DNA from: Fidelibacterota bacterium | Lineage (GTDB): Bacteria; Fidelibacterota; Marinisomatia; SCGC-AAA003-L08; D37C17 | Reading direction: 5' to 3' | NCBI GenBank assembly: GCA_002718585.1 | Contig: PBFG01000019.1 | Coordinates: 33,086 to 97,085, forward strand | DNA length: 64,000 bases | Shown here: positions 1 through 64,000 of the stretch, in pieces | How positions within the stretch are numbered: position 1 is the first letter of the stretch | Layout: every line of letters begins with the position of its first letter | Notes under the pieces: generated by a model | Database searches by the model: none | Told to the model about the DNA's origin: nothing | The model's input: the letters and a program-made list of their open reading frames with translations, nothing else | Made by a program: the position numbers and the translations under genes

Positions 1-1208
1 TAACTGGTCTGTTTTTTTCTATTTTATTTTCTAGCTCAGAAATAGCACTTATATCTGCGAATAAATTGCAAATTGATGTTTGGATAAAACAGAAATATAA
101 ATTTGCTAACCTTACACGCTTCATAATTAAAAATAAATCAAAATTTTTAATTGTTGCTCTTATTGGTACAAATTTAGCAAATATTTTAGCATCATCATTT
201 GCTACTGTTTATCTAATTCAGATTATTAGTAAATATAATATTTTACATGAAAATATAGTTTTTTTACCAATTGCATTAATTATTTTAGTTTTTGGTGAAA
301 TCCTGCCAAAAACTATTATTAGAGAATATTCTAACATAATGCTGTTAGTATTTTCCCCGATTCTTTATTTTTTTTATGTGATATTTTACCCTATAGTTTA
401 TGTATTCGATAAAATTAATGTAGTCAATAACAATGTTGTAATAAGTAAAAAAGACCTTATTGAAGAAAAAAGAAATGAATTTGAGGGTATATTTCATAAA
501 GGCGACCAATCTATCAATATTGATAAAGAGCAACATAGTATTATTTCAAAAATTTTTGATTATAGGGACCAAATTGTTAAAAATGTTATGACTCCTACGG
601 ATGAAATATCTTGTATTTCATTTAATGCTGACCTAGATGATTTAGCTCATAAATTTATTGATTCTGGTCACTCAAAACTTCTTGTGTTTGATGAAAATTT
701 AAACAATGTTAAGGGAATCATTTATATTTACGACCTCTACTCTAAACCAATAAGCCTCAAAGATATAATTAGGAAAGTTATCTTTATTTCAGAGGATAAA
801 TTAATTGAAGATTTAATGAAAATTTTCAAAAAAAACAATCAATCAACAGCTATAGCAATAAACTCCAAAGGCGATACAACAGGACTAATCACAATTGAGG
901 ATATTTACGAAGAAATTTTTGGAGAGTTTGATGATGAATTTGATTATAAGAATATTCAATCTTTTATAAATAAGGATGGTTCAATAACAACCAATGCTAA
1001 AATAAGTATTGAAGATTTTAATAAAAAATATAATAATATTATTCCTAATGGTGACTACGAAACTATTGGAGGGTATATCATTAAAGAAATTGATAGAATC
1101 CCAAATGAAAATGAGCACATCTTTTTAAATATAGGTCATATAATAATTAAAAAAGCAACAGCTAGAAGAATTGAACAAATTCAAATTTTTATTAACCAAT
1201 ATGATTAA
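1..1208 (+). CDS. Hemolysin-like / CNNM family protein (DUF21 TM domain, CBS pair, CorC_HlyC C-terminal domain); 5' end runs off the window
   Basis: The frame is open from the window edge. Upstream of the tracked TTG it reads ..FSSSEIALISANKLQ.., typical of the DUF21 N-terminus. Hydrophobic N-terminal helices, a central CBS-like region and a CorC/HlyC-like tail (GLITIEDIYEEIFGEFDDE). Confidence 0.8.
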   Translation, partial: TGLFFSILFSSSEIALISANKLQIDVWIKQKYKFANLTRFIIKNKSKFLIVALIGTNLANILASSFATVYLIQIISKYNILHENIVFLPIALIILVFGEILPKTIIREYSNIMLLVFSPILYFFYVIFYPIVYVFDKINVVNNNVVISKKDLIEEKRNEFEGIFHKGDQSINIDKEQHSIISKIFDYRDQIVKNVMTPTDEISCISFNADLDDLAHKFIDSGHSKLLVFDENLNNVKGIIYIYDLYSKPISLKDIIRKVIFISEDKLIEDLMKIFKKNNQSTAIAINSKGDTTGLITIEDIYEEIFGEFDDEFDYKNIQSFINKDGSITTNAKISIEDFNKKYNNIIPNGDYETIGGYIIKEIDRIPNENEHIFLNIGHIIIKKATARRIEQIQIFINQYD

Positions 1209-2379
1209 TTTCCTCAGTTAGTTTTTTAAACCATTCTACATTATAGTCAAAAGGTTTACCACCTTTTATAAAACTAAAATCAATAAGTTCTAACTGATCT
1301 TTTAAGCCAATAACTCCACTTTTGTTTCCTTTAATGGCACATTTTACTGCTAAAGAAGCACTATCTTTTATCAATTTTAAATCTTCTTTATTTGGCTTTG
1401 CAGATCTTGCAAAATAACCACTTTTTTGCACAAGAACTTTATCAGCATTTAACTCTTTCTTAAAAATATTTGAAAACCATTTCCCTGGATTTATCTCATC
1501 TAAACGAACATGCCCAAATGCATCGTATTTAATATCTTTTTTATTTGATTTCATGTCGCTAATAATTTCATTTAATCCAGCACCCTCACTAAAAAAAATA
1601 TTTACGCAATCATATTTATCCATAATTTTTCTTAGCCTAATGAATTCTTTTTTAAAATCATAATCAAGTTCAGGAATGTATATGCCATGAATGCCCCACT
1701 TAACTTTATCAATAAATATTTCTGGAATAAATACTTTATATTTTAAGCTCTCTTGATATAAAAATGCACTATATGCTGTTAACCATCCACAATTTCTCCC
1801 CATAACTTCATGAATAATTAATTGCCTAGTACTGGTCGTATTTTCATTTACTATATTTTCAAAAAATAATTTTGTTTGTTCAGCTGCTGTAACAGCACCA
1901 AGTGTTTGATTTATTGGAAAAACATCATTATCTATAGTCTTAGGCATTCCAATAACTCTTAATTTATAATTATTATTAAATAAAAAACCAACTAGATCTC
2001 CTGCTGTTGTATTTGTATCATCACCTCCAATTGTATGTAAAATATCGATATTATCATTTTTTAATTGATTAGCAGCAACTTCAAGTGGATTTTGTCCTTT
2101 TTCAATGTAACCTTTATCTTCACAATCCTTAATATTTGTTAATTTTACCCTACTATTACCAAGGAAAGACCCTCCAAAGGAATACAATGCCTCTGAATTA
2201 AAATTATTTGGTATATTTATTTTATTATTTGTTAAAAGTCCTCTGTATCCATTTAAATATCCAATAAATTCGAAATCTACATTTTCAATTTTATTGTATT
2301 CACTGATAAGAGCACAAATCGATGAAGAAAGACAAGGCGCAATACCACCTGCAGTCAAGAAACCTATTTTCAATTTCAT
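1192..2379 (-). CDS. pfp: Phosphofructokinase, probably pyrophosphate-dependent (PPi-PFK)
   Basis: PFK family motifs FLTAGGIAPCLSS, GGDDTNTTA (GGDD rather than the GGDGS of ATP-PFK), MPKTIDNDV and HEVMGRNCGWL. Confidence 0.8.
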   Translation of the reverse strand: MKLKIGFLTAGGIAPCLSSSICALISEYNKIENVDFEFIGYLNGYRGLLTNNKINIPNNFNSEALYSFGGSFLGNSRVKLTNIKDCEDKGYIEKGQNPLEVAANQLKNDNIDILHTIGGDDTNTTAGDLVGFLFNNNYKLRVIGMPKTIDNDVFPINQTLGAVTAAEQTKLFFENIVNENTTSTRQLIIHEVMGRNCGWLTAYSAFLYQESLKYKVFIPEIFIDKVKWGIHGIYIPELDYDFKKEFIRLRKIMDKYDCVNIFFSEGAGLNEIISDMKSNKKDIKYDAFGHVRLDEINPGKWFSNIFKKELNADKVLVQKSGYFARSAKPNKEDLKLIKDSASLAVKCAIKGNKSGVIGLKDQLELIDFSFIKGGKPFDYNVEWFKKLTEEINHIG

Positions 2380-2501
2380 GTAATTACCTAATAGTTTTAA
2401 TTAAATTTAATTAATATTATGATTTATGTAATAATTAATCAAAAGATTATATACATATTTTTGTAAATTTATATATGTTTTTTTTAATAAAAACTAGCTA
2501 A

Positions 2502-5168
2502 ATGAAAAATTCCGATAAAAAAACTGATTTAGATCCAATTGAAACCCGAGAATGGATTGATTCAATAAAATCATTGATTCATCATTCAGGCTCAGAAAGA
2601 GCTCATTTTATTTTAGATAAGTTAATTTCTTATACTCGAAGAAATGGTATTAGAATGCCTTTCCAAGCTAATACTGATTACGTAAACACAATTCCTCTTG
2701 ATGAACAGGAACCATTTGGAGGCGACAGGGCAATAGAAAGAAGAATAAAATCTATTATTAGATGGAATGCTATGGCAATGGTAGTAAGAGCTAATATTAA
2801 AAATGATGGAATTGGAGGTCATATTTCATCATTTGCATCTTCAGCAACACTTTATGAAGTAGCCTTCAATCACTTTTTTAAAGGCCCTAATAATGATAAA
2901 GGTGATATTATTTTTTTCCAAGGGCATGTTTCACCTGGTATTTATTCGAGATCTTTTTTAGAAGGACGATTAAGCGAAAAAGATTTAGAAAATTTCAGAC
3001 TTGAAAGTGGTAAAGATAAGGGTTTATCTTCTTATCCACATCCATGGCTAATGCCAGAGTATTGGCAGTTTGCAACTGTTTCAATGGGATTAGGACCTAT
3101 AATGGCAATTTATCAAGCAAGATTTATGCATTATCTTAACGATAGAAAAATCACCAATAGTGAAAGTAGAAAGGTATGGGCATTTTTGGGTGATGGTGAA
3201 ATGGATGAGCCAGAATCATTGGGTGCTTTGACTCTAGCATCAAGAGAAAAGCTTGACAATTTAATTTTTGTCATAAACTGTAATTTACAAAGATTAGATG
3301 GTCCTGTCAGAGGCAATGGTAAAATTATTCAAGAGCTTGAAGGTGCATTTAGAGGCGCTGGTTGGAATGTCATTAAAGTCATATGGGGTTCTAATTGGGA
3401 TGAATTATTTGAAAAAGACCATAAAGGTTTAATAAGAGATAGATTAGATAAATGTGTTGATGGTGATTTCTTAAAATATATTGTTGAAGGTGGAGAGTAT
3501 TATAGAAAATATTTTTGGTCTGAAAATGAAGAACTCCTTAAGCTTGTTGAACATTTATCTGATAAAGAACTTGAAGAATTACAAGTTGGAGGCCATGATC
3601 CAGCTAAAGTATACGCAGCATATCATCAAGCAATTAATCATAGAGGTCAACCTACTGTGATATTGGCTCAAACAATTAAAGGTTACGGATTGGGAGAGGC
3701 TGGTGAGGGAAGAAATATTACTCATCAACAAAAAAAACTTAATGAAAAAGAACTATTAAACTTTAGAACACATTTTAATATTCCAATAAGTGATACTGAT
3801 TGCATAAAAGCACCTTTTTACAAGCCCCTTTTGGACAGTGATGAAATAATTTATTTAAAAGAAAGAAGAGAAAAACTTGGTGGTTTTTTACCACAGAGAT
3901 CTAATAATGCAGAGTCTTTGAAAATACCTGATATAAATATTTTTGAAGAATTAATGAAGGGTTCGGATAATCGTGAGGTATCTACTACAATGGTTTTTGT
4001 TAGACTAATAACCTTACTATCTAAAAATAATGATTTAGGTAAAAATATTGTACCAATTATTCCTGATGAAGCTAGGACATTTGGTATTGATCCCCTTTTT
4101 AGAGAGTTGGGAATATATTCTCATGTAGGACAAAAATATGACCCGGTTGACTCTGAACAATTTTTATATTATAAGGAAGCAAAAGATGGCCAAATACTTG
4201 AAGAGGGTATAAGTGAAGCAGGTGCCATCTCATCTTTCATTGCTGCAGGAACAGCTTACTCAAATTATGAAGTTAATTTAATTCCTTTTTTCATTTACTA
4301 TTCAATGTTTGGATTCCAAAGAGTCGGTGACTCAATTTGGGCTGCATCAGATATGAGAACAAGAGGATTCTTAATTGGAGGAACTGCTGGTAGAACTACA
4401 CTATCGGGAGAAGGTCTACAACATCAAGATGGTCATAGTCATTTAATGGCATCTGCTGTTCCAAGTATCAGGGCTTATGACCCTGCATTTTCATATGAAA
4501 TTGCTACAATTATTCATCATGGCTTGAAAGAAATGTACGAATGGCAAAATGACATGATATACTACATTACTGTTGAAAATGAAAATTATACACACCCTCC
4601 ACTAGGAAATGCTGATAAAGATGGAATAATTAAAGGCTTATATGAACTTAAGCCTCACTCAGGAAATAGCGATTTAAAAGTTCAGCTTTTAGCTTCTGGG
4701 CCGATGGTAAATGAAGCAATTGAAGCTTCAAAACTTTTATTAGAAGATTGGGATATTGATGCTAGTGTTTGGAGTGTAACAAGTTATTCAGAATTGCATA
4801 AAGAAGCTGAAGATGTTAGAAGATGGAATATTTTACATCCAGAATCAGAACCAAGAAAATCCTTTATTGAGAAAAAAATTATAAATGAAAATGGTCCTGT
4901 TATAGCAACGAGCGATTATGTGAAACTTGTAGCTGAACAAATCCTGCCTTATATAAACTGTCCTTTCGTTGCTTTAGGAACTGATGGATTTGGGAGAAGT
5001 GATACCCGTGATAAATTAAGAGATTTTTTTGAAGTCAACAGATATTATATTATCCTTTATGCACTAGACAAACTATTTATTGATAAAAAGATAGATAAAG
5101 AATTAGTTTCTAAATGTATAAAAAAATATAAAATTGACATTGATAAACCTAATCCAAATAAGGTTTGA
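2502..5168 (+). CDS. aceE: Pyruvate dehydrogenase E1 component, homodimeric type
   Basis: 888 aa. N-terminus DPIETREWIDS and the ThDP motif GDGEMDEPES..NCNLQRLDGPV. Followed by E2 and E3 genes. Confidence 0.93.
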   Translation: MKNSDKKTDLDPIETREWIDSIKSLIHHSGSERAHFILDKLISYTRRNGIRMPFQANTDYVNTIPLDEQEPFGGDRAIERRIKSIIRWNAMAMVVRANIKNDGIGGHISSFASSATLYEVAFNHFFKGPNNDKGDIIFFQGHVSPGIYSRSFLEGRLSEKDLENFRLESGKDKGLSSYPHPWLMPEYWQFATVSMGLGPIMAIYQARFMHYLNDRKITNSESRKVWAFLGDGEMDEPESLGALTLASREKLDNLIFVINCNLQRLDGPVRGNGKIIQELEGAFRGAGWNVIKVIWGSNWDELFEKDHKGLIRDRLDKCVDGDFLKYIVEGGEYYRKYFWSENEELLKLVEHLSDKELEELQVGGHDPAKVYAAYHQAINHRGQPTVILAQTIKGYGLGEAGEGRNITHQQKKLNEKELLNFRTHFNIPISDTDCIKAPFYKPLLDSDEIIYLKERREKLGGFLPQRSNNAESLKIPDINIFEELMKGSDNREVSTTMVFVRLITLLSKNNDLGKNIVPIIPDEARTFGIDPLFRELGIYSHVGQKYDPVDSEQFLYYKEAKDGQILEEGISEAGAISSFIAAGTAYSNYEVNLIPFFIYYSMFGFQRVGDSIWAASDMRTRGFLIGGTAGRTTLSGEGLQHQDGHSHLMASAVPSIRAYDPAFSYEIATIIHHGLKEMYEWQNDMIYYITVENENYTHPPLGNADKDGIIKGLYELKPHSGNSDLKVQLLASGPMVNEAIEASKLLLEDWDIDASVWSVTSYSELHKEAEDVRRWNILHPESEPRKSFIEKKIINENGPVIATSDYVKLVAEQILPYINCPFVALGTDGFGRSDTRDKLRDFFEVNRYYIILYALDKLFIDKKIDKELVSKCIKKYKIDIDKPNPNKV

Positions 5169-5207
5169 TTTTATGTATATTATGGAAACAATTTAATATA
5201 AAATTAT

Positions 5208-6557
5208 ATGAGTTTTATTCTACCAAATATAGGTGAAGGTATTGATAATATTTCAGTAAGCGAAATTCTTGTTGAAGAAAATCAGAAAATAAAAGCTAAT
5301 GATTCAGTTTTACTTGTTGAAACGGACAAAGCATCAATGGAAATACCCATTGACAAGGATTGCATTATTGAGAAAATTTTAGTTCGAGAGGGGGATACTA
5401 TCTCTCCAGGACAAAAAATACTTGAAATAAAAAATATTGATATTAAAAATGATCTTGTATATCAAGAAAAGAATATATTGCAAAAAGATGAATCTAAATC
5501 TTTAGACTCTAAAGAAAACACTCCCCCATCTAACTTTGAAAATCAATCTAAGAATGAAATAACAGATAAAATTGATACTGAAAGCACATCAAATTTATCA
5601 GATGATGATTCAATATCACAAAAAAGTATTCGATTAGAAAATGTAATTCCTTCACAAACAAAAAGGGAAACGAGTGATAGTATTAATGCAAGTCCATCAG
5701 TTAGGAAATTTGCGAGAGAATTAAATTGTAATATTAAAAATATTTCTGGCTCTGGGCCAAATAACCGTATAACTAAAGAAGATGTATTAAACTATACTAA
5801 TGGTAATGATTCCATTGTAAAAGATACTCCTAAGAAAAGTTTAACAGATCAATTTTTATCTTTAGGTCCAATTAAAAAAGTTAGTTTAAATAATGTTCAA
5901 AGTACATCTGCTACTAGATTACATAAATCATGGACTAGCATACCTCATGTAACTCAATTTGATGAAGTTAAAATAGATGATCTGAGCGATTTGATAAAGT
6001 TATTAAAAAGAATCAACAAAAATCCAAAATCAAAAGTTTCGTATATTCCTTTCTTTATTAAAGCTGTTTATTTAATACTTAAACAACTAGAAATTTTTAA
6101 TTCATCATTAGACCATGATGGAAATACTGTTATTAAAAAATATTATTATAATATTGGTTTTGCTGTCGATACACCCAGAGGTCTTTTTGTTCCAGTTATT
6201 AAAAACGTAGATAAAAAAAGTATTAAACAAATAACAATAGAATTTAATAGTTTAATTAATAAAGCTATGGATAATAAATTGACAATAGATGATATGACCG
6301 GTGGCTGTATAACTATTTCTAGTCTCGGCAATATATCAGGCAAATTTTTCACACCTATTATTAATTCACCAGAAGTTGCTATCTTAGGAGTTTCGAAAAT
6401 ATTTAAACAAATTGTTGAACGGAATGGAAAATTACGTTCTCAAAGTATGCTGCCAATATCTTTATCATATGACCATCGAGTTATTAATGGAGCTGATGCA
6501 GCTAAATTCACAAAACTTTTTGGTGAAATTATTAATAAAACCTCTCTTTTAAAATAG
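5208..6557 (+). CDS. aceF: Dihydrolipoamide acetyltransferase E2 (single lipoyl domain)
   Basis: Lipoyl attachment motif ETDKASMEIP, a subunit-binding domain (SPSVRKFARELN) and the catalytic tail SYDHRVINGADAAKF. Confidence 0.9.
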   Translation: MSFILPNIGEGIDNISVSEILVEENQKIKANDSVLLVETDKASMEIPIDKDCIIEKILVREGDTISPGQKILEIKNIDIKNDLVYQEKNILQKDESKSLDSKENTPPSNFENQSKNEITDKIDTESTSNLSDDDSISQKSIRLENVIPSQTKRETSDSINASPSVRKFARELNCNIKNISGSGPNNRITKEDVLNYTNGNDSIVKDTPKKSLTDQFLSLGPIKKVSLNNVQSTSATRLHKSWTSIPHVTQFDEVKIDDLSDLIKLLKRINKNPKSKVSYIPFFIKAVYLILKQLEIFNSSLDHDGNTVIKKYYYNIGFAVDTPRGLFVPVIKNVDKKSIKQITIEFNSLINKAMDNKLTIDDMTGGCITISSLGNISGKFFTPIINSPEVAILGVSKIFKQIVERNGKLRSQSMLPISLSYDHRVINGADAAKFTKLFGEIINKTSLLK

Positions 6558-6569
6558 ACTTTTCTAAAT

Positions 6570-7991
6570 TTGAATAACACTAACAATATAAAAAGAAAAA
6601 TTGTAGTTATTGGTTCTGGACCAGGTGGATATACCGCTGCATTTAGAGCTGCAGATTTGGGTTTAGATGTTACTTTAATAGATAAAGATAAAAATTTAGG
6701 AGGTGTTTGTTTAAATAGAGGCTGTATCCCATCCAAAGCCTATCTGCATTTAGCAAACGTAATACATGAAGCAGATGAATCAAAAAATTTTGGTGTAACT
6801 TTTGAAAAGCCAAAAATAGATATCAAAAAAATATTTAAATGGAAAAATTCCATAGTTAATAATCTTAATTCTGGAATAGAAACACTTGCAAGTCAAAGAA
6901 ATATCAAAGTTATCAATGGCCTTGCTTCTTTTTTATCTGCAAATAAATTATCAGTGAAAGATAATCAAAATAAGATAATTAATATTAATTTTGATTACTG
7001 TATAGTTGCTACTGGATCATCTCCTTCAAAACTAAATTTTAGTGCTAATGAATCTCCTAATGTGATTAATTCTACCGAAGCACTTTCGCTTAATGAAATT
7101 CCAAAAAAAATGTTAGTAATTGGTGGAGGATATATAGGCCTTGAGTTAGGAAGTGCTTTCCAATCTTTTGGAAGTAGGATTACTGTTGCTGAATTTTCAT
7201 CTAGACTTTTACCAATGGCAGATAAAGATTTGGTTAATCCTTTATTTAAATGTTTAAATAATAAATTTGAAAATATATTTTTATCAACAGAAGTTATTAA
7301 TTTGAAAGAAGTTAAGAATATGGTTAATGTTGAATTCAAAAATAATGATATAATTTTCCAAGATTCGTTTGATAAAGTTTTAGTTTCAGTTGGTAGAACC
7401 CCTAATACAAAGTTTTTAAATCTAGAAAAAGCAGGAATTAAATTAAGCGAGAGAGGCTTTATACCTGTTAATGATAAAATGAGAACAATAACTCCCAATA
7501 TTTATGCTATTGGGGATATTGTTGGTGATCCAATGCTCGCTCATAAAGCAACTCACGAAGGTAAGGTTGCAGCAGAAAATATTGCTGGACATAACTCAGT
7601 TTTTGATCCAATTGCAATTCCATCTGTAATTTACACAAATCCAGAAATTGCATGGGCAGGCTATACTGAATCAGATTTAAGAAATAAGAAAATTAAGTAT
7701 AATAAAGGTATATTCCCGTGGTCAGCAAGCGGGAGAGCAATGACTAATGGTCATGCAATAGGAAAAACAAAAATACTAACATCTGAAGATAATTCTAGAA
7801 TACTTGGTGTAGGCATATCAGGAAGTAATGCTGGCGAGCTTATATCAGAAGCAATGCTTGCAATTGAAATGGGTGCAAATATTGAAGACATAAGTTTAAC
7901 AATTCACCCCCACCCTACACTAAGTGAAACTTTTGCAAATGCCTCGGAAGTTCTAACAAAAACAATTACAGATTTGTACATTAAAAGTTGA
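6570..7991 (+). CDS. lpdA: Dihydrolipoyl dehydrogenase E3
   Basis: FAD motif GSGPGGYTAAFRAA, redox disulfide GGVCLNRGCIPSK and C-terminal HPHPTLSE. TTG start and TGA stop. Confidence 0.93.
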   Translation: MNNTNNIKRKIVVIGSGPGGYTAAFRAADLGLDVTLIDKDKNLGGVCLNRGCIPSKAYLHLANVIHEADESKNFGVTFEKPKIDIKKIFKWKNSIVNNLNSGIETLASQRNIKVINGLASFLSANKLSVKDNQNKIININFDYCIVATGSSPSKLNFSANESPNVINSTEALSLNEIPKKMLVIGGGYIGLELGSAFQSFGSRITVAEFSSRLLPMADKDLVNPLFKCLNNKFENIFLSTEVINLKEVKNMVNVEFKNNDIIFQDSFDKVLVSVGRTPNTKFLNLEKAGIKLSERGFIPVNDKMRTITPNIYAIGDIVGDPMLAHKATHEGKVAAENIAGHNSVFDPIAIPSVIYTNPEIAWAGYTESDLRNKKIKYNKGIFPWSASGRAMTNGHAIGKTKILTSEDNSRILGVGISGSNAGELISEAMLAIEMGANIEDISLTIHPHPTLSETFANASEVLTKTITDLYIKS

Positions 7992-8779
7992 AAAAAACAA
8001 CTTTAATTAATGGTGATACCATTTTTTGTATAAATTCTTTAGAAGCTCAAATGCTCCATGAGCATATTACAGGCTATTTTGATGACTTTATTAATCTAGA
8101 ACAATCAGATATAATACTTGATATAGGAGCAAATATTGGTATTCTTGGTTTAGATTTATCTAAAAAATATCCAATGATTAACATTCATTCCTTTGAACCT
8201 ATTGATGATATTTTTTCAGTCCTTAAGGCAAATACAGTTTTAAGTAAGAATAAAAACTTTAAATCTTATAACTTTGGAATTTCTGATAAAAGTGAATCAA
8301 TTGAGTTAACGTATTTCCCAAATGCTCCTGCTTTATCAAGTGCAAATGATGAAATATGGAACTCTAAAAAAGATTTAATTGAGGCCTTTGATGGTAGCAT
8401 ACAGAATGCTCCCTCTAATTGGTGGTGGAAAAAGTTCATACCAAAATTTACCTATGCTTTTTTCGTAAAAAATCTTATAAGAAATAAGAAAAAAATTACC
8501 TGTAAACTTAAACCACTTTCTAAAGTAATTGAAGAATTATCACTAAAAAAAATAGATCTTTTAAAAATTGACTGCGAAGGGAATGAACATAAAGTTATTA
8601 ATGGAATCAAAGAAGAAAATTGGTTAATAATAAATCAGTTAATTATTGAAATAAATGATATTGATGGTCGCTTGAAATATATTGAAAACAAATTAAAAAA
8701 ATTAGGATTTAAAATCAAAATCATTCAAGAACCTGCACTTGAAAAAACTAATCTATATAATCTTTTTGCTAGAAAATAA
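7988..8779 (+). CDS. FkbM-family SAM-dependent methyltransferase
   Basis: DIGANIGI SAM-binding motif and KIDCEGNEHKVINGI, typical of FkbM. The start overlaps the lpdA stop, so the exact start is uncertain. Confidence 0.7.
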   Translation: MKKTTLINGDTIFCINSLEAQMLHEHITGYFDDFINLEQSDIILDIGANIGILGLDLSKKYPMINIHSFEPIDDIFSVLKANTVLSKNKNFKSYNFGISDKSESIELTYFPNAPALSSANDEIWNSKKDLIEAFDGSIQNAPSNWWWKKFIPKFTYAFFVKNLIRNKKKITCKLKPLSKVIEELSLKKIDLLKIDCEGNEHKVINGIKEENWLIINQLIIEINDIDGRLKYIENKLKKLGFKIKIIQEPALEKTNLYNLFARK

Positions 8780-8798
8780 TTATTTTAAAATAGATAAA

Positions 8799-9164
8799 AT
8801 GTCCTCAAAAAAAATCAATTTAAAACAAAAATTTTCAAAATTTACAGAATATTGGTCACCAAAAATTATTGCACAGATGAATGATTATCAGTTTAAAGTC
8901 GTTAAAATTAAAGGTGAATTTACATGGCATAATCATACAGATACAGATGAAACATTTTTAGTAATTGAAGGAGAAATGTTCATAGAATTTAAAGACCATG
9001 AGGTGAAATTATCTAAAGGTGAAATGTATGTTGTCCCTAAAGGAGTTGAACATAAGCCTCATGCAGAAAAAGAATGTAAAATTCTTATTATTGAACCTAA
9101 AGGTGTAATTAATACTGGTGACGCAGGTGGTGATTTAACAGTTGATAAAGAAACATGGATTTAA
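8799..9164 (+). CDS. Cupin-domain protein
   Basis: Small beta-barrel signature HNHTDTDETFLVIEGEM...VVPKGVEHKP. I prefer the internal ATG at 8799 over the tracked start at 8739, which lies inside the upstream gene. Confidence 0.6.
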   Translation: MSSKKINLKQKFSKFTEYWSPKIIAQMNDYQFKVVKIKGEFTWHNHTDTDETFLVIEGEMFIEFKDHEVKLSKGEMYVVPKGVEHKPHAEKECKILIIEPKGVINTGDAGGDLTVDKETWI

Positions 9165-9178
9165 TAAATAAATCGTTA

Positions 9179-10402
9179 TTATTTTATTATATATGATTCT
9201 CTAACTAATCTTTCTCCAATTTTTAAATTATTTAAATCATTGGAAAAGAGCCTTAATATTACATCCCCTTTACTTATTTTATCATTATTTTTTTTAAAAA
9301 ATTCTGCACCTGAATTATTATCTCTAGTACCTTTTAATTTATTAATATAATTAACAGCATCTCCAATTTTTTTTGTATCTATAAATTTAATATTTCCAGA
9401 TTCATAAGCTTTAATCTCTATACAATCTGTGTAGTCACAATTAATACTATTAATATCTCCACCATGTTCATATACCATCTTTTCAAAAATCTCATATGCT
9501 TTACCATTATTAATAACATCAATCATTTTTTGTTTTGAATTATCTATTTTTGCTAACGAGCATGCAACCCTACCAAGTTTGAAAACAACATCCATTAAAT
9601 CATCGGGGCCCCTACCTCTTAAGCAATAAATTGATTCAATTACTTCGCAATTTAGTCCAGAGAAATTTCCTAGAGGTTGAGTCATATCGGTACCTAAATA
9701 TTTCACATCAACATTAAAGTTTTTACCAATCAAAGATAATAATTCTCCTAATCTTTGACCTTCTTTTTTAGTTTCTAAAAAAGCACCATTACCATATTTA
9801 ATATCTAACACTAAACCATGAATACCTTCAGATATTTTCTTACTCATTATACTTCCACATATGAGAGGTAAGGATGCAATAGTATTGGTTTTATCTCTCA
9901 ACGAATATATTTTACGGTCAGCAGGACAAATTTCATTGGTTTGCCCTATAATAGAGATGCCTACTTTCTTAACAATTTTTTTAAATTTATCTAAATCAAT
10001 TAAGCCATTATATCCAGGTATAGATTCAAGTTTATCCAAAGTACCACCTGTATGACCTAAATGTCTACCGACTACCATTGGTACGAAGCACCCACATGCA
10101 ACTAAAATAGGACCTAGAATTAAAGAGACCTTATCACCTACGCCTCCTGTTGAATGTTTATCAATGACATATCCATCAAGGTTATCAAATTCAACTTTTT
10201 CACCAGAATTAATTATTGATTCAGTATAGAGCACTGTTTCATCAATATTCATTCCATATTCAAAAATTTCTTTTAGCCATAAAGTCATATTTTTATCATC
10301 TATCTCATCATTTAAATATGACTGCACTATAAAACTGATTTCTTTTGAGCTATAAAATTTGTTATTTTTTTTATACTTAATTAGTTCTTGAAAATCAATC
10401 AT
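9179..10402 (-). CDS. deoA: Thymidine / pyrimidine-nucleoside phosphorylase
   Basis: Family motif DKHSTGGVGDKVSL plus a glycosyltransferase family 3 core and C-terminal domain. Confidence 0.88.
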   Translation of the reverse strand: MIDFQELIKYKKNNKFYSSKEISFIVQSYLNDEIDDKNMTLWLKEIFEYGMNIDETVLYTESIINSGEKVEFDNLDGYVIDKHSTGGVGDKVSLILGPILVACGCFVPMVVGRHLGHTGGTLDKLESIPGYNGLIDLDKFKKIVKKVGISIIGQTNEICPADRKIYSLRDKTNTIASLPLICGSIMSKKISEGIHGLVLDIKYGNGAFLETKKEGQRLGELLSLIGKNFNVDVKYLGTDMTQPLGNFSGLNCEVIESIYCLRGRGPDDLMDVVFKLGRVACSLAKIDNSKQKMIDVINNGKAYEIFEKMVYEHGGDINSINCDYTDCIEIKAYESGNIKFIDTKKIGDAVNYINKLKGTRDNNSGAEFFKKNNDKISKGDVILRLFSNDLNNLKIGERLVRESYIIK

Positions 10403-10448
10403 AAAAAAATATCTATCTTAATTAAACAAAGATACTGAATCTATATCA

Positions 10449-11897
10449 TTAGGTTCCACAAAATGTTTTATAAGTTTCATCAAAGCCATCAGGAGTAGTT
10501 TGAAACCTATCAAGATTTACACCATATTCATACGTATTAGCCATTTGATGTAATATTTTATCAAATTCCTCTTTATTACCGTTTATTGCATTATTTAAAG
10601 CAGATTCTACTAAATGATTTCTTGGAATATAAATGGGATTATTTTTTTTCATTATTATTAGACTATTTTTATCATTTTTAACTCTTTCTTTCCACTTTTT
10701 TAACCAATTTTTAAAATCAGAAGATTGAAATAATAAATCTTTATTTGATTTATTTAATGTTAAACTTAAAAAGGTATTCGTATAATCTGCCCTATGCAAT
10801 TCCATGAGTTCTAATAAATCGTTGATAAATTGCTCATCTGATTTTTCAGGATTTGTTATTCCAATTTTACTAAACATCATGCTATACCAATTATTTGAAA
10901 AATAAGCAGAAAACTCATCTAATATATTTTGAGCTAAATCAATAGCTTTATTCTGATCTTTATGAATGAAAGGTAAAAGAGTACCTGCAAAAACTGATAA
11001 ATTCCAATAAGCTATTTTGTGCTGGTTTCCGAAAGCATATCTACCATGTCTATCAATTGAACTAAAAACGGTTTTAGGATTATATTTATTCATGAACGCG
11101 CAAGGTCCATAATCAATTGTCTCTCCAGTAATAATCATATTATCTGTGTTCATGACTCCATGTATAAATCCAACTCTAATCCAACTAATAACCAAATCAA
11201 TTTGTTTTCTCATAACAGTCTTCAATAAATCAGTGCATGGTGAATCACTACCAGATATATCTGGATAATATCGTTTGATAACATAATCGATAAAATCTTT
11301 AAAATCCTTTTGCGAACAAAAATGTTTTGCGTATTCAAAAGTTCCCACTCTTATATGACTAGATGAAACTCTGCTTAGGATCCCTCCATTATTAATTGTT
11401 TCTCTAAATACACTTTCACCAGTATTAATAACCGCTAAACTTCTGGTGGTCGGAATATTTAAAAAATACATTGACTCACTCATTAAATATTCTCTGAGCA
11501 TTGAACTCAAGGTCGCCCTACCATCACCTGCTCTAGAAAAGGGAGTTTGGCCAGAACCCTTAAGCTGAATATCAAAAAATCTGTTATCTAAAGCTTTTTG
11601 TTCCCCAAGTAAGATTGCTCTACCATCTCCAAGCATTGTAAAATTACCAAATTGATGTCCTGCATAAGCTTGTGCGATGGGATTTGAGTTATTTGGTAGG
11701 ATATTTCCTGACAAATAACCAGTAATCTTACTAACATCATTATTTAGAAATTCTAAATTTAGCTGTTTTGAAAGCTTTTCGTTAAAATATACTAATTTAG
11801 GATTTTTAACTTTAATAGGTTTAATTTTCTTATAGAATGAACTTGGAAGTTCTATATAACTATTTTGAAGGCTCCAGTTTTCGTTTGTTGTTTTCAT
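10449..11897 (-). CDS. selO: Protein adenylyltransferase SelO/YdiU (UPF0061)
   Basis: Motifs AGHQFGNF..LGDGRA, GSGQTPFSRAGDGRA and HGVMNTDNM. It ends ..FCGT with Cys at the antepenultimate position and has no in-frame TGA. Confidence 0.88.
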   Translation of the reverse strand: MKTTNENWSLQNSYIELPSSFYKKIKPIKVKNPKLVYFNEKLSKQLNLEFLNNDVSKITGYLSGNILPNNSNPIAQAYAGHQFGNFTMLGDGRAILLGEQKALDNRFFDIQLKGSGQTPFSRAGDGRATLSSMLREYLMSESMYFLNIPTTRSLAVINTGESVFRETINNGGILSRVSSSHIRVGTFEYAKHFCSQKDFKDFIDYVIKRYYPDISGSDSPCTDLLKTVMRKQIDLVISWIRVGFIHGVMNTDNMIITGETIDYGPCAFMNKYNPKTVFSSIDRHGRYAFGNQHKIAYWNLSVFAGTLLPFIHKDQNKAIDLAQNILDEFSAYFSNNWYSMMFSKIGITNPEKSDEQFINDLLELMELHRADYTNTFLSLTLNKSNKDLLFQSSDFKNWLKKWKERVKNDKNSLIIMKKNNPIYIPRNHLVESALNNAINGNKEEFDKILHQMANTYEYGVNLDRFQTTPDGFDETYKTFCGT

Positions 11898-11921
11898 ATG
11901 ATTGTTACTATACAGATAGTA

Positions 11922-12311
11922 TTAATTCATCAAAATTCCGTTTTCATTCCAACGACTCATCTCAGATACCTTTTTATCATCTTTGTATAAAACTTTTGAT
12001 TTTATATTACCATTTTCATAAAAGGTTTTTTCGAACCCATTTTTTTTGTCAAATTCATAGATAGTTATAGATTTTATTCTTCCATTTGAATAGTATCTTA
12101 TCCACTCACCATGTATTTTTCCGTAAAAATATTCAACAGTATTAATAATATTTCCTTCTTCATCCCAATATTTAGATAATCCATGCTTTTTACCATTTTC
12201 TTTCTCAAATGAATATCTCATTTGATTATTATCGTAAAAAGATTTTTCGATATTTGGACTTGTTGAACATGAGAATAATAGAATGATAGAAACTAATAAA
12301 AATGTTTTCAA
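11922..12311 (-). CDS. MORN-variant repeat lipoprotein (YwqK-like)
   Basis: Lipobox LLFSCS. Repeated Y-x-NG-x-(K/E) units (YYSNGRIKS, FYENGNIKS, WDEEGNII). Confidence 0.6.
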   Translation of the reverse strand: MKTFLLVSIILLFSCSTSPNIEKSFYDNNQMRYSFEKENGKKHGLSKYWDEEGNIINTVEYFYGKIHGEWIRYYSNGRIKSITIYEFDKKNGFEKTFYENGNIKSKVLYKDDKKVSEMSRWNENGILMN

Positions 12312-12353
12312 AATATTCTCCTAACTGACGAGTTGATTTTTATACAAAAAATG

Positions 12354-12427
12354 TGGCGGCGCAGGGACTCGAACCCCGGACACCCGGATTATGATTCCGG
12401 TGCTCTAACCAACTGAGCTACGCCGCC
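12354..12427 (-). tRNA. tRNA with CAU anticodon (elongator Met, or Ile2 if lysidine-modified); CCA not encoded
   Basis: The reverse complement reads GGCGGCGTAGCTCAGTTGGTTAGAGCACCGGAATCATAATCCGGGTGTCCGGGGTTCGAGTCCCTGCGCCGCCA. It folds as a cloverleaf with anticodon loop AUCAUAA. It lacks the initiator features (C1:A72, GGG/CCC anticodon stem). Confidence 0.85.
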
Positions 12428-12434
12428 TTTGAAA

Positions 12435-13883
12435 TTAATTATTTAATAAATGATAAATTAATCTAACTGCAACACCAGTAGCACCAACTTTCGGTTGATA
12501 ACTAGGTTCTGTTGGTCCCCAAGCTGTTCCAGCAATATCTAAGTGACACCATGGAGTATCACCAACAAATTCTTTCAAGAAAGCACCTGCAGTAATTGTT
12601 CCAGCACCAGCTTTACCTAAATTTTGGATGTCAGCATATTTACCTTTGATATCTTTTGAATATTCAGGCCAAAGTGGAAGTTCCCAAACTTTTTCATCGG
12701 TTGCTTCACTTGATTTTTTAATTTTACCAATTAATTTTTCATCATTTCCCATTAAACCTGTTGCTCGATGACCAAGTGCAACCAAAACTGCTCCTGTCAA
12801 TGTAGCAAAGTCTATCATAAACTTTGGTTTATAATTTTTATTTACATATGATAAAACATCAGCTAAAACTAATCTGCCCTCAGCATCTGTATTTAAAACC
12901 TCAATTGTTTTTCCATTATATGCAGTTACAATATCACCAGGTCTTTGAGCATCACTTCCAGGCATATTTTCTGTGGATCCTATTGCAAATAGAATATTTA
13001 CCTTAGGCTGAAGTATGGAAACTGCGTTCATTACGCCCATAACAGTTGCACTTCCACACATATCAAATTTCATTTCATCCATTCTTGCACCTGGTTTCAA
13101 AGAAATTCCACCAGTATCAAATGTCAAACCTTTTCCAATTAAAGCAATCGGCTTATCAGATTTAGAACCACCATTATATTCAACAATAATCATTTTTGCA
13201 GGTTCTTTTGCTCCCCTAGCTACACCATAAAAACTACCTAACCCCATTTTTTCAAATTTGCTAACATCAAAAATCGTACATTTCATATTCTTTGCTTTAG
13301 AAATTCTTTTTGATTCATTAGCTAAATAAGTAGGTGTTAATATATTCGCTGGATGATTACCTAAATCTTTTGCAAAATTTACACTATTTGCAATAACTGC
13401 TGAAGCTTCTAAAGTTTTCTTATCACATGTACCCAAGACAGTAACCTTCTTTAATGAATTTGGTTTAGAATCCATAGTTTTGTAATCTAGAAACTGATAA
13501 TTACCTAAGACAATGCCTTCATATAATGAACCTGCAAACTCATTTTTATCAAGTTTTAAAGATTTAGAATCCAATGAAATATTTTTTACACTAAGTTGAT
13601 TAGCATAACTTGCAACAGCTGCACCTATTTCTCTAAATCTTAAATTAGTGGCATTTTTCTTTTTACCAAGACCAATTATTAAAATTCTTTTTAAATTATC
13701 TCCATAAACTAAAATCTTTTTCTTGTAATCGCCCTTAAATGATTCAATTGAAATAGCATCATCTAAATTTTTACCAAAAGAGTTTGTAAATTTTTCATTC
13801 TTGTATAGTCCACAAACTATTAAATCTGTTTTATGTGATTTTAAAGTTTCAGTTGATTTAGTAAAATTGATAAGATTTTGCAT
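12435..13883 (-). CDS. pepA: Leucyl aminopeptidase (M17)
   Basis: M17 signature NTDAEGRLVLAD, GKGLTFDTGGISLKP and MKFDMCGSA. Confidence 0.9.
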   Translation of the reverse strand: MQNLINFTKSTETLKSHKTDLIVCGLYKNEKFTNSFGKNLDDAISIESFKGDYKKKILVYGDNLKRILIIGLGKKKNATNLRFREIGAAVASYANQLSVKNISLDSKSLKLDKNEFAGSLYEGIVLGNYQFLDYKTMDSKPNSLKKVTVLGTCDKKTLEASAVIANSVNFAKDLGNHPANILTPTYLANESKRISKAKNMKCTIFDVSKFEKMGLGSFYGVARGAKEPAKMIIVEYNGGSKSDKPIALIGKGLTFDTGGISLKPGARMDEMKFDMCGSATVMGVMNAVSILQPKVNILFAIGSTENMPGSDAQRPGDIVTAYNGKTIEVLNTDAEGRLVLADVLSYVNKNYKPKFMIDFATLTGAVLVALGHRATGLMGNDEKLIGKIKKSSEATDEKVWELPLWPEYSKDIKGKYADIQNLGKAGAGTITAGAFLKEFVGDTPWCHLDIAGTAWGPTEPSYQPKVGATGVAVRLIYHLLNN

Positions 13884-13993
13884 TTTTTTAATTCTCCACT
13901 TATTAAAATGATATATTATTCATAATTTATTTTATGAAATCTATCTATTATTTATACTATAATACAACATATTAAGTTGAAATTGGAGCAAAT

Positions 13994-14866
13994 ATGAATA
14001 TTAATAAAATGTTACCATCAGATACCTTTAAAAATAAAGTAGTTTTGATAACTGGGGGAGGAACTGGTTTAGGTAAATCCATTGGACATCATTTATTGGG
14101 ACTAGGAGCAAAACTAATTATTACAAGCAGAAAAAAAGAAGTAATTGAAAAAACTGCAAATGAGTTTAACAAAGAATATCCTGATTCTACATTATTTGTT
14201 GCTGGTGATGTTAGAGAAATTGATGATGTTGAAAATGTTATCAATATGGGATTTGTTAAATTTGGAAAAATTGATATGCTCATTAATAACGCTGCTGGTA
14301 ATTTTATTAGCCCTACAGAACGTCTTTCAACAAATGCATTTAGCGTTATTATTGATATAGTTTTAAAGGGAACTTGTAATTTTACAATAACACTTGGCAA
14401 AAAATGGATTAAGGATAAAATAGATGGTAATATTCTAAATATTGCAACCACATATGCCATGACAGGGTCAGGTTACGTTGTTCCATCTGCAGCTGCAAAA
14501 GGTGGAGTATTAACATTTACAAAATCAATTGCTGCTGAGTGGGCAAAATATAACATAAGATGTAATGCTGTTGCGCCAGGACCTTTTCCAACGAAAGGAG
14601 CCTGGAGCAGGCTTGTTCCTCCTGGATTTTCGAAATTTATAGATTTGAAAAAGAGAGTTCCATTAAAGAGAGTTGGAGAACACGCTGAACTTGCTAATTT
14701 GTGTTCTTATTTGCTTTCTGATTATTCTGCTTATATAACTGGTGAAATAATTACAATTGATGGAGGAGAATGGATTTATAATGCAGGTCAGTTTAGTAGA
14801 CTAGATAAAATACCTTCAAAGCTTTGGAGCTTAATAGAGAAAACAATTAGGAAAAAAAATAAATGA
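13994..14866 (+). CDS. SDR-family oxidoreductase, 2,4-dienoyl-CoA reductase-like
   Basis: ITGGGTGLGK dinucleotide motif and NNAAGNF. The length and C-terminus resemble DECR/peroxisomal enoyl reductases. Confidence 0.8.
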   Translation: MNINKMLPSDTFKNKVVLITGGGTGLGKSIGHHLLGLGAKLIITSRKKEVIEKTANEFNKEYPDSTLFVAGDVREIDDVENVINMGFVKFGKIDMLINNAAGNFISPTERLSTNAFSVIIDIVLKGTCNFTITLGKKWIKDKIDGNILNIATTYAMTGSGYVVPSAAAKGGVLTFTKSIAAEWAKYNIRCNAVAPGPFPTKGAWSRLVPPGFSKFIDLKKRVPLKRVGEHAELANLCSYLLSDYSAYITGEIITIDGGEWIYNAGQFSRLDKIPSKLWSLIEKTIRKKNK

Positions 14867-15228
14867 TAGTTTACAGATCTTTTAGGATCCATTCATCTCG
14901 TTACTTACCAAATTTAGATGATGATCATATATGTAAAAAAATGCATGGACATACATTTAATATCACAGTTTATATTAAAGGTTTTATTGATGAAAAAACA
15001 GGCTTTGTTATAGATTTTTATGACATAGATGTAATGTTTAAAAAATACATACATAAAAATGTAGACCATAAAGTTTTAAATGATGTTGATGGACTGGAAA
15101 ATCCTACAAGCGAAAATCTTTCAAAATGGATTTGGAATAATCTAATTTCTCATCTTCCAAACTTATATAAAATTGAAGTTTCAGAAGATTTTGGTACAGG
15201 TATAATTTATCAACCATCTAATGAATAA
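14863..15228 (+). CDS. queD: 6-carboxy-5,6,7,8-tetrahydropterin synthase
   Basis: CxxxHGH motif (CKKMHGHTFNITV), 121 aa, overlaps the queC-like gene. Confidence 0.85.
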   Translation: MIVYRSFRIHSSRYLPNLDDDHICKKMHGHTFNITVYIKGFIDEKTGFVIDFYDIDVMFKKYIHKNVDHKVLNDVDGLENPTSENLSKWIWNNLISHLPNLYKIEVSEDFGTGIIYQPSNE

Positions 15229-16003
15229 AACTGCTGTAATAAGCTTTAGTGGTGGGCTTGATTCAACATCATTACTTCTGCATCTAATTAATAAAAAATA
15301 CGATATCTACGCTCTTTCATTTAATTACGGTCAAAAACACATATTAGAATTAGATAAAGCAAAAAAAAACATTAAATATTTTAAATCAAAAGGAATTGAG
15401 ATTAAACATAAAATTTTAGATATTTCAGATTCATTTGATATCCTTCAATCTTCTCTGACTAATTATAAAGAAAAAATCCCAAAAGGTTATTACAAAAATG
15501 AAAATATGAAGAGTACAGTTGTACCAAATAGAAATGCTATTTTTAGCTCTTTTTCTTATGCATGTGCTCTATCAATACATAAAAAACTTGGTGTAGATGT
15601 AGATATTGCACTTGGAGTTCATTCAGGAGATCATGAAATTTATCCTGACTGTAGATTAGAATTTTATGAAAAATTATTCGAAGCATTTAAAATTGGTAAT
15701 TGGGACTCTCATAACATAAAATATTATTTACCCTATTTAGATTTTTCAAAGTCAGATATTATTAATGATGCATTAAAAAATTGCAAAAAACTTAAACTAG
15801 ATTTTAATACAATTTTTAATAATACCTTAACAAGTTATAGTCCAGATAAAACTGGGTCATCAGATGGTAAAACCGCATCTGATGTTGAAAGGATTCTTGC
15901 ATTTCACAAACTAAACCTTATTGATCCAATCAAATATAACTTTTCCTGGGAAGAAGTTTTAAAAAATGCATTAAGTTTTGAGAAAGATTTTAAAAAAAAA
16001 TAA
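15221..16003 (+). CDS. queC: QueC-like PP-loop ATPase (7-cyano-7-deazaguanine synthase homologue) lacking the zinc-binding cysteines
   Basis: PP-loop SFSGGLDSTS, VPNRNAIF and YPDCR. The C-terminal segment TLTSYSPDKTGSSDGKTASDVER sits where canonical QueC has C..CxxCxxC. Confidence 0.75.
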   Translation: MNKTAVISFSGGLDSTSLLLHLINKKYDIYALSFNYGQKHILELDKAKKNIKYFKSKGIEIKHKILDISDSFDILQSSLTNYKEKIPKGYYKNENMKSTVVPNRNAIFSSFSYACALSIHKKLGVDVDIALGVHSGDHEIYPDCRLEFYEKLFEAFKIGNWDSHNIKYYLPYLDFSKSDIINDALKNCKKLKLDFNTIFNNTLTSYSPDKTGSSDGKTASDVERILAFHKLNLIDPIKYNFSWEEVLKNALSFEKDFKKK

Positions 16004-17104
16004 TTATTCTACAAAGCCCTTCCAATTTTTCATATAATTTATAAATTGAGGATTTAATTTTGCTCTAGATAATCTAGAAATCGAATAAGGTGGTCTTTTA
16101 GGATTATAATCTAAACTTGACACTTTATTAGCCCAATTGGGATGTCCAATTGCAACTCTTCCTACTCCTACAAGATCTGCTCCTTGCCTCAATAGTTTAT
16201 GTGCATCAGAGCTTGACCATACGCTACCTGTGCTAATTATTGTTGGTAAATCTGTATAACTTTGAGTTATTACCTCAGTTAATGTTCTGTTATTATTCTT
16301 TAAGGACTTTGATTTAGCAAATACATCCCAACATGATATATGAATGAAATCCAAATTCATTTTTTTTAGTATACCCACCAGTTCAATAGTATCTTTTAAT
16401 TCAATACCGATACTATCTATTTCTGGTGAAATACGAACACCAATAATAAAATCATCTGGAACATTATTTCTAATAGAATTAAAAATTTCAATTAATAGCT
16501 TTGATCTATTTTTTAAATCACCACCCCATTCATCTTTTCTTAGATTAGTTTTCTTACCTAAAAATTGTGATATCAGATATCCATGAGCTCCATGAAGTTC
16601 TATTCCGTCGAATCCAGATTCATAACACATTAATGCGCTATTTTTGAAATCATCAATTATTTTTTTAATATCATTATGAGATGCAGGTTTTGTCTTCCCA
16701 GTGTTTGATTCACTGCAGTCTAACTTACTTGCAGATATAGGTACAGATCCTGTAATCTTTTGAGGAGATTTCATGCCACCATGAAATAATTGAGCTATAA
16801 CAATGCTTTTTGTTTCATGTATTAAAGATGTAAGATTTTTTAATTGCGGGATTTGATAATCTTCAAATACTCCAAATTCACCATTCCAAGCTTTTCCTTC
16901 TTTTGATACATTAGTGGCTGCTGTTGTTATTATTCCAAATCCACCTTTAGCTCGTTCTAAAAGCCAGGTTATTTCATCATCTGATAAAGTACCATCATCA
17001 TGGCTTTGCATATTGGTCATAGCTGCTAGGACTGTACGATTTTGGATTTGAAGATTGGTCCTTGAAAAAATATAATTATCTGATATTTTTAATTTAAAAT
17101 TCAA
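16004..17104 (-). CDS. NADH:flavin oxidoreductase, Old Yellow Enzyme family
   Basis: OYE-like motifs AAMTN, FDGIELHGAHGYLISQFL and GADLVGVGR. Confidence 0.85.
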   Translation of the reverse strand: MNFKLKISDNYIFSRTNLQIQNRTVLAAMTNMQSHDDGTLSDDEITWLLERAKGGFGIITTAATNVSKEGKAWNGEFGVFEDYQIPQLKNLTSLIHETKSIVIAQLFHGGMKSPQKITGSVPISASKLDCSESNTGKTKPASHNDIKKIIDDFKNSALMCYESGFDGIELHGAHGYLISQFLGKKTNLRKDEWGGDLKNRSKLLIEIFNSIRNNVPDDFIIGVRISPEIDSIGIELKDTIELVGILKKMNLDFIHISCWDVFAKSKSLKNNNRTLTEVITQSYTDLPTIISTGSVWSSSDAHKLLRQGADLVGVGRVAIGHPNWANKVSSLDYNPKRPPYSISRLSRAKLNPQFINYMKNWKGFVE

Positions 17105-18001
17105 TCAAAAATCATTTTTATTGTCAATCTCTTCAAATAAGTTATGTATGACAAGAACACATAATCCAATAAGCAATGCACTAATAATTAATGATAGATT
17201 TATTATGCCTGTCACACCAAAAGAAATTCTAATAATAATCGTGGAAACAATAAATCCTGAATTTCTAATGATTTTGTGAAAACTTTGACTATAAAAAAAT
17301 GATAGTAATAAAATTATAATGTCTACAAAAATTAAAATATTGAAGAAGTCTTCAAAAAAGATTTGGTTTAAATCGGTCATTTGAAAGCTATTTCCAATTG
17401 AAAATAAACCCAAACTCCAGGAGTAGAATGAATACAAAGCCATCAAGAAAAATAAAGGTATTAATAATGCGGCAATAAACTCTTTTTGAGCAACAAATCT
17501 TCGGAGGCCTTTATTTTCTATTAATATTTTTTTATTTTTGTTTCTTATAACATTTCTATTAAATAAGTAAACTATAAAAAATAAAATTAAAGAGGCTATT
17601 AAATCATAAAATATTTGAGAATTAATAACGGTATTTAAATTAATATTTGATGTATCAAATGAAGCAATATCTTTAAAAAATCTCCTAAAAACGATTAATG
17701 TTATAATCTCGTATTGTTTGGAAAGATAAAAAGTGAATGATTGTGGTAAATAATAAACTAATAAATAGACCTCATATAGAAGTATAAAACTAAATGGCGT
17801 ATAAATTGCAACAATAGCATTATTTAATAGATCAGACGAAAAATTTAGTCCCAATAGTGAATTTTGTGATGCGATTATTAAACCTAGATGAAGAATAAAA
17901 CTGAATAACGCAATGTTCAATATTATTTTTTCAATTAGATTTTTTGATCTTGATGAAAAAAATAAATTATGAAAATCATAATTTTTAAAATTATTAATCA
18001 T
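17105..18001 (-). CDS. Polytopic membrane protein, function unknown
   Basis: Long ORF with several hydrophobic helices, tightly abutting its neighbours. I recognised no motif. Confidence 0.5.
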   Translation of the reverse strand: MINNFKNYDFHNLFFSSRSKNLIEKIILNIALFSFILHLGLIIASQNSLLGLNFSSDLLNNAIVAIYTPFSFILLYEVYLLVYYLPQSFTFYLSKQYEIITLIVFRRFFKDIASFDTSNINLNTVINSQIFYDLIASLILFFIVYLFNRNVIRNKNKKILIENKGLRRFVAQKEFIAALLIPLFFLMALYSFYSWSLGLFSIGNSFQMTDLNQIFFEDFFNILIFVDIIILLLSFFYSQSFHKIIRNSGFIVSTIIIRISFGVTGIINLSLIISALLIGLCVLVIHNLFEEIDNKNDF

Positions 18002-18002
18002 A

Positions 18003-19175
18003 TTAATTAATTTTCCTTTTACTAATTGTTATTTTATAATTTCTTTTCATAGCTTGACTATAAAACTCTTTACCTGTTAATGCTTTTTCAATAGGAAAAG
18101 TTCCGCTATTTAAGTTACCATTCATTATATGTTGCATTACAATTGAAGCATGCCATCCAGTCCATTTTTCCATTGCCATTAAATTTGTTTTATCATCGTA
18201 AGTTTCTAAAGCATCAATCAATACCTCAGCTTTCTTACCATTTAGTATTCCTTTGGCTTTTACTCGCATTATACATATATCATTATAATCTTTAGTATCT
18301 AAATGAGGTTCAAGTAAATGATGATAAAAATCTCTAGGTACAATTTTATGTCCATTAAAAATAATCTCATCTTCATTAAATAAACCCAATTCTCTATATG
18401 CCTTCATCCACTCCCAATGCCCCAAATATCTTAGTGTTTTATTTTCAAGAACCTTTAATTTATTTTGAAAAGTCCATGGCATCGTGGATAATCCACCTGA
18501 AGTAACAGATGCTTCAAGACTTCCAATATCTGCTCCAAAATCTATTACCTCATAATCCTCAAAACAATTGACCTGTTCAATTTTTCCGTTTCTAATAAAA
18601 AATGCATGAGAATCGTATTCATTTGTGAGTCCAGCAATATTAAAAAATAAAGAATAGTTCCAAGGCCTAAGAGGATTTTGAGGTAATCCTCCATCCCATA
18701 TACGAACTTCATGAGCTTCATCTAATTGCTCAATTGCAAGTAATCCCATTGAAACATTCATTCCAGGCCCCATTCCACAATCTGGTACTATAGTTATTCC
18801 ATTCTTTTTAGCCTCATTATCGAAATTAAGTTGTTTAATTACATTACCTGTATGACCTCCTAAATCAACCATCGAGCATGCTGTTTCAATTGCCAATTCT
18901 GTAAGCATTAGATTGTATTTATAAGGTACAGAGCTAAGAAAAATATCAACTGAACCAAGTAATAGTTTTAATTGATCAATTTTATTAAAATCAATTATAG
19001 ATTGTTGAATTTTTACACCATTCGAAACTGAATCAATTTTTTTTAAACATTCATCAATAGAATTTTGATTACAATCTAATAATGTTAATGTTTCAACGTC
19101 TGCATGAACTAATAAATCATAAGCAGCAGCAGTACCTTGGCGACCGGTTCCTATAATACAATATTTTTTTTTCAT
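18003..19175 (-). CDS. Saccharopine dehydrogenase-family NAD(P)-binding protein
   Basis: N-terminal Rossmann motif IIGTGRQGTAAA. The size and C-terminal domain resemble saccharopine/carboxynorspermidine dehydrogenases. Confidence 0.75.
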   Translation of the reverse strand: MKKKYCIIGTGRQGTAAAYDLLVHADVETLTLLDCNQNSIDECLKKIDSVSNGVKIQQSIIDFNKIDQLKLLLGSVDIFLSSVPYKYNLMLTELAIETACSMVDLGGHTGNVIKQLNFDNEAKKNGITIVPDCGMGPGMNVSMGLLAIEQLDEAHEVRIWDGGLPQNPLRPWNYSLFFNIAGLTNEYDSHAFFIRNGKIEQVNCFEDYEVIDFGADIGSLEASVTSGGLSTMPWTFQNKLKVLENKTLRYLGHWEWMKAYRELGLFNEDEIIFNGHKIVPRDFYHHLLEPHLDTKDYNDICIMRVKAKGILNGKKAEVLIDALETYDDKTNLMAMEKWTGWHASIVMQHIMNGNLNSGTFPIEKALTGKEFYSQAMKRNYKITISKRKIN

Positions 19176-19248
19176 AAACTTTTTGATATATATTAAATTA
19201 GAATGAAATTTATTATATTAATTTTAAACATAAATAAAGGCTTCCTCA

Positions 19249-21720
19249 ATGAAAAAAATAATTTTAAATCTTATTTTAATAATGAATCTTTCCCTTTTTG
19301 GTTTAAATGATTACTCAAATATTTGGGGAGGACTTTCAGTTAGTTTATCAGATGACCTTGATGCCATGTATTTAAATCCAGCGGGATTTGGTGTAGATAG
19401 AGGCAAGCAATCAGGCTTTAATATTCAACAAGGAAACTTTAATAGCAACCATACTAACTATCATATTTTTTCATCAATATATAGATGGGAATCAGGCTTT
19501 GGATTTGAAAGTAGATATGATGAGATTAATAAATATCATTGGTCCTTAGGATATGGTACAAAAATTTTAGATAAATTATATTCTGGTTTTACAATTAATA
19601 AATCCGATGATTATTCATTCGGAATGCTATATAGATATTCAAATAATTTATCTACAGGATTTACACTATTTTCCAATAATAAAAACACTTTTAGAAAAAT
19701 TAGATATGGACTTGCTATTAGACCATACTCACCAAAATTCACTTTAGGATTTGATAAACTCATCAATTATAATGATGATTGGAAAAAAGACAATTCTACT
19801 GATTATTATTTTATAAACTTTGATATTGCAAAAGGCTTTAATATTGGAATAAATAAATATGAAGGAAAAAATTATTCTCTAAGTTTATCTATAAATCTCG
19901 GAAATAAAGGAGTGGTTATAAATAATTATTCACCAAATCAATCTACAAGTTCTATAACGGCTAATGGTATAGGTTTTTTCAATTACTCACAAAAACAAAA
20001 ATCAGATATTAATTTAATAAATCTTAAAATTAATAATTATGTAGAATTAGATCTTCAAGGCATTTTTATAGAAGAGAAACCTGTTAAAAAATCTGCTTTA
20101 AATTTTGAGATTAATCTTCTTCCATTTAGAAATAATAATTTAAAAGCTATTCAATTAAGGGATTTCATAGAAAAAATTGATGAAATCATTAAAAAAGATA
20201 ATATTAATGGTTTGATAATTAATTTGGGTAGAGTTCAAGCAGGATTTGGAAAGAGAAAGGAAATTTTTAAATCATTAATGAGATTAAAAGAATCTGGCAA
20301 AGAAATTATTGTATTTTGTGAAAAAAATGATATAAGTAATATGGATTACTATATTATTTCAATGGCTGACTACATTTATACTACACCGAATACATCAGTT
20401 GACTTAAAAGGTATAAATATGGAAATGACTTTTCTAAGAGGACTTTTAGATACAGTTTCCATTGTTCCAGAAGTAGTCAGAATAAGTCCTTACAAAACTG
20501 CTGGTGACCCCTTAATTAATGAAAAAATGTCAAAAGAAATGGAAGAGAACTATGGCCAACTCATGAATGACTTTTACTCTATTCTAACAAATGACTTGTC
20601 TAAATCCAAAAATTGGTCAAAAGAAAAAACAATAAAAATTATCGAAAACGGTCCGTATTATTCCAACAAAGAAGCTATAAATGCTGGTCTCATAAACAAG
20701 TCATTATATCCAGATCAGTTTGATGAGTTAATAAATTTAAAAAAAATAAATAAAATAAAATGGTCTGAAATTCAACCTAATAACTACTACATTGAAGAAT
20801 GGACTCCAGAAGATACGCCCAAAATTGCAATTATTTATGCTGTTGGAGGAATAGTATCAGGTGATAGTAATCCCAGTCCTTTAGGTTCTTCTATAATGGG
20901 TGATAAGACAATTAGAAGAGCAATTATTGAAGCCAGAGAAGATAAAAATATTAAAGCTATAATTTTACGTATAGATAGTGGCGGTGGTTCTGTACTTGCA
21001 TCTGATATGATTTGGAGAGAAATTAATAGAACAATTAATGATACATCAGGAAATAAGAAACCGATCATAGTTTCAATGTCAGATGTCGCAGCTTCTGGGG
21101 GGTATTATATTGGATGTGAAGCAGATAAAATTTTAGCTGAATCTTCCTCTATTACAGGTTCAATCGGAGTAATATGGGTTAGATTAAACTTTTCTGATTT
21201 ATTAAAAAGAATAGGTATAAAATTTGATGGCTTGAAAAGTAATAAAAATGCAGACTTTTTGAGTGGTTCTCATTTGATGACTGAACAAGAAAAAAATAAA
21301 ATTTTTAATGTAATAAATGAATCCTATAGTGATTTTAAAGAAAAAGTCATAAATGGTAGAGAAAACCTTAATGATATTGATCAATTAGATGAAATTGCAC
21401 TAGGTAGAATTTGGTCTGGGGATTCAGCTAAACAACATGGACTAATTGACGAAGTTGGAGGTATAGTAGAAGCATTAGAATCAGCAAAAGAACTTGCAAA
21501 TATTAGTTTAACTTCCGATATAAATATCGAAGAGTTTCCAAAATCAGAACCATTTAGTTTTCTAAAACTTTTTAATGATGAAAAATCTGTCTCCATTTTA
21601 AAATTTGATGATTTTTTACCAATTGATTTAGCAACAAAACTTAGTACTCTTAATTTATTACCTGTTCTAATAGATAATGAGCTACAATTACTTATGCCAT
21701 ATCAAATTATAATTAATTAA
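19249..21720 (+). CDS. sppA: Signal peptide peptidase SppA (two S49 domains) with an extra N-terminal domain of about 250 aa
   Basis: S49 motifs RIDSGGGSVLASD and SDVAASGGYYI, with a duplicated ClpP-like fold. The N-terminal part is rich in alternating aromatic/Gly and Asn, looking beta-rich, and contains YLNPAG. Confidence 0.8.
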   Translation: MKKIILNLILIMNLSLFGLNDYSNIWGGLSVSLSDDLDAMYLNPAGFGVDRGKQSGFNIQQGNFNSNHTNYHIFSSIYRWESGFGFESRYDEINKYHWSLGYGTKILDKLYSGFTINKSDDYSFGMLYRYSNNLSTGFTLFSNNKNTFRKIRYGLAIRPYSPKFTLGFDKLINYNDDWKKDNSTDYYFINFDIAKGFNIGINKYEGKNYSLSLSINLGNKGVVINNYSPNQSTSSITANGIGFFNYSQKQKSDINLINLKINNYVELDLQGIFIEEKPVKKSALNFEINLLPFRNNNLKAIQLRDFIEKIDEIIKKDNINGLIINLGRVQAGFGKRKEIFKSLMRLKESGKEIIVFCEKNDISNMDYYIISMADYIYTTPNTSVDLKGINMEMTFLRGLLDTVSIVPEVVRISPYKTAGDPLINEKMSKEMEENYGQLMNDFYSILTNDLSKSKNWSKEKTIKIIENGPYYSNKEAINAGLINKSLYPDQFDELINLKKINKIKWSEIQPNNYYIEEWTPEDTPKIAIIYAVGGIVSGDSNPSPLGSSIMGDKTIRRAIIEAREDKNIKAIILRIDSGGGSVLASDMIWREINRTINDTSGNKKPIIVSMSDVAASGGYYIGCEADKILAESSSITGSIGVIWVRLNFSDLLKRIGIKFDGLKSNKNADFLSGSHLMTEQEKNKIFNVINESYSDFKEKVINGRENLNDIDQLDEIALGRIWSGDSAKQHGLIDEVGGIVEALESAKELANISLTSDINIEEFPKSEPFSFLKLFNDEKSVSILKFDDFLPIDLATKLSTLNLLPVLIDNELQLLMPYQIIIN

Positions 21721-21761
21721 ATTTGTTTGACTTTTAATAGTAACATATATAAATTTTTAAC

Positions 21762-22421
21762 ATGAATAAACTTATTTCTCTATTTATAGTACTTACTTCA
21801 TTGGTCTTTTCACAAGATAGAAGTATTATTTTTAGTACTGGTACACCTGATTCAACATCTGGGTTTTTAATTGATAATACTAATTCTTATGCAAATAGAT
21901 TCTCCGTTAATGTAGATTTTGTTTTAGAGGCTATGAATTTTTTCATGACATCAGAAAACCAGGAAAATTCAAATATTCATATATCAATTAGGGAAGATTT
22001 AAACGGAATACCTGGTGAACTTGTATCTGAATTTTCTGAATGGAACTATACTATTGATTTTGATCATCCATTTAACTACAATCTTATTCAAACCACAAAT
22101 TTGTGCGTTTATCTAGATAGCGGAAATTACTATTGGTTTGTTATAGAGGCAGCTGACAATTTAACTGAAGTTTCATGGATATATTCAAATTCTCCTTTAT
22201 ATCAAATAGCATCAAGCCAAGATTCAGGTATTTCATGGCAAACTGATGTTTCTTATGCTGGTGCTGGTTCAATTTTTGGAGAACAAATATATGTTCAAGA
22301 ATCATCAGAGGGTGATTTGAATTCAGATTTTACAACAAATGTTGTAGATATTGTTTCACTTGTAAGCTACGTACTTGGAGAATCTTCATTTGATCAAGAA
22401 CAGTTAATAATAGCAGATTAA
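21762..22421 (+). CDS. Secreted protein of unknown function ending in a dockerin-type repeat; it terminates at a TAA inside the second dockerin repeat
   Basis: Signal peptide MNKLISLFIVLTSLVFSQ and dockerin repeat GDLNSDFTTNVVDIVSLVSYVLG. The frame continues past the TAA into 22422..23051. Confidence 0.55.
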   Translation: MNKLISLFIVLTSLVFSQDRSIIFSTGTPDSTSGFLIDNTNSYANRFSVNVDFVLEAMNFFMTSENQENSNIHISIREDLNGIPGELVSEFSEWNYTIDFDHPFNYNLIQTTNLCVYLDSGNYYWFVIEAADNLTEVSWIYSNSPLYQIASSQDSGISWQTDVSYAGAGSIFGEQIYVQESSEGDLNSDFTTNVVDIVSLVSYVLGESSFDQEQLIIAD

Positions 22422-22460
22422 AATAGAGACGGTCTTATTAATGTAGTTGATATTGTTGCA

Positions 22461-23051
22461 ATGGTTAGCATTGTTTTGAGTCCACCACTCCAAGTATCTG
22501 ACTTTAACCTGGAAGACATTAATCCTGCATCAAATTACTATAGTCAAGAAATTGGACCTTCATTTTTTTCAGGACAAGTATCAGCTTACTATTTTGGGAA
22601 ACAAGGCTGAACTACATGTAAAGCCCGGTTCGGGATTCTTAATGATTTATATAATGAGTTACTTGCAGAAGGTATAGATGATGTTAAGATAATGGGTATC
22701 AATGGCTTTCAGTACATTGAAGATAGTGTTGATTGTATGATATGTAATGATGAGTGTACCTCTAATACATGTTCATCGGGACCTAGAGTATTATCGTGGT
22801 CTCAAGATTATGATGATGGATTAAATTGTTTAGATGAAAATCAAGGTATATGCGAAGCATTAGATGGCGATGGTGACGTTTGGGAATTAATGGATGCTAC
22901 CTTAAGAGATTTTGTTATAGTTGATAGAAATGGAAATGAATTTGCAAGAGTTAACTTGACTTATAACAACCCTGATCCGACTGAAATTGGAGAATGTACT
23001 GGTAACTATCAAAAAATTAAAGATTTAATTCTTTCAGCCCGCAACAGATAA
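22461..23051 (+). CDS. Thioredoxin-fold protein with in-frame TGA (candidate Sec) in a UxxC motif; true start uncertain (first ATG after the TAA is used here)
   Basis: Same frame as 21762..22421. It reads ..VSAYYFGKQG-TGA-TTCKARFG.. and joins the tracked ORF 22692..23051. It is paralogous to 27683..28342 and 28458..29111. Confidence 0.5.
22621..22640 (+). promoter_or_regulatory. SECIS-like hairpin downstream of TGA 22608
   Basis: AAG-CCCG-GUU-CGGG-(AUU bulge)-CUU. The loop G lies 20 nt after the U of UGA. It is built from GC-rich codons (gcc cgg ttc ggg) in an AT-rich gene. Confidence 0.5.
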
Positions 23052-23131
23052 TTATTGTCTTTTACCTTTATAAAACTTTAGATTAACCAGTCCGAATTAA
23101 CCTATTTAAGTATTAAAGGAGTATAATAAAT

Positions 23132-23776
23132 ATGATAGTAACTAAACCAGCACCTGAATTTAAGACACAGGCTGTTATGCCTGACAATTCAATACAAGAA
23201 GTAAAATTATCTGATTATAAAGGCAAAAAAGTTGTTCTTTTCTTTTATCCTTTAGATTTTACTTTTGTTTGCCCGACAGAATTATTAGCATTTGATAAAA
23301 GACTTTCTGAATTTGAATCTAGAGGCGTTCAAGTTTTAGGTTGTTCTGTTGATTCCAGATGGAGTCATCTTGCCTGGAAAAATACTGATGTAAACAAAGG
23401 TGGTATTGGTAATGTTCAGTATCCAATATTACAAGATTTAGATAAATCAATCGCTAGAAGTTTTGATGTTTTAGTTGGATCAACTCCTGCTACAGTGTAC
23501 ACTCAGGATACAGAAGTGGATACCACTGTTGGGGGTGGTGTTGCACTTAGAGCATCATTTTTAATTGATGAAGAAGGAATAGTTAGGCACGCAGTGATAA
23601 ATGACCTTCCACTTGGAAGAAATATTGATGAAATGGTTAGAATGGTAGATGCTTTAACTCATCATCAAAAACATGGTGAAGTTTGTCCAGCTGGTTGGAA
23701 AGATGGTGATAACGCCATGGAAGAGTCCCCAGATGGAGTTTCAAGTTACCTATCTGATAACGCAGATAATTTATAA
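23132..23776 (+). CDS. Typical 2-Cys peroxiredoxin (AhpC/Prx1 family)
   Basis: Peroxidatic motif FFYPLDFTFVCPTE and resolving motif GEVCPAGW. Strong RBS aaggag. Confidence 0.9.
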   Translation: MIVTKPAPEFKTQAVMPDNSIQEVKLSDYKGKKVVLFFYPLDFTFVCPTELLAFDKRLSEFESRGVQVLGCSVDSRWSHLAWKNTDVNKGGIGNVQYPILQDLDKSIARSFDVLVGSTPATVYTQDTEVDTTVGGGVALRASFLIDEEGIVRHAVINDLPLGRNIDEMVRMVDALTHHQKHGEVCPAGWKDGDNAMEESPDGVSSYLSDNADNL

Positions 23777-23785
23777 GGAGATTTA

Positions 23786-24217
23786 ATGAAAAAAGAAATA
23801 GTATATGCACATTGTGATGGACCTTGCGGAATTTACGATCCTGCAAGTGCTAGAATAGCAGCCGAAGCTGTGCTATCAATGACAAAAAAAATGTTAGAAC
23901 TAAAAGTTCCAGAAGATTCTGAAGCCATGGCTCATTATACAAATACAATGAGTCGATATGCTAGTATTAAAGAAGAAGAAGCTCAAAAATGTAAGGACGA
24001 AGTACTTATTCTTTGGACAGATTTTTTTAAACCTGAACATTTAAGTTCTCATCCAGATTTACATACTTTATTTTGGAATACAGCTAAATTATGTAGTTCT
24101 TGTAAGGTGGAGATTTCCATTGATCATGCAAATGAATTATTAGATCATGTTCATAAGATTCATGATTTATTTTGGTCCGTAAAAAATAGAAAAATTGATT
24201 GGTATACTGCTGGATAG
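23786..24217 (+). CDS. sodN: Nickel superoxide dismutase precursor
   Basis: Ni-hook HCDGPCGIYDP immediately after a short propeptide MKKEIVYA. About 140 aa, four-helix type. Confidence 0.92.
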   Translation: MKKEIVYAHCDGPCGIYDPASARIAAEAVLSMTKKMLELKVPEDSEAMAHYTNTMSRYASIKEEEAQKCKDEVLILWTDFFKPEHLSSHPDLHTLFWNTAKLCSSCKVEISIDHANELLDHVHKIHDLFWSVKNRKIDWYTAG

Positions 24218-24225
24218 ATTAAACA

Positions 24226-24543
24226 ATGGTTGAATTTTTACATTTCTTTGTAAAGGGTAATAGTATGCTACCTGCCCTGAAAGATGGTGATTCGATAAAA
24301 ATGATGAAATTTGATAATAATATTAATATTAATGTTAATGATATTGTCGTTTTTGAACACCCTTTCAAAAAAAAATGTAAATTAATCAAAAGAATAAAAA
24401 AAATAACCAAAGATAATAAAATTTTCGTTCAGGGTGATAATACCAATTACGAATCTAGTAATGACAGCCATAACTTTGGTTACATTAAAAAGAAAAGTTT
24501 AATTGCAATAAGAAAGGAAATAAATGAAATTACTTGCTCCTAA
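24226..24543 (+). CDS. sodX: NiSOD maturation endopeptidase (S26 signal-peptidase-like)
   Basis: VKGNSMLPALKDGD serine protease motif and GDN..S.DS tail. Located directly downstream of sodN. Confidence 0.8.
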   Translation: MVEFLHFFVKGNSMLPALKDGDSIKMMKFDNNININVNDIVVFEHPFKKKCKLIKRIKKITKDNKIFVQGDNTNYESSNDSHNFGYIKKKSLIAIRKEINEITCS

Positions 24544-24877
24544 AAAAGCTTTATCATTAAATGCGTTTGTATTAATAGTCATAGGACTACTGAGTTATGT
24601 TGTGAACAATTTCACACCAACCGCCTTAATACCAGTAATATTTGGTATTTTGTTATTAATCTTGTCATATTTGTATGATAAAAATAATAAATTAGTAGCT
24701 CATATTGGTGTTGTACTAATTTTATTAGTATTTATCAGTTTATTCAAGCCTCTTACTAGCCAAATTGATAAAAATGATCTATTTGGAATTGTTAGAGTTT
24801 TCTTGATGCAATTGGTTTCGCTTTATGCAATTGTATGTTTTGTTTCAAGTTTTATTAAAGCTAGAAAAGAAATATAA
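24524..24877 (+). CDS. Small membrane protein (about 4 TM)
   Basis: Hydrophobic 117 aa ORF overlapping the sodX end. No motif recognised. Confidence 0.5.
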   Translation: MKLLAPKKALSLNAFVLIVIGLLSYVVNNFTPTALIPVIFGILLLILSYLYDKNNKLVAHIGVVLILLVFISLFKPLTSQIDKNDLFGIVRVFLMQLVSLYAIVCFVSSFIKARKEI

Positions 24878-24900
24878 AGATTTTTTAAATATAAATTTTC

Positions 24901-24981
24901 GGAGAGGTGGACAACGGCTGTCGAGCGGTCTTGAAAACCGTCGCCCCTATGGGGTTGCAGGTTCGAATCCTGTCCTCTCCG
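24901..24981 (+). tRNA. tRNA-Ser (anticodon UGA)
   Basis: GGAGAGG acceptor paired with CCUCUCC, anticodon loop CUUGAAA, long variable arm (GCCCCUAUGGGGU) and T-loop GGTTCGAATCC. Confidence 0.88.
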
Positions 24982-24993
24982 CAATAATTCAAT

Positions 24994-25079
24994 GGAGAGT
25001 TGGCAGAGCGGTAATGCAGCGGATTGCTAATCCGTCGTGATGTAACAATCACGCGCGAGTTCAAATCTCGCACTCTCCG
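24994..25079 (+). tRNA. tRNA-Ser (anticodon GCU)
   Basis: GGAGAGU acceptor paired with ACUCUCC, anticodon loop UUGCUAA, long variable arm (GUGAUGUAACAAUCAC) and T-loop AGTTCAAATCT. Confidence 0.88.
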
Positions 25080-25095
25080 CTCGGAGCATATAGAA

Positions 25096-25123
25096 ACCCC
25101 TTGTAATAGCGAGGGGTTTTTTG
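25096..25123 (+). terminator. Rho-independent terminator after the tRNA-Ser pair
   Basis: ACCCCT-tgtaatagcg-AGGGGT stem followed by a T-run (ggggttttttgttt). Confidence 0.7.
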
Positions 25124-25253
25124 TTTATAAACTACGATTTAATAGACAATCAAACTAAATTGCGAATATAATTGATGATTAACACACAAAGAAATAGAAA
25201 AACAAATAAAGCGAACCAACTCAACATATATAAGATAACTTTTTTAAGTTTTT

Positions 25254-25463
25254 TCACGATAATAGCCACAAATAAAAAATTATAGGTGATAACATAGAAC
25301 AAGTTAATATAAATATACCTAAATTCATTCTTCGTCTGTAATAGATATATTTTTGAGGATCTGTTGTTTTTTTAATTCGATCTTTCGCAACTGCAATACC
25401 AGATATCAAAACATATAAAATCCATAATACAGCAAGTATTGGTATTATTATTAAAAACTTCAT
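25254..25463 (-). CDS. Small membrane protein, unknown
   Basis: 69 aa with two hydrophobic helices. Overlaps the upstream small ORF by 4 nt. Confidence 0.4.
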   Translation of the reverse strand: MKFLIIIPILAVLWILYVLISGIAVAKDRIKKTTDPQKYIYYRRRMNLGIFILTCSMLSPIIFYLWLLS

Positions 25464-25654
25464 TTTTTATCTTTAAATAGATAGATTGCAAAAAAAGAAA
25501 CTAAAGAAACAGCAATCCAAATAAATCCACCGTTATCTAAATTTTGAAGTGCCTTAACAATGCAATAAACCCCACCAATAAAAGATAGCCTCTGTGCAGT
25601 ATTAAGTTCTTTGTAAAAGTCAAACATATCTAAAATTAAAAAAGATTTAAACAT
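25460..25654 (-). CDS. Small membrane protein, unknown
   Basis: 64 aa with two hydrophobic segments. ATGA-type overlap with the next ORF suggests translational coupling. Confidence 0.4.
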   Translation of the reverse strand: MFKSFLILDMFDFYKELNTAQRLSFIGGVYCIVKALQNLDNGGFIWIAVSLVSFFAIYLFKDKK

Positions 25655-25875
25655 TAATAAATAAATATTATAAATAATTTTATCCTAAATGAATTTTAAT
25701 TTAATAAACATATTTAAATATCAATAATATATATATATTATAATGATTATATAAACCTTTTTATTAGATAATAAATAACCATTTTTTTTATTATTTTCAA
25801 AAACAAAATTGAAAAATTATACTTTTAAAGTAACCTTTGATTAGTAAATAATTATGCATTTTCTTAATTTTATTA

Positions 25876-26208
25876 ATGATTTTTAATGATTCTTTTTACT
25901 TTATAATTTTATTTTTAATTGCGATTACATTCTTTTTTTTAGTAAAATTATTTTTCAACTACATAAAATTAAAATCTATTACTAAAGAACTTGAAAGCCT
26001 TTTAACTAAAGAAGATGAATTTTCAGTTAAATTAATAGATAAGAAGACTGAGTACTTAAACTTTCAAAAAAAAGTTCATAGAGGCAATATTTTTATATTA
26101 TTGTTGTTTGGTATTCCATTTTCTTTAGCTATGATACTTATCTCACCAATATGGTTCTTAATTTCTGGCTTTATTTTTTATATTTTCATTTCCTATAATA
26201 AAAAATAA
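25876..26208 (+). CDS. Small membrane protein, unknown
   Basis: 110 aa with N- and C-terminal hydrophobic helices flanking a charged segment. Confidence 0.4.
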   Translation: MIFNDSFYFIILFLIAITFFFLVKLFFNYIKLKSITKELESLLTKEDEFSVKLIDKKTEYLNFQKKVHRGNIFILLLFGIPFSLAMILISPIWFLISGFIFYIFISYNKK

Positions 26209-26277
26209 TTTTAAAAATAGAAACTATCCCTATCATTAAGAGTACAAATAATATATCTTATTTTGAAAGGATCAATT

Positions 26278-27153
26278 ATGAATTTAATACATCAAATTTC
26301 AATGATTATTTTCATTCCTTCTATATTATTTTCTTCGAATAAATGCTGCAGTTATGAAAAATGTGAAGGATATAAAACTAAAATCTCAAAAGATGTATCA
26401 GAATTTAAATTTGGAAATAATAATTATAGACTAATTGTTGATGTTTTTGACACATACAATGATTTTCATATTTCTCATGATTTATTCATTACTTACAAAG
26501 TATATAAAAACAATCAACTGATAAATGATATCGTTAAAGATGATAATACAATTAAAGGAGACTGTAATAATTTGAATGGTGGTGAATATTCTATTGAGCT
26601 TATAGAAGATGATAAAAAATACATTGGTTGGATTATATATTCACCATATTACTGTGGAGCTTCTTCCAGTGCAGATTGGGGCACAATAATCATACCATCA
26701 AAGAATGAAAATAACTATGTAAAGTCAAAAACTAAAATTTGGAGTAATTCATTTCAATTTTCAAAAACAACAAATGGTTTGAATTTTTATTACACTAAAC
26801 AGAGTTGGAATCAAGGTGGAACGTGGTCAAGTATCTATATACCTCTGAAACTACATTATGATCAAAAAAGTAATGTTATATTTTCTAAAAATATTGAAAT
26901 CGAGGATATAAATTTCTTAAAAAATAAATCTTTTCTAGGTTTATTTATGTCTGGATTTGAATCTTACAATACAGATTTAATGGATTATGCTGTTAAAAAT
27001 TATTTTAGTGAAAAAGAATTAGATTGGTATGAAAGTTATTTTGGAACTAAACATAGGTCACATACATCAATAGTTGATATTAAAAATAAAGAAATAATAC
27101 TGCACGATTGTTCAAAAAATAGTTTTTTAAAAATTATTAATGATTTAAAATAA
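26278..27153 (+). CDS. Hypothetical secreted/lipid-anchored protein
   Basis: The ATG at 26278 is preceded by aaagga. Signal-like N-terminus MNLIHQISMIIFIPSILFSSNKCC. No motif recognised. Confidence 0.5.
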   Translation: MNLIHQISMIIFIPSILFSSNKCCSYEKCEGYKTKISKDVSEFKFGNNNYRLIVDVFDTYNDFHISHDLFITYKVYKNNQLINDIVKDDNTIKGDCNNLNGGEYSIELIEDDKKYIGWIIYSPYYCGASSSADWGTIIIPSKNENNYVKSKTKIWSNSFQFSKTTNGLNFYYTKQSWNQGGTWSSIYIPLKLHYDQKSNVIFSKNIEIEDINFLKNKSFLGLFMSGFESYNTDLMDYAVKNYFSEKELDWYESYFGTKHRSHTSIVDIKNKEIILHDCSKNSFLKIINDLK

Positions 27154-27183
27154 TTTGTATTGACAAACACATAATTTCAAATA

Positions 27184-27399
27184 TTAGTTAATGATTAACT
27201 TTGTTATATCATCAAGAATAATGTAACCAATAAACATTAAAAATACTGATATTATTCCAATCAATCTTAAGGCATTTTTAGAAAACTTATCTCCTACAGA
27301 CTTAATTAATAACTGGCTAACAATTGCAATAAAAAAACCTGCAAAAATTATAAACCAGCTTAATACCTTAAATCCTTTTGCTGAAACTAAAACGTCCAT
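27184..27399 (-). CDS. Small membrane protein, unknown
   Basis: 71 aa with two hydrophobic helices. Confidence 0.4.
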   Translation of the reverse strand: MDVLVSAKGFKVLSWFIIFAGFFIAIVSQLLIKSVGDKFSKNALRLIGIISVFLMFIGYIILDDITKLIIN

Positions 27400-27420
27400 T
27401 TTATATTTTGGTAAAGCTAT

Positions 27421-27600
27421 CTAAAGAAAGCTTTTAGACATCAGGTAAACTATTATTATGAAAACTGCAAGGAGACCGACTGTAACTAAAAACTGTACAT
27501 ATTTTGGAAACTTAACATTTTTTTTCCAAACTTGGTTGATAGATTCTATAAACAAGCCTGTTACGGCAATAAAAGCTATAATTACTATTAACTTAGTCAT
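27421..27600 (-). CDS. Possible small membrane protein (59 aa, below the ORF-track cutoff)
   Basis: Hand translation gives MTKLIVIIAFIAVTGLFIESINQVWKKNVKFPKYVQFLVTVGLLAVFIIIVYLMSKSFL, with two helices. Confidence 0.3.
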   Translation of the reverse strand: MTKLIVIIAFIAVTGLFIESINQVWKKNVKFPKYVQFLVTVGLLAVFIIIVYLMSKSFL

Positions 27601-27682
27601 TCAATAAATTAACAATTTATAAAAGTTATTTACTAGGTTAAATTAATTTTGTTTTTCTCAAATAATCATTTATATTTCATCT

Positions 27683-28342
27683 ATGAAAAGATATATTTTG
27701 ATATTATTATTTTCAAATCTACTTGCAAATGTATTTGAATATTCACTTTTGGATTACAATACGACATCCCCTACCCATCAACTAGATGTTTGGTACCCGG
27801 AATATTCTAATCACATTACAATGCATTATTTTGCAACTCAAGGATGAGCGGGCTGAACCGCAACATTTGGACAGTTGTCCAACTTTCAAGAAGAATTAAA
27901 AAACGATTATGGCTTCGAAAATGTTGTAATCATAGCAATTGGCCAAACTAATATTAGTAGTTTTAATAATAGTTTTTGCGCAAATTCTGATTTACCTCTA
28001 GTCATGGATGAATTTCCTGAGCTTCCAATTAGAGAACAATTTTCGCCTTATGGCGAATCACATGATTTTATAATTGTCGATTATGATGGTAATTATTTAG
28101 ATCACATTAACTTTTTAAGTTTAGGAAATATTGAAAAAAATTATATAATCGACGTACTAGAAGATAATTACAACCAAATAGTTTTGGGTGATGTTAATGG
28201 TGATACATTCGTTAATATTCAAGATGTCATTTTACTCGTTAATATGATACTTAGTAATTCATCTGATAATGTAGATGTAAATGGAGATGGCTCTACTAAT
28301 ATTTTGGATGTTATACAGATAGTTAATATTATTTTAAATTGA
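27683..28342 (+). CDS. Secreted thioredoxin-fold protein with two in-frame TGA codons (candidate UxxU redox motif) and a C-terminal dockerin pair
   Basis: The ATG at 27683 gives MKRYILILLFSNLLANV.. and ITMHYFATQG-TGA-AG-TGA-TATFGQL, in frame with tracked ORF 27875..28342. Dockerin repeats GDVNGDTFVNIQDVILLVNMIL and VDVNGDGSTNILDVIQIVNIIL. Confidence 0.55.
27867..27882 (+). promoter_or_regulatory. SECIS-like hairpin downstream of TGAs 27845 and 27854
   Basis: UUGGAC-AGUU-GUCCAA, a 6 bp stem. The loop G lies 20 nt after the second UGA and 29 nt after the first. Confidence 0.4.
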
Positions 28343-28417
28343 ATCAATTTTTTATTCTAATTTTTAAAATTTAATTAAATCTCTTGTATTTAATTCAATT
28401 ATCACCTTAAATTAAAA

Positions 28418-28432
28418 CGTGCAAAACGTGCA
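28418..28432 (+). promoter_or_regulatory. CGTGCA-N3-CGTGCA direct repeat upstream of the 28458 gene
   Basis: cgtgcaaaacgtgca is a GC-rich island in an AT-rich spacer, 26 nt before the ATG. The same motif occurs twice upstream of proteorhodopsin. Confidence 0.35.
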
Positions 28433-28457
28433 ATTAAAAATTTATGGAGAATTTTAT

Positions 28458-29111
28458 ATGAGAGTTTTTTTAATGTTATTAATAACATCTTTTAGTTTTA
28501 GTCAATACGCTTACAGTCTAACTGATAATAATAGTTCATCTGATTATTACCTAGAAAATGTCGGTCCAGAATATTTTGAAAATCAAATAACCATGCATTA
28601 TTTTGGAAGCTTTACATGAGGTCTGTGTAATTCGCGGTTCGCGCAATTAAACACCTTATATGAGTCCTTACTTGATAGTGGATATGACCAAGTTAAACTT
28701 ATTGGAATAGGCTACAGTTATCAATCTAATTCTTACAGTAATTGGTCAAATTCAAATGAATTCTCATCAGTTTGTTATGATGATAGCAACAATCCTACTT
28801 TTAATAGCTGGGGAGCGAGTCAAAGAGATTTTTATGTTTTAGACCACGAAAAGAATCTTGTCCTGGAACAAAATATTTCTGGAGGATTACCTGATAATCT
28901 TGAATCCCTAATCATTAACCTAATAAGCGATATACCAAACGAAATAATTAATGGTGATTTTAACCAAGATGGAGTATTAAATGTAGTAGATGTTGTTTCA
29001 ATTATTAATTTAGTTTTAACTAATCAATATAATGAGATTGCTGATGTTAATAGTGATAATTTATTAAATGTAGTAGATATTGTAATGCTAGTTAATCTAA
29101 TAATATCCTAA
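28458..29111 (+). CDS. Secreted thioredoxin-fold protein with in-frame TGA (candidate Sec, UxxC) and a C-terminal dockerin pair
   Basis: MRVFLMLLITSFSFSQ signal peptide and ITMHYFGSFT-TGA-GLCNSRFAQL. The frame stays open to the TAA at 29109. Dockerin repeats GDFNQDGVLNVVDVVSIINLVL and ADVNSDNLLNVVDIVMLVNLII. The ORF track reports only the part before the TGA. Confidence 0.6.
28629..28648 (+). promoter_or_regulatory. SECIS-like hairpin downstream of TGA 28617
   Basis: AAUU-CGCG-GUU-CGCG-(C bulge)-AAUU. The loop G lies 20 nt after the U of UGA, with the same CGGUUCG core as the hairpin at 22621. Confidence 0.5.
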
Positions 29112-29116
29112 TATTT

Positions 29117-29773
29117 TTATTGATTGTTTAGATCACTGAAATCAATTGTTATATACAATCTTCTGTATTTCTCATCATAATATGGAGATCGATGTACGAG
29201 TCCCTGACCTTTGTTTCCTGACCATAGTTCACCCTTTAACAAAGCAACATCACCTATAGCTAAATGCTTAATATCTGTTTTACTCGAAAATAAGCCATCT
29301 TGGTCTTTACTAAATTTTTGATTAAATTTTAGTTTTCTCCTATCAATTAAATCATTTGGCAGCCATTCTGTACCTGGTCCATAATATGTTGTCAGCAATC
29401 TACATTTTAAATAATCAACATGAAATCTAGGACATGTTGCATTTGTTGAAATACCCATTCTTAACCAAACTTTCTTCAGTTCAAACATATTACAAAATAA
29501 TTCGGATAAATTAGATATATCATTAAATAAAAATATTTTATTTTGAGATTGACCTAATCTATTAACTAGAGCTTCATTTATTTCGTTATACTTGAGAACT
29601 TTTGAAAAGTCAAATTCTAAATTATCATTAATTATTTCTTCTGCACCAAAAGATATTGATTCATCCAATTTCCTTTTCCATAATGAAATATTATTTTTGT
29701 TATCAAAAATTTCTGATAGAACTATGGATTTTCTGTTAAAAATATTTTTTCTTAAAATTGTTTTATTAATCAC
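29117..29773 (-). CDS. Conserved hypothetical protein, DUF1826-like (frequent partner of COG0523 GTPases)
   Basis: Overlaps the upstream COG0523 gene by 4 nt. The family assignment is from memory of the pairing and of CPRFHVD..HRSP-type motifs, and is tentative. Confidence 0.5.
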
Positions 29774-30969
29774 GAAATTTCATTCCATTCAGGAAATGGA
29801 TCATTAAATGTTTCCCAATGTTTTCTACCCATTAATAAGTCATCCGTAGATAATAAACAATCATCAAGGAGTTTAATAATTTTATTTTTTTCTAAACCTT
29901 GACCGATAAAAACTAATTCTTGACGCATGTCACCAAATGGTTCTACCCATTTTTCATCTATAAAATCTAATGTTTCTTGGTCTTCAGGCCAACGTTCTTT
30001 TGGTATCGCTTTCCAAAACATTCCAGCAAAACCATGGTGAGCTATTCCCCCCGCTTGATTCCAACTTCCCGCAAACATGGGCCGTGATGCGAGCCAAAAA
30101 AAACCTTTTGATCTAATTAATTTTCCAGCAATATCTTTACTGTGTAAAAAATTATGAAATTTTTCAGGATAAAAGGGTCTTCGAGCTTCGTAAACAAAAC
30201 TACTTATGCCATACTCTTCTGTTTCTGGTATATGTTCTCCATTCATTTCCTGCATCCATCCGGGTGCTTTTTGAGCTTTTTCAAAATCAAATAATCCAGT
30301 GTTTAAAATCTTATCAATTTTAATTCCTCCGTTTGAAATTGGAATGATTTCAGCATTTGTATTTAAAGTTTTTAAAATAGAAACTAATTTATTTATTTTT
30401 TTCTGATTCACTAAATCAATTTTACTAATTAGAATTATATCAGCAAATTCAACCTGATCGACTAATAGGTCCGCTACACTTCTATGATCATCTTCTCCCA
30501 GTGACTCACCAACTTCTTGAAGATATTTTGCTTCATCATAATCCTTCAAAAAATTTACTGCATCTACAACAGTTACCATTGTATCTAATTTAGATACATC
30601 TGAAAGCGATGTACCATTTTCATCTTCAAATATAAATGTTTCTGCAACTGGTAAAGGTTCAGATATACCCGTTGATTCAATTAATAAATAATCAAATTTA
30701 TTAGATTTAGCTAATTTGGAAACTTCGACTAATAAATCCTCTCTCAAGGTACAACATATACAACCATTACTCATTTCTACTAATTTTTCTTCTTTGTAAT
30801 CAAGTGAAACATCTTTTTGAATCATACTTTGATCTATATTAATTTCACTCATATCATTCACTATAACAGCAACTTTCTTTCCTTCTCGATTATTTAATAC
30901 ATTGGTTAATACTGTTGTTTTTCCTGCTCCTAAAAATCCTGATAGAACAGTTACAGGTAATCTCTCCAT
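29770..30969 (-). CDS. COG0523-family G3E GTPase (CobW/ZigA/YjiA-like zinc metallochaperone)
   Basis: P-loop GFLGAGKTT, metal-binding [10 protein letters not shown] (CxCC), ESTGISEP and a CobW_C-like tail. Confidence 0.88.
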
Positions 30970-31018
30970 TAATACCTCCAGGTTATTAAAAAAAAATTAT
31001 ATTTAAATTAAAAGTTTA

Positions 31019-31033
31019 TGCAACTAAGTTGCA
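31019..31033. promoter_or_regulatory. Perfect 7-1-7 palindrome TGCAACT-A-AGTTGCA, candidate operator for the COG0523 operon
   Basis: Read directly from the sequence. It lies 50 nt upstream of the COG0523 start codon, in the divergent intergenic region. Confidence 0.4.
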
Positions 31034-31072
31034 ATTATTATTTATCCAAATAAATAAAAAAATAATTAAAAC

Positions 31073-31146
31073 TGCACGCTATGCACGTTTTTTTTTATTG
31101 CATATTTAATTTTAATCTTTTTAAATTACGCCGTGCTTTTCGTGCA
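31073..31146 (+). promoter_or_regulatory. Two inverted copies of the CGTGCA-N3-CGTGCA motif upstream of proteorhodopsin
   Basis: tgcacgctatgcacg (31073-31087) and cgtgcttttcgtgca (31132-31146), separated by 44 AT-rich nt. The second copy ends 37 nt before the ATG. Confidence 0.35.
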
Positions 31147-31182
31147 CATAGTAATTACTAAATAATTTAGGAGGTAAACTTA

Positions 31183-31872
31183 ATGGAATATTTAACATGG
31201 CTGGTTCCCGGCCACGAAAATTTCTTAGTAAGTTTCTCATTTTGGTTTGCAACAGCAATGATGCTTGCCGCAACAGCCTTTTTTTACGTTGAGAGAAGGG
31301 ACGTTAATGCTAAGTGGAAAACTTCACTTACAGTAGCAATGCTTGTTACAGGAATCGCATTTTGGCATTATTTATATATGACAGATTACTTTTTCGCAAC
31401 AGGTAACTCACCAATCGTCTTAAGATATGTTGATTGGTTAATAACAGTACCATTACAAATTGTAGAATTTTACTTGATACTTGCAGCAGTAACTACAGTA
31501 TCAAAATCATTATTCTGGCAATTATTAGTAGCATCACTTGTGATGTTAGTTGGTGGATTCTTAGGAGAAGCAGGATTAATGGCTAGAATGCCTGCCTTTG
31601 TAATAGGAATGCTTGGTTGGTTTGGAGTCTTATACCTTATATTCATGGGTGAGGCAGCAAAAGCTAACGACGCCAGTGGTAATGAAGCTGGACAAAAAGC
31701 ATTTAGTGCTTTAAAATGGATTGTACTAGTTGGTTGGGCAATGTATCCGATCGGCTACTATTTAGATGGTACAGGACATACAACAGATATCGTTTATAAC
31801 TTTGCTGACTTAGTTAATAAAGCAGCTTTTGGCCTTGTAATTTGGGCTGCAGCTAAATCAGATAAATCATAA
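31183..31872 (+). CDS. Proteorhodopsin, proton-pumping (DTE motif), blue-tuned (Gln at position 105)
   Basis: RYVDWLITVPLQIVEFYLIL gives D97, T101, Q105 and E108 by alignment to green PR. Schiff-base Lys is in FADLVNKAAFGLVIW and His is in AFWHYLYM. Strong RBS aggagg at 31169. Confidence 0.93.
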   Translation: MEYLTWLVPGHENFLVSFSFWFATAMMLAATAFFYVERRDVNAKWKTSLTVAMLVTGIAFWHYLYMTDYFFATGNSPIVLRYVDWLITVPLQIVEFYLILAAVTTVSKSLFWQLLVASLVMLVGGFLGEAGLMARMPAFVIGMLGWFGVLYLIFMGEAAKANDASGNEAGQKAFSALKWIVLVGWAMYPIGYYLDGTGHTTDIVYNFADLVNKAAFGLVIWAAAKSDKS

Positions 31873-31881
31873 ACGCCACCG

Positions 31882-31915
31882 AAAAAGGGAATTCGTTTTT
31901 TGAATTCCCTTTTTC
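31882..31915 (+). terminator. Rho-independent terminator/attenuator after proteorhodopsin
   Basis: AAAAAGGGAATTC-gtttttt-GAATTCCCTTTTT, a perfect 13 bp stem with a T-rich 3' side. Confidence 0.7.
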
Positions 31916-31923
31916 ACTTAACG

Positions 31924-32886
31924 ATGAATTATAAGATTTTAAACCAAAAAATTTCTTTTATATTTCTTCGAGTAACTTTTCTATTATTTGCCATTGCAGC
32001 TGTAGCACCTAATTTTAACAATTTAATACTTAACGACTACTTTTGTTCCTTTCTCATACTGACAATTGGATTATCTCATGGAGCTTTAGATAACCAAAAA
32101 GGTAAAATTGTCTTAGATTTTTTTAAATCCAATAAAATGTCGCTGTTTTATATTGCTTATGTGGCTTTTTCAATTATTGCAATCAGTTGCTGGTATAACT
32201 TTCCAACGATAAGCTTACTGACATTATTAATTATTGGACCCTATCACTTTGGTAAGGATGATTGTGATCTGTTTAAGATTAATAAATTTAGTTTTAGAAA
32301 TATAATTTTTTTTGTTAAGGGCACTGTAGTTATAAGTGCCCCACTTCTGTTTAATTTTAATGAAACAATTGATATATTTAAAATACTTTCATCAGATTCA
32401 AATTTTTTAATATCATCATTATTATACTTAAATGAAAATAATTTAATTTTATTTTTTGTATTATTTGGTTTTATCAGTTCAATATATCTTCCAAGAGATT
32501 TTTCAATTAAATTTTTATTGTACGTTGAATTTACATCTATTATTCTTTTAAACTATTTATTTAAGCCCTATGCAGCATTTACAATATATTTTTGTTTTCT
32601 TCATTCAATGAGGCATATAATTGTCTTGAATAAAAGCTTAAACTTATTAAAACCAAAAAATAAAAAACCAAAAACTTCAGTTTTTAATATATTCAATAAT
32701 TTTTATAAGCATGCATTAAAGTTAACTTTAATTTCATCCTTTATCTTTCTATCATGCATGTATGTGAGTTCAAATCTACTTTACGTTGATGATACTCTAT
32801 TAAAGATAATTTTTCCAGGCTTAGCTGCATTAACTCTACCTCATATAATTTTAGATTTCTTGTATGAAAAAATAAAAGCTTATTAG
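31924..32886 (+). CDS. blh: Brp/Blh-family beta-carotene 15,15'-dioxygenase (retinal synthesis)
   Basis: Polytopic membrane protein with four conserved His contexts (LSHGALD, GPYHFGKDD, FLHSMRH, LPHIILD), directly downstream of the rhodopsin. I prefer the ATG at 31924 because the tracked TTG at 31900 lies inside the terminator stem. Confidence 0.8.
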   Translation: MNYKILNQKISFIFLRVTFLLFAIAAVAPNFNNLILNDYFCSFLILTIGLSHGALDNQKGKIVLDFFKSNKMSLFYIAYVAFSIIAISCWYNFPTISLLTLLIIGPYHFGKDDCDLFKINKFSFRNIIFFVKGTVVISAPLLFNFNETIDIFKILSSDSNFLISSLLYLNENNLILFFVLFGFISSIYLPRDFSIKFLLYVEFTSIILLNYLFKPYAAFTIYFCFLHSMRHIIVLNKSLNLLKPKNKKPKTSVFNIFNNFYKHALKLTLISSFIFLSCMYVSSNLLYVDDTLLKIIFPGLAALTLPHIILDFLYEKIKAY

Positions 32887-33269
32887 TCTTTACTGATATA
32901 ATAAGCTAATCCGATCAAAACAAATTGTAGTGGTAACCTTACCCATGAAGCCATAAATGGAGTAATATTGATTAGTTTCTGAGGTACTTCATTAAATGCC
33001 AAGTATATATTAGCTGGATAAACTACAATTAACAGAATAATTAATGCATAGCATGCATATTTTCTATATTTTTTAAATAGTACCAATAATCCCAAAAATA
33101 TTTCAAAAAAACCACTCAGATAAACTAGTTCTAATCCAACAGAGTTTAAATACGGAGGTATAATATGTAAAAACCATCTAGGTTCTAAAAAATGTTTGAT
33201 TCCAACATTAACATAAAATATTGACATTAATACTAGTATTATATTTTTTATGGTTATCATATTATACAA
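32883..33269 (-). CDS. DoxX-like small membrane protein
   Basis: 128 aa with 4 TM helices. The resemblance to DoxX-like/COG4270 proteins is tentative. Confidence 0.45.
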   Translation of the reverse strand: MYNMITIKNIILVLMSIFYVNVGIKHFLEPRWFLHIIPPYLNSVGLELVYLSGFFEIFLGLLVLFKKYRKYACYALIILLIVVYPANIYLAFNEVPQKLINITPFMASWVRLPLQFVLIGLAYYISKD

Positions 33270-33322
33270 TTTATTACAAATTCATATTTTTTTTCTTTAG
33301 ATAATAAATATTATATTAAAAT

Positions 33323-34867
33323 ATGAAAATTTTACTTCTAAATACAATTATATGTTTTTCTTTATTATCAGCTGCTTTAGTAGATGATGAAATCTCATTA
33401 AAAGTAGCTCAAAATACTTTTATAAAATACCACCCCTCTAAAAATATTGATGAGTTTAATATTAAGAGTATTGATATCATTAAAAATCAAGATGATTCAT
33501 TAATTAAAATTTATCAATTAAACCCTACAGGTTTTATAATGGTATCTCTAGAAGATAAGACACTTCCTGTTCTTGCATATGGTTTTGAATCTAATTTCAA
33601 ATTGGTTGATATGCCAGATAACTTATCTTACATCATTAATTTATATAAAAATCAAATAATAGATGCTAGAAACTCTATTTCTGTCAGATCACAAGAAATA
33701 GAATCAGAATGGAACTCACTAATTACACCAAATAATAATGAAATTGATAGAGAAAGTTCTAGAAATGTAAGTCCACTTATAGATGCTAGATTTGATCAAG
33801 GTGGTGCTTGGAATAATGCTTTAATACAATTTGGCTTTAATGGTCCTGTTGGATGTGTAGCAGTATCTATGGCCCAAATTATGCACTACTGGGAATATCC
33901 AGAGCAAGGATCAGGTTCTAATTCATATGTTGAAGATGATTATGGTATTCTTGAAGCAAATTTTGGTCAAGCATTCTATGATTACAGTAGCATGGCAAAT
34001 ACTTATGCTACTTCTGCTTCTCAATTACTACTTCATCATTCAGGAATTTCGGTTAATATGGACTATGCAAATTCGGGTTCTGGAGCATATGTAACTGGTT
34101 CTTATCCCTCAGCTCAGTATGCATTAGAAACCTATTTTTTATATGATGATGGAGTTTATGCTGTAACAAAAGATAGCTATACAACCTCAGAATTTAGAGA
34201 TTTTCTTATTAATGAGCTAGATAACAATAGACCTATTTTATATAGTGGTTATAGTGATACTTACGGAAATGGTGGACATGCTTGGAATGTTGATGGATAT
34301 CAAGGTAATAGTGTTCATTGTAATTGGGGCTGGGGTGGTTCTAATAATGGATATTTTAATTTAAATACTATGGGTGGTTTTGAAGCAGACCAAACTGCTT
34401 TGATTAATCTAATTCCTCAGTCATATACTAATCCGTTAGCTTTATTTGAATATGAAATTGACGAGATGACTGCTATTTTTATAGACTTATCAGAATTTGT
34501 TAATGAAACCCAAATAAGTAGTTGGAACTGGGATTTTGGCGATGGCAATAGCGTTTCTAATAGCTATAGTTATGCTGAACACTCATATTCTAATCCTGGA
34601 GAATATGAAGTAAAACTTACAGTTACTAATATTTATGGACAAACAGGTGCTGAACATTCTGAGCTTATTCAAATAGGATCTCCTATTCTACCAGGTGATA
34701 TTAATATTGATGAACTAGTTAACATTTTAGATGTAGTAATGTTAATAAACTTTGTTTTGGGTTCAGTTAATCCTAGTGATGCAGAATTCAACTCTGGTGA
34801 TTATAATTTAGATGGTTTTCTAAATGTCCTAGATGTTGTATTGATTATTAACTTAATCCTTGATTAG
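33323..34867 (+). CDS. Secreted C10-family cysteine peptidase (streptopain-like) with Spi-type prodomain, PKD domain and C-terminal dockerin pair
   Basis: Catalytic Cys in GCVAVSMAQIMHYW and His in GGHAWNVDGY. PKD signature WNWDFGDGN...YEVKLTVTN. Dockerin repeats GDINIDELVNILDVVMLINFVLG and GDYNLDGFLNVLDVVLIINLIL. Confidence 0.85.
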   Translation: MKILLLNTIICFSLLSAALVDDEISLKVAQNTFIKYHPSKNIDEFNIKSIDIIKNQDDSLIKIYQLNPTGFIMVSLEDKTLPVLAYGFESNFKLVDMPDNLSYIINLYKNQIIDARNSISVRSQEIESEWNSLITPNNNEIDRESSRNVSPLIDARFDQGGAWNNALIQFGFNGPVGCVAVSMAQIMHYWEYPEQGSGSNSYVEDDYGILEANFGQAFYDYSSMANTYATSASQLLLHHSGISVNMDYANSGSGAYVTGSYPSAQYALETYFLYDDGVYAVTKDSYTTSEFRDFLINELDNNRPILYSGYSDTYGNGGHAWNVDGYQGNSVHCNWGWGGSNNGYFNLNTMGGFEADQTALINLIPQSYTNPLALFEYEIDEMTAIFIDLSEFVNETQISSWNWDFGDGNSVSNSYSYAEHSYSNPGEYEVKLTVTNIYGQTGAEHSELIQIGSPILPGDINIDELVNILDVVMLINFVLGSVNPSDAEFNSGDYNLDGFLNVLDVVLIINLILD

Positions 34868-35065
34868 TTAATTTTTTCCAATATTCTTTATTCTGTTATA
34901 AATATATATTAATATAAATAATATTAAGAAAAATACAATCACGTAACCAATTATATATAGCCCTACAATAAAAAGTATAATTGCAGAAAAAGGTTTTATT
35001 ACACTAAAAAAAAATATTTTTATTTTCTCTAAAAATGACTTATTTCTAATATCTAAATCTTTCAT
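34868..35065 (-). CDS. Small membrane protein, unknown
   Basis: 65 aa with one long hydrophobic stretch. Confidence 0.35.
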   Translation of the reverse strand: MKDLDIRNKSFLEKIKIFFFSVIKPFSAIILFIVGLYIIGYVIVFFLILFILIYIYNRIKNIGKN

Positions 35066-35071
35066 AATTAT

Positions 35072-35102
35072 AAAAAAAAACCTCTGTAAAAGAGGTTTTT
35101 TT
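35072..35102. terminator. Bidirectional rho-independent terminator downstream of the cox operon
   Basis: A-run, CCTCT-gtaaa-AGAGG stem, then a T-run (aaaaaaaaacctctgtaaaagaggttttttt). Confidence 0.65.
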
Positions 35103-35123
35103 AATTAATTTTGCTTCAACTAA

Positions 35124-36053
35124 TTACCATTCTTCTTCTTCTTCTTCCTCAGGCTTGTTATTTACTAGCCATTCCTCAAAATCTTCAGGTTCATGAACTT
35201 GCATATAACCTTTCATAAAATAATGAGAATTCCCACATAATTGTGCACATGCTATTTGATAACCTCTATAATAAGAATCTCTAACACTTTCAGGAAGCAT
35301 ATCATAAGTATCCTGATCTTTATCTAATTTATTATTATAACGAACAGGATCATTTTCTTTTAAATATTCCAAGTATTCATCACTAGATTTTGTTGCCGTA
35401 AAGTAAATAGGTATTTCCATTCCAGGAATTGCATCTTGTTTGACTCTCATCTCTGGTAAAGCAAAACCATGAATAACGTCTCTAGACGATAATCTTATCT
35501 TTATCTGCTTTCCTTTGGGTATATGAAGCTGATTCATTGTAACGATATCATCAGCACCATAACCTTGCCTACTTAGCCCAATAAAATTTTGAGCTCCATC
35601 ATCTACTGAATCAGCATAAGTTTGACCAAAAACGCCATCTTCGCCTGGATAGTGGATATTCCACTGAAACTGTTGAGCTATGACTCTAATTTCTATTTCA
35701 GAATCATCTTTTACTTCTAATTTTTCATACTTTAAATCATAATATCCAGGGATAGCCAAAGCAAATAATAAGAATAGCTCAAACCCTATGACCCCAAATT
35801 CAGCATACTTAGAAAATTTACCCCTCAACCCTTGATGAGAAGCTTTTGGATTATTCTTACTAGAAAATCTTATTAAAACGTAAACCAAAAAAACACCCCA
35901 AAAAACAAATAAAATCAACATCAACATATGAACCCATCCATTTAAAACATCAGTTTTAAAACCAAACATTGAGCCATCATATGGAAAGCTAAGAAATGTA
36001 TCACTTATAAACTGACCAATTTTATCTATTATGTTTATTTCTACTTCTTTCAT
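35124..36053 (-). CDS. coxB: Cytochrome c oxidase subunit II (CuA), no fused cytochrome c, poly-Glu C-terminal tail
   Basis: CuA ligands HGFALPEM...CAQLCGNSHYFM. Two N-terminal TM helices. It ends NNKPEEEEEEEW. Confidence 0.9.
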   Translation of the reverse strand: MKEVEINIIDKIGQFISDTFLSFPYDGSMFGFKTDVLNGWVHMLMLILFVFWGVFLVYVLIRFSSKNNPKASHQGLRGKFSKYAEFGVIGFELFLLFALAIPGYYDLKYEKLEVKDDSEIEIRVIAQQFQWNIHYPGEDGVFGQTYADSVDDGAQNFIGLSRQGYGADDIVTMNQLHIPKGKQIKIRLSSRDVIHGFALPEMRVKQDAIPGMEIPIYFTATKSSDEYLEYLKENDPVRYNNKLDKDQDTYDMLPESVRDSYYRGYQIACAQLCGNSHYFMKGYMQVHEPEDFEEWLVNNKPEEEEEEEW

Positions 36054-36265
36054 TTAACTCCGCCTTCTATTTCATAAGCTCTTGCTCTTTTAACTAAAAC
36101 AAAAATACTAGCAGCAATACTGGATAAAACAAAAACAACAATGGATAATAAAAATAAAATACCATTATTCATACCTTCAGTAACAGGATGTTCAGGTGCA
36201 CCATAACATACAGCACATGCAAAAATATTTTGAATTAAAAAAATTGATAAAACTATATATTTCAT
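36050..36265 (-). CDS. Small signal-peptide/TM protein with a CxxC motif inside the cox operon
   Basis: MKYIVLSIFLIQNIFACAVCYGAPEHP followed by a TM helix. I prefer the internal ATG because the tracked start overlaps the upstream ORF by 38 nt. Confidence 0.45.
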   Translation of the reverse strand: MKYIVLSIFLIQNIFACAVCYGAPEHPVTEGMNNGILFLLSIVVFVLSSIAASIFVLVKRARAYEIEGGVK

Positions 36266-36266
36266 A

Positions 36267-36464
36267 TTAAAGATTCTTATATTTGTTAATAAAATTTTTT
36301 CCATAAATAACTAATAGTATTGAACTAACGATACTAAGAGCTATGTAGGATATATAAGCACTATCTGCATAAAAGTCCCACATTAAATAAGACCAAGAAC
36401 CAAAGTAAATCATTAATAAAACTGCAAAAGAAACAAAAATTATATGAAATAATCTTAGAGACAA
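36267..36464 (-). CDS. Small two-helix membrane protein inside the cox operon
   Basis: 65 aa hydrophobic ORF packed between coxIV and the CxxC microprotein. Confidence 0.4.
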   Translation of the reverse strand: MSLRLFHIIFVSFAVLLMIYFGSWSYLMWDFYADSAYISYIALSIVSSILLVIYGKNFINKYKNL

Positions 36465-36467
36465 GTT

Positions 36468-36833
36468 TTAATGCCCTCCTTTTTTGTTATAGTCTAATTC
36501 GTCGGAATCAAGGTGTTGCACATTTTCATAAGAACCATTTCCATATCCAACACTATTATTGTACCACATTATAGGCATAGCTAATAAAACAAAAAAGAAT
36601 AACATTGTAAATATCAGAGTACCATAAATCCATTTTCTCTCATCATTTAAATGCATAAAATGTGATGCAACTAAATATCCTTTAACACATGCAATTAATA
36701 AGCCAACTGCTAAGCCCATTGCATGCGAAGAAAAATGGATGTAGGATACACCCACAGTCGCTACTGTAAGTACTAATAATGCTATAAAAACATTTCTATA
36801 AATTTTAATATGATGTTTAATATCTTCACTCAT
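36468..36833 (-). CDS. Cytochrome c oxidase subunit IV (prokaryotic CtaF/CoxIV family)
   Basis: N-terminal HIKIYRNVFIALLVLTVATV, typical of bacterial subunit IV, with three TM helices. Located after coxIII. Confidence 0.75.
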   Translation of the reverse strand: MSEDIKHHIKIYRNVFIALLVLTVATVGVSYIHFSSHAMGLAVGLLIACVKGYLVASHFMHLNDERKWIYGTLIFTMLFFFVLLAMPIMWYNNSVGYGNGSYENVQHLDSDELDYNKKGGH

Positions 36834-36849
36834 AAGAATACCTCAATTA

Positions 36850-37440
36850 TTACAATAAATAAAGTGCTGGAAATAAAAATATCCAAACAAGATCTACAAA
36901 GTGCCAATACAAACCTATGACTTCAATTCTATTTGTAAACCTTTCTGGTTCACTATCCCACATTTTTATTCCTGGGCCTATTAGATACAAAAAAACTGCT
37001 ACTCCACCTAGTACATGAAGAACATGTAAACCAGTCATAGTAAAATAACAAGCAAGAGATGTACTTGATGAGGGGAATAAACCATGTTCAAATTTTGAAG
37101 CATATTCAAAGTATTTAACAATCAAAAAACCAAAAGAACAAAGCAAAGTTATTCCAAGATATAACTTAAATTTATTTAAATCTTTTAGCTTTAGAGCAAC
37201 CCATGACATCACCATGGTAACACTAGAGGTAATTAATAAGACAGTGTTTAATGTAGCTAAAGGAATATTTAATACAGTTTTAATATCGAACCAGTATGGG
37301 TTACTTGTTCTAAGCATTATATAGGCAGAAAATAATGCACCAAATAACATTACTTCAGATGCTAAAAATAACCAAATTCCTAACTTGGCATTATATAGAC
37401 CAGTATCAGGTCTTAATTCTTCGTTATATGGGATTTGCAT
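36850..37440 (-). CDS. coxC: Cytochrome c oxidase subunit III
   Basis: Short (5 TM) subunit III form with the [20 protein letters not shown]-terminus. Confidence 0.9.
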
Positions 37441-37451
37441 TAATATAACTC

Positions 37452-39131
37452 CTAATCTTTTTCATTTTGTGGCAAATAGTCTGTCTCAGAATCAGGAACA
37501 CTGTAATCATATGCACCTCTGTAAACATTTGGAACTTTTTCAAAGTTTCCATGTCCAATAGGAGGAGAAGGTGCAGCAACCCATTCTAAAGTTGTACATC
37601 CCCATGGATTTGGATCTGGGTTTTTCTCTGTTTTCTTAAGTAAAGTCATAACAATATTGACTATAAAAGGCAACTGTGCAATAGCTAGTCCCCACGATGC
37701 ATACATCATAAAATCATTATATTGAATAACATTTTGTGTATGTGCATAAGATTGGCCTCCATCTGCAAGCCTTCTTGACATACCTGCCAAACCCTGAAAA
37801 AACATTGGCATAAAGAATAAATTCATAAAAATGAAGGAGAAAATAAAATGTACTTTACCAAGAATTTCGTTTAGAGGTTTACCTGTAATTTTAGGAAACC
37901 AAAAATAAATACCAGAAAAAATTGCAAAAATTGTACCTGGAGCAACAACATAGTGGAAATGACCAATAACATAATATGTATCATGCAATGGAATATCTGA
38001 TAATGGTAAACCAAGAGGTAAACCTGTTAATCCACCAATACCAAACATTGGTATAAAGCTTAAAGCAAACAACATAGGAGTATTGTATCTTATAGATCCA
38101 CCATATAAAGATAAAATAAAACACGTTAAAAGTATTACTGATGGTACAGAAATAATCATTGTTGTTATTGCAAAAAAATTACTCATCCCCTGACCCATAC
38201 CAGTTAAAAACATGTGATGCGCCCATACAAGAAATGACATAAAACCTAAAAATATAACAGATTTAACCATTAAACTGTAACCCCATAAAGGTTTTCTTAT
38301 ATTATTTGAAATAACTTCAGCAATTATTCCCATTGCAGGTAAAATTAAAACATAAACTTCTGGGTGTGCTAAAAACCAAAACAAATGCTGCCAAAGAAGA
38401 GGACTACCTCCTCCAGAATTTGACATCATTTCTCCACCAACCACTAAACCTGTAGGAAGAAAAAAACTGGTACCTGCAACTCGATCCATTAATTGAAATA
38501 TTCCAGCGACTTCAAGTGGGGGAAATGCAAGAAGTAAAAGAAAAGATGTTACAAGTTGAGCCCAAACAAAAAATGGTAATCTCATCCAAGTAAGACCAGG
38601 TGCCCTAAGTTGGACAATAGTAACGATAATATTAACAGATCCCAATAGAGAAGATGTTATAAGAAATATCATGCCAATGAGCCAAACAGTTTGACCCGTA
38701 GTTGCAATATCAGCCAATGGAGGATACGAAGTCCAACCTGAATTTGCAGCACCTCCAGGTAAAGTAAAACCATAAAGCATCGTAACGCCACCTAAAAAAT
38801 AGGTCCAATAACTAGCCATGTTTAACTTAGGAAATGCCATATCTGGAGCCCCTACTTGCAAAGGAACTAAATAGTTACCATATGCACCAACTATAACTGG
38901 TACAATTCCTAAAAAAACCATAATTGTTCCATGCATTGCACCAAACGAATTATATGTATCTGGAGAAATTGTTCCTGAATGCACATGTTGATATCTCATG
39001 ACAATCATTAGTACAAAACCTAACAACATAAAAAATAATGCAGTTACTCCATATTGTATTCCAATCCATTTATGATCTTGTGAAAATATATATTTCGTCC
39101 AAAAACTTTCTTGGTGGTGCTCGTCGCTCAT
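37452..39131 (-). CDS. coxA: Cytochrome c oxidase subunit I (heme-copper oxidase, A-type)
   Basis: [18 protein letters not shown] and GHFHYV motifs; 12 or more TM helices. Confidence 0.95.
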
Positions 39132-39146
39132 AATTCTCCTATTAAA

Positions 39147-39479
39147 TCAATCAATTATTGTATCAAATCTTTCTTCGTACTCATTAGTATTTACCATTCT
39201 AATGGCGTCCCAGGTTAACTTGGTACATACTTTTGCGCAAATCTGACATCCTATACACTCATTTTCTCTAACATGTACTGGAGGAATTGGAGGCCATGTG
39301 TATTTATCAGCTGGAACAGGTTCAATACAATCTACAGGGCAAAAAGGGATACAAGCCTGACAACCTGTGCAATTATCTTCATCTACCCATGCAATTTTTT
39401 TTGGGCGTGTTTTCTTAGTATTTACCTTCTGGGGTAACTCAGGAACTTGCTTTAAGTGATCATATACTTTGGATGCCAT
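39147..39479 (-). CDS. 2x[4Fe-4S] ferredoxin-like protein, first gene of the cox operon
   Basis: Two cluster motifs, CTGCQACIPFCP and CIGCQICAKVC. 15 nt upstream of coxI. Confidence 0.85.
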   Translation of the reverse strand: MASKVYDHLKQVPELPQKVNTKKTRPKKIAWVDEDNCTGCQACIPFCPVDCIEPVPADKYTWPPIPPVHVRENECIGCQICAKVCTKLTWDAIRMVNTNEYEERFDTIID

Positions 39480-39663
39480 TGCTATAATTTAATAATATTT
39501 CTATTGTTTTAAAACAAACTTTTCAATCATATAGCCCATCATAAAAAAGGCTATACCTATGATAAAACTTTCATAACTCATTCTACTTGGAAATGATATA
39601 TATAAACTTACACCAATAATGGTCATACCTGTAAATTCTAATATTTTTGCAACATAAAAAATA

Positions 39664-40152
39664 TTAATTATCCTTATTTTTTAACTTATTATCCAGTTCA
39701 GTACCAACAATGGATAGTATATCAGAATTTTTAATAAGTGACTTATGAGATAACAAAATAACTTTTAAAAAATGTATTAGACTAAGGAGAAAAATAGAAT
39801 GATGCCAATACTTACTTAAAACCTTTGTTTGTACACCACCTCCAAGCACAAAAGCTGTTCCTACCAAAAGAATATTTAGTGTTAGGGGAGGAAATAAATC
39901 ACTCTTAATTTTCAAGACGTCTTTATAAGTATCCTTGTTTAAATCATATTTTATTATTAACTCTTTAACTTTTTTTCCTGCTCCAATGAGATAAAACATA
40001 ATAAGAGTTTGTGTAAACATGTATAATATAGTTGACACAAAAGAAAACGAAATATAGTTTGCATTTAAAACATTAAATCGAAAAATCCATTGAAAGCCAT
40101 TTAGAGATAATGAAATAAAAGATAAAAACATTAATATATAAAAAATAATCAT
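39664..40152 (-). CDS. Polytopic membrane protein, unknown
   Basis: 162 aa with about 5 hydrophobic helices. No motif recognised. Confidence 0.45.
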   Translation of the reverse strand: MIIFYILMFLSFISLSLNGFQWIFRFNVLNANYISFSFVSTILYMFTQTLIMFYLIGAGKKVKELIIKYDLNKDTYKDVLKIKSDLFPPLTLNILLVGTAFVLGGGVQTKVLSKYWHHSIFLLSLIHFLKVILLSHKSLIKNSDILSIVGTELDNKLKNKDN

Positions 40153-40231
40153 ACGTAAATTTAATATATAAAGTTGTAATGGTAGTATATATTTTGGTAA
40201 ATTATTATATAATTAATGGAGAATTTAAATC

Positions 40232-40957
40232 ATGTTTAGAATTTTAATATTAATATCTGTAGTTTCTTTCAACTTTTTTGCTGGAACAATAGAAGGCACT
40301 GTTTCATATGCTGGGAAAAATAGAGCAGCAAAACCTCTGAAAATGGATTCAGATCCAATCTGTGGCTCTTCACATAAAATCGCACCAGTTAAAGAAGATT
40401 TTATATTGAATGAAGAAAATAAATTTAAAAATGTAATTGTTTGGCTCAAGGATATAAAATTTGATGGAGAACTATCTAACGATACTGGTTTGATTGATCA
40501 AGTAGGTTGTATTTATACACCCCATGTCAATGCGTTTACAACAAGTCAAAAAGTTTTAATTAAAAATAGTGATAAAACTCTTCACAATGTTAATTCTCAG
40601 TCAAAAGTCAACGAAAGCTTTAATTCGGCTCAACCAGCTGGCGTACCTGAGATTGAAAAAACTTTTTCTAAAGCTGAAGAACCATTTTACGTAAAATGTG
40701 ATGTTCACCCATGGATGAAAGCATGGATAATGGTTGCTGATCATCCTTTCTTTGCAATAACAGACGAAAATGGAAACTTTAAAATAGATAATGTTCCAGC
40801 TGGAGAATATGAAATCATATTTTGGCAAGAAAAACTTTCAAATTTACCAAAGAAAAAATATGTCGAAGCTGACAATACTTTAAAGATAAAAGTGCTAGAT
40901 GAGGGCTCAACAGTAGCAGATTTTGAGTTTCAAAAACCCGTTAAAAAGAAAAAATAA
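40232..40957 (+). CDS. Secreted cupredoxin-like type-1 copper protein with carboxypeptidase-regulatory-like beta-sandwich segments and a poly-Lys tail
   Basis: Signal peptide. Candidate T1Cu ligands are His in DKTLHNV and C-x2-H-x2-M in KCDVHPWM. ENGNFKIDNVPAGEYEI is CarbopepD_reg-like. It ends QKPVKKKK. Confidence 0.65.
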   Translation: MFRILILISVVSFNFFAGTIEGTVSYAGKNRAAKPLKMDSDPICGSSHKIAPVKEDFILNEENKFKNVIVWLKDIKFDGELSNDTGLIDQVGCIYTPHVNAFTTSQKVLIKNSDKTLHNVNSQSKVNESFNSAQPAGVPEIEKTFSKAEEPFYVKCDVHPWMKAWIMVADHPFFAITDENGNFKIDNVPAGEYEIIFWQEKLSNLPKKKYVEADNTLKIKVLDEGSTVADFEFQKPVKKKK

Positions 40958-40963
40958 TTAATA

Positions 40964-41812
40964 ATGAAATATTTTTCTCTAAAAAGATTAATCTTATCGT
41001 TAGTCTTGTGTATTATTTCGTGTAAAACAAACCCTAATTATAATGTTACAGGTGTTATATTAGATAAAAACTTAAATAAAAGAGTTTTTAAAATAGATCA
41101 TGATAAAATTCCAGGTTTTATGGAACCTATGATTATGGACTTAAATGTTCATGAAAAAGTTGATATGGATAATTTTAATATACTTGATAGCGTAAGTTTT
41201 AACCTAATTATGACTGATGATTCACATTATACAATAAACTTTAAAAAAGTTGGCACTCGAATAGAATCTGATAATCATGAAGAACTATGGCAAGATGATT
41301 TGTATTCACCAAAGCAAATTGGTACAAAATTTGATAATTTTACATTTTCTAAAACTAATAATGAGCAGTACTCCCTTTATGGTAACAATAAAGATTATAC
41401 AATCATTTCTTTTATTTTTTCTAGATGTCCAATTCCTAACATGTGTCCTGCCGTTATTTCAAAGAATCAATTTTTAGCTAAAGAATTTGATAACCGTAAT
41501 ATTGATTTTTTAATTTTAAGTTTTGATTACTTGTTTGATACGCCTGAAATTCTCAAAAAAAATTATGGTTCAATTGAAGATAAATTTCCTAATATAAAGT
41601 TTTTATCAAGTACCAATCACTACAATGATTTAATACAACTGACAAAACAATCTAATGTTTCTTTTGGTGGTGTTGAAGATAATAATATTGGACATACAAT
41701 GATTACTTTAATCTTAGATAATAATAAAAAATTAATAAAATCATATCAGGGTATTGATTGGAAGCCTTCAAATTTTAAAAGAGATTTAACAAATTTTATA
41801 AATTTAAACTAG
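40964..41812 (+). CDS. SCO1/SenC-family copper chaperone fused to an N-terminal CusF-like Cu(I)-binding domain (lipoprotein)
   Basis: Lipobox ISCK. CusF-like HDKIPGFMEPMIM. Thioredoxin-fold FIFSRCPIPNMCP and a downstream His (NIGHTM). Confidence 0.8.
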   Translation: MKYFSLKRLILSLVLCIISCKTNPNYNVTGVILDKNLNKRVFKIDHDKIPGFMEPMIMDLNVHEKVDMDNFNILDSVSFNLIMTDDSHYTINFKKVGTRIESDNHEELWQDDLYSPKQIGTKFDNFTFSKTNNEQYSLYGNNKDYTIISFIFSRCPIPNMCPAVISKNQFLAKEFDNRNIDFLILSFDYLFDTPEILKKNYGSIEDKFPNIKFLSSTNHYNDLIQLTKQSNVSFGGVEDNNIGHTMITLILDNNKKLIKSYQGIDWKPSNFKRDLTNFINLN

Positions 41813-42471
41813 TGGACAAATCCTTTTTTCTTGACAACCATTTACTGGTATCAGGTATTTTATTAATAATAATTTCAGTAATCTTGTTTTTAGTTAAAAA
41901 AACTACCACTTTATACAAAATATTATTTTTTTCTCTTTTAATCAACTTCTTATCATTCTACTTAACTCTAATTTCCAATAATCTTTTTGACTTCACTATT
42001 CATCTACCAATTCATCTTTGCTATTTAACAGAATTAGGTATCTTAATTAGTTTAATTTTTAAAAATAAAAAGTTTTATCCAATTCTTGCTCTAAATAGCT
42101 TAGGAGGTGGTATTAGCGGCTTAACTAATTCTAATTTAGTACTTAATTCTTATTGGATAGAATTTTCTCATTTATATTTATCTCATATTAATCTAATTTT
42201 TTTCTTTATAATTGTATACAAAGAAAGATTTACAATTAATAAAAAAATGTTTTCTACGAGTATCTTAATTAATGGATCTGTGTTCTTTTTTTCTGCAATA
42301 TTTAATAAAATTTTTGGTTCTAACTACTGGTTCACTGTAAGTAGACCAGAGGGAAAAAATTTAACGCTTTTATTTTCTGATTGGCCTGATTATTTAATTG
42401 GTTTAATCATAATTGGATTATTTTCATACTATGCAACCTTTATAATTTTAAAAAAGAATAGATCTATTTAA
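41812..42471 (+). CDS. Integral membrane protein, unknown
   Basis: 219 aa with about 7 TM helices. The GTG start overlaps the Sco stop. Confidence 0.5.
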   Translation: MDKSFFLDNHLLVSGILLIIISVILFLVKKTTTLYKILFFSLLINFLSFYLTLISNNLFDFTIHLPIHLCYLTELGILISLIFKNKKFYPILALNSLGGGISGLTNSNLVLNSYWIEFSHLYLSHINLIFFFIIVYKERFTINKKMFSTSILINGSVFFFSAIFNKIFGSNYWFTVSRPEGKNLTLLFSDWPDYLIGLIIIGLFSYYATFIILKKNRSI

Positions 42472-42474
42472 AAA

Positions 42475-45400
42475 TTACCATTCCTCATCTTCGAAATCAT
42501 CCTCTTCTTCATCAGCATCGAATTCATATCCATTTATTTTGAAATATTCTTTAACAATTGTAGATATATCTGTAGGTCCTTCAATACTATAAATATAATC
42601 TGTCAAGCCTTCAAGCATAGCTTGTCTATCTCCATCTAAGCTTATGAGATCTTTACCCCATGTTTCTAGTGCATTATCAAGAGATAGAGCTATAGAATCA
42701 GGTATGTAAGGAGCTGGCATTTTAGTTCCTGGCATTATAGCTTGTGGATTATCGAGCCACCTAACAACCCAATCATGTCGTAGCCTTTCTTTTGTCATTG
42801 CAAGATTTGGTGCCCAAGTCTCAGGAGTTTGTTTTGGAAACTGATCTCCATAAAAGTGACAATTATTACAGGCTCCAAATTCATGTAACTTAGCTCCAGC
42901 TTTAAATTTAGCTGAATTGATATCAACAGCGAATGAATCCTCAATTAATAGGCTTCTTTCATCTAGGTGCTGAAAAGCCTTGATAATTGAATTCCATTGG
43001 CCATCAGTAAATTTAAAAGCAGGCATTCTTACTTGTAAATGAGGTCTGATAGTAGCGGGATTTTTAAAGAAATTAAATAACCAATCAGGCTGAGTTTTAG
43101 CACCTTGGGTATTTAAATTGGGTGGCGCATTTTCTATTTTACCAATAACATCAACCATGTGACCACCAAAGTTTTCTATAACGTGACATCCTTGACAATT
43201 ATATTGGTTAATTAATTTATAACCTTCAAAAACTGACTTATCATCAACTAAATTATAAGTAATTTTACTATCCGCAATTTTTACATTTGTAAAACCTAAA
43301 ATTGCAGTTACAATTGCTTCGATTTCTTCAGGTTTGAAATAAAAGTTAGGCATTCGACTTTTATCTTCATGTGCAACAATTTTATGTTTATCAAAAATTC
43401 TAGGATTAGCTAACTTTTGTTCAAACCATGCGTGAGTTGTATGATCAATATCATGGATATGACCAAAATCTAATTTACTAACAGGGACAGATCCCTCATA
43501 AGTTAGTTCAGCACCAATAGGCTTTCCATTTTCATATCCATCCATATCATGGCATGTATAGCATCCGTAATAATTTATACTTTTTTTAGCTACATATTCA
43601 TCAATTGCAGCATCACTCATGCTACTCAATCTTGCATCAACCTCAACTTTAGGAAATGATTTCATCATCCATCTTCTGGCAATATTATTTAGCTCTTCTC
43701 TATCTTCCACTACTGCAATTTCATCTTCAAATTCTTCGTTTTTGAAGGTTAAAAGGTAAGCTGTTATGTCTTTTGCCTCTTCATGGGTTAGTCTTAAATT
43801 CGGCATTTTCGTATCAGGCCAATACTTTTCAGGATGTTTAATCCAATTATAAATCCATTTTGCATCAGATTTAGATCCCATACCAATCAAATTAGGACCT
43901 TGATACTTTAATAGAGTATATCTATCCATTTTCTCGTACCCAACACCAGATGTATCAGGTTCATAGCCATGATTAGATATATACATTTCGTAAGGGACAT
44001 CTACGTCTCCTAATTCTGTAGATTCTGTGTTAATAACATGACATCCTTGACATCCAACTGCATTAAATAATTTTTGACCATTTTCTGCATTTCCAATAAA
44101 TTCACTGGAATTATCAAAATCTTTTTTATCACCATCAGGATATAAATATTCAGTTATTGCATAAATTGCAGCATTACTTCTTTTAACAGATTCTTCATCT
44201 GAGTTATTTGACTGATCAAAGAAGTGTGGCATCCACGTATTGTACCTAAAACCTTGCGGATTTTTAATCCATTTTTTTACCCAATCTTTATCTAATTTTT
44301 CATCTAAATGAGTTAAAGGTGGACCACTTTTCCCCATTGCTTGGTATGACTCAATATGATGACAATTATTACATCCTGATTGATCAATTAACATAAGTCC
44401 TAAAGCTAGTTTCTCACCACCCGCAAGAATTGGATCGGCCTCATGGCATTTAAAACAACCTGCTTGAGTGTATTTTGTTGGTAACATTGGTTGTAACCAA
44501 TGATGCATTTTTTTCCAATCATATTTTTCTTCCCATTCTTTTTTTTGTTCTGGAGAACCAGGCATATGAACTGATGATACAAACCCCGTACCTCTTCCCC
44601 TACCAGAATGACAGCTCGTACAACCGTATTGCTCAAATGGATGAGGTGATGAACTAGATACAAATAAATCAAGATTAGGATGACTAGTGAATGGCTGAGG
44701 TGCATCTTTATAGTCTGGATTACTTATACCTAAGTGGCAACTTGTACATCTATCGACACTTGGTACTTGAGCAAAATTAACGTCATATTTTATATCGTGA
44801 GCAACAACTTGATTAACCTTATAATAAGGATCCATAAAATCTAAAATAGGTAAATCCCTTACCAAATCACCGAGTTGATTCATAAATGTCATTTTAGTTC
44901 TATCAAGTTTTAAAATTCTATTATTTATTAAATTTACTTCTTTTAAATATTCATTTAATTCGTCTTTCTTATTTTTAAGTTCCAAGCCCATATTTTTAAT
45001 TGTAGATTCAATATCAAGAACTTGCAATTCATATTTCTCTTTAGTGATTTTAAGATTTTTCATTACTTCTAATGTTTCATAATACTTTTCCTTATACTCA
45101 AATTCATGACCGTGATGATGTTTATTTTTATCTTCTTTGGATGTATTTTCATCTTCATAATCATGATGGTAATTATTAGAGTGAACGATTTCGTCCTCAT
45201 AAAGATATTTTAGTTCATCAGCTTCCGCTTTTTTAAATAAATAATCCATATTTGCTTTATAAAATAAGCCTTTAACATATTCTAAATTTAATTCAAGGGA
45301 GTCAATTTCAACCATTTGAGCATTATATTTATCAAGCTCAAGATTATATTTTTCTTCGAATTCTACGCGTTGATCTTGAACATCAGATAAAGCTGATTCA

Positions 45401-45582
45401 AGTTTTTTATTAGATACTTCTATTTCGAGTTTTCTAAACTCTCTTTGATACCTTTTAAATTCATCATCATTATCATGATAAAATATCCATACGTATGATA
45501 AAAAAAATAGAATGCTTGATATTGCAAACCATTTATTTAATTTTTTTATATTGAAGTATCTTTCGTCGTTCTTATGAGCCAT
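42475..45582 (-). CDS. Membrane-anchored octaheme c-type cytochrome with a long coiled-coil stalk; terminal gene of the Rieske/cyt b operon
   Basis: Eight CxxCH motifs (CTSCH x2, CFKCH, CNNCH x2, CQGCH x2, CYTCH). N-terminal TM helix followed by about 200 aa of E/K-rich heptad-like sequence. It ends DADEEEDDFEDEEW. Confidence 0.85.
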   Translation of the reverse strand: MAHKNDERYFNIKKLNKWFAISSILFFLSYVWIFYHDNDDEFKRYQREFRKLEIEVSNKKLESALSDVQDQRVEFEEKYNLELDKYNAQMVEIDSLELNLEYVKGLFYKANMDYLFKKAEADELKYLYEDEIVHSNNYHHDYEDENTSKEDKNKHHHGHEFEYKEKYYETLEVMKNLKITKEKYELQVLDIESTIKNMGLELKNKKDELNEYLKEVNLINNRILKLDRTKMTFMNQLGDLVRDLPILDFMDPYYKVNQVVAHDIKYDVNFAQVPSVDRCTSCHLGISNPDYKDAPQPFTSHPNLDLFVSSSSPHPFEQYGCTSCHSGRGRGTGFVSSVHMPGSPEQKKEWEEKYDWKKMHHWLQPMLPTKYTQAGCFKCHEADPILAGGEKLALGLMLIDQSGCNNCHHIESYQAMGKSGPPLTHLDEKLDKDWVKKWIKNPQGFRYNTWMPHFFDQSNNSDEESVKRSNAAIYAITEYLYPDGDKKDFDNSSEFIGNAENGQKLFNAVGCQGCHVINTESTELGDVDVPYEMYISNHGYEPDTSGVGYEKMDRYTLLKYQGPNLIGMGSKSDAKWIYNWIKHPEKYWPDTKMPNLRLTHEEAKDITAYLLTFKNEEFEDEIAVVEDREELNNIARRWMMKSFPKVEVDARLSSMSDAAIDEYVAKKSINYYGCYTCHDMDGYENGKPIGAELTYEGSVPVSKLDFGHIHDIDHTTHAWFEQKLANPRIFDKHKIVAHEDKSRMPNFYFKPEEIEAIVTAILGFTNVKIADSKITYNLVDDKSVFEGYKLINQYNCQGCHVIENFGGHMVDVIGKIENAPPNLNTQGAKTQPDWLFNFFKNPATIRPHLQVRMPAFKFTDGQWNSIIKAFQHLDERSLLIEDSFAVDINSAKFKAGAKLHEFGACNNCHFYGDQFPKQTPETWAPNLAMTKERLRHDWVVRWLDNPQAIMPGTKMPAPYIPDSIALSLDNALETWGKDLISLDGDRQAMLEGLTDYIYSIEGPTDISTIVKEYFKINGYEFDADEEEDDFEDEEW

Positions 45583-45583
45583 A

Positions 45584-46702
45584 CTAAATATTAAAGAACC
45601 ACTCAGGGATTCCGATTATGTATTTAAGATTAAAAAACCAACGAAGGTACATTTTTATAGGAAGGGACAACATAGATAAGCCTAAAATCATCAAAAACGT
45701 ATATCTAGTAGGACCATATGCTTCATACATCTTTTTCAAAACTGTTTTTGCAAGTAAAACAGGTACGACAAATAAGTAAATACCCGTAACCAAGAAACCT
45801 ACTGACTCTCTGAGCAATATATTACTTGGTAAAGGTTGGCCCAAACCAATAACCCAAAAATATTCTGATAAATTAACATTATTTAATACTTCAAGTTTGT
45901 GAGGGTCCCAATATTCAAATGGTCCGAAGAAATTCCAATTAGGACCTCTAAAGAATGTACCGATAATAATTAAATAGACCCATAAAACTACCCATCCATA
46001 CATGAAAATAAAGTATCCTACCCTACGTTCTTTAAAAGAATAATAGCCATCTCCTTTTTTATTAATATCTACATAAGGTATAGCGCACATACCAACAATT
46101 ATCAATGTGGGAAAAATAACTCCAGCCAACCATGGATCGAAGTAAACAAGCATCTCTTGTAATCCCAAGAAATACCATGGAGCTTTGGAAGGATTAGGAG
46201 TTGCAGCAGGGTTAGCAGGTTCTTCCAAAGGAGCTGGTACTAATATGGACCAAACAATTAAAAAAACCATAAATAAAATCAAACATATAAATTCAATATA
46301 TACCAAATCAGGCCAAACCAAAACTTTATCTTCAGGATCATGGTATTCCATTGGTTTTTTACCTTCATCAAGTCTTGCATCATTTATGTAAGATTTTTTC
46401 ATAGCATACCAAGTAAAAAATGCCATACTATAAACCATAAGAACAATTGGGAAATTATCGCCCTTCATTAATATGATTTTAAAATTAGGATCTTGATAAC
46501 CTAAAACAAAAAAACCTGTGATGAGAATAAACTGAATCAAACCACCTGTGTTAGTCCAAAGCTTATCAATTCTTAGCTTTCTATTTATTCTATCAAACCA
46601 ATCAGTAGGTGGAAAAACGAATGGAAATATAGCTGTAATTAAAGTAAATGATATTGTTGGAGTAGATAAATAATCTATTGTATTTTTTAACGTTTCAATC
46701 AT
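45584..46702 (-). CDS. Cytochrome b C-terminal-domain / subunit IV-like membrane subunit (extended)
   Basis: Located directly after cyt b6. Contains SKAPWYFLGLQEML where the PEWY Qo-site motif is expected. Extra TM helices compared with PetD. Confidence 0.75.
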   Translation of the reverse strand: MIETLKNTIDYLSTPTISFTLITAIFPFVFPPTDWFDRINRKLRIDKLWTNTGGLIQFILITGFFVLGYQDPNFKIILMKGDNFPIVLMVYSMAFFTWYAMKKSYINDARLDEGKKPMEYHDPEDKVLVWPDLVYIEFICLILFMVFLIVWSILVPAPLEEPANPAATPNPSKAPWYFLGLQEMLVYFDPWLAGVIFPTLIIVGMCAIPYVDINKKGDGYYSFKERRVGYFIFMYGWVVLWVYLIIIGTFFRGPNWNFFGPFEYWDPHKLEVLNNVNLSEYFWVIGLGQPLPSNILLRESVGFLVTGIYLFVVPVLLAKTVLKKMYEAYGPTRYTFLMILGLSMLSLPIKMYLRWFFNLKYIIGIPEWFFNI

Positions 46703-46705
46703 ATT

Positions 46706-47500
46706 TTATAAAGGTCCTGAGATTCCTCCATCTTTTCTAATTCTCCAGAAATGAACTGCCATAAAAATCATTGCAATAAATGGAACAGCAATACAGTGAA
46801 GAACATAAAATCTCAATAAAGTTGCTTCACCTACAAATCTTCCTGCTAATAATGCAAATCTAACGTCAGAAGCAGAATGAATTAAATTTATATCTCCAAT
46901 AGCAAGTAAAGAAGCACCTGGGCCTTCAGAACCTAGGAAAGGTGTTGCTCTAGCCATATTAGTTCCAACAGTCACAGCCCAAATTGCTAATTGATCCCAA
47001 GGAAGAAGATAACCTGTAAAACTTAGCAAGAGAGTAAGAGTCATTAATATAACACCAACAGCCCAATTAAATTCCCTTGGTGGCTTATAAGATCCAGTCA
47101 TAAAAACTCTGAGCATATGAAGCCATGTTGTCAAAACCATACAATGCGCACCCCATCTGTGAATTTCTCTCATTATACCTAGAGGAACTTGTTCACCTAA
47201 ATCTATAATATCAGTAAATGCATATTCTACAGTAGGCCTATAATAAAACATTAATAAAATTCCTGTAATTGTAAGAACTACAAATAAGAAGAAGGATAAT
47301 CCACCCATACACCATGTATAACCAACCTTTACTGCATGTCTTGGTAAACGTGCTGGATGTAAGTGTAAAAAAACATTTCCTAAAACAGCATACATTCTTT
47401 GCCTTCTGGTTCTAGGAACTCCTGATCTAAAAATAGATTTCCATACAGGAGAATTTCCTACTTTATCTAATAATGATTCTTTTTTCTTATCTTCTGGCAT
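46706..47500 (-). CDS. Cytochrome b6-type subunit (N-terminal four-helix domain, split cyt b)
   Basis: Heme-ligand pairs are H-x13-H (HRWGAHCMVLTTWLH) and H-x14-H (HCIAVPFIAMIFMAVH). The 14-residue spacing is the b6/Bacillus type. Confidence 0.88.
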   Translation of the reverse strand: MPEDKKKESLLDKVGNSPVWKSIFRSGVPRTRRQRMYAVLGNVFLHLHPARLPRHAVKVGYTWCMGGLSFFLFVVLTITGILLMFYYRPTVEYAFTDIIDLGEQVPLGIMREIHRWGAHCMVLTTWLHMLRVFMTGSYKPPREFNWAVGVILMTLTLLLSFTGYLLPWDQLAIWAVTVGTNMARATPFLGSEGPGASLLAIGDINLIHSASDVRFALLAGRFVGEATLLRFYVLHCIAVPFIAMIFMAVHFWRIRKDGGISGPL

Positions 47501-47518
47501 ATTTTTCCTTTAAATTCA

Positions 47519-48193
47519 CTAAACTTTCAAAAATGATTCTGTTCTATTCCATTCACCTTTTTCATAATTAAATTTCTTTGTTTTATCAACTAAAATTTGA
47601 CCATCATTGGATAAAACAATTCTATATCTTTCTAGTGGCCTTGGAGCTGGGCCTTCAAAATGCATGCCTGATGAACGAAATCCACTACCATGGCATGGAC
47701 ATTTAAATTTCCTATCTGCTTCCAGCCAATTAGGAGTACACCCTAAATGAGTACAAACTGTTGACAGAGCAATAATTTTTTCATCATCTCTTACGATCCA
47801 AACATTATGAGATTTTTTAAATCTTAGGTCTACTTTACCAGCTTCAAAGTCATTTGGAAAACCTATTTTAAAGCTTTGGGGTGGCTCAAATAAAACATTT
47901 GGAAACAGAAATCTTATTATGACAGTAAAAAATCCTCCTGTCGCCCCAGCAAATGCTAACCATCCAAGTGTCAACCAATTTAAAAAAGATTTCCTGTTAA
48001 TTATTTGACCAAAAGATAAGTCTTTATATTTATCAACAGGAAATTTATTATTGAATATTTCTAAAATTTCTCTGGCTAAATAATTTGGATAAATACCATT
48101 TCGCTTTGATTTGATATCATCGCATATAGAGTACCAATCTGTTTCACTTTTTGCTTGAATCAGAGATTGTTTCTCTTCTTTTGTAAGTTTCAT
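47519..48193 (-). CDS. Rieske [2Fe-2S] subunit with a cytoplasmic N-terminal extension of about 60 aa
   Basis: Cluster boxes CTHLGC and CPCHGS. Weak Tat-like NRKSFL before the TM helix. Confidence 0.9.
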   Translation of the reverse strand: MKLTKEEKQSLIQAKSETDWYSICDDIKSKRNGIYPNYLAREILEIFNNKFPVDKYKDLSFGQIINRKSFLNWLTLGWLAFAGATGGFFTVIIRFLFPNVLFEPPQSFKIGFPNDFEAGKVDLRFKKSHNVWIVRDDEKIIALSTVCTHLGCTPNWLEADRKFKCPCHGSGFRSSGMHFEGPAPRPLERYRIVLSNDGQILVDKTKKFNYEKGEWNRTESFLKV

Positions 48194-48254
48194 TTATTTA
48201 TTTTTTTACCGTAAATTAAATTTTAACAAAAAATCAACTATTCAAATTTAATAA

Positions 48255-49142
48255 TTATTTATAATAATTAGTAAGTGTTTTCAATGCAAATTCTCTAATT
48301 TGTATATTTTTATCATTTTTTGATAAAAAAGTCAACTTATCTTTGAATCTGTCATCTACTAGTTTTTGAGTTACTGCAATAGCTATGTAGATAGAATTAT
48401 CTACTTCATCTACATTTACTCCAGTCCCATTGGCCTTGGATGGAAACAAACTGTAATAATCTCTATCTAAGAGATTAATAATAATACTAATTCCTGAATC
48501 ATCGTTCATTTTTGCAAGAGCAATTGCTGAATCCCATCTTATATTGGGTTCTTCGTAATCTAGCATATCAATTAATATTTGCTTATATTTCGAATCACCA
48601 ATTACTCCTAATGATATGATTGCAGCAAGTTTTTCAGAATCATGAATCGAATTCTTAATTATCAATTCTAAAGTCGAACAACTTTCTTTAAATTGTAACA
48701 TTCCTAATGACTGAATTGCAGCTATTCGATTAGTTAAATCTTCATCTTCATTCAATCCTTCTAACAAATAGGGACCAAAAGAATAGTCTTTAGTCTTTCC
48801 CATTGCCAGAGCTAAATAAGTTCTAACTCTTGAATCATCATATTTTGATTTTTCATACAAAAAAATCATTTTATTATTAAAAAGTTCTTTATTAATGACC
48901 TCAGACTTATCAAGCATGTTAGATAATTCGAAAGCAGATTGCCACCTTTTGGTAGAAGATCCCGATTGTATATTATCTAATAGGTCAATTGGAGTACTTT
49001 TTTCATATGTCAAAAATTGGAACATAAAAAAGAATAAAGCTCCAAAAATAGCTATCATAAATGGAATAAGAAAAAAAGAATAAAATAGAGCATAAACTCT
49101 ACTCGGATTCTCATTTATATTATCTTTTAAATTCTCACTCAT
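48255..49142 (-). CDS. Membrane-anchored HEAT-repeat protein
   Basis: N-terminal TM helix and repeated HEAT/PBS-lyase-like units (RIAAIQSLGML, KLAAIISLGVIGD, IRWDSAIALAKMND). Confidence 0.7.
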   Translation of the reverse strand: MSENLKDNINENPSRVYALFYSFFLIPFMIAIFGALFFFMFQFLTYEKSTPIDLLDNIQSGSSTKRWQSAFELSNMLDKSEVINKELFNNKMIFLYEKSKYDDSRVRTYLALAMGKTKDYSFGPYLLEGLNEDEDLTNRIAAIQSLGMLQFKESCSTLELIIKNSIHDSEKLAAIISLGVIGDSKYKQILIDMLDYEEPNIRWDSAIALAKMNDDSGISIIINLLDRDYYSLFPSKANGTGVNVDEVDNSIYIAIAVTQKLVDDRFKDKLTFLSKNDKNIQIREFALKTLTNYYK

Positions 49143-49145
49143 TTA

Positions 49146-49283
49146 TTACTCTTTTTTTTTAAGTAAATGGCTAACTATTTTATTTAACTTTCTTACTTCC
49201 TTTTTAAGATTTATTATTTCTTTGACAAAAAAAAGAAATGTAAACCCCAATAAAGATAATAGTAGAATTAAATTTGACTTCAC
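49146..49283 (-). CDS. Possible 45 aa single-TM microprotein
   Basis: Hand translation gives VKSNLILLLSLLGFTFLFFVKEIINLKKEVRKLNKIVSHLLKKKE. Its GTG overlaps the stop of the upstream micro-ORF (GTGA). Its stop lies 3 nt before the HEAT gene ATG. Confidence 0.3.
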   Translation of the reverse strand: MKSNLILLLSLLGFTFLFFVKEIINLKKEVRKLNKIVSHLLKKKE

Positions 49284-49393
49284 TTATCTTTAGTTTCCTT
49301 GTCATATAAATCATATCCCAGTAAAACTGGAAATAAAAACAATATCACAATACTTATGGATAAAAACAATATTATCCAATTTAAGTTTTCCAT
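49280..49393 (-). CDS. Possible 37 aa single-TM microprotein
   Basis: Hand translation gives MENLNWIILFLSISIVILFLFPVLLGYDLYDKETKDK. Coupled to the next micro-ORF. Confidence 0.3.
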   Translation of the reverse strand: MENLNWIILFLSISIVILFLFPVLLGYDLYDKETKDK

Positions 49394-49415
49394 AAGCCAA
49401 ATTAGTGTCAACCAT

Positions 49416-49769
49416 TCAAAATTCATTATTTAGTTTTGCTCGAAATGATTCAACTAGCTTTATACTTTCTTCAACAACTCTAATTGAATCTATATTATTG
49501 TTTTTTTTATGATATCTTAAAATCTTATTTTGCGTTTTGAGATAATTGTTAGTTTTAATCAATTCCTGCTTATTTAATTTATTAATAATTTGGTTAAAAT
49601 CATCGTATAAATTATCAAAATTTTCAGGTAATTTAATTTTACGTTGTTTAACTTTTCTTTCAAAAAATTCGTCAAACTCATTATCAATATATTCAACTGT
49701 AACTTCAGAGTTATTTTTTTTTACTATTTTTAAAAAAATACATGGATGTGAATAAGCTTTTTTTCTCAT
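49416..49769 (-). CDS. Hypothetical protein
   Basis: 117 aa charged, helical-looking ORF. No motif recognised. Confidence 0.4.
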   Translation of the reverse strand: MRKKAYSHPCIFLKIVKKNNSEVTVEYIDNEFDEFFERKVKQRKIKLPENFDNLYDDFNQIINKLNKQELIKTNNYLKTQNKILRYHKKNNNIDSIRVVEESIKLVESFRAKLNNEF

Positions 49770-49899
49770 TTAAAAATATACAAATACCACAACAAAATAT
49801 GCGATGGTCAATAAAGTACAAATTAATATGGCAATTGTTCGATTTAACAAAGAATATGCTTTATTATAAATGAAATTAATATTTAAATTTAGATAGATT

Positions 49900-50736
49900 A
49901 TGGATACACTTACAATAAATTATAATGACAAAAATTTTAGAGAAGAATTCGTTCACTCATTACATAATACTGGCTTTGCAGTCATTAATGACCATCCAAT
50001 TGACCAAAACCTAATTAATGAAGTATATGATGATTGGTCTATTTTTTTTAAATCTGAGAAAAAGCATGATTATTTATTTGATTATGAGAAACAGGATGGC
50101 TATTTTCCTTTCAAATCTGAAAATGCAAATGATAGTGAAAGAAAAGATTTAAAAGAATTTTACCATATTTATCCTTTATGGGGTAGATATCCTGACTTTT
50201 TGAGTAAAAAAAGTTTAGTGCTTTTTGAAGAAATAACAAAATTTGGTAATATTCTTCTTGAAGCTTTAGATATTTTTTCACCTAATGAAATAAGAAAACA
50301 TTACAGTGAGCCTCTTAATAAAATGTCAAAAAGTAGTGATCAAAATCTTATGAGGGTTATTCATTATCCGCCTCTTAGAGATTCAGACCACCCAGATGAA
50401 ATAAGGGCAGCTGCACATACGGATATAAACTTAATTACTTTATTAATCTCAGGTTCACAACCTGGCTTGCAAGTTATGGATAAAAATAAAAATTGGGTTG
50501 ACATTAAATCTAAAAAAGGACAGATTGTAATTAACACTGGAGATATGTTAAAAGAATGTTCAAATGGCTATTTCCCATCAACTGTCCATCGTGTAATAAA
50601 TCCAGAAATTAAAAAAAATGTTTCTAGGTTTTCTATTCCATTATTTTTTCACCCTAGAGGAGATGTTGTTTTATCAAAAAAATATACTGCTGATGAATAT
50701 TTGTTTAAAAGATTAAAAGAAATCGGACTTAAATGA
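49900..50736 (+). CDS. 2-oxoglutarate/Fe(II)-dependent oxygenase (isopenicillin N synthase family)
   Basis: Facial triad context AAHTDINLITLL ... STVHRV and the RFSIPLFFHP tail. Confidence 0.8.
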   Translation: MDTLTINYNDKNFREEFVHSLHNTGFAVINDHPIDQNLINEVYDDWSIFFKSEKKHDYLFDYEKQDGYFPFKSENANDSERKDLKEFYHIYPLWGRYPDFLSKKSLVLFEEITKFGNILLEALDIFSPNEIRKHYSEPLNKMSKSSDQNLMRVIHYPPLRDSDHPDEIRAAAHTDINLITLLISGSQPGLQVMDKNKNWVDIKSKKGQIVINTGDMLKECSNGYFPSTVHRVINPEIKKNVSRFSIPLFFHPRGDVVLSKKYTADEYLFKRLKEIGLK

Positions 50737-51116
50737 TAAAAAAGCTATTTTTTCTATTATTCATTTTAGTGTTGAGTTGCAGTAAAAATAATCAGGAAGA
50801 CACAAAAAAAAACTTTCCATTTGTTAATAGCTACTCCGCAGATTTAAAAAATGGAAGAAAAGTCTTCAATAAAGCATGTATCACTTGTCATCTTTATGGT
50901 AGTGGAGGTTCCATTATGCTTAATGATAGTCTTTCATGGTCACGAGTAATATCAAAAAAAAATAAAATTGAAATTTATTCCAATGTTTATAATGGTTATA
51001 TGGGTGAGAAAGGACCAATGCCTTATAAAGGTGGATGCATTGATTGTTCAGATGAAGATTTATTAGATGCTATCGAATATATTTTATCTGTTAATGGTCT
51101 CAGCGTGGGTAATTGA
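50733..51116 (+). CDS. Lipoprotein class I cytochrome c (c5-like)
   Basis: Lipobox LSCS, heme motif CITCH, Met ligand region GPMPYKGGC and the c5-type disulfide C..C (GGCIDCSDEDL). Confidence 0.8.
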   Translation: MIKKLFFLLFILVLSCSKNNQEDTKKNFPFVNSYSADLKNGRKVFNKACITCHLYGSGGSIMLNDSLSWSRVISKKNKIEIYSNVYNGYMGEKGPMPYKGGCIDCSDEDLLDAIEYILSVNGLSVGN

Positions 51117-52109
51117 AAATTTTATTTGAACTAAAATCAGAACAATTAATGCTGCCATACCTTGATGAATAACACCCAAAACAACAGGTACTTTCAACAG
51201 CAAGGTCATTATACCTAAGTAAAACTGAATAATAAAAGCCATAAAGAGCATACCAGTAAACTTATTATAAAATTCCTCTTGTGTTTTTATAAAATACCAA
51301 CCAGCATATACCATTATAATTATTGCTAAAAATCTATGTGAAAATTGAAAAGTTTTCATATTTTCTAAAAAATTCATATAAAATGGTTGAATTGCCATCA
51401 GACCGTCTGGTATTAGCTTACCCTCCATCAAAGGAAAAGTATTCCATAATAATCCTGCTTTAGTTCCTGCAATAAAAGCACCAAAAAGAACCTGAATCAA
51501 ATATAAAATAAAAATTACATTTATATGCTTTGATAGGTAGTGATTATTTATTCTTCCAGCACTTTTATGACTTAAAGTAAGTTTTATCCATAGGGTATAA
51601 CCAAATAAGAAAAAAGCAGAAATCAAATGTGCTGATAAACGATAATGACTAACATGAGGGTTGTTTACTAACCCACTTTTAACCATAAACCAACCTAAAA
51701 TACCCTGAAAAATCACTAAAAAGATTGCAAATAACATTGGTTTTATTAGCCTATCAGGTAATTTCTTTTTATATAAAAATAAAAGAAAAGGAATTATAAA
51801 TACTAAGCCAATGATTCTTCCAAAAATCCTATGCAAATATTCCCAAAAAAATATTTTTTTATAACCTGATAAATCCATCTGCCTATATTTATTGATTTTT
51901 TGATATTCAGGAAATTTCTTATACTCTTCGAATGATTCAATCCATTGACTTTCACTTATCGGAGGAATTATGCCCATAACAGGTTTCCAATCTACCATTG
52001 ATAAACCAGATTGGGTTAAACGAGTGGCTCCTCCAATTAAAATCATTATAAAAATTAAGATAAGACATGAATTCAACCAAAATTTTATATGTAAGTTATT
52101 TTTTTTCAT
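51084..52109 (-). CDS. ctaA: Heme A synthase (COX15/CtaA)
   Basis: GGATRLTQSGLSMVDW..PP..W..F..YKKFPEYQ N-terminal signature, 8 TM helices with paired His. Confidence 0.85.
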   Translation of the reverse strand: MKKNNLHIKFWLNSCLILIFIMILIGGATRLTQSGLSMVDWKPVMGIIPPISESQWIESFEEYKKFPEYQKINKYRQMDLSGYKKIFFWEYLHRIFGRIIGLVFIIPFLLFLYKKKLPDRLIKPMLFAIFLVIFQGILGWFMVKSGLVNNPHVSHYRLSAHLISAFFLFGYTLWIKLTLSHKSAGRINNHYLSKHINVIFILYLIQVLFGAFIAGTKAGLLWNTFPLMEGKLIPDGLMAIQPFYMNFLENMKTFQFSHRFLAIIIMVYAGWYFIKTQEEFYNKFTGMLFMAFIIQFYLGIMTLLLKVPVVLGVIHQGMAALIVLILVQIKFSITHAETINR

Positions 52110-52984
52110 AAAAAAAGTGTATCAAAAATTATTAATAACATTAATAACGGCAAATAAATAATTGAAAAAATAAAAAGTTTTTTAATTTTTCTACTTGATT
52201 GTTCAAATAAAATATTTGCTGAATGAATTAAAAAAACTACTCCTAAAATCACTGCTCCAAACATATAAATAAAAGACGTAAGATTTAATAAATAAATACC
52301 AATAGAGGATCCGATTAAAGCCATAACAAAAAATACAATTTGGAATAATGTAGAATCTAAATTTTTACTTATTGAAGGAAGCATTTTAAATCCAGCATTC
52401 CTATAATCATCTTTATATATTATTGCTAATGATAAAAAATGAGGTATTTGCCAACAAAACAATATTAAAAAAAGGATTAATGCAGGCGAATTAATTTCTC
52501 CAGTAGCAGCTGTCCATCCTCCAACCGGAGGTAATGCCCCTGGAAAAGAACCAATAACTGTATTCCATTTTGACCTTGTTTTCGATGGTGTGTAAATACA
52601 TACATAACTAAATATTGTTAAAAAAGAAATTAGTGATGTTACAGAATTAATAAAAAAATAGAGATAAAGACATCCAGTAATCCCAAGAACTAATCCTAAA
52701 AAAAGAGCAAAATTTTTATTAATTCTATTTTGAGGCAAGGGTCTAGCGACTGTTCTTTTCATTTTCAAATCAAGATCAGATTCTAAAAATTGATTCAGAA
52801 TAGCTGATGAACTAGAGGTAAGTGAAATTCCAATAATCAAATGAAAAAAAATAATTATACTTGATAATTCTATCATTTGTAATTCAACAAACCTCAAACC
52901 TAGATAATAACCTAAGTATGCAGTTATAATTACTAAAATTGTAATTCTAACTTTAATCAAGGTCAAAATATCTTTAAATAACAT
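52106..52984 (-). CDS. ctaB: Protoheme IX farnesyltransferase (heme O synthase)
   Basis: UbiA-family motifs (DLDLKMKRTVARPLP, CWQIPHFLSLAI). Overlaps ctaA. Confidence 0.9.
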   Translation of the reverse strand: MLFKDILTLIKVRITILVIITAYLGYYLGLRFVELQMIELSSIIIFFHLIIGISLTSSSSAILNQFLESDLDLKMKRTVARPLPQNRINKNFALFLGLVLGITGCLYLYFFINSVTSLISFLTIFSYVCIYTPSKTRSKWNTVIGSFPGALPPVGGWTAATGEINSPALILFLILFCWQIPHFLSLAIIYKDDYRNAGFKMLPSISKNLDSTLFQIVFFVMALIGSSIGIYLLNLTSFIYMFGAVILGVVFLIHSANILFEQSSRKIKKLFIFSIIYLPLLMLLIIFDTLFL

Positions 52985-52986
52985 AT

Positions 52987-54903
52987 TTATAATCTTTTAC
53001 TTTCATATTCTTCTAAGCAAGAAAAGTTTACAATTGAATCTTTGTTTGAAATTTCTTGACCATTTATAATTTGCTTTACAGCAATTTCTATTTTTTTCCC
53101 ATTAATTGTGTACGGAATATCTTTTACTTCTAAAATTTTAAATGGTACATGCCTGGGTGAACAACTATTTTTTATATCTTTCTTTATCTTACTAATAAAA
53201 TCATTTTTCAGAACTATATTATTTTTCATCTTAACAAATAAAATTATTTTTTCATCATCATCATATAATTTACCTACTGCTAGGGAATCATCAATAAAAT
53301 CTATTTTTTCAACAATTTCATAAATTTCTGAAGTTCCTATTCTAACTCCTCCAGGATTTAATGTAGTATCAGACCTCCCATAGATGATTACACCACCATT
53401 TTCATTAATAGAGATATAATCTCCATGTTTCCAAATATTTTTATAATCTGAAAAATAAGTTGATATAAATTTTTTATTTTTAAAATCATTCCAAAATCCA
53501 ATTGGCATTGATGGAAAAGGTTGATCACATACCAATTCACCTTTTGTATTTAATCGATGAAATCCATCTTTGTCAAAACTTTTTACACTCATTCCTAAAC
53601 CAATACATTGCAATTCCATTTTTCTTACAGGTAAAATAGGGTTTCCCAAAGCAAAGCAAGATATAATATCTGTGCCACCAGAAATAGAACTTAATTGAAT
53701 TTTATCACTCCACTTTTCATATATATAATTAAAATTATCTGAAGAAAGCACTGAACCTGTTGACAATATTGACTTCAATAACTTAAAAGGAAACTTTCCT
53801 GGGTTAACATTATAAGACTCTAATGCAGATATATACTTTGCACTAGTTCCTAAAACATTTATATCAATTTCATCTAACTTATTTAATAAACTATCTTTAT
53901 GAGGATAAAATGGATTACCGTCATATAAAACAATTGAAGCACCAACTGCTAAACTGCTTACCAACCAGTTCCACATCATCCATCCGCAAGTTGAATAGTA
54001 AAAAATTTTATCATTTTTTTTCAAATTTACATGTAAAAGATGCTCTTTATTGTGTTGAACTAGAGTACCACCTACTGAATGAACAATACTTTTAGGCTTA
54101 CCTGTTGTTCCAGATGAATACATTATGTAAAGGGGGTGGTTAAAATCAACTTGCTCAAAATTTATTTCATCACAATCATTACCTGTAAGCTTATCCCAAT
54201 TAGATAATCCAATATTTAGATAATTTGCAATAAATACATTTTCTATTGAAGAAAGAGAACTTACTATTTTATTTAATTTATTATTGTAATTAACTTCTTT
54301 ACCTTTGTAATAGTATCCATCAGAAGCAATAATAATCTTAGGATTTATTTGCTTAAATCTATCAAGAACCGCATCAGTTCCAAAGTCAGGAGAACAGGAA
54401 GACCAAACAGCACCAATACTAGTTGCAGCAAGCATTGATATAATTGCTTCAGGTAAATTGGGAATGAAACCAGCTATCCTATCTCCTTTTCTAATTCCCA
54501 GGCTCCTAAAACTATGTGCAACTTTTGCTACTTCAGAGTAAAGTTCATTAAATGTTATCTGAGTTTTTACTTTATTCTCACCGAAAAAATGTATAGCAAT
54601 ATTATCATCTTTATTTTTAAGTAGATTCTCAGCATAATTTAACTTTGAATTTAAAAACCACTTTGTTTTCCAAATTCTTTTATCTTTTTTAATGATATTT
54701 GTAAATTTTTGAGAATATTTAATATTTGAGAAAATCCAAACTTCTTCCCAGAATTTTTCTAGTTCACTTATAGACCATTTATATAAATCATCATAACTAT
54801 CAAAATTATGACCATATTTATGATTAATATTTTGTGTAAATCTAAATAAGTTTGATTCTTTTATATTCTGAGCAGAGGGTTTCCACAAAATTTTATTTAT
54901 CAT
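52987..54903 (-). CDS. Acetoacetyl-CoA synthetase (acetoacetate-CoA ligase)
   Basis: AMP-binding motif MYSSGTTGKPK and the AACS-type N-terminus (LWKPS...NL..F........F.SY.DLYKWS...EKFW). Confidence 0.85.
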   Translation of the reverse strand: MINKILWKPSAQNIKESNLFRFTQNINHKYGHNFDSYDDLYKWSISELEKFWEEVWIFSNIKYSQKFTNIIKKDKRIWKTKWFLNSKLNYAENLLKNKDDNIAIHFFGENKVKTQITFNELYSEVAKVAHSFRSLGIRKGDRIAGFIPNLPEAIISMLAATSIGAVWSSCSPDFGTDAVLDRFKQINPKIIIASDGYYYKGKEVNYNNKLNKIVSSLSSIENVFIANYLNIGLSNWDKLTGNDCDEINFEQVDFNHPLYIMYSSGTTGKPKSIVHSVGGTLVQHNKEHLLHVNLKKNDKIFYYSTCGWMMWNWLVSSLAVGASIVLYDGNPFYPHKDSLLNKLDEIDINVLGTSAKYISALESYNVNPGKFPFKLLKSILSTGSVLSSDNFNYIYEKWSDKIQLSSISGGTDIISCFALGNPILPVRKMELQCIGLGMSVKSFDKDGFHRLNTKGELVCDQPFPSMPIGFWNDFKNKKFISTYFSDYKNIWKHGDYISINENGGVIIYGRSDTTLNPGGVRIGTSEIYEIVEKIDFIDDSLAVGKLYDDDEKIILFVKMKNNIVLKNDFISKIKKDIKNSCSPRHVPFKILEVKDIPYTINGKKIEIAVKQIINGQEISNKDSIVNFSCLEEYESKRL

Positions 54904-55762
54904 TAATTAGTTTTCCTAATTGAAATACATACTGCCAAGCGTCTTCAATATTATTTGATTCTATACTAGACTTTATTAATTCTAAAGTTTCATTTTCTGA
55001 TATTTTATTTTCATCAATTTGAAATGCAGGTATTTTGTTAATTGAAGCTAGTTTTGCTAATTGATTACCAGTCAGATTAGATTTGAGAATAAAATCTGGC
55101 AATTCATCAAATCCTATACCTTCATGTTTTGGTTTTTTGACTTCAAACAATCCTTTTTTAGAATCTGTATACCAACCTCCACCATTACGGGCAATTGCAT
55201 CAAATTTATACGGATTTATCTGATTATTATCATCAATGACCTCTTCAGAAACATGAAAGTTGACAACTTCTCCAAGAATTAAGTTACCACTTGCTTTTTT
55301 ACCACCAAGTTCAATAATATCATATAACTTACATTCCATAATAAAATATGAATCTGATACGCCAAAAGGTTTTATTATTTTAGATTCGTATTTTTTCAAG
55401 CCAGTTTTTATAAATTCATCAATACCTTTATCAAATTCGCAGGATGATAAACTTATTTGTTCAACCATATGACTGTTAATAATGGATATGGTGAATTCTT
55501 TAGTATCTCTAATATTTAGCAAAGTATCCTTTGGCAATCCAGTCCTTCCACTCAATGCAGGAGAAAAACCAACAATTGGTGGATTAGCCCCAAAGGCATT
55601 AAAAAAAGAATAAGGTGCTAAATTAGAATTACCATTATTATCAACAGAACCAACCAATGCAATTGGCCTTGGAGAAATCCCAGAAATAAGAAGATGATAT
55701 ATACTTTTAATATCTAATTTTTTAGAATTAAACTCTTTAAAATTCATTATTTTTTTAACCAA
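54893..55762 (-). CDS. Flavin reductase-like (FMN-binding split-barrel) domain protein with a C-terminal extension
   Basis: ISPRPIALVGSVDNNGNSNLAPYSFFN, typical of the Flavin_Reduct family. Overlaps both neighbours. Confidence 0.65.
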   Translation of the reverse strand: MVKKIMNFKEFNSKKLDIKSIYHLLISGISPRPIALVGSVDNNGNSNLAPYSFFNAFGANPPIVGFSPALSGRTGLPKDTLLNIRDTKEFTISIINSHMVEQISLSSCEFDKGIDEFIKTGLKKYESKIIKPFGVSDSYFIMECKLYDIIELGGKKASGNLILGEVVNFHVSEEVIDDNNQINPYKFDAIARNGGGWYTDSKKGLFEVKKPKHEGIGFDELPDFILKSNLTGNQLAKLASINKIPAFQIDENKISENETLELIKSSIESNNIEDAWQYVFQLGKLINDK

Positions 55763-56901
55763 CTATATGGATAATCTTTATCAATATTACTTTCTGTATC
55801 ACTTAATACATACAAAGGATTAAAAGTATCAACCATCACTGCAAGTTCGTCAGTACTTTTTTTCCCTATTGAATCCTCGTATTTACCAGGCTGTGGTCCA
55901 TGTGGAAGTCCCATTGGATGATAAGTAATAGATCCTAAACTAATTCCTGACCTAGATACAAAATTTCCTTTTGAATAAAAAATAACTTCATCAGAATCGA
56001 CATTTGAATGAGGATAAGGCGCAGGGATAGCATCAGGATGATAGTCAAACAATCTTGATACAAAAGAACAAATAACAAAACCTTTAGACTGAAATGTTTG
56101 ATGAACAGGAGGAGGTTGATGAATGCTCCCTGTGATAGGTTCAAAATCATTTATATTTAATATCCATGGAAAATAAAAGCCATCCCAGCCAATAACATCA
56201 AATGGGTGATTATTATAAACAAATGATTTAGTTCCTTCCCTAAATTTAACTAAAATATTAAATTTACCTTTCTTATCAACAGGATTTTTCAGAACAGGAG
56301 TTTTTATATCTCTCTCACAAAAAGGAGAATGTTCTAATAGCTGTCCAACTCTATTTCTATATTTTGCTGGAGTCTCTATTGGTGATTTAGAACAAATAGT
56401 TAACCCTGAAACATGTTTTGTTTTGAGTTCAAATTGATAAATTACACCTCTAGGTATAACGATATAATCTCCTTCAACAAATTGCATATTTCCATAATTT
56501 GTTTTAATTATTCCATTTCCAGACTGAATATATACTAACATATCACTATCACCATTTCTGCGAAAAATATTTCCATTTAAATCTGATTTAACTGATTTTA
56601 ATTCTAAATATAATCTTGAGATTTCAACATCTTTATTATAGAGTAATGTATGGTTAGACTTATTTGATAAAAAATGATAGGGTTTATGATCATTTTTTTT
56701 ATACTTATATTTTTCAGAACAACTTTTAAATTCTCCTAATTCTTTTACCTGAGTAGGCATGTTTAGGTGATATAAATTTGTATATACATATGAAAAGCCT
56801 TCTCTGCTTACGAGCTCCTCAAAATATATACCTCCATTAGGATTTTTAAAGATGGTATGTCTTTTCTTTGGAATAGTTCCTCGTGTTTGATAAAATGGCA
56901 T
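55747..56901 (-). CDS. hmgA: Homogentisate 1,2-dioxygenase (short bacterial form)
   Basis: N-terminus MPFYQTRGTIPKKRHT, cupin core and HPMGLPHGPQPG. Located next to hppD. Confidence 0.85.
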   Translation of the reverse strand: MPFYQTRGTIPKKRHTIFKNPNGGIYFEELVSREGFSYVYTNLYHLNMPTQVKELGEFKSCSEKYKYKKNDHKPYHFLSNKSNHTLLYNKDVEISRLYLELKSVKSDLNGNIFRRNGDSDMLVYIQSGNGIIKTNYGNMQFVEGDYIVIPRGVIYQFELKTKHVSGLTICSKSPIETPAKYRNRVGQLLEHSPFCERDIKTPVLKNPVDKKGKFNILVKFREGTKSFVYNNHPFDVIGWDGFYFPWILNINDFEPITGSIHQPPPVHQTFQSKGFVICSFVSRLFDYHPDAIPAPYPHSNVDSDEVIFYSKGNFVSRSGISLGSITYHPMGLPHGPQPGKYEDSIGKKSTDELAVMVDTFNPLYVLSDTESNIDKDYPYSWLKK

Positions 56902-56911
56902 AATTTCTCCT

Positions 56912-58027
56912 TTAAAGGTTACCTCTTCTAGACTGTTCTAATTCTATTGATTCAAAAAGAGACTGAAAATTTCCTTGACCAAAACCTTTTGATCCTCTTC
57001 TTTGAATTATTTCTATAAAAAGTGTTGGTCTGTCTTGTAAAGGCTGAGTAAATAATTGTAATAAGTATCCTTCTTCATCATTATCAATTAAAATACCCAA
57101 ATCTTTTATAATTTTAATATCTTCTTTTATTATAATTTTCTTTTTTGCTAAAAGCTCATAATACGTATCCGGAAGTTTTAAAAATTCTAATCCATTTTCT
57201 CTCAATGATTTAATTGTTTCTAGAATATTTGTACTTAATAAAGCAATATGCTGAACACCTGGACCTTCGTTGAAATCTAAATATTCTTCAATCTGAGATT
57301 TTTTTAAACCCTCAGCAGGTTCATTAATAGGTAATTTGACCTTCCAATTAGCAGATCTTACCACAACACTTTTCAATGCTGAATATTTTGTTGAGATATC
57401 TGTTTCATCAAATCTAACAAATGCAAAAAAACCAAAAACTTTCTCATAATAATCTTTCCAAAAGTCCATCTTGTCTAATTCTACATTCACAACAACATGA
57501 TCGATTAAATCAATTTTAGTATCATTTGCTGGGGTCTGCTTATTTTTTAAAATAAAACCTGGAGCCCAAGAATTATAATCATCATTATTAATAATGGAGT
57601 GTATACAATCTCCATAAGATTTTAAAGATGCTTTAGTAAATGAACCATTTTTATCATTAATGTGTTTAAAATCATCAGCTAATATTCCACCTCTTCTTAA
57701 ACAACCTTCAAATGCATCTCTAACAGATTTAACCTTAAAAGAAACATCATAAACACCATCTCCATGTTTTTTTAACCACGATGAAATAGGGTGATTAGAT
57801 TTTAAAGGAGAAGTAAGAACGAAAAAAACATTATTTTTTTTTAAAACATATGATACTTTATCTTTTACACCAGTTTCAGGACCTGAATATGCATATTCAG
57901 TGAATCCAAAAATTTTTTTATAAAACTCTTTAGATTGCTTTGCATTACCAACATAAAATTCCAAATGATGAAAATCAATATCTTCAAAATAATCGACGCC
58001 CTTAAATTCACTAGTAAAATATGCCAT
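56912..58027 (-). CDS. hppD: 4-hydroxyphenylpyruvate dioxygenase
   Basis: Two VOC modules, GPGVQHIAL, and the C-terminus FIEIIQRRGSKGFGQGNFQSLFESIELEQ. Confidence 0.92.
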   Translation of the reverse strand: MAYFTSEFKGVDYFEDIDFHHLEFYVGNAKQSKEFYKKIFGFTEYAYSGPETGVKDKVSYVLKKNNVFFVLTSPLKSNHPISSWLKKHGDGVYDVSFKVKSVRDAFEGCLRRGGILADDFKHINDKNGSFTKASLKSYGDCIHSIINNDDYNSWAPGFILKNKQTPANDTKIDLIDHVVVNVELDKMDFWKDYYEKVFGFFAFVRFDETDISTKYSALKSVVVRSANWKVKLPINEPAEGLKKSQIEEYLDFNEGPGVQHIALLSTNILETIKSLRENGLEFLKLPDTYYELLAKKKIIIKEDIKIIKDLGILIDNDEEGYLLQLFTQPLQDRPTLFIEIIQRRGSKGFGQGNFQSLFESIELEQSRRGNL

Positions 58028-59118
58028 TATTTTCTGTAATACTCCTTAATTTTTTTCATAAAAAAATAATTTTCTTCCTTCAAACCAATTGTAACTCTTA
58101 TACATTTAGGTAGGCCAAAATTTATCAAGTCTCTTATAATAATTCCATTTTCTAATAAAAATTGAACTAATTTTTGAACTTCGTTTCTATTATCTAATAC
58201 TATTGTAATGAAATTTGCAACTGATGGAATGTAATTTATATCTAATTTATTTAAATTTTTAGTCATTAATTCTAATTCTCTTAAATTTAATTCAATAGTT
58301 TGCAACAAATGACCTTCATCTTCTAAAGCAGCTAATGCTACTTGTTGAGAAATTGATGATGGTTCAAATGGAAGTTTAACTTTCATGAGGTTATTAATAA
58401 GTTCATTGTGAGCAAAACCATAACCAACTCTAAATCCCGCCAAACCATGTACTTTTGAAAAAGTTCTTAAAGTTATAACATTATCATATCTATATTCCAT
58501 TGAATCTGGATAATCATATACATGTGCAGCATATTCGAAATATGCCTCATCTAAAATAACTAAAACTCTTTTGGGAACTTTTTTAATAAAATTATCAAAT
58601 TCATTTTTATTAATATAAGTTCCCGTAGGATTATCAGGATTTGCTATGTAAATGATTTTTGTATTCTCATTAATTTGACTGCATATAGATTCTAAATCAT
58701 ATTTGTAATTTTTTTTTGGAACCCATATAACTTTTTTTCCGCTAGCATTAGCTAGGACTTTAAAACCTATGAACGATTTTTCAGCAGATATTAATTCATC
58801 TTTATCTTTTAAGAAAGTTCTCATTATTGATGACATAATACCCTCACTTCCACTACCCAAAATGACATTTTCAACTTTCAAATCAAACTTTTTAGCTAAC
58901 TTTTTGCGTAATTTCATACCAGAAGCATCAGGATACCTATGTGAGTTTTTTAAATCATTGAGAGATAAACCAATGGATTTCAATGAAGGTCCTAAAGGAT
59001 TTTCATTTGAAGCTAACTTTATAATTTTTTCTAAATTATACTCATTTTTAACTGAATCAATAGTTCTTCCAGGCTTGTAGGGTAATAAATTTTTAATATG
59101 TTTGGGAACAAGTGACAT
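58027..59118 (-). CDS. hisC: Histidinol-phosphate/aromatic aminotransferase (class II PLP enzyme)
   Basis: LASNENPLGPS, NPDNPTG and the RTFSK PLP-lysine motif. The operon context suggests tyrosine transamination. Confidence 0.85.
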   Translation of the reverse strand: MSLVPKHIKNLLPYKPGRTIDSVKNEYNLEKIIKLASNENPLGPSLKSIGLSLNDLKNSHRYPDASGMKLRKKLAKKFDLKVENVILGSGSEGIMSSIMRTFLKDKDELISAEKSFIGFKVLANASGKKVIWVPKKNYKYDLESICSQINENTKIIYIANPDNPTGTYINKNEFDNFIKKVPKRVLVILDEAYFEYAAHVYDYPDSMEYRYDNVITLRTFSKVHGLAGFRVGYGFAHNELINNLMKVKLPFEPSSISQQVALAALEDEGHLLQTIELNLRELELMTKNLNKLDINYIPSVANFITIVLDNRNEVQKLVQFLLENGIIIRDLINFGLPKCIRVTIGLKEENYFFMKKIKEYYRK

Positions 59119-59252
59119 AAATCAATTTAAATTTTTCATATTTAATTTAATATTTATATAAATTAAATGTAAACTTTCAAATATAATAAAAAACAATAAA
59201 TTTAGTGGATATAAGCAAATTATTTTCTCATTAAGAAATACCAATAGTAAGA

Positions 59253-60140
59253 TTAAGTTTCTTTAAGTAATTTTCGTTCGGCCGCTAAAACTGTATTACT
59301 TAAAAGCATTGTAATCGTCATTGGTCCAACCCCACCTGGTACAGGGGTTATTGAATTAACTTTACCAATTATATCTTCATAATCGACATCACCGACTATC
59401 CTATATCCTTTTTTTGAATCATCTTTTAATCTATTGATACCAACATCAATTATGTCAACACCATTCTTTACCATATTTGATTTCAAGAATAAAGGTATTC
59501 CTATTGCAACAATTATAATGTCTGCTATGCGGGTGTATAATTTTAAATCTGGAGTTCCTGTATGACATATAGTTACTGTTGCGTTTCCAACTTCAAATTT
59601 TTGAGATAATAAAGCCATTAATGGCTTACCAACTATGTTACTTCTTCCTAAGATAACAACATGTTTTGACCTAACATTAATTTTATAAAATTTTAAAATT
59701 TCAAGACATCCATAAGGTGTGCAAGGTATAAAATTTGGAGTACCAATCAATATTTTACCAACATTTATTGGATGAAAACCATCAACGTCTTTATTAGGGT
59801 CTATTGAGCTTAGAATTTTTTTCTCATCTAAATGTTTTGGTAATGGTAATTGAACCAAAATACCATGTATATTAGAATCTAAATTAAGTGAGTCTATAAA
59901 ACTGATTAAATCTGACTCTGTTATAACACTATTTTTTTCATAAACTATACTTTTACAATTATGCTTAGTAAAAATTTTATGTTTAGTATTGACATAAATT
60001 TTGGAAGCCGGATCATCTCCTACTAAAATAGCTGCAAGGGTTGGTACAATATTTTCTTTTTTTAATAAATCTATTCTTTTACCTATAAGCTGCTTATGTT
60101 TCTCAGCGACAGGATGACCACTTAAGATTTTTACACTCAT
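59253..60140 (-). CDS. folD: Bifunctional 5,10-methylene-THF dehydrogenase/cyclohydrolase
   Basis: VGDDPAS..YV, HGILVQLPLP, GRSNIVGKP and VPGGVGPMT motifs. Confidence 0.93.
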   Translation of the reverse strand: MSVKILSGHPVAEKHKQLIGKRIDLLKKENIVPTLAAILVGDDPASKIYVNTKHKIFTKHNCKSIVYEKNSVITESDLISFIDSLNLDSNIHGILVQLPLPKHLDEKKILSSIDPNKDVDGFHPINVGKILIGTPNFIPCTPYGCLEILKFYKINVRSKHVVILGRSNIVGKPLMALLSQKFEVGNATVTICHTGTPDLKLYTRIADIIIVAIGIPLFLKSNMVKNGVDIIDVGINRLKDDSKKGYRIVGDVDYEDIIGKVNSITPVPGGVGPMTITMLLSNTVLAAERKLLKET

Positions 60141-60439
60141 TTAATTTTATCAAGTTTATCTTCGATTAAATCGAGAATTAACTTGGACTTTTTCTCAATT
60201 TTATCAATTTTCTTTTTATTATCACTTTTATGAAGAAAAAGTTCTCCTGCAATTTCTAAGCAAGTAAAAACTGCAATTCTTAATTGTTGTGAATTACTGT
60301 CAATTCCACTATTGATAACCTCCTGCATTTTCTTTTCAACATATTGAGTAATCTCAACCATATTAGAATTACCAGATGTTTTGAGAAGGTAATCTTGACC
60401 CAGAAGTTTTATTTTATGTACTTTTAATTTTTTTTGCAT
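60137..60439 (-). CDS. zapA: Cell division protein ZapA-like
   Basis: 100 aa. Its N-terminal beta segment (KIKLLGQDYLLKTSG) plus C-terminal coiled coil, and its position after pheT, match many bacteria. Confidence 0.65.
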   Translation of the reverse strand: MQKKLKVHKIKLLGQDYLLKTSGNSNMVEITQYVEKKMQEVINSGIDSNSQQLRIAVFTCLEIAGELFLHKSDNKKKIDKIEKKSKLILDLIEDKLDKIK

Positions 60440-60445
60440 AGTTTC

Positions 60446-62821
60446 TCATCTTTGTTTAGCGTTTAATTTATTTAATAGATTATCAAGTACTAATTTAATT
60501 TCTTTATCTACTTCACTAGATTTTAAAGTTCTTTCAGTTGATTGAAATTTTAAAGAATAACCCATACTTTTTGTATTTTTATCAAAATTCTTATCATCAT
60601 AAATATCAAATAGTTTAATATCTCTTAATATTTTAGTTGATGATTTACGTATTACATTTATTATATCATCATGTGTAATTGAATGTGGTACTAAAATTGC
60701 AATATCTCTATTAATTGATGGATATGAAATAGTTTTCTTATAAGAAATTTTAAGTTTATCATAAAAAACATTTACTTTATCCAATTCAATATTACATATT
60801 ATTACACTTCTTTCTAGATCGTAATAACTTTTAACGCTATCATTAATTTCTATGATTTCGCCTACATTTTGTCCATTTAAAATTATTGAAATTTTATAAT
60901 TACAATTGTTATCGATAGTATCAATTTTGTAACTAATTTTATTGAATCCTAAATTATGAAATATCATCGAAATATCACCTTTTACATTGGACAAGTTAAA
61001 AGGTTTTGTACCGCTCCAGGATTTTATTTTATCTCCTAAATATCCTAAAGATAAAATTCTTCTTTCAGTAGATAAATTATATTTTTTCTTACTATAAACA
61101 TTTATTGAGCCTATTTCATAATACTTCAAAAATTCGGATTCTCTCTTTTCATTAAAAGATAATGCTTTTAGAATTCCGGGGGTTAAGGTATTTCTTAAAT
61201 ATTCCATATCTTTACTTAATGGGTTCATTAACCTTATTGCATTTTCATTTGAAAAAGTTGTTTCTTTTTTATTATATAAGCTGTTAGAATAATGTTCATT
61301 AAAACCATTATTTGATAAAATTGTTCTTAATTTATCTTCTATAAGATTTTCATCTCTGAGTAAACTATTTATCGAAAATTTGAAATTCATATTAGATTCT
61401 ATAGAATCATAGCCATAAACTCTTGCAACTTCCTCAAATAGATCTACTTCTCGTTCCAAATCATTCCTGTAAGAGGGAATAAAACATTTAAAATAATTTT
61501 CTTTATCATAAAATTTTATTCCTAAATAATTAAAAATATTTTTGATTTCTTTGTTAGCCAGTGAAGTACCTAAAAAACTATTACATTTCGAAACATCAAA
61601 CTCAATACATTTATTTGATTTACTTTTACATTTATCTATATAATTAAAACTTATTACTGCTTTTTTACAATCACTTAAAAGTAAATAAGTAAATTTATCC
61701 ATTACATGAATAACATTTTCGTAATCGATACCTCTCTCAAATCTCTTAGATGCTTCCTTAGCATAATCATATTTTTTTGATGTTTTTCTAATATTAATTT
61801 CATTAAATACAGCACTTTCAAGTAATATATTAGTTGTTTTTGATGTAACCTGACTTTCCAGACCTCCGATTACACCTGCAATTGCTACAGGACCACTATT
61901 ATCAGCTATAACAATATCATCTGATGTTAATTTGTTCTCATCATTATTCAAACAAATAATTTTTTCATTTTCATGTGCTCTTCTAACTTCAATTTTATTT
62001 CCGTTTAATTTATCATAATCGAATGTATGTAATGGTTGTCCTAAATCAAACATAATATAATTTGCCAAATCAACAATGTTATTGACACTTTTTTGACCAA
62101 TAGATTCGATACTTTTTTTCAGCCACAATGGACTTTCTTTAACTTCCACATTCTTAATTAACCTGCAAGCATATCTTGGACAAAGATCATAATCATCAAT
62201 AGTAACGTCAACATAATCTAAAATATCAAGTTTACTTTTTTTAAAATCAAACTTTTCTTTTTTAATTTTTAAATTTTCAATAATAGAAAGTTCCCTTGCT
62301 ATACCTAAGTGACTAAAGCAATCACCTCTATTAGGAGTGATATCAAAATCAAAAATTGAATCTTCTTCAATTTCAAGTTCACTAGCTAATTTTTGTCCAA
62401 CTTCTAAATTATTGTCCAATATCATAATTCCATCGTGATTCTCACCTAAGCCTAATTCCTTTTCTGAACATATCATACCATATGAATAAATACCTCTTAT
62501 TTTAGTTTTCTTTATTTTAAAATCACTTATATGAGATCCGATTTTTGCGATAGGAACTAAAATATTTTCTTTCACATTGGGAGCACCACATATAATAGTC
62601 AAATTGGATTCACTTGCTATATCTACTTGGCAGACTTTTAATCTATCAGCATCCGGATGCTTAATACATTCTACAACTTTTCCAACGATTATATTAGAAT
62701 CTAACGAATTAATTAAATGATAATTGCACTCTAATCCCAGGTGTGTAAAATAATCAACTAATTCTGAATTAGTTTTATCTGATTCAATATAATTGTTTAA
62801 CCAATTTCTTGATATTTTCAT
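60446..62821 (-). CDS. pheT: Phenylalanine--tRNA ligase beta subunit
   Basis: 791 aa with tRNA-binding, B3/B4, B5 and FDX-ACB-like regions (HPDADRLKVC, ITPNRGDC). Overlaps pheS. Confidence 0.95.
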   Translation of the reverse strand: MKISRNWLNNYIESDKTNSELVDYFTHLGLECNYHLINSLDSNIIVGKVVECIKHPDADRLKVCQVDIASESNLTIICGAPNVKENILVPIAKIGSHISDFKIKKTKIRGIYSYGMICSEKELGLGENHDGIMILDNNLEVGQKLASELEIEEDSIFDFDITPNRGDCFSHLGIARELSIIENLKIKKEKFDFKKSKLDILDYVDVTIDDYDLCPRYACRLIKNVEVKESPLWLKKSIESIGQKSVNNIVDLANYIMFDLGQPLHTFDYDKLNGNKIEVRRAHENEKIICLNNDENKLTSDDIVIADNSGPVAIAGVIGGLESQVTSKTTNILLESAVFNEINIRKTSKKYDYAKEASKRFERGIDYENVIHVMDKFTYLLLSDCKKAVISFNYIDKCKSKSNKCIEFDVSKCNSFLGTSLANKEIKNIFNYLGIKFYDKENYFKCFIPSYRNDLEREVDLFEEVARVYGYDSIESNMNFKFSINSLLRDENLIEDKLRTILSNNGFNEHYSNSLYNKKETTFSNENAIRLMNPLSKDMEYLRNTLTPGILKALSFNEKRESEFLKYYEIGSINVYSKKKYNLSTERRILSLGYLGDKIKSWSGTKPFNLSNVKGDISMIFHNLGFNKISYKIDTIDNNCNYKISIILNGQNVGEIIEINDSVKSYYDLERSVIICNIELDKVNVFYDKLKISYKKTISYPSINRDIAILVPHSITHDDIINVIRKSSTKILRDIKLFDIYDDKNFDKNTKSMGYSLKFQSTERTLKSSEVDKEIKLVLDNLLNKLNAKQR

Positions 62822-63837
62822 TTTTTAAATTGCTCCAAAAATTTAAAATCTCCTTCGTACAGAAGCCTAATATCATCTATTCCATATTTAAGCATTGCAA
62901 TTCTCTCAATTCCTAAGCCAAAAGCAAAACCACTATATCTATCAGAATCATATTCAACTGATTTAAACACTTCTGGGTCTACCATACCACATCCTAAAAT
63001 TTCTAACCATCCAGTACCTTTAGTTATTCTATAATCAGATTCAGAATTTAATCCCCAATAAACATCCATTTCAGCGCTAGGTTCAGTAAATGGGAAATAA
63101 CTGGGTCTAAATCTAGTTTTAACATTTGAACCAAAAAATTCTTTCGCAAAATATTCTAGAGTACCCTTCAATTCAGAAAAAGTTACATTCTTATCAACAT
63201 ATAGGCCTTCAATTTGATGAAACAAACAATAACTTCTAACACTTATGTCTTCGTTTCTGTATACTCTACCAGGTGATAAAATCCTTACAGGAGGCTCATT
63301 ATTTTTCATAAAGTGAACTTGACTTCCAGATGTATGTGTTCTTAATAACACTTGATCATTTATGTAAAATGTATCTTGCATATCTCTTGCGGGATGATGC
63401 TTAGGTATGTTCAATGCCTCAAAGTTATAATAATCTGTATCAATTTCTGGACCGTATACTGAAGAAAATCCAATTCTATTAAAAATACTTTTAATTTCAT
63501 CAATAATCAATGTTATTGGATGTATACTACCAAATGAATCATAAGATTTCGGTAATGATAAATCAACTTTTAATTTATTTTTGCTGCTGTTTGTAGTTGA
63601 TTGCTTGTCATCTAACTTTGAAGCTATATGATTTTTTAAATCATTAATCTTTTTCCCAAATTCAGATTTTTTGTTTGCGTCAACCTCAGCTAGAAGTGGG
63701 TAAAGAGTATTCATCAAACCTTTTCTACCTAAATACTTATTATAGATTAATTGATTATCTAATTGATTATTTTTTACAGATTTGTAATCAGAATCAAATG
63801 TAGACTTGATTTCTTGTATTTTTTCAGATAAAGACAC
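62818..63837 (-). CDS. pheS: Phenylalanine--tRNA ligase alpha subunit
   Basis: Class II motifs HPARDMQDTFY, RTHTS, FRPSYFPFTEPS and GFAFGLGIERIAM. Confidence 0.95.
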   Translation of the reverse strand: MSLSEKIQEIKSTFDSDYKSVKNNQLDNQLIYNKYLGRKGLMNTLYPLLAEVDANKKSEFGKKINDLKNHIASKLDDKQSTTNSSKNKLKVDLSLPKSYDSFGSIHPITLIIDEIKSIFNRIGFSSVYGPEIDTDYYNFEALNIPKHHPARDMQDTFYINDQVLLRTHTSGSQVHFMKNNEPPVRILSPGRVYRNEDISVRSYCLFHQIEGLYVDKNVTFSELKGTLEYFAKEFFGSNVKTRFRPSYFPFTEPSAEMDVYWGLNSESDYRITKGTGWLEILGCGMVDPEVFKSVEYDSDRYSGFAFGLGIERIAMLKYGIDDIRLLYEGDFKFLEQFKK

Positions 63838-63849
63838 GTAAATTCTATA

Positions 63850-64000
63850 TCAAGATACAGATTTCACAATTGCATCAAATGCATCTTTGTCATTTACAGC
63901 AAGATACGCTAAAGTTTTTCTATTCATCATAATATTTTTATTTTTTAATAAATTAACAAATGTTGAATAATTTAGCCCATGTTCTCTAACTGCAGCATTA
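63850..64000 (-). CDS. rplT: 50S ribosomal protein L20, C-terminal part (5' end beyond the window)
   Basis: The reverse-strand translation [49 protein letters not shown] matches the L20 C-terminus. Conserved rplT-pheS order. Confidence 0.85.

Follow-up and report, generated by a model that had tools for sequence, protein, structure and literature searches.

Dockerin-tailed thioredoxin-fold selenocysteine proteins in a SAR406 (Marinimicrobia) ocean bacterium

Prx-like 2 is a marine-enriched family of selenoproteins with a UxxC redox centre, for which 99 Sec and 100 Cys sequences have been listed in the GOS survey of Zhang & Gladyshev 2008 (Table 2, PMC2398784). The survey counted it as already known, not as one of its seven new families; UxxU variants and a fusion to the domain called Unknown_2 were reported, a member with the motif ATUGYCR was included, weak similarity to pfam04592 (SelP_N) was seen, and dockerin was not named (PMC2398784). 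In NCBIfam the same family appears as NF053656 (redoxin_TUGYCR, 'TUGYCR-motif thioredoxin-fold (seleno)protein'), to which a Cys homologue, P0146, scores 186.6 bits. The N-terminal domain of Selenoprotein P (PF04592) resembles the family in being a UxxC Trx-like module of a secreted protein, with weak similarity around a (K/R)D(D/F) hydrophobic strand (E 0.094 for gene A, described below; 2 of 23 members, best E 0.0083). These matches are far under the gathering threshold, and the family differs further in lacking the Sec-rich C-terminal tail and in having a bacterial SECIS inside the ORF.

The locus described here lies in a window of 64 kb (the whole stretch of DNA that was analysed, 64,000 nucleotides). 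Three genes with in-frame TGA codons, all on the + strand, have been confirmed by translation: gene A (21762..23051), gene B (27683..28342) and gene C (28458..29111). No other credible case of a gene split by an in-frame TGA, as expected under read-through, occurs anywhere in the window, and in each of the three TGA occupies the first position of the U-x-x-C/U centre. A three-way alignment recovers the conserved blocks that the sequence-only reading of this DNA had described as common to the three. The products hold up as secreted selenocysteine proteins of thioredoxin fold that bear dockerin tails and come from an ocean bacterium of SAR406 (Marinimicrobia); they very probably represent three paralogues of Prx-like 2 in a SAR406 / Ca. 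Neomarinimicrobiota genome. Nothing essential separates them from that family: A, B and C each have near-identical orthologues in Dataset S1 of the GOS paper (under '#Prx-like 2'), and one GOS read carries the B-C tandem (PMC2398784). The fold, the dockerins and the selenoprotein status proposed from the sequence have stood. The antioxidant system discussed below has not, and neither has the implied novelty, since the 2008 paper already contains the family with its UxxU variant, the architecture of gene A and the orthologues (PMC2398784). What is added here is the naming of the tails as type I dockerins or T9SS sorting domains, the assignment of the host to Ca. Neomarinimicrobiota and the quantification of SECIS covariation.

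All three N-termini are signal-peptide-like, dockerin modules are present in every product, and the domain orders are those given by the first reading. Gene A encodes a signal peptide, a jelly-roll beta-sandwich (the 'Unknown_2' of the GOS paper), a type I dockerin and a Trx-fold domain whose centre is U-T-T-C and which contains a Cys-rich insert, an architecture also found in the GOS reads JCVI_READ_1189786 and 1091140728852. Residues 184-233 match Dockerin_1 of Pfam with 28.5 bits, and residues 245-425 match NF053656 with 111.5 bits, above its cut-off of 100. Its Sec codon (TGA, 22608..22610, + strand, reading QG-U-TTC) is kept in GOS orthologues and in L001, a syntenic genome with gene products ~87-99% identical to those of the window. 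Genes B and C encode signal peptide, Trx-fold domain and dockerin in that order. The centre of gene B is U-A-G-U, read from two TGA codons (27845..27847 and 27854..27856, + strand, QG-U-AG-U), the second of which aligns on the Cys codon of other family members; L001 retains both, as do several GOS reads, whose centres are UAGU or UGGU. Gene B scores 32.5 bits with Dockerin_1 (type I) and 17.7 bits with Thioredoxin_8. Gene C, which likely starts at the ATG at 28458 rather than at the GTG at 28419, has a U-G-L-C centre with its Sec codon at 28617..28619 (TGA, + strand, reading FT-U-GLC, kept in L001), and scores 22.8 bits with Thioredoxin_8 and 20.2 bits with Dockerin_1, just below the Pfam cut-off of 22.9. 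Both genes fall under the NF053656 cut-off of 100 (B with 72.2 bits, E 4e-20; C with 80.9 bits, E 9e-23) and, on these scores, are taken to be divergent sub-branches.

The TlpA-like fold proposed earlier for the redox domain has been borne out by profile and structure searches, which lead to TlpA/ResA/DsbE-like proteins. The best PDB profile match is ResA (E 8.7e-4), its CxxC aligned on UxxC; the AF2 model of P0001, a protein 99% identical to gene C, has a pLDDT of 92.4, and its top Foldseek matches are DsbE, ResA and CcmG, with TMt of 0.70-0.76 to the TlpA/ResA/DsbE(CcmG) class. Pfam Trx-type models remain below threshold for the family. With this class are shared the secreted Trx fold, the N-terminal beta-hairpin, the central insert and a redox pair at the N-terminus of helix 1; the family differs in having Sec for the first Cys and Arg for the cis-Pro of ResA, in lacking a membrane anchor or linked CcdA/DsbD, and in its dockerin or T9SS tails. 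On the computed fold, selenol/thiol and selenenylsulfide forms would interconvert at the Sec-x-x-Cys pair, which in B is Sec-x-x-Sec.

A different chemistry for the same Sec protein has to be weighed: the module would be a Prx/GPx-type thiol peroxidase, or a Sco-like Cu/Hg binder, and not a disulfide reductase of the TlpA/ResA type. We regard this as rather unlikely. The family was named 'Prx-like 2' by its discoverers as a very distant Prx homologue (PMC2398784), and it shares with peroxiredoxins (AhpC/TSA, BCP) the Trx fold, a reactive residue at the same structural position and, by sequence inspection, a conserved Arg on the strand that follows the loop of the active site. In profile alignment a conserved family Arg (QRDLF) takes the cis-Pro position of ResA, and in hhalign the Prx encoded in the window aligns its peroxidatic Cys with the Sec (a weak match, E 0.074 over 41 columns); because of these two features, the chemistry could be thiol-peroxidase-like, not reductase-like. 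Weak matches to AhpC-TSA (8 of 23 members, best E 1.2e-6) and SCO1-SenC (9 of 23), the Bcp4, GPx, Prx and Sco structures among the Foldseek matches, and the extracellular nature of a protein with no obvious reductase partner (neither CcdA nor DsbD was found linked to the genes) point in the same direction. However, the PxxxTxxC of Prx is absent from the family, which reads HYFGxxxU instead; the CxxxC plus His arrangement of Sco is also missing, the UxxC spacing is that of oxidoreductases and not of Prx, similarity to peroxiredoxins is only distant, and ResA, DsbE and CcmG stay the best matches in both sequence and structure.

Regarding the tails, the dockerin assignment also stood, the Pfam cut-off being passed in A and B and the AF2 model of an A-type homologue (P0199) superposing on the Clostridium thermocellum dockerin 2ccl_B in Foldseek (TMt 0.88, rmsd 1.3 A, 34% identity). 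The type I dockerins of cellulosomal enzymes (PF00404; Xyn10B, 2ccl_B) have the same two F-hand loops, DxNxDxxxNxxD, with a helix after each; the differences are that no cohesin or scaffoldin was found here, that the host is not cellulolytic, and that the dockerin of gene A is internal, not C-terminal. In the family, type I dockerins alternate with T9SS sorting domains: of 82 complete genes, 44 carry a T9SS sorting domain, 31 a dockerin and seven neither. The signal peptide would export the product, as suggested by its sequence, and the dockerin would then act as a localisation tail; in other family members its place is taken by a T9SS C-terminal sorting domain, from which display of the product on the outer membrane or outside it may be proposed. 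The sequence-only reading had suggested a possible anchoring to a scaffold; no cohesin was found in the window, and the dockerin is thus without a known partner. Dockerin-looking C-terminal ends also occur in other marine Trx-fold UxxC selenoproteins (NF045500, Unknown_3): the window's dockerins match the last ~60 positions of NF045500, and the published alignment of Unknown_3 has DxNxDxxxNxxD repeats (PMC2398784). The catalytic domains differ, and the similarity is in the tail only.

The surroundings of the genes had been read as an antioxidant neighbourhood, and its components are indeed where the sequence-only reading had placed them: a 2-Cys peroxiredoxin (23132-23776), a NiSOD (23786-24217) and an S26 peptidase (24226-24543), all identified with Pfam on the + strand, the last of which probably matures NiSOD. 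That A, B and C form one functional antioxidant unit with them is nevertheless improbable. The Prx starts 80 bp past gene A, with NiSOD and the peptidase next on the same strand, and one GOS read has neighbouring Prx and Prx-like 2 selenoprotein genes (PMC2398784). Against this, the Prx is retained, along with A, B and C, only in the close relative L001, where a Urate_ox_N-like gene, unrelated to them, replaces NiSOD and its protease; none of the three was found by tblastn in ~120 other family loci, within the locus sequence covered. Genes B and C lie ~3-4 kb downstream, beyond two tRNA genes and several opposite-strand genes. Furthermore, Prx and NiSOD have no signal peptides and therefore belong to a different compartment. 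A conserved link between the family and Prx/NiSOD was not found, and the neighbourhood is not conserved.

The selenoprotein status rests on comparative evidence. When metagenome DNA was scanned with a pattern for the family allowing TGA, TGC or TGT at the site, 122 TGA sequences and one TGT were obtained, the latter a chance match outside the family; TGA is present in 122/122 members, and the Cys homologue P0146 reads NCSIC where the family has Sec. On this evidence, each UGA of A, B and C would be read as selenocysteine. A hairpin with a GGUU apex lies 3' of the TGA, with a stem far longer than under synonymous-codon resampling: the uninterrupted stem averages 4.89 bp vs 2.29 +/- 0.11, or vs 2.67 +/- 0.10 when the apex is kept fixed. 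Paired cells reach 71.5% vs 65.8 +/- 0.7 in shuffles (0/500) and covariation 0.222 vs 0.132 (0/500), while slid registers are 23-47% paired. In gene A this SECIS-like hairpin occupies 22621..22637 (+ strand; AA.CCCG-GUU-CGGG.UU), and its GGUU apex lies at +20..23 counted from the U of UGA. Gene B has a hairpin at 27867..27882 (+ strand; UUGGAC-AGUU-GUCCAA), after the second TGA, with G21-U22 in register with that codon and not with the first, and the SECIS-like hairpin of gene C occupies 28629..28648 (+ strand; AAUU-CGCG-GUU-CGCG-(C)-AAUU). At the apex, Arg is encoded by CGG (78 sequences) or AGG (27) and just once by AGA, although AGA is overall the Arg codon used most often; CGG is accompanied by UUC and AGG by UUU. 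Because these Arg-Phe codons make the apex, the 'RF' block of the protein is partly an RNA signal. Given the computed structure and covariation, this short hairpin within the coding sequence, its apex ~20 nt past the UGA, would direct read-through, presumably through binding of SelB.

It is highly improbable that the TGAs are true stops, the genes being split or pseudogenes and the downstream frames relics. Gene callers do end the genes there (giving products of 54, 66 and 282 aa and calling the sequence downstream as ORFs of its own), the Sec machinery is absent from the window, and gene A carries a disabling TAA in this assembly; but both halves are in frame and conserved across 122 sequences, some only ~40% identical, the position of TGA coincides precisely with the leading Cys of CxxC in ResA and in the Cys homologue, the hairpin shows synonymous-site selection, and a product ending at the TGA would amount to 35-50 residues of a Trx fold, without active site. 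Reassignment of TGA to Trp or Gly (genetic code 4 or 25), making the sites W or G, is scarcely credible even with public pipelines putting W there in the homologues P0001, P0002, P0005 and P0007 and a G+C of ~28%, like that of some code-4 lineages, since 10 of the 50 long ORFs of the window end in TGA, which hence serves this genome as a normal stop, no further credible in-frame TGA turned up in the 64 kb, the site is the catalytic Cys of the fold, and a local RNA hairpin would be needless under a genome-wide change of code.

The TAA of gene A (22419..22421, + strand) lies in frame within dockerin repeat 2 (AD*NRDG) and had gone unmentioned in the sequence-only reading. L001 codes Leu at this position. 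The truncated 219-aa product occurs in its exact form on one MAG contig only (NCBI MBI72552.1), the other listed members of its cluster being mostly of 282 aa and each found on up to 12 contigs; more than 100 homologue clusters have a typical length of ~281-283 aa, and ~219 aa in none. The TAA is either a nonsense mutation or an assembly error, and gene A as assembled here, with this premature stop, may be non-functional.

Finally, the host is assigned to Ca. Neomarinimicrobiota: the family locus L002 comes from a MAG of this name, and MBI72552.1 is annotated as Ca. Marinimicrobia. Neither the window nor 615 kb of related loci contains selA, selB, selD or tRNA-Sec. Sec use in the lineage is nevertheless indicated by SelD, which has been listed for SAR406 single-cell genomes (PMC5029168), and by 14 loci with an ArsC-family gene immediately upstream that itself has an in-frame TGA.

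Three genes on the + strand of the window encode thioredoxin (Trx)-fold proteins with dockerin tails and in-frame TGA codons: gene A (21762-23051), with a TGA at 22608-22610, a TAA at 22419-22421 and the centre QG-U-TTC; gene B (27683-28342), with two TGA codons (27845-27847 and 27854-27856) and the centre QG-U-AG-U; and gene C (28458-29111), with a TGA at 28617-28619 and the centre FT-U-GLC. The start of gene C is likely ATG 28458, which leads to the 217-aa product found in public data, and less so GTG 28419. The Trx-like parts of the three genes align, in a three-way alignment, over the conserved blocks listed in the sequence-only reading. The G+C content of the window is about 28%, and TGA is the terminator of 10 of its 50 long ORFs, so that this codon has not been reassigned genome-wide; moreover, a scan of the whole window gave no other credible frame split only by TGA. 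All three genes and all four TGA codons are kept in the syntenic 1.66-Mb contig of a related genome (L001). In A, B and C, UGA would be read as selenocysteine (Sec). In public protein sets these proteins appear either as fragments that begin downstream of the TGA or as whole products in which the Sec site is translated as W, and the public annotation of MAGs still mis-calls the genes of this family, which are split or truncated at TGA or given an inserted W.

Family membership can be judged with NF053656 ("TUGYCR motif thioredoxin fold (seleno)protein", NCBIfam release 20), for which the curated whole-protein cut-off is 100 bits. Gene A scores above it (111.5 bits, E 3e-32, residues 245-425), while genes B (72.2 bits, E 4e-20) and C (80.9 bits, E 9e-23) stay below, no other family scoring better; their homology is clear despite these sub-cut-off scores. 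A Cys homologue (P0146), which reads NCSIC at the Sec site, reaches 186.6 bits, and its contig of 1.9 kb is uninformative on gene context.

Both profiles and models establish a Trx fold in which Sec-x-x-Cys/Sec occupies the canonical redox position. The best PDB sequence match to a profile of 23 family members is B. subtilis ResA (E 8.7e-4), and in the profile alignment the UxxC (UxxU in B) falls on the ResA CxxC (CEHC/CPHC), at the start of helix 1. An AlphaFold2 model of P0001, a homologue 99% identical to gene C, built with W at the Sec site (pLDDT 92.4, pTM 0.78), has a Trx fold of the TlpA type with two dockerin helices after it, and its top Foldseek matches in the PDB are DsbE (3gl3), ResA (3c73 and 1su9) and CcmG (1kng), all with probability 1.00 and TMt of 0.70-0.76. 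Thus, the TlpA-like fold originally proposed for these proteins has been borne out. With Pfam, Thioredoxin_8 (cut-off 27) is sub-threshold in B (17.7) and C (22.8), has no match in gene A and is matched by 12 of the 23 family members at E 1e-4 or weaker, and SelP_N (PF04592, gathering score 23.2) gives 12.5 bits with gene A (E 0.094) and weak matches with two of the 23 members (best E 0.0083), which reproduces the low similarity noted in PMC2398784.

A selenenylsulfide redox cycle may operate at the Sec-x-x-Cys/Sec centre. In the profile alignment the family's QRDLF falls on ResA PlPTTF, the Pro of which we take to be the cis-Pro; an Arg lies on this residue, so that the conserved cis-Pro loop is missing. 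The peroxiredoxin (Prx) motif PxxxTxxC is also absent from the family, the sequence of which reads (H/Y)YFGxxxU, with neither Pro at -7 nor Thr at -3, and the comparison of the family with the window's own Prx by hhalign is not significant (E 0.074). With an Arg at the cis-Pro position and no PxxxTxxC, sequence alone is not decisive between disulfide exchange and thiol-peroxidase activity. In the metagenome loci neither a reductase nor a cohesin recurs beside the family genes, and no reductant partner could be linked to them. The ArsC-like selenoprotein, LMW-PTP-like and beta-lactamase-like neighbours do recur but look like lineage synteny, and were discarded as functional partners.

The family is not a new one. 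"Prx-like 2" was defined in the GOS survey of Zhang & Gladyshev (PMC2398784) as a marine-enriched family with a UxxC motif and low similarity to pfam04592. The authors counted 99 selenoprotein reads, from 23 samples, along with 100 Cys homologues, and they also reported UxxU variants. Dataset S1 of that paper includes, under "#Prx-like 2", a read (JCVI_READ_1092963166880) with a gene B type (...HYFATQGUAGuTATFGQL...) and a gene C type (...HYFGSFTU...) in tandem, two reads of gene A type (1189786 and 1091140728852), with beta-sandwich, dockerin and YYFGKQGU, and one (1092963480406) carrying ATUGYCR, the namesake motif of NF053656. Orthologues of A, B and C occur in Dataset S1 and there is a curated HMM, so that both the family and these particular genes had been recorded before as predicted selenoproteins. 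The dockerin goes unnamed in the 2008 paper (PMC2398784), and neither "TUGYCR" nor dockerin combined with Marinimicrobia was found in the literature searched. What is added here is that the tails earlier left unnamed or called "unknown" are dockerins, alternating with T9SS sorting domains, and that the host of the family is Ca. Neomarinimicrobiota (SAR406): a contig at 94% identity (L002) is from a MAG of that phylum, and a Tara contig (L024) is about 100% identical to the window. The family is thereby tied to SAR406/Marinimicrobia, among the most abundant lineages of the ocean. The discovery value is small: the family has been in print since 2008, together with its Sec codon, UxxU variant and fusion architectures. 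What interest there is lies in an extracellular selenoenzyme predicted for SAR406, a prediction that can be tested.

Each dockerin of A, B and C is made of two calcium-binding F-hand loops of the DxNxDxxxNxxD type, with a helix after each. As read from the sequence, the loops are DLNSDFTTNVVD and D*NRDGLINVVD in gene A, DVNGDTFVNIQD and DVNGDGSTNILD in gene B, and DFNQDGVLNVVD and DVNSDNLLNVVD in gene C. Dockerin_1 (PF00404, gathering score 22.9) is passed by A (28.5) and B (32.5) and narrowly failed by C (20.2). In the P0001 model the dockerin helices lie at 176-187 and 205-216, and the dockerin of a second model, built on an A-type homologue (P0199), can be overlaid on 2ccl_B, a type I dockerin of C. 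thermocellum (TMt 0.88, rmsd 1.3 A, 34% identity). The dockerin fold is shown, and the dockerin-like calcium-binding modules of the sequence-only reading hold up on both Pfam and structural grounds. That reading had staked itself against two outcomes, a central domain outside the Trx superfamily and C-terminal repeats that are not dockerin-like; both were checked and neither occurred. The P0199 model also includes a confident N-terminal jelly-roll beta-sandwich, the nearest structures to which are phage receptor-binding or capsid jelly-rolls and CBM6; its Trx part is of lower confidence because the alignment is shallow there.

Across the family the tails alternate between dockerin and T9SS. 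Of the 82 family genes whose 3' ends are complete, 44 terminate with a T9SS sorting domain, 31 with a dockerin and seven with neither, a Cys-rich linker being present in 16 of the 31 dockerin-tailed genes. The dockerin behaves as a localisation tail interchangeable with the T9SS domain, and this suggests display at the surface; Prx-like 2 modules would be exported and anchored at the cell surface. The tails predict a cell-surface or extracellular site for a selenoenzyme, which can be tested. No cohesin domain was found in the scanned window ORFs of at least 100 aa. A second dockerin protein, secreted, is encoded at 33323-34867 and combines a Spi inhibitor-like prodomain, a C10 cysteine peptidase, a PKD domain and a dockerin (Dockerin_1, 35.4 bits); in this genome, dockerins seem to serve generally as tails. 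A joint reading can be put forward, which we consider improbable as a whole: Prx-like 2 modules would be displayed outside SAR406 cells as extracellular selenoenzymes acting on seawater peroxides, dissolved thiols/disulfides or metals, and the dockerin-bearing ones might share a non-cellulosomal cohesin scaffold with the C10 protease-dockerin protein. If true, oceanic selenium demand would be tied to cell-surface redox chemistry. Outside the window, the "Unknown_3" domain fused to Prx-like 3 selenoproteins (PMC2398784, Figure S1D) shows DxDxDG repeats of calcium-binding type and, after them, dockerin-like NVNGD...NIIDV repeats, so that a second marine selenoprotein family would seem to have dockerins as tails, again without their having been named.

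The TAA of gene A, a stop that the sequence-only reading does not mention, sits in the second dockerin repeat (AD*NRDG) and is one base away from TTA; L001 has Leu at this site. The 219-aa product truncated by the TAA matches exactly NCBI MBI72552.1, from a Ca. Marinimicrobia MAG and found in one contig only, while most other listed members of its cluster are 282 aa long and come from several contigs each. The gene A type occurs in more than 100 clusters (90% identity), in nearly all of which the gene callers, ending the ORF at the TGA, give a product of about 281-283 aa.

Homologues keep the TGA in frame, and the sequence is conserved as coding on either side of it. Metagenome contigs were scanned at the DNA level for the pattern HYFG-x3-[TGA/TGC/TGT]-x2-C-x2-RF-x2-L, which matched at least 120 contigs; among the matches listed, 122 of 123 have TGA at the site, TGC and TGT being also allowed, and the lone TGT match was dismissed as an unrelated chance match. 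In every member, A and C types included, a hairpin lies 3' of the TGA with a GGUU apex at +20 to +23, and this SECIS apex is built from the Arg-Phe codons of the "RF" block. For comparison, the E. coli fdhF SECIS has G23 and U24 in the loop at a similar spacing. At the apex, Arg is encoded by CGG in 78 sequences, by AGG in 27 and by AGA in one, although AGA is the most frequent Arg codon in these genes; UUC follows CGG and UUU follows AGG, so that there are two pairing registers.

This in-ORF hairpin has been shown to be under selection. The uninterrupted stem has a mean of 4.89 bp, against 2.29 +/- 0.11 in 1000 synonymous-codon resamplings and 2.67 +/- 0.10 in the same resampling with the apex fixed. 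In one register 71.5% of the cells are paired, against 65.8 +/- 0.7 in shuffles (0/500) and 23-47% in slid registers, and the covariation score is 0.222, against 0.132 in shuffles (0/500). RNAalifold gave no consensus structure on 106 sequences, since two registers of the hairpin are mixed there (a GUU loop with CGG-UUC, a GGUU loop with AGG-UUU), and stems were counted explicitly in place of a consensus. A gathering scan with Rfam gave tRNAs only. Conservation of the "RF" block is thus partly an RNA constraint, which matters when the conservation of the family is interpreted.

Gene B departs from this arrangement, in a reading based on three near-identical B DNA sequences. It has a single 6-bp hairpin with an AGUU loop (27867-27882), which is shifted by 9 nt with respect to the rest of the family, so that its G-U apex is in register with the second TGA only, and the first TGA is without a hairpin at the usual spacing; a GCGG/CCGC stem lies across the first UGA region at a non-canonical spacing.

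As regards the decoding machinery, selA, selB, selD and tRNA-Sec were not found in the 64 kb of the window, nor in related loci totalling 615 kb; across both, tblastn with E. coli SelA, SelB and SelD, together with ARAGORN, returned generic GTPase matches only; SAR406 single-cell genomes are listed with SelD (PMC5029168). Two candidates in the window were set aside. The low-scoring tRNA at 24901-24982 has the anticodon UGA and is hence a tRNA-Ser, and the SelO/YdiU homologue at 10449-11897 (- strand) is an adenylyltransferase with no in-frame TGA, akin to a selenoprotein family by name. The former is the first of two neighbouring tRNA-Ser genes (24901-25080, anticodons UGA and GCU); it scores 40.7 bits on the tRNA model, and ARAGORN sets its anticodon unusually, at position 32.

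Another selenoprotein gene accompanies the family elsewhere. At 14 loci the Prx-like 2 gene is preceded, at a distance of 6-72 nt and on the same strand, by a gene of the ArsC/Spx family that has a TGA in frame at the position of its catalytic Cys (MSKVLIYHNPR-U-GKSRES; L003, 3823-4143; L007, 432-749; L010, 5930-6247; and 11 other loci), so that the two form a selenoprotein gene pair. The upstream gene resembles "ArsC 1, UxxS" of the GOS paper, and no copy is present in the window.

With respect to the neighbourhood, Prx, NiSOD and an S26 peptidase are indeed encoded after gene A, in the positions originally assigned to them, but the antioxidant system built on this order is not supported. The NiSOD and S26-type peptidase genes (23786-24543) are replaced in L001 (5690-6496) by a 268-aa Urate_ox_N-like gene, and in tblastn searches none of the other family loci, about 120, has NiSOD, the peptidase or Prx. 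Genes B and C are, in addition, set apart from the Prx cluster by the two tRNA-Ser genes and several opposite-strand genes. The adjacency of gene A, Prx and NiSOD is read as local and not as a conserved system. A 296-aa ORF at 26263-27153, with no Pfam or NCBIfam match, is missing from L001; this and the NiSOD/peptidase swap are strain-level differences in gene content.

The genes immediately after gene C encode a zinc metallochaperone GTPase of the ZigA type (673.9 bits) and an adjoining DUF1826 protein (29117-30969, - strand), a pair that is kept in L001, L002, L024, L052 and L124. At 31183-32886 lies a rhodopsin gene, called from a Bac_rhodopsin match on the L001 orthologue (product 99% identical) and read as a proteorhodopsin, followed by a beta-carotene 15,15'-dioxygenase (Blh) gene, the two being a retinal-based phototrophy pair. 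Finally, respiratory gene clusters lie at 35124-39479 and 42475-48193 (- strand), one with cytochrome c oxidase subunits, named by Pfam on their L001 counterparts, and a ferredoxin-like gene, and the other with a 1035-aa multihaem cytochrome c together with split cytochrome b and Rieske genes; at 40964-41812 lies a fusion gene of CusF/SCO1-SenC type.

Follow-up and report, generated by a model that had tools for sequence, protein, structure and literature searches.

A UGA codon probably recoded as selenocysteine in a dockerin-carrying thioredoxin-fold redoxin gene of a Marinimicrobia (SAR406) bacterium

Reading frame and protein architecture

The window, that is, the whole stretch of 64,000 nucleotides that was analysed, contains a reading frame that begins with an ATG at 21762 and continues to a TAA at 23049-23051, and the only interruptions in it are a TAA at 22419-22421 and a TGA at 22608-22610. 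The domains of the encoded protein follow one another in the order signal peptide, N-terminal domain, dockerin and thioredoxin-fold domain (Table 1). The earlier note, which was made from the letters of the DNA by themselves, had described this frame with its one TAA and one TGA, had read the peptide around the TGA as VSAYYFGKQG-[TGA]-TTCKARFG, and had taken the open reading frame 22692..23051 for a mere tail of the longer frame. Coordinates and sequence bear out all three statements, and there is no in-frame ATG, GTG or TTG between 22611 and the ATG at 22692.

Table 1. Features of the redoxin locus and of two paralogous genes in the window (+, forward strand)
Feature	Position	Strand	Details or basis
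Predicted selenoprotein gene, full reading frame	21762..23051	+	429 codons plus stop
Predicted Sec-type signal peptide, MNKLISLFIVLTSLVFSQ	21762..21815	+	Read from sequence
Dockerin type I, two Ca-binding repeats	22311..22460	+	PF00404, residues 184-233
Private TAA nonsense codon in dockerin repeat 2 (Leu TTA in all relatives)	22419..22421	+	Contig comparison
TUGYCR-type / 'Prx-like 2' thioredoxin-fold redoxin domain	22494..23036	+	NF053656, residues 245-425
Redox motif U-T-T-C (TGA ACT ACA TGT) with predicted Sec codon TGA 22608-22610	22608..22619	+	Conservation; GOS ortholog with U
Possible hairpin extension, columns 14-16 with 28-30	22621..22637	+	Mismatched (G·A) here; fully paired in many relatives
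Core SECIS-like hairpin CCCG-GUU-CGGG, 4 bp and GUU triloop	22624..22634	+	Covariation, conservation
Paralog gene with UxxU, predicted U codons 27845/27854	27683-28342
Paralog gene with T-U-G-L-C-N at 28617	28458-29111

The architecture upstream of the TGA is shared by related loci. Among the complete loci, most (25 of 31) have 277-321 open codons upstream of the TGA, usually with a signal peptide at the start, and most orthologs keep a hydrophobic N-terminal leader followed by QDRS. The dockerin belongs to Pfam family PF00404 (E = 1.8e-6; 28.5 bits, above the cut-off of 22.9), and its two repeats read GDLNSDFTTNVVD and AD[*/L]NRDGLINVVD. Besides the dockerin, Pfam returns weak matches of the window protein to Thioredoxin_8 and SelP_N.

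The in-frame TAA is located 63 codons upstream of the TGA and cuts the domain with the predicted selenocysteine (Sec) off from the signal peptide; as the DNA is assembled, this domain would consequently not be made as part of a secreted protein. Six contigs from independent assemblies (L114-L119), about 99.6% identical to the window over the locus as measured for L114, were compared with the window, five of them across the full 1290 nt of the frame and the sixth in part. TTA at 22419-22421 and TGA at 22608 are present in all six. The base at 22420, A in the window, is T in these contigs and in the 92%-identical locus L010, and TTA is also found in all more distant orthologs. The TAA is thus private to this assembly, and the window copy is either a very recent pseudogene (a nonsense allele) or carries a base error. 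In the first case the TAA would be a real nonsense mutation, and the TGA and the hairpin behind it would be intact without being expressed as a secreted selenoprotein; in the second, the gene would be functional and the fault would lie in sequencing or assembly. The A at 22420, set against the T of six near-identical contigs and of every distant ortholog, is what a fresh pseudogene would present, and the 219-aa truncated product is absent from public assembly records. Nine public contigs encode a tail of 119 aa identical to that of the window. However, the five full-length contigs differ from the window frame at 3-9 positions, none of them otherwise disruptive, so there is no sign of decay beyond the one base, and the same picture would arise from an error in a single base or from a minority variant. 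The pseudogene is given somewhat less than an even chance.

Conservation of the TGA column and of the downstream hairpin

The TGA occupies the aligned column in all 32 sequences of this gene (locus 1), namely the window and the 31 related loci, which come from metagenome assemblies, metagenome-assembled genomes of Marinimicrobia ('Neomarinimicrobiota', SAR406) and one single-cell genome. The context YYFGK[QAG]G-U-xxC-[RK]xRFG is conserved in these loci on both sides of the TGA. A paralogous sister subfamily has a TGA at the same column in about 78 of 78 loci; these were collected in a metagenome scan with the subfamily alignment, which gave 80 further loci, and the TGA is present in all true family hits.

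Protein records display the same column indirectly. A protein search with the domain in which U had been replaced by C found 172 relatives, nearly all of them 'tails' of 104-145 aa; the longest tail ORFs begin three codons past the TGA column ('MCRARFG…') and the shorter ones further downstream. The single match of this search that spans the column, P0001, is written with W there, but its DNA has TGA. In an exhaustive HMMER search of 1.84 billion representatives, upstream fragments stop exactly at the residue that precedes U, many tail ORFs have their start three residues beyond it, and the matches that span the column have either 'W' or a true Cys. The two 'W' cases that were checked (P0001 and P0232) both represent TGA under another translation table. 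In public protein databases these genes are thus divided in two or entered with W in place of Sec. The true Cys homologs are P0124, with TGC in C-G-T-C, and P0169, with C-G-I-C, and they indicate that Sec/Cys pairs exist in the family. The earlier note had asked whether homologues would align a Cys or Sec at this column, and the answer is TGA in the 31 locus-1 and about 78 subfamily loci and Cys in P0124 and P0169.

Codon differences provide evidence of a different kind. The window differs from L010 by 69 synonymous and 31 non-synonymous codons over the frame. The ratio of synonymous to non-synonymous differences is 11 : 3 in the stretch from the TAA to the TGA and 3 : 0 in the stretch from the TGA to the next ATG. 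This synonymous excess implies that coding constraint acts on one and the same frame before and after the TGA.

Gene callers annotate the locus as two genes, and the TGA could accordingly be an ordinary stop behind a 282-aa dockerin protein, with a separate tail protein starting just downstream. Many orthologs would even permit this, as their motif is U-x-M-C and offers an ATG one codon after the TGA, directly before the Cys. The window and several orthologs, however, have U-T-T-C or U-S-T-C, and the window lacks any start until 22692, yet the intervening stretch is conserved with synonymous changes only. Separate proteins would also split the thioredoxin fold between strand beta-1 and helix alpha-1 and would leave the tail without its catalytic first Cys, while the Cys-form homologs are single polypeptides with CxxC. 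The covariation in the hairpin described below would have no explanation either. Two proteins at this locus are very improbable.

The hairpin begins with the CCCG stem at 22624, 13 nt after the TGA; from the U of the UGA to the loop G at 22628 the distance is 20 nt. Both distances agree with those given in the earlier note. Bacterial SECIS elements of the E. coli fdhF type are likewise hairpins in the coding sequence that follow the UGA closely and whose apical loop begins with G-U. In the fdhF SECIS the loop bases are G23 and U24, compared with the loop G at +20 in the window.

The earlier note had also pointed out that the hairpin is built from GC-rich codons in an AT-rich gene, and the usage figures agree. 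In the window, whose G+C content is about 28%, no synonymous codons are rarer than those of the hairpin: CGG accounts for 0.4% of the Arg codons, TTC for 12.7% of the Phe codons, GCC for 4.6% of the Ala codons and GGG for 5.2% of the Gly codons. The segment C-CGG-TTC-G is invariant in a set of 25 distinct sequences made up of locus-1 orthologs and locus-3 paralogs. Over 89 sequences it is invariant or nearly so, with two columns that differ in 1 of 89, and the loop GUU (22628-22630) is the same in all 89. Only two copies of the 7-mer CGGTTCG exist in the 64-kb window, and both lie 18 nt downstream of the first base of a TGA that is in frame.

Outside the invariant segment the pairing is maintained by compensatory changes. 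The middle base of the preceding codon (GCC, AGC, CAC, AAC) and the third (wobble) base of the Gly codon (GGG, GGC, GGT) change together and form C-G, G-C and A-U pairs, and compensatory changes are present at column pairs 17-27 and 18-26. The sister subfamily has the same hairpin; there the pair adjoining the invariant core changes from C-G to U-A or G-C, with a change of the amino acid from Gly to Glu or Ala. For a 7-bp helix over the 89 sequences, 83.6% of the cells are paired as against 68.3% in shuffled sequences, and six of the seven pairs have changes on both sides. The covariation score is 0.354 compared with 0.112 in shuffles, a value that none of 500 shuffles reaches, and it does not exceed 0.155 when the partners are slid. 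The selection at the RNA level that the earlier note had suspected is supported by these compensatory changes. As for the hairpin as first drawn, the 4-bp core stands, being 97% paired in the orthologs. The outer AAG/CUU helix with its AUU bulge does not; it is poorly conserved and paired in 55% of ortholog cells, and has been rejected.

The homologs at the two extremes of composition and chemistry are informative as well. In the Sec form of an organism with 52% GC, a hairpin of different sequence, GAAGCCA-GUU-UGGCUUC, is found at the same position. The Cys form P0124 is without the hairpin.

The bacterial SECIS consensus (Zhang & Gladyshev 2005), in the summary given by PMC13188914, has an upper stem of 4-16 bp, a distance of 16-37 nt between UGA and loop, a minimum free energy limit of -7.5 kcal/mol and an apical loop starting with G[U]. 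The loop of the window hairpin has the consensus size and the G-U start, its stem of 4 bp (22624-27 with 22631-34) and its spacing of 17 nt (22611-22627) are within range, and to this extent the fit to the bacterial SECIS model that the earlier note had proposed is confirmed. The core is very short, however, and the energy of the window copy, -5.6 kcal/mol over 43 nt, falls short of the limit. This stability is no higher than that of shuffled sequence (z = 0.06), and orthologs and paralogs have hairpin energies of -10.6 to -14.7 kcal/mol. The window hairpin is weak by itself; its significance lies in the comparison with other sequences. A permissive Rfam scan of 22400-22800 returned no SECIS family. 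What the alignment documents is a compact and near-invariant G-GUU-C SECIS core in which pairing is kept even at the cost of the amino acid.

The constancy of C-CGG-TTC-G might alternatively reflect conservation of the peptide R-F-G, or a nucleic-acid signal other than a SECIS. The peptide is indeed strongly conserved, and a window hairpin that is no more stable than shuffled sequence is compatible with selection on the protein. Against this, the codons used are consistently the rarest synonymous ones, and base 2 of the preceding codon varies together with the wobble base of the Gly codon. Moreover, Gly gives way to Glu or Ala exactly where pairing is restored, and the Cys-form homolog manages without the hairpin. 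It is highly unlikely that the segment is something other than a SECIS.

Family membership and fold

The family is not new. A study of ocean metagenomes had already described it in 2008, and NCBI has a curated model for it. This model, NF053656 ('TUGYCR motif thioredoxin fold (seleno)protein'), matches the window protein with 111.5 bits against a cut-off of 100 (E = 3e-32), and residues 245-425 align to profile positions 1-145 of 146. The literal T-U-G-Y-C-R motif is absent; the window has G-U-T-T-C-K in its place, with the U and the C in register. In addition, the orthologous group of the window possesses an extra N-terminal domain, a dockerin in front of the redoxin domain and a Cys-rich insert.

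In the GOS study (Zhang & Gladyshev 2008, PMC2398784), 'Prx-like 2' was listed with a weak similarity to pfam04592 at e > 0.001 and a UxxC motif, and comprised 99 Sec sequences and 100 Cys homologs, including some UxxU members and fusion forms. The dataset of that study contains JCVI_READ_1189786 ('…dockerin…QVSVYYFGKQGUTTCRSRFGIINDLY…') and also 'HYFGSFTU.LCNSRFAQL', which is of the type of the window paralog at 28617. The window gene has this listed ortholog ('…YYFGKQGUTTCRSRFG…NLTYNNPDPTELGECSGNYEKIKNLILAARNR'), the UxxC motif and the weak pfam04592 similarity, and by its sequence it is a member of 'Prx-like 2'. The 2008 sequence was listed with U. The family, its Sec site, its faint likeness to selenoprotein P and the UxxU variant have thus already been published. 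At that time 'Prx-like 2' had 'no strong homolog in any sequenced prokaryotic genome' (PMC2398784). Beyond that description, the present analysis finds the family in genomes of Marinimicrobia/SAR406, where its gene has the conserved neighbourhood sppA–X–prx–sodN–sodX. A literature search for TUGYCR, or for Marinimicrobia, SAR406 or Marinisomatota together with selenoprotein, found no paper on the family in this phylum. A metagenomic selenoprotein family that was formerly an orphan is now tied to a lineage and to an oxidative-stress neighbourhood. Further additions to what was known are a quantitative measure of covariation in the SECIS, the TAA private to this assembly and the two paralogs that the window also contains.

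Comparison of the family profile with PDB sequences places the motif on WCPPC in a nucleoredoxin-like protein and on WCEPC in ResA; the U column coincides with the first Cys. In an AF2 model of the ortholog P0001, built with an alignment, beta-1 comprises residues 146-152, U is residue 156 and alpha-1 comprises residues 159-175, with pLDDT in the domain mostly about 70-88. Foldseek relates this model to proteins of the TlpA/ResA/DsbE/StoA/DsbF type with a probability of 1.0 and target-normalised TM scores of 0.55-0.62. The domain thus has a TlpA/ResA-like thioredoxin fold with the redox motif at the N-terminus of alpha-1, as judged on the P0001 model, and the earlier note was right to put the TGA at the first Cys of a thioredoxin-fold CxxC motif. 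The periplasmic thiol-disulfide oxidoreductases TlpA, ResA, DsbE and StoA have the same fold and the same position of the redox motif and are also exported. They carry Cys in WCxxC, however, show a sequence identity of only 11-21% (11-15% for the hits of the TlpA/ResA type), and lack the dockerin and the different N-terminal domain of the window protein.

A relation to the N-domain of animal selenoprotein P (PF04592, SelP_N) has also been considered. Like the family, this domain carries UxxC, and its Sec occupies the homologous column. With PF04592 the window domain reaches 16 bits (E = 0.0085), below the gathering threshold of 23.2. Eight of 19 family members match SelP_N; the best is P0169 with 30.9 bits against the threshold of 23.2, and L028 has 21.9. 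In hhalign the family profile aligns with the N-domain of human SELENOP at 95.5% (E = 1.3e-8) with the U column on U59. The values for ResA and the nucleoredoxin-like protein are 92-93%, so that a special relation to SelP is only weakly favoured. The window protein, unlike selenoprotein P, has no Sec-rich C-terminal tail, and its gene has a bacterial hairpin within the ORF as opposed to the 3'-UTR SECIS of selenoprotein P. That the 'Prx-like 2'/TUGYCR redoxins of Marinimicrobia are true homologs of the SelP N-domain, closer to it than TlpA and ResA are and with Sec at the homologous UxxC position, is a doubtful proposition with perhaps a minor chance of being right. If it were true, the redox module of SelP would go back to a secreted selenoprotein that predates animals, or would owe its distribution to an exchange between marine bacteria and early metazoans, and this lineage with its UxxU paralog would offer a tractable bacterial model for extracellular selenium redox chemistry of the SelP type.

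Selenocysteine decoding, gene neighbourhood and paralogs

TGA terminates 10 of the 50 long ORFs in the window. In aceE, pheT, pheS, zigA and cyoE, the curated family profiles align through to their final positions immediately ahead of the TGA, indicating that TGA is a genuine stop in this genome and excluding genetic codes 4 and 25, which have been rejected for the window. The earlier note had named aceE and lpdA as examples of genuine TGA stops. The former is well founded; the lpdA-like gene is less decisive, since its match ends 10 residues before the TGA, 6 positions short of the profile end.

Reading of the UGA as a standard amino acid, whether by reassignment to Trp or Gly (codes 4 or 25) or by near-cognate Trp or Cys with the hairpin merely stimulating readthrough, is barely credible: many family members in the databases do have W at the column, but both that were checked are TGA under another table, TGA ends five genes of the window at their profile ends, the position is that of the nucleophilic Cys of CxxC where true homologs carry Cys, and the same lineage alternates TGA and Cys codons at a peroxiredoxin active site.

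This last point concerns the neighbouring gene. The closest relatives have sppA (S49 peptidase) first, followed by the redoxin gene, a 2-Cys peroxiredoxin gene, a Ni-superoxide dismutase gene and a gene for an S26-like maturation protease. The sppA–redoxin–prx core is common to more distant loci too, with other genes after prx. The codon for the peroxidatic Cys of the peroxiredoxin is TGA in 13 related loci and TGT or TGC in others, among them the window with TGC at 23270. Such alternation is independent, if indirect, evidence that the lineage decodes Sec. The redoxin probably belongs to an oxidative-stress module together with the adjacent peroxiredoxin, the Ni-superoxide dismutase and the maturation protease.

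The machinery for decoding was sought in the same DNA. A tRNA scan, Rfam and a motif search found no selA, selB, selD or tRNA-Sec in the 64-kb window or in the fetched loci. ARAGORN returned no tRNA-Sec in the window and 21 loci, and Rfam at gathering threshold listed for the window three ordinary tRNAs and chance hits, with no SECIS or tRNA-Sec family. Motifs for SelD (G-C/U-G-C-K), the PLP site of SelA and G1 of SelB, a crude test in six frames, gave nothing credible. A tRNA-Ser(UGA) at 24901-24982, unusual at first sight, has the anticodon loop CUUGAAA and is a normal tRNA for Ser. Peng et al. (2016) classed three SAR406 single-cell genomes as 'orphan SelD'. The orphan class is a point against Sec decoding, and the SelD in these genomes is indirect support for it; the present loci suggest that SAR406 genomes once listed in this way do encode selenoproteins.

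Taken together, the evidence argues for recoding of the UGA to Sec in this family, with a probability of about 0.9 as judged from sequence comparison, and those tests proposed against the Sec reading that could be run all favoured it. Under this reading the frame 21762..23051 of this Marinimicrobia (SAR406) bacterium would encode a secreted oxidoreductase with a thioredoxin fold and a dockerin. By analogy with the established bacterial Sec pathway, when the UGA at 22608 stands in the ribosomal A site, the hairpin 13 nt downstream would be bound by SelB·GTP·Sec-tRNASec, and this complex would deliver Sec instead of termination by release factor 2. In the product, U-x-x-C would form the redox centre where helix alpha-1 begins, and the mature protein would cycle between the selenol/thiol and the selenenylsulfide states outside the cytoplasm.

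For annotation, 21762-23051, 27683-28342 and 28458-29111 should each be joined across their TGAs, and the premature TAA in the first should be flagged. The latter two genes are paralogs in the same window, one with UxxC and one with UxxU, and they score 72 and 81 bits with NF053656, whose cut-off is 100. The UxxU at 27845/27854 is a possible diselenide centre.

Redoxin paralogs of locus 1 and its private stop codon

The window carries two redoxin paralogs of locus 1 (the dockerin-carrying redoxin gene with a predicted selenocysteine, Sec, codon), each with a dockerin at its C-terminus. The redox motif of the first reads HYFATQG-U-AG-U-TATFGQL, a UxxU form in which both U (Sec) positions are in-frame TGA codons, and the protein scores 72 bits with the NCBIfam model NF053656 (curated cut-off 100 bits). 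Its hairpin, UUGGAC-AGUU-GUCCAA, places the loop G 20 nt past the second UGA and has a folding energy of -14.7 kcal/mol (z = -2.6 relative to shuffled sequence). The UxxU arrangement is kept in two related loci, L035 (position 51) and the divergent L064 (position 334), and UxxU members of the 'Prx-like 2' family were already recorded in the 2008 GOS paper (PMC2398784). In the second paralog the motif is HYFGSFT-U-GLC-NSRFAQL, and the TGA at its U position is found at this column in all of ~78 metagenomic relatives. In the hairpin, CGCG-GUU-CGCG (-12.6 kcal/mol, z = -2.6), a C-G pair of the locus 1 stem is replaced by G-C, a compensatory change.

Locus 1 itself contains a TAA at 22419-22421 (A22420), within dockerin repeat 2, which is private to this assembly; the codon is TTA (Leu) in all six contigs that are ~99.6% identical over the locus and in all orthologs. 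The ZigA-type GTPase gene reaches 58 bits with the CobW-related selenoprotein model, a weak, sub-threshold match (cut-off 180), and no in-frame TGA was seen in it.

Features in the window around locus 1
Feature	Position	Strand	Details
2-Cys peroxiredoxin, adjoining locus 1	23132-23776		Cys codon TGC at 23270
Ni-superoxide dismutase	23786-24217		PF09055, E = 4e-45
S26/S24-like maturation protease of Ni-superoxide dismutase	24226-24543
tRNA-Ser(UGA)	24901-24982		tandem pair with next
tRNA-Ser(GCU)	24994-25080
UxxU redoxin paralog	27683-28342	+	TGAs 27845-27847 and 27854-27856; hairpin 27867-27882
Second redoxin paralog	28458-29111	+	TGA 28617-28619; hairpin core 28633-28643
ZigA-type zinc metallochaperone GTPase	29770-30969	-	674 bits

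Peroxiredoxin and the oxidative-stress cluster

The peroxidatic position of the neighbouring peroxiredoxin is Cys in the window and TGA in 13 related loci (L001, L004-L009, L014, L015, L017, L018, L023 and L024). In these loci gene callers break the gene up into a pair of short ORFs, of 46 aa and 100 aa in the calls that were inspected. The codons downstream of the TGA are G+C-richer in these forms, and this stretch may be a SECIS element. The peroxiredoxin, together with the Ni-superoxide dismutase and its maturation protease directly downstream (23786-24543), forms an oxidative-stress cluster, which is common to the closest relatives, and the tandem tRNA-Ser pair is kept 3' of it in most relatives. 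The tRNA-Ser(UGA) has a low Rfam score (40.7 bits); that it is a tRNA-Sec is ruled out because its anticodon loop is that of a normal tRNA-Ser.

Representation of the family in databases

Many public family entries (e.g. P0001, the ortholog, and the related proteins P0140, P0171, P0193 and P0232) have W at the Sec position, and in both entries checked at the DNA level (P0001 and P0232) the W codon is a TGA read under another genetic code. Most other public entries are split, with the upstream fragment and the tail as separate records. Another related protein, P0165 (612 aa), comes from an organism with G+C-rich DNA and repeats the redoxin domain in tandem at least four times, with Asp or Gln at the first redox position of the repeats (…WYFGRATDTACRAQF…); it is apparently a degenerate relative with several domains and no Sec.

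Follow-up and report, generated by a model that had tools for sequence, protein, structure and literature searches.

The window, the whole stretch of 64,000 nucleotides that was analysed, carries on its forward strand a complete coding sequence for a candidate UxxU selenoprotein, designated locus 2 (27683 to 28342). It starts with the ATG at 27683, comprises 219 codons including two putative Sec codons, and ends with a TGA at 28340-28342. From the ATG the frame reads ITMHYFATQG-TGA-AG-TGA-TATFGQL and joins the open reading frame at 27875 to 28342, as given in the original prediction. The first in-frame UGA is codon 55 (27845-27847) and the second is codon 58 (27854-27856); they take positions 1 and 2 of the redox motif, which confirms that both CxxC-equivalent positions are TGA. 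Judged by eye, the product begins with a hydrophobic, signal peptide-like sequence, MKRYILILLFSNLLANVFEY..., and the segment MKRYILILLFSNLLANVF (27683 to 27736, forward strand) was assigned by its composition as the signal peptide-like N-terminus; an equivalent hydrophobic N-terminus was found in all orthologues of locus 2. It is followed by a predicted thioredoxin-fold domain related to Prx-like 2 and TUGYCR (27740 to 28180, forward strand, approximately residues 20-165) and by a C-terminal dockerin type I module (28184 to 28333, forward strand, residues 168-217), which was identified by Pfam PF00404 with 32.5 bits at a cut-off of 22.9.

Downstream of the second UGA, a SECIS-type hairpin of 6 bp, UUGGAC-AGUU-GUCCAA, is present on the forward strand at 27867 to 27882 (arms 27867-72 and 27877-82). 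The G of its loop (27874) is placed 29 nt downstream of the first UGA and 20 nt downstream of the second. Like a SECIS element, it is a stem-loop inside the reading frame, shortly 3' of a UGA and with an apical G/U; no matching family was identified for it in Rfam. Two paralogues of the UxxC type are located in the same window, also on the forward strand. Locus 3 (28458 to 29111) is arranged in tandem with locus 2, with its TGA at 28617-28619 and the hairpin CGCG-GUU-CGCG at 28633-28643. Locus 1 (21762 to 23051), with its TGA at 22608-22610 and the hairpin CCCG-GUU-CGGG at 22624-22634, carries an N-terminal domain and a pair of dockerins as fusion partners. In both paralogues the loop G is found at +20, so that the hairpin, its loop G and the +20 spacing shared with loci 1 and 3 are all present as originally described. 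Locus 1 is broken by an in-frame TAA at 22419-22421, a position at which its continuous orthologues code for Leu; an exact-sequence look-up of its N-terminal product found no record. Orthologues of locus 3 and locus 2 were identified together on one GOS read, and in the loci that were fetched no UxxC cassettes were found beyond the two of the window. The wider neighbourhood of locus 2 also holds Prx and Ni-SOD.

In a search for homologues of locus 2, 736 were found, of which the best 120 are full length; one homologue, P0001, is 94% identical to locus 2. Altogether 109 gene copies were compared, from 105 loci and the window, with 47-100% identity and derived from marine metagenomes and genome contigs. 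Among the compared loci, 27 are located on genome contigs, which belong to Marinimicrobia MAGs, one SAG and further MAGs. The arrangement TGA-NNN-NNN-TGA is present in 109/109 copies, including 27/27 of the genome-contig loci, and it is kept down to 47% protein identity. Conservation of both TGAs in orthologues, one of the checks proposed with the original prediction, was thus observed without exception. In all complete copies, the second TGA is followed by 161-166 open codons, and extra stops or frameshifts 3' of the TGAs were seen in none of the 109 relatives. For the region 3' of the TGAs, dN/dS values of 0.145 and 0.115 were obtained with two close relatives for which dS is unsaturated, with a median of 0.18 over 100 pairs. 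These values of about 0.12-0.18 correspond to purifying selection, which had been named as the sign of read-through, and over the 115 residues after the second UGA the mean column identity is 79%. As judged from these comparisons, the region 3' of the TGAs appears to be translated. A decaying paralogue, the alternative considered at the outset, was abandoned: the additional stops and frameshifts named there as its signature are missing, and both TGAs are fixed. At the first motif position, a Cys codon was seen in none of the inspected relatives. At the second position, loci 1 and 3 have Cys, as do many relatives of the wider family, with the motif U-x-x-Cys. The GOS selenoproteome table gives 100 Cys homologues for Prx-like 2 (Zhang & Gladyshev 2008, PMC2398784).

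The AF2 model of locus 2 (pLDDT 77.7) has the topology beta-alpha-beta...beta-beta-alpha, preceded by an N-terminal helix (residues 2-15) and a low-confidence linker. A strand is formed by residues 45-50 and helix 1 by residues 55-74, with residues 55 and 58 in the first turn of the helix, which follows strand 1 of the fold; a redox motif at the N-terminus of helix 1, as expected for a thioredoxin-fold oxidoreductase, is therefore found in the model. In this predicted fold, the two TGA positions coincide with the CxxC site at the start of helix 1. An invariant His (H48) precedes the motif, and an invariant L-P-L-V-M-D segment is located just before strand 3, with its Pro, as judged by eye, at the cis-Pro site of oxidoreductases. 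On the sequence level, NCBIfam NF053656 matches residues 19-145 (E = 4.1e-20, 72.2 bits), and Pfam Thioredoxin_8 matches weakly. In a Foldseek search against the PDB, 62 matches with E <= 0.001 were obtained, and all 50 matches listed are thioredoxin-fold proteins, including ResA, DsbE, GPx, Sco and Prx. No close structure was found in the PDB by Foldseek, the matches being generic for the thioredoxin fold with TM values of 0.5-0.6.

The best structural matches of the model are 2h1b, 1su9, 3gl3, 6vpd and 2r37, from the ResA/TlpA/DsbE (CcmG) proteins and the glutathione peroxidases, with TM values normalised to the target of 0.5-0.6 and sequence identities of 10-16%. Proteins of the ResA/TlpA/DsbE type are exported and have their redox motif at the start of helix 1, as predicted for locus 2. 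However, their motif is CxxC, and glutathione peroxidases have a single U or C, in contrast to the UxxU of locus 2; the dockerin tail is also missing from those families. NF053656, described as redoxin_TUGYCR (TUGYCR motif thioredoxin fold (seleno)protein), is a homologous thioredoxin-fold domain with Sec at the first motif position. Locus 1 lies above its cut-off of 100 bits (114.5 bits) and locus 3 reaches 80.9 bits. Locus 2 falls outside the family boundary with its 72.2 bits and has G-U-A-G-U-T where the family has T-U-G-Y-C-R, the resolving Cys being replaced by the putative second Sec and the SECIS hairpin being located 9 nt further 3'. For the N-terminal domain of selenoprotein P (PF04592), which is thioredoxin-like and has UxxC, a weak match to locus 1 (E = 0.013) was obtained, which is below the Pfam cut-off, and locus 2 has no match. 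Selenoprotein P is a eukaryotic plasma protein with its SECIS in the 3'-UTR, unlike locus 2.

The UxxU reading of this protein was already predicted computationally in 2008. In Dataset S1 of Zhang & Gladyshev 2008 (PLoS Genet 4:e1000095, PMC2398784), gene 2 of JCVI_READ_1092963166880 is listed under #Prx-like 2 with the sequence '...HYFATQGUAGuTATFGQLSNFQEEL...'. This gene is identical to locus 2 in 160/167 residues (96%), and locus 2 thus belongs to the Prx-like 2 family from the Sargasso Sea and GOS data, in which it is effectively the same protein. For this family several UxxU sequences, a weak similarity to SelP_N and a more common occurrence in marine samples were reported, and it had 'no strong homolog in any sequenced prokaryotic genome' at that time (Zhang & Gladyshev 2008, PMC2398784). 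Beyond the 2008 entry, the analysis presented here adds the Marinimicrobia host, the full-length architecture with signal peptide and dockerin tail, the covariation in support of the SECIS hairpin, and the shift of this hairpin by 9 nt relative to the UxxC paralogues.

Natural UxxU proteins, which potentially form a diselenide, are rare, and among them a biochemical characterisation is known for eukaryotic SelL only. Selenoprotein L is said to have been described by Shchedrina et al. in 2007 as a thioredoxin-fold, peroxiredoxin-like protein with UxxU, for which diselenide formation has reportedly been demonstrated. One SECIS element reportedly serves both of its Sec codons, and the protein is said to occur in aquatic organisms including marine bacteria. 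Locus 2 resembles SelL in having UxxU at the redox site of a thioredoxin fold. However, in a comparison by domain profile, neither AhpC-TSA nor AhpC-TSA_2 matches locus 2 at E <= 0.1; membership in SelL, as defined by a peroxiredoxin-like (AhpC-TSA-type) domain, is therefore unsupported for locus 2, which is predicted to be secreted and carries a dockerin module. A further prokaryotic UxxU family is annotated as metal-binding or mercuric-reductase-like.

For the hairpin at 27867-27882, the signal from the single sequence is modest. The 55-nt cassette of locus 2 gave a folding z of -2.26, with 5 of 200 shuffles folding equally well, and the 6-bp hairpin alone gave z = -1.4, which is not significant. 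The comparison with relatives puts the signal far beyond chance. Across the aligned relatives the hairpin is paired in 99.8% of the cells, and compensatory changes with both sides altered occur in three of the six pairs, namely UA<->CG (19 sequences), GC<->AU/UA (9) and GC<->UA (2). Several of these changes alter amino acids (G->R; G->V together with S->H; G->W; N->D). The hairpin is also the sole structure that was predicted by RNAalifold on the relatives. The two codons of the loop, CAG and UUG, do not vary in any of the 91 cassettes; both are rare in the window, where CAG makes up 19% of the Gln codons and UUG 12% of the Leu codons. For the Gln codon adjoining the loop, at least 90% of the sequences have the common CAA. 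In a divergent second UxxU lineage, the same hairpin was identified at the same position, again with compensatory changes. Taken from the alignments, these patterns point to selection on the hairpin at the RNA level. In other families of the same genomes, a conserved in-frame TGA is followed by a hairpin with a GUU loop at +20 or +25.

A second, small hairpin had been described around the second UGA. The element GCGG-GCUGAA-CCGC (27848 to 27861, forward strand; arms 27848-51 and 27858-61) does exist in the locus 2 sequence, but it is unconserved: only 64% of the cells are paired, of its four pairs, three are open in 33-57 of the 91 sequences, and it was not predicted by RNAalifold. As a conserved element, the small hairpin was ruled out on the basis of these pairing counts and the RNAalifold result.

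Considered together, the invariant TGAs, the low dN/dS, the covarying hairpin, the position in the fold and the Cys of the paralogues support the UxxU redox centre of the original prediction. Locus 2 is very probably a functional gene of Marinimicrobia (SAR406), coding for a secreted thioredoxin-fold protein in which both UGAs are read as Sec. That the gene is instead a decaying pseudogene with inactivating TGAs, from which only the open reading frame at 27875 to 28342 or nothing at all is expressed, has a practically negligible probability. An apparently inactivating in-frame TAA is indeed carried by locus 1 in the same window, and gene callers using code 11 truncate genes of this kind at the TGA; however, the same two TGAs without any other stop or frameshift in 109/109 relatives, the downstream dN/dS of 0.12-0.18, the thioredoxin fold and signal peptide which span the TGAs, and the covarying hairpin all speak against decay. 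A reassignment of TGA to Trp or Gly (code 4 or 25) would turn the motif into WxxW or GxxG without a redox centre. This is suggested by public gene calls for the orthologues, which give W at both motif positions, and by the low GC content of 28.7%, similar to that of many code-4 organisms. However, 17 of the 68 long open reading frames in the window end in TGA, locus 2 included, and very few contain an internal TGA, while the code-4 translation of P0001 overruns the true stop into '...IILNWNNNPPFIK'. Since the paralogues also have Cys at the second position, and since the motif lies at the CxxC site of a thioredoxin fold with a conserved hairpin downstream, this reading is highly improbable. 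A global recoding of TGA was ruled out, TGA being an ordinary stop elsewhere in the window.

It is also conceivable, but very unlikely, that one UGA alone is read as Sec and that the other is decoded by a near-cognate Trp or Cys tRNA or at low efficiency, resulting in U-x-x-W/C or W/C-x-x-U. The spacing of +20 usual for the family holds for the second UGA only, with the first at +29, which is in favour of a single Sec. Against this, neither TGA varies in any of the 109 copies, which are deeply divergent, and TGY or TGG would be expected somewhere if Cys or Trp were intended. Moreover, a spacing of +25 is used by another selenoprotein family of these genomes, so that the distance between UGA and hairpin is not rigid, and a published search model for bacterial SECIS elements reportedly accepts about 16-37 nt. 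With both UGAs still read as Sec, the UxxU pair might form a site for soft metals (Hg, Cu, Cd, Zn), serving in surface binding or detoxification rather than as a redox couple. The annotation of the other prokaryotic UxxU family, the copper chaperone Sco among the Foldseek matches and the invariant H48 before the motif would agree with such a site. However, thiol-disulfide oxidoreductases and peroxidases come closest in sequence and structure, the invariant L-P-L-V-M-D segment has a Pro which is placed by eye at the cis-Pro site of oxidoreductases, and Prx and Ni-SOD are found nearby, so that a metal site appears unlikely.

For the preferred reading, in which both UGAs code for Sec, the following course of events can be proposed. 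SelB carrying Sec-tRNA(Sec) would bind the single SECIS hairpin inside the coding sequence at 27867-27882 (loop AGUU). Sec would be delivered by SelB first at the UGA at 27845, with the loop G at +29, and a second Sec would be inserted three codons on at the UGA at 27854, with the loop G at +20, the spacing present in the single-Sec paralogues. The third TGA (28340), which has no hairpin behind it, would end the protein. The product of about 219 residues would consist of the signal peptide, the thioredoxin-fold domain and the C-terminal dockerin-type module, by which the protein is presumably attached to the cell surface. Its active-site motif G-U-A-G-U-T would be located at the start of helix 1 with Sec at both CxxC-equivalent positions, and the selenol pair would cycle with a diselenide. 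In an oxic, sunlit habitat, the protein would most likely act outside the cytoplasm as a redox catalyst, either reducing peroxides or serving as a thiol/selenol-disulfide oxidoreductase. From the sequences we infer Sec insertion, and likewise the diselenide chemistry, the surface location and the physiological role.

In E. coli, the spacing between the UGA and a minimal SECIS is tightly constrained, so that SelB would have to be flexible for one hairpin to serve both of two UGAs that are 9 nt apart. The hairpin of the UxxU genes is located 9 nt further downstream than in the UxxC paralogues, for which the position was also taken from one further UxxC relative, L116. By this shift, the GUU loop would have come to lie at the family's +20 from a newly acquired second UGA, with the original UGA left at +29. 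We suggest tentatively, with somewhat less than even confidence, that in the UxxU lineages the SECIS was moved by exactly 9 nt (three codons) in the 3' direction relative to UxxC, that one hairpin of 16 nt programmes two Sec residues, that this relocation was the adaptive step which allowed the resolving Cys to become Sec, and that the product is a surface-tethered natural diselenide enzyme. If this is true, such an enzyme would exist in an uncultured ocean phylum that is among the most abundant. Tara Oceans and GOS data contain the family of locus 2 in abundance, and the host of the family, Marinimicrobia/SAR406, is a major uncultured lineage of the ocean. Locus 2 offers a clean natural test of one minimal bacterial SECIS for two UGAs 9 nt apart. 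Its practical value lies in annotation: code-11 callers cut the gene at TGA and code-4 callers write Trp, resulting in hundreds of wrong 'WxxW' or truncated public entries.

Concerning the Sec machinery, SAR406 single-cell genomes carry SelD, which is listed in one survey only as 'orphan' SelD; this listing was the sole relevant item found in searches of the literature for selenoproteins or selenocysteine in Marinimicrobia/SAR406. In the window, a tRNA-Sec was found neither in an Rfam scan at gathering thresholds nor in an E-value scan around the tRNAs, of which there are three only, and inspection by eye of its 50 open reading frames of at least 130 amino acids revealed no SelA, SelB or SelD. 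A low-scoring tRNA at 24901-24981 has the anticodon UGA of a tRNA-Ser, and not UCA. The SelO encoded at 10452 to 11897 is a Cys-type adenylyltransferase, which is unrelated to Sec insertion.

The reading frame of locus 2 (27683-28342, + strand) starts with the ATG at 27683 and reads MKRYILILLFSNLLANVFEY...ITMHYFATQG-TGA-AG-TGA-TATFGQLSNFQEEL..., with TGA in frame as codon 55 (27845-27847) and as codon 58 (27854-27856). After these two codons, no more stops are present before the terminator of the gene, the TGA at 28340-28342. The original prediction of two TGAs three codons apart described this frame accurately, as it did all other features of locus 2 on the descriptive level. A reassignment of TGA in this genome was rejected, since 17 of the 68 stop-to-stop ORFs with 100 codons or more in the window (G+C content 28.7%), and also locus 2 itself, terminate at TGA. 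Internal TGAs were identified in a handful of long frames in the window, the credible cases being exactly loci 1, 2 and 3. In both paralogues a single TGA is followed by x-x-Cys, the motif being ...YYFGKQG-TGA-TTCKARFG in locus 1 (21762-23051, +; TGA at 22608) and ...HYFGSFT-TGA-GLCNSRFAQL in the tandem locus 3 (28458-29111, +; TGA at 28617).

With the read-through product of locus 2 as query, 736 homologous proteins were identified. The best 120 of these are full length, and all contain "W..W" at both motif positions, because their genes were called with code 4. The translation of P0001, a database protein 94% identical to locus 2, overruns the true stop into "...IILNWNNNPPFIK", and the DNA coding for the homologue P0120 contains TGA at both motif sites. 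In the public protein databases, the orthologues are stored wrongly in two forms (covering P0001-P0120, P0122-P0140 and P0271-P0300): with Trp at the Sec positions in code-4 calls, some of them overrunning the real TGA stop, or, in code-11 calls, as fragments which begin just past the second TGA or stop at a TGA.

On the DNA level, a profile built from the 115 residues that follow the second TGA identified 27 loci in one-genome-per-species contigs and 80 loci in JGI metagenomes. Among the genome-contig records, 17 of 27, one SAG and otherwise MAGs, are labelled Candidatus Neomarinimicrobiota or Marinimicrobia, and the remaining 10 are MAGs, including "bacterium TMED161". A Tara contig (L030) was identical to locus 2 across the 115-residue query. 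When every copy with the motif region on its contig was counted (105 loci and the window, 47-100% identity), both codons were TGA in 109 of 109 copies, and neither Cys, Trp nor any other codon was found at either position among them. The frame is open for 161-166 codons past the second TGA, or until the contig end. For this region, comparison with two close relatives, for which dS was not saturated, gave dN/dS values (Nei-Gojobori) of 0.145 and 0.115, and the median across 100 pairs was 0.18. Purifying selection acts both across and beyond the two fixed UGAs. The alternative that locus 2 is a decaying paralogue is refuted by the fixed TGAs, the open downstream frame and the low dN/dS; of the signs named beforehand as speaking against a UxxU centre, neither the extra downstream stops or frameshifts of a pseudogene nor a variable second TGA was found in the orthologues. 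On some Marinimicrobia contigs, two UxxU genes of the types "QG-U-AG-U-TAT" and "QG-U-GG/AG-U-T[GS]T" are organized in tandem (L001:1242-1907 and 1938-2606; L053, L062, L064), so that the UxxU subfamily itself has been duplicated.

The main hairpin, TTGGAC-AGTT-GTCCAA (27867-27882, +), was found exactly as proposed, with a 6 bp stem starting 10 nt past the second UGA and the loop G (27874) 20 nt from the second and 29 nt from the first UGA. From the single sequence, its fold is mildly unusual (z = -2.26 for a 55-nt cassette, z = -1.4 for the hairpin alone). In a gapless alignment of 91 distinct 75-nt cassettes, the hairpin was paired in 99.8% of cells and was the sole helix predicted by RNAalifold. 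Compensatory exchanges were identified for pair 36/49 (UA<->CG in 19 sequences, by a synonymous TTT to TTC change plus Asn to Asp), pair 37/48 (GC<->AU or UA in 9 sequences, with Gly to Arg and TCC to TCT, or Gly to Trp and TCC to TCA) and pair 38/47 (GC<->UA in 2 sequences, Gly to Val with Ser to His). The loop AGUU is invariant and spans two codons, CAG for Gln and UUG for Leu, whose shares among the Gln and Leu codons in the long ORFs of the window are only 19% and 12%; at the next Gln position, four codons further on, at least 90% of sequences have the usual CAA, which serves as an internal control. The stem codons are GGG or GGA, never GGT, and mostly TCC, TCC and GGG each having a share of about 5% within the respective codon family. 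The second, small hairpin GCGG/CCGC (27848-51/27858-61, +) exists in the window sequence, but was rejected as a conserved element, since only 64% of cells were paired and three of its four pairs were broken in 33-57 of the 91 sequences. The Gly codon between both UGAs (27851-27853; alignment A2 columns 19-21) is GGC in about 85% of the 91 distinct cassettes, as judged by eye, whereas among all Gly codons of the window GGC has a share of only about 10%; the divergent lineage of P0167 preserves "GGC UGA A" as well. Possibly, the second Sec insertion depends on this codon context.

In the UxxC paralogues, the hairpins CCCG-GUU-CGGG (22624-22634, +; locus 1) and CGCG-GUU-CGCG (28633-28643, +; locus 3) have the loop G at +20, and the UxxC relative L116 contains CCCG-GUU-CGGG at the same offset (+16..+26). 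Relative to the protein alignment, the UxxU hairpins are located three codons (9 nt) further downstream, therefore placing the second UGA at the usual +20 of the family and the first at +29. The same shift was identified in a divergent second UxxU lineage (L110-L115), represented by P0167 ("...NUGGURSIFVQLCNL", also present in the GOS set), whose hairpin UUGUAC-AGUU-GUGCAA has an offset identical to that of the main hairpin of locus 2. A third conserved in-frame-TGA family with a thioredoxin-like motif, "SMNATW-U-PAC" (about 380 aa; L001:2883, L020:1781, L009:2119 and about 30 more loci, none from the window), in other Marinimicrobia often directly follows the UxxU gene and has a conserved CAUCA-GUU-UGAUG hairpin after the TGA with the loop G at +25. 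Three gene families in these genomes share a short stem with a G-U-U-containing loop 20-29 nt past the UGA, which resembles bacterial SECIS elements. For E. coli fdhF, the G and U in the apical loop of the SECIS are determinants for SelB.

On the protein level, locus 2 matches the NCBIfam model NF053656 "TUGYCR motif thioredoxin fold (seleno)protein" with E = 4.1e-20 and 72.2 bits, below the cut-off of 100 bits; loci 1 and 3 score 114.5 and 80.9 bits. In Pfam, a weak Thioredoxin_8 match and, above the cut-off, Dockerin_1 at residues 168-217 (32.5 bits) were identified. An AlphaFold2 model of P0001, built with 57 homologues (pLDDT 77.7), has a thioredoxin fold, with residues 55 and 58 opening helix 55-74 right after strand 45-50; in the model, these residues occupy the CxxC position. 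Foldseek against the PDB gave generic thioredoxin-fold relatives only (GPx, ResA, DsbE, Sco and Prx; TM 0.5-0.6, 10-16% identity). By eye, the invariant segment L-P-L-V-M-D, ahead of strand 3, falls at the place of the cis-Pro in thiol-disulfide oxidoreductases.

The fixed UGAs, the covarying hairpin, the purifying selection, the thioredoxin fold and the Cys at the second motif position of the paralogues support locus 2 as a predicted UxxU selenoprotein, and both UGAs very probably code for Sec. SelB with Sec-tRNA(Sec) would bind the hairpin at 27867-27882 and decode both UGAs, and the mature exported protein would carry a selenol pair capable of forming a diselenide, acting as an extracytoplasmic redox catalyst. 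That the UxxU site serves metal binding is a live alternative to this redox role. The residual doubt about Sec at both positions arises in part because no Sec machinery (tRNA-Sec; selA, selB and selD by eye) was found within the window and because a literature survey lists SelD alone for SAR406 genomes. A tRNA at 24901-24981 (+), which scores only 40.7 bits in Rfam and has a long variable arm, was rejected as tRNA-Sec, since its anticodon UGA identifies it as tRNA-Ser(UGA); it is followed by tRNA-Ser(GCU) at 24994-25079. The SelO-family protein adenylyltransferase (10452-11897, -; Pfam SelO, E = 1.4e-108) was rejected as a selenoprotein, its C-terminus "...TFCGT" being the Cys form.

SelL, eukaryotic and bacterial, is the characterised precedent for a UxxU diselenide protein. 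Locus 2 has no AhpC-TSA-type Pfam match and is therefore not filed as SelL. Several prokaryotic UxxU families are listed in later reviews, and the UxxU claim itself has already been published as a computational prediction. The Prx-like 2 family of Zhang and Gladyshev (2008; PMC2398784) comprises 99 selenoproteins and 100 Cys homologues (Table 2), and its Dataset S1 lists, under Prx-like 2, gene 2 of JCVI_READ_1092963166880, "...ITMHYFATQGUAGuTATFGQLSNFQEELKNDYGFENVVIIAIGQ...", which is identical to locus 2 in 160 of 167 positions (96%). The same read carries the locus 3 orthologue, and one read with adjacent Prx and Prx-like 2 genes was reported in that paper. Added here are the placement of the family in Marinimicrobia, the signal-peptide/Trx/dockerin architecture, covariation that formally supports a minimal AGUU-loop SECIS, the shift of the hairpin by 9 nt in UxxU lineages, and the finding that public protein databases hold these genes as "WxxW" or truncated products.

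Dockerin type I modules, C-terminal or internal, are present in several unrelated secreted proteins of the window, namely a Peptidase_C10 with a PKD domain (33323-34867, +) and the three thioredoxin-like selenoproteins (21762-23051 and 27683-29111, +). In this organism, dockerin seems to serve generally as a surface anchor. In some relatives, it is replaced, by eye, by a type IX secretion-like sorting tail, "NYPNPFNP...", consistent with export to the surface of the cell. Directly downstream of locus 1, a 2-Cys-type AhpC/TSA peroxiredoxin with a 1-cysPrx_C domain (from 23132, +) and a Ni superoxide dismutase (from 23786, +) form a pair (23132-24217), and proteorhodopsin (from 31183, +) and the beta-carotene dioxygenase Blh (from 31900, +) are paired at 31183-32886, 3 kb downstream of locus 3. 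This wider neighbourhood, the dockerin-bearing C10 peptidase included, would be in keeping with an antioxidant role and with life under oxic, sunlit conditions. Locus 1 itself consists of a signal peptide, an unknown domain, a dockerin pair and the UxxC thioredoxin domain, and its second dockerin repeat is broken by an in-frame TAA at 22419-22421 ("IIAD*NRDGLINVVDIV"). Since Leu occupies this site ("IIADLNRDG") in P0271, which is the orthologue nearest to locus 1 (93% identity; 108 member sequences), the TAA of this genome is either a nonsense mutation, TTA to TAA, or an assembly error.

Follow-up and report, generated by a model that had tools for sequence, protein, structure and literature searches.

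The locus and its paralogues

We identified three paralogous genes of a thioredoxin-fold family in this Marinimicrobia (SAR406) genome, here called L1, L2 and L3, which share about 31% identity and carry a UGA at the same position (Table 1). All lie on the forward strand of the window, by which we mean the whole 64-kb stretch of DNA analysed. Translation of L3, the gene at 28458-29111, confirms the claim of an earlier sequence-only reading that the frame does not end at 28619 and runs on to a TAA at 29109-29111. The start methionine (MRVFLMLL) is the same in database orthologues. The peptide surrounding the TGA, ITMHYFGSFT-(TGA)-GLCNSRFAQL, can be aligned without gaps both with L2 (HYFATQG-(TGA)-AG-(TGA)-TATFG) and with L1 (YYFGKQG-(TGA)-TTCKARFG), the latter being the residue-for-residue correspondence that the same reading had described.

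The thioredoxin-fold body and the two dockerin repeats that had been read from the translation each drew matches in profile searches. The NCBIfam model NF053656 (redoxin_TUGYCR) matched residues 18-141 with an E value of 8.6e-23 (80.9 bits), while Pfam Thioredoxin_8 gave 22.8 bits (E 1e-4), a score below its cut-off of 27. The AF2 model of L3 has a pLDDT of 74.9, and its top Foldseek matches are GPx, TlpA, ResA, DsbE and CcmG, with a probability of 1.0. In this model, residue 54 of the U54-x-x-C57 motif sits between a beta-strand (44-51) and a helix (55-73), which would place Sec54 where thioredoxin-fold enzymes usually have their CxxC, at the N-terminus of helix 1. The composition of the N-terminus points to a signal peptide, and the helix formed by residues 2-12 is detached in the model. 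At the C-terminus, two DxNxDxxxNxxD repeats are visible by eye; Pfam Dockerin_1 scores 20.2 bits here (E 7e-4), slightly below its cut-off of 22.9, and the helices of this region (176-187 and 205-216) are modelled with a pLDDT of 85-91. The same profile scores 32.5 bits against L2. A scan for promoters and terminators around L2 and L3 gave scores no better than those of shuffles.

The genes adjoining L1 encode a Prx, a Ni-SOD and a protein of the signal peptidase family (S26/S24). We also noted an in-frame TAA at 22419-21 in L1. Pfam SelP_N (PF04592) matched L1 with an E value of 0.013, and L2 and L3 had no match to it at E<=1.

Table 1. Features of L3 and its paralogues, with positions in the 64-kb window.
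Feature	Position	Strand	Description	Basis
L3, putative selenoprotein gene	28458..29111	+	217 codons including UGA (candidate Sec54), then TAA	translation
GGAG, Shine-Dalgarno-like	28446..28449	+	8 nt upstream of ATG 28458	sequence inspection
Predicted N-terminal signal peptide of L3, MRVFLMLLITSFSFSQ	28458..28505	+	basic n-region, hydrophobic core, small-residue c-region	
Thioredoxin-fold redox domain of L3	28509..28880	+	residues 18-141	NCBIfam NF053656, Pfam Thioredoxin_8, Foldseek
UGA of L3, putative selenocysteine (U54)	28617..28619	+	first position of U-G-L-C redox motif	
TGT of L3, Cys57, putative resolving residue of UxxC	28626..28628	+	TGY conserved in all UxxC-type loci	
SECIS-like hairpin of L3, AAUUCGCG-GUU-CGCG-(C)-AAUU	28629..28648	+	GUU loop, C bulge	RNAfold
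Possible 2-bp basal extension of the L3 hairpin	28625..28652	+	28625-26 with 28651-52	
Two putative type I dockerin repeats of L3	28953..29102	+	residues 166-215	Pfam Dockerin_1 and visible repeats
L2, UxxU paralogue	27683..28342	+	UGA 27845-47 and 27854-56	
L2 hairpin, UUGGAC-AGUU-GUCCAA	27867-27882	+	loop G 27874	
L1 paralogue	21762..23051	+	N-terminal domain, dockerin and UxxC domain; UGA 22608-10	
L1 hairpin, CCCG-GUU-CGGG	22624-34	+		RNAfold

Conservation of the TGA and selection on the downstream frame

The TGA of L3 was kept in all 49 related loci, which come from 37 Marinimicrobia species-level genomes and 12 metagenome contigs and were retrieved with patterns that leave out the TGA codon itself. 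The single-cell genome SCGC AAA003-L08 is among the sources, and L3 is found in identical form on two independent contigs (L038, L039). Over the 95 codons past the TGA, L3 and the related locus L040 differ by 27 synonymous and 8 non-synonymous changes (dS 0.76, dN 0.036, dN/dS 0.047), and the portion upstream of the TGA shows similar selection. Purifying selection of this strength indicates that the frame 3' of the TGA is translated. Distant homologues have a cysteine, the first of a CxxC, aligned with the TGA of L3; seven such CxxC homologues occur among the 50%-identity representatives (P0168, P0189, P0202, P0207, P0218, P0225 and P0242).

A conserved hairpin downstream of the TGA

RNAfold predicts a short hairpin downstream of the TGA in L3. 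The core folds at -5.9 kcal/mol (z -1.4), and in a 43-nt context the value is -12.6 kcal/mol (z -2.6), which 4 of 200 shuffles equal. Taken alone, the hairpin is short and its stability lies marginally above that of shuffles (z -1.4 to -2.6). The sequence-only reading had placed the loop G 20 nt after the U of the UGA in both L3 and L1, and this spacing is exact (28637 and 28617 in L3; 22628 and 22608 in L1). The heptamer CGGTTCG has just two copies in 64 kb when both strands are counted, each exactly 18 nt after the TGA of a UxxC gene (L1 and L3); chance would be expected to give 0.21 copies of the heptamer and 0.00 of TGA-N15-CGGTTCG. The further proposal that the two hairpins share one architecture was borne out for the 4-bp stem and the GUU loop and failed for the lower A/U stem and the bulge. 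For L1, RNAfold returns nothing beyond the 4-bp CCCG/CGGG stem; the locus-3 subclade alone has the lower stem and its C bulge.

Compensatory changes in the stems, suggested earlier as a check, were found at several positions. Across 14 UxxC loci, the core CGGUUCG is invariant and the 4-bp core and loop are fixed in position, with pair 24-32 taking four forms (CG in six loci, GC in four, UA in two and UG in two). Across 11 sequences of the subclade, the complete bulged stem of 8 bp has 94% of its cells paired, against 23-50% in slid controls, and three stem pairs have been altered on both sides. One of the lower-stem changes, AAT/CAA to AAC/CAG, is synonymous and converts U-A to C-G. The codons that make up the hairpin, TCG CGG TTC GCG, have usages of 3.3%, 0.4%, 12.7% and 3.5%; only two of the 499 Arg codons are CGG, and 72% are AGA. 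Together, the covariation and the use of codons that hardly occur elsewhere argue that the hairpin is selected as RNA.

The stem may also extend by two base pairs at its foot. Columns 15-42 are paired in 100% of cases, in four types (GC, GU, UA and AU), and 16-41 is an invariant U-A. Further basal pairing that involves the UGA itself, present in the RNAfold minimum free energy structure, is not conserved. Rfam searches gave no match to a SECIS family, whether the gathering score or a limit of E<=10 was applied.

L2 has two TGAs, both kept in 26 of 26 loci, and a hairpin of its own. Counted from the U of the second UGA, the loop G of this hairpin (27874) is at +20, and counted from that of the first it is at +29; the helix is 100% paired, with three pairs altered on both sides. 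We also considered a small hairpin that encloses the second UGA (27848-61), which is paired in just 60% across loci and is unsupported.

Relation to a known selenoprotein family

Zhang and Gladyshev (2008, PLoS Genet, PMC2398784) catalogued "Prx-like 2" as a selenoprotein family in the GOS marine metagenome, and their main text describes both UxxC and UxxU forms. The entries under "#Prx-like 2" in their Dataset S1 match all three of our genes, with U given as a residue; the identity is 79% for L3 (62 aa aligned), 96% for L2 (167 aa) and 69% for L1 (209 aa). The orthologues listed there read ITMHYFGSFTU.LCNSRFAQL for L3, HYFATQGUAGuTATFGQL for L2 and YYFGKQGUTTC.SRFG for L1, and those of L2 and L3 are given as two ORFs on one read (PMC2398784). 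Features common to "Prx-like 2" and the present set are the UxxC motif, UxxU in a minority of members, a Prx nearby and fusion to unknown N-terminal domains (PMC2398784); the weak similarity to SelP_N that marks "Prx-like 2" was seen here in L1. The 2008 paper states that no strong "Prx-like 2" homologue occurs in any sequenced prokaryotic genome, whereas here the family maps to Marinimicrobia/SAR406 genomes. Dockerin goes unmentioned in the main text and in those parts of the supplements of PMC2398784 that we consulted, and a literature search, incomplete in coverage, found no paper that links the family to SAR406 or mentions a dockerin fusion.

The NCBIfam family NF053656.1 (redoxin_TUGYCR) is defined as a "TUGYCR motif thioredoxin fold (seleno)protein", with Sec at the same motif position as in all three paralogues. 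The domain-wide matches score 114.5 bits for L1, 80.9 for L3 and 72.2 for L2, and L1 alone passes the curated cut-off of 100; L3 is therefore a significant relative of NF053656 and not a member by the curated rule. The family motif T-U-G-Y-C-R compares with T-U-G-L-C-N in L3, so that only T-U-G-x-C is shared, and the motif of L2, G-U-A-G-U-T, is unlike it. From its sequence we assign L3 to the marine "Prx-like 2" / TUGYCR-type selenoproteins. The selenoprotein call itself is not new: the 2008 study already contained the family with its UxxC and UxxU motifs, as well as orthologues of the genes examined here. What may be new is the Marinimicrobia host, the dockerin tags, the rendering of UGA as Trp in databases and the shift of the UxxU hairpin by 9 nt.

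Probable recoding and its alternatives

We consider it very likely that the UGA at 28617-28619 is recoded as selenocysteine. The proposal of a UxxC selenoprotein, first made from the sequence, finds support in a normal genetic code, the conserved TGA, the dN/dS of 0.047, the Sec/Cys pair, the covarying hairpin and the prior annotation.

Genes for selenocysteine synthesis and insertion were also sought. Neither the 64-kb window nor the related loci, about 220 kb in all, yielded selA, selB, selD or tRNA-Sec, and ARAGORN detected no tRNA-Sec in the window or the 49 loci. A tRNA-Ser with a UGA anticodon at 24901 was rejected as a tRNA-Sec, as it reads UCA, not UGA. When the window and the loci were searched by tblastn for E. 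coli SelA, SelB and SelD, the sole matches were weak ones to SelB, which NCBIfam identifies as TypA/BipA. ORFs of the window with sizes similar to Sec genes turned out to encode PheS, acetoacetate-CoA ligase, lipoamide dehydrogenase, E2, SelO/YdiU, leucyl aminopeptidase and heme A synthase. SelD has been reported in three SAR406 single-cell genomes, and a survey from 2016 classed it as an "orphan", recording neither selenoprotein genes nor any further selenium trait in these organisms (PMC5029168). As single-cell genomes are incomplete, this label may merely reflect missing contigs.

The machinery unseen in the window and related loci, together with the orphan status of SelD (PMC5029168), would fit readthrough or suppression of the UGA without Sec machinery, for instance by near-cognate insertion of Cys or Trp that the hairpin stimulates. 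We regard this as very unlikely. The hairpin has the features of a bacterial SECIS (PMC1088965), the SelD of SAR406 implies the use of selenophosphate (PMC5029168), and insertion of Cys poorly explains why UGA, and not TGY, has been kept over deep divergence.

A reassigned code, with UGA read as Trp (code 4) or Gly (code 25), is less likely still. It would agree with the Trp found at the UGA positions in database proteins P0001-P0120, and two 217-aa entries (P0001 and P0271) match L3 at 100% or 99% identity, with W at the TGA; the GC content of 28.7% is also very low, as in many lineages with a reassigned UGA. However, TGA terminates 12 of the 59 large ORFs in the window, and Trp is encoded by TGG in 244 of 244 cases in its long ORFs, from which we conclude that UGA has not been reassigned. 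A scan of the window for further in-frame TGAs found none that is credible outside the CxxC-aligned positions of this one thioredoxin-fold family; other TGA junctions in the same frame are just adjacent genes. The database entries themselves also speak against reassignment: the code-4 call P0003 overruns the real TGA stop of the gene into non-coding sequence, and other gene callers break the same gene into pieces of 53, 82 and 162 aa. A Trp in a CxxC active site makes no biochemical sense, and homologues have Cys there.

We give almost no credence to the idea that L3 is a pseudogene or reflects faulty assembly or sequencing: TGT and TGC are one substitution away from a recent nonsense TGA, and L1 also has an in-frame TAA at 22419, but decay of the downstream frame or error, which the sequence-only reading had thought hard to reconcile with a paralogue, does not account for a TGA shared by different species and independent assemblies (49 of 49 loci), the dN/dS of 0.047 beyond it, a codon position common to three paralogues at about 31% identity and a covarying hairpin at a fixed distance. 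Equally improbable is a GC-rich hairpin that is a by-product of the conserved Arg-Phe, or a regulatory or pausing element rather than a Sec signal: the stem is short and every UxxC protein retains R-F, yet Arg is always CGG in UxxC-type loci (0.4% usage) where AGA (72%) was possible, the lower stem shows synonymous compensatory changes, and the UxxU paralogues lose R-F and gain a different hairpin 9 nt further on, again 20 nt after a UGA.

Proposed mechanism and function

For selenocysteine insertion in L3, the hairpin starting 12 nt downstream of the UGA would act as a bacterial SECIS, with its GUU loop and a G at +20. When a ribosome arrives at the UGA, this element would bring SelB·GTP·Sec-tRNA(Sec) into the A site, where Sec-tRNA(Sec) would outcompete RF2 and Sec54 would be inserted; the SelB step is an inference. 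The predicted product is an exported protein of 217 residues, in which a signal peptide is followed by a thioredoxin-fold domain, structurally of the TlpA/ResA/GPx class, and a type I dockerin. In the U-G-L-C active site, the selenol of Sec54 may attack as the nucleophile, with Cys57 resolving.

Through its C-terminal dockerin the protein is probably anchored, either at the cell surface or in the periplasm. The fold, along with the Prx, Ni-SOD and S26/S24 signal-peptidase-family genes next to L1, suggests a redox role, most likely that of an extracytoplasmic selenol/thiol oxidoreductase, either a scavenger of peroxide or other oxidants or a disulfide reductase. The dockerin tag and the antioxidant neighbours of L1 (Prx and Ni-SOD) point to oxidant defense at the cell surface or in the periplasm.

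More broadly, the link between this family and Marinimicrobia suggests that the "orphan" SelD of SAR406 serves Sec synthesis. It is conceivable, and we put it forward tentatively, that Marinimicrobia are Sec users whose genomes routinely encode several exported, dockerin-tagged thioredoxin-fold enzymes of the UxxC and UxxU types. If so, the orphan SelD would gain a purpose, one of the ocean's most abundant uncultured lineages would carry selenoenzymes at its cell surface, and the SECIS hairpin would have moved by 9 nt when the second Cys turned into Sec. In large public protein collections these genes appear either as code-4 artefacts with Trp or broken into fragments, and the sequence-only reading was able to recognise Sec recoding from the raw sequence alone.

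Comparison with known systems

The SECIS of E. coli fdhF has a conserved loop G at about +22, compared with +20 in L3. The stem of L3 is far shorter than that of fdhF, with four GC pairs, a bulge and four AU pairs below a GUU loop. Bacterial SECIS elements are stem-loops that follow closely on the UGA and carry a G in a small apical loop (PMC1088965), and the L3 hairpin shares with them its place in the coding region directly 3' of the UGA and its loop G.

The model of L3 resembles TlpA, ResA, DsbE, CcmG and GPx (Foldseek E 6.5e-6 to 1e-3, target-normalised TM 0.53-0.57), all of which, like L3, place their active-site dyad where helix 1 begins and have an export signal, predicted in L3. It differs from them in its sequence, at 8-18% identity, in having a putative Sec in place of Cys, and in its dockerin tail. 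SelL, reportedly described by Shchedrina et al. in PNAS in 2007, is said to be a family of PRXL2-type selenoproteins with a UxxU diselenide. Going by that description, L2 is similar to SelL in its two UGAs 9 nt apart, their location at the CxxC position of a thioredoxin fold and what appears to be one SECIS in the coding region, whereas L3 has a single Sec.

Locus 3 and its paralogues

The UGA at 28617 of locus 3, a UxxC gene, is very probably decoded as selenocysteine (Sec) by SelB and Sec-tRNA(Sec), which the hairpin at +12 to +31 would recruit. The window has a G+C content of 28.7%. Translation bears out the claim of the sequence-only reading that the frame stays open past 28619 to the TAA at 29109. 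The conceptual product has 217 residues, with a hydrophobic, signal-like N-terminal segment, the motif ITMHYFGSFT-[TGA]-GLC-NSRF and, at the C-terminus, two DxNxDxxxNxxD repeats where dockerin repeats had been proposed. Loci 1 (UxxC), 2 (UxxU) and 3 share about 31% identity overall and align without gaps around the motif, as had been claimed residue for residue for loci 1 and 3. Loci 2 and 3 are adjacent in the window, in GOS read JCVI_READ_1092963166880 and in the related locus L038; the tandem order of UxxU then UxxC gene (27683-29111 in the window) is conserved in independent metagenome sequences.

Features of the window discussed in the text
Feature	Position	Strand	Details
Locus 3 ORF	28458 (ATG) to 29109-29111 (TAA)		GGAG 8 nt upstream of ATG; frame interrupted by TGA 28617-28619
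Locus 3 hairpin	28629-28648		AAUUCGCG-GUU-CGCG-C-AAUU; loop G 28637, 20 nt after U of UGA
Locus 1	TGA 22608		YYFGKQG-[TGA]-TTC-KARF
Locus 2	TGA 27845, second TGA 27854		HYFATQG-[TGA]-AG-[TGA]-TATF
Locus 1 antioxidant cluster	21762-24543		Locus 1 selenoprotein fusion, then the next three genes
Peroxiredoxin (Prx), Cys-type	23132-23776		FTFVCPTE; downstream of locus 1
Ni superoxide dismutase	23786-24217		
Signal-peptidase-family gene	24226-24543		Pfam S26/S24
DUF1826 protein and CobW/COG0523 GTPase	29117-30969	-	GTPase in Cys form, GCICC; convergent on locus 3
Rhodopsin gene, then beta-carotene 15,15'-dioxygenase	31183-32886		Bac_rhodopsin, E 4e-47; retinal synthesis
C10-family cysteine peptidase	33323-34867		PKD domain and C-terminal dockerin

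Conservation of the UGA codon

Sequencing error or decay had been considered unlikely explanations for locus 3, and both error and a pseudogene are ruled out by the retention of the TGA and by selection on the downstream frame. A survey of one representative genome per species, using a peptide pattern upstream of the TGA that left out the codon itself, yielded 37 loci, each of them in a MAG or SAG of Marinimicrobia/SAR406. TGA occupies the first motif position in 37/37; at the second, 12 UxxC-type loci keep TGY and 25 UxxU-type loci keep TGA. The same pattern is present in 12/12 metagenome contigs, two of which carry a locus 3 identical to the window copy. When locus 3 is compared with its orthologue L040 (86% identical), the 95-codon stretch past the TGA has 27 synonymous substitutions and 8 non-synonymous ones (dS 0.76, dN 0.036, dN/dS 0.047), indicating that the downstream frame is translated; the part upstream of the TGA gives similar values. 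Reassignment of UGA is ruled out, since TGA terminates 12 of the 59 large window ORFs and Trp in long ORFs is TGG at 244 of 244 codons. Elsewhere in the window, the only candidates for coding frames bridged by a TGA proved to be adjacent genes.

The downstream hairpin

CGGTTCG occurs just twice in 64 kb (chance expectation 0.21, and 0.00 for the combined TGA-plus-CGGTTCG pattern), each time 18 nt after the TGA of locus 3 or locus 1. The 20-nt spacing of the loop G was found in locus 1 as well (22628 versus the U at 22608), as had been claimed; the proposed shared architecture needs one correction, in that the lower A/U stem is absent from locus 1. Across 14 UxxC-type sequences, neither the loop nor the two closing pairs shift position, pair 24-32 covaries (CG in six, GC in four, UA in two, UG in two) and five pair types occur at pair 23-33. 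Pairing is 86% versus 16-50% in slid controls, and the covariation score was reached by 0 of 500 shuffles. In the locus 3 subclade (11 distinct sequences), an 8-bp stem with a bulged C is 94% paired, with three pairs changed on both sides. One such change, U-A to C-G, is doubly synonymous (Asn AAT/Gln CAA to AAC/CAG). Positions 28625-28626 with 28651-28652 add two basal pairs (four pair types, 100% paired); base pairs that would involve the UGA itself are not conserved across the compared sequences. The locus 3 stem uses codons that are rare in the genome (TCG, 3.3% of Ser; TTC, 12.7% of Phe; GCG, 3.5% of Ala), and the stem codon CGG accounts for 2 of 499 Arg codons (0.4%). Judging from these comparisons, the locus 3 hairpin is selected as RNA.

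The two UGA codons of locus 2 lie 9 nt apart (U-A-G-U; region 27845-27882), and each is kept in 26 of 26 loci. The UxxU paralogues have lost the Arg-Phe codons and carry another hairpin, UUGGRC-AGUU-GUCCAA, 9 nt further on than in the UxxC genes, which pairs fully (100%) across 22 distinct sequences, with three pairs changed on both sides. Its loop G lies 20 nt downstream of the second UGA and 29 nt downstream of the first, and a single SECIS apparently serves both.

Sec machinery

No selA, selB, selD or tRNA-Sec was found in the 64-kb window or 49 related loci, where selB-like matches proved to be TypA. SelD has been reported in three SAR406 single-cell genomes and termed "orphan" (Peng et al. 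2016, PMC5029168); our literature search found no paper tying Marinimicrobia to selenoproteins. A SelO/YdiU protein adenylyltransferase homologue (10449-11897, minus strand; NF000658, 495 bits) is encoded by one unbroken ORF that contains no in-frame TGA, and it is unrelated to Sec machinery. A tRNA-Ser with anticodon UGA, reading UCA (24901-24982), has an unusually low Rfam score (40.7 bits) and is not tRNA-Sec; the same tRNA pair, this tRNA included, lies 2 kb upstream of the locus 3 orthologue in the related locus L008.

Protein fold and homologues

The thioredoxin-fold body proposed for locus 3 was recovered by NCBIfam NF053656, "TUGYCR motif thioredoxin fold (seleno)protein" (residues 18-141, E 8.6e-23; 80.9 bits, below the cut-off of 100), which locus 1 matches above cut-off at 114.5 bits. 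The Pfam matches of locus 3, to Thioredoxin_8 and Dockerin_1, are both weak, as is that of locus 1 to SelP_N. An AlphaFold2 model of locus 3 (14 homologues, pLDDT 74.9) places residue 54 between strand 44-51 and helix 55-73, probably where thioredoxin-fold enzymes usually carry their CxxC, and the model's best PDB matches in Foldseek are GPx, TlpA-like thioredoxins, DsbE, ResA and CcmG.

Among homologues taken as representatives at 50% identity, seven distant ones carry CxxC, establishing a Sec/Cys pair. Many relatives start directly after the motif, as gene calls split by the TGA, and others have W at the site, as code-4 calls. Database protein P0271, from contig MDTD01176527 (L038), has the sequence of the window protein with W at position 54, and the L038 codon is TGA, so the W stands for TGA; another, P0003, was translated on through the true TGA stop of locus 2. 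In public protein collections these genes occur in two wrong forms among P0001-P0120 and P0270-P0281, namely full-length code-4 calls with Trp at the UGA and split fragments of 53, 82, 159 and 162 aa; no member read in these ranges has a descriptive source name.

Genomic context

The neighbourhood of locus 1 suggests a role in oxidant defence. The window copy of locus 1 has an in-frame TAA (22419-22421) inside its second dockerin repeat (…IIAD-stop-NRDGLINVVD…), where orthologues have Ile (P0005 "LLADINRDG", GOS read "YADINSDG"); possible readings of the window copy are a pseudogene, a split gene or a misassembly, and a real TAA would leave the Sec domain without its signal peptide. Because the C10 peptidase also bears a dockerin, this module seems to serve as a general tag for display in the host organism, common to unrelated secreted proteins. 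We infer that the locus 3 product is an exported, dockerin-tethered U-G-L-C oxidoreductase. The stop codons of locus 3 and the convergent gene are just 5 nt apart. A Sec-containing CobW-related family exists; the window GTPase has no TGA. The rhodopsin and dioxygenase pair fits a sunlit-ocean photoheterotroph.

Comparison with known selenoprotein families

Zhang and Gladyshev 2008 (PMC2398784) described a marine "Prx-like 2" selenoprotein family with a UxxC motif, comprising 99 Sec sequences and 100 Cys homologues, with low similarity to pfam04592 and several UxxU members, and noted fusions and neighbouring Prx. In their Dataset S1 ("#Prx-like 2"), read JCVI_READ_1092963166880 carries two ORFs orthologous to locus 3 (…ITMHYFGSFTURLCNSRFAQL…, 79% over 62 aa) and locus 2 (…HYFATQGUAGuTATFGQL…, 96% over 167 aa), and locus 1 orthologues are also present (…YYFGKQGUTTCRSRFG…, 69%). 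The locus 3 selenoprotein is therefore already known and our finding is a correct rediscovery, to which the assignment to Marinimicrobia, the tagging with dockerin and the 9-nt displacement of the SECIS in the UxxU paralogue add modestly.
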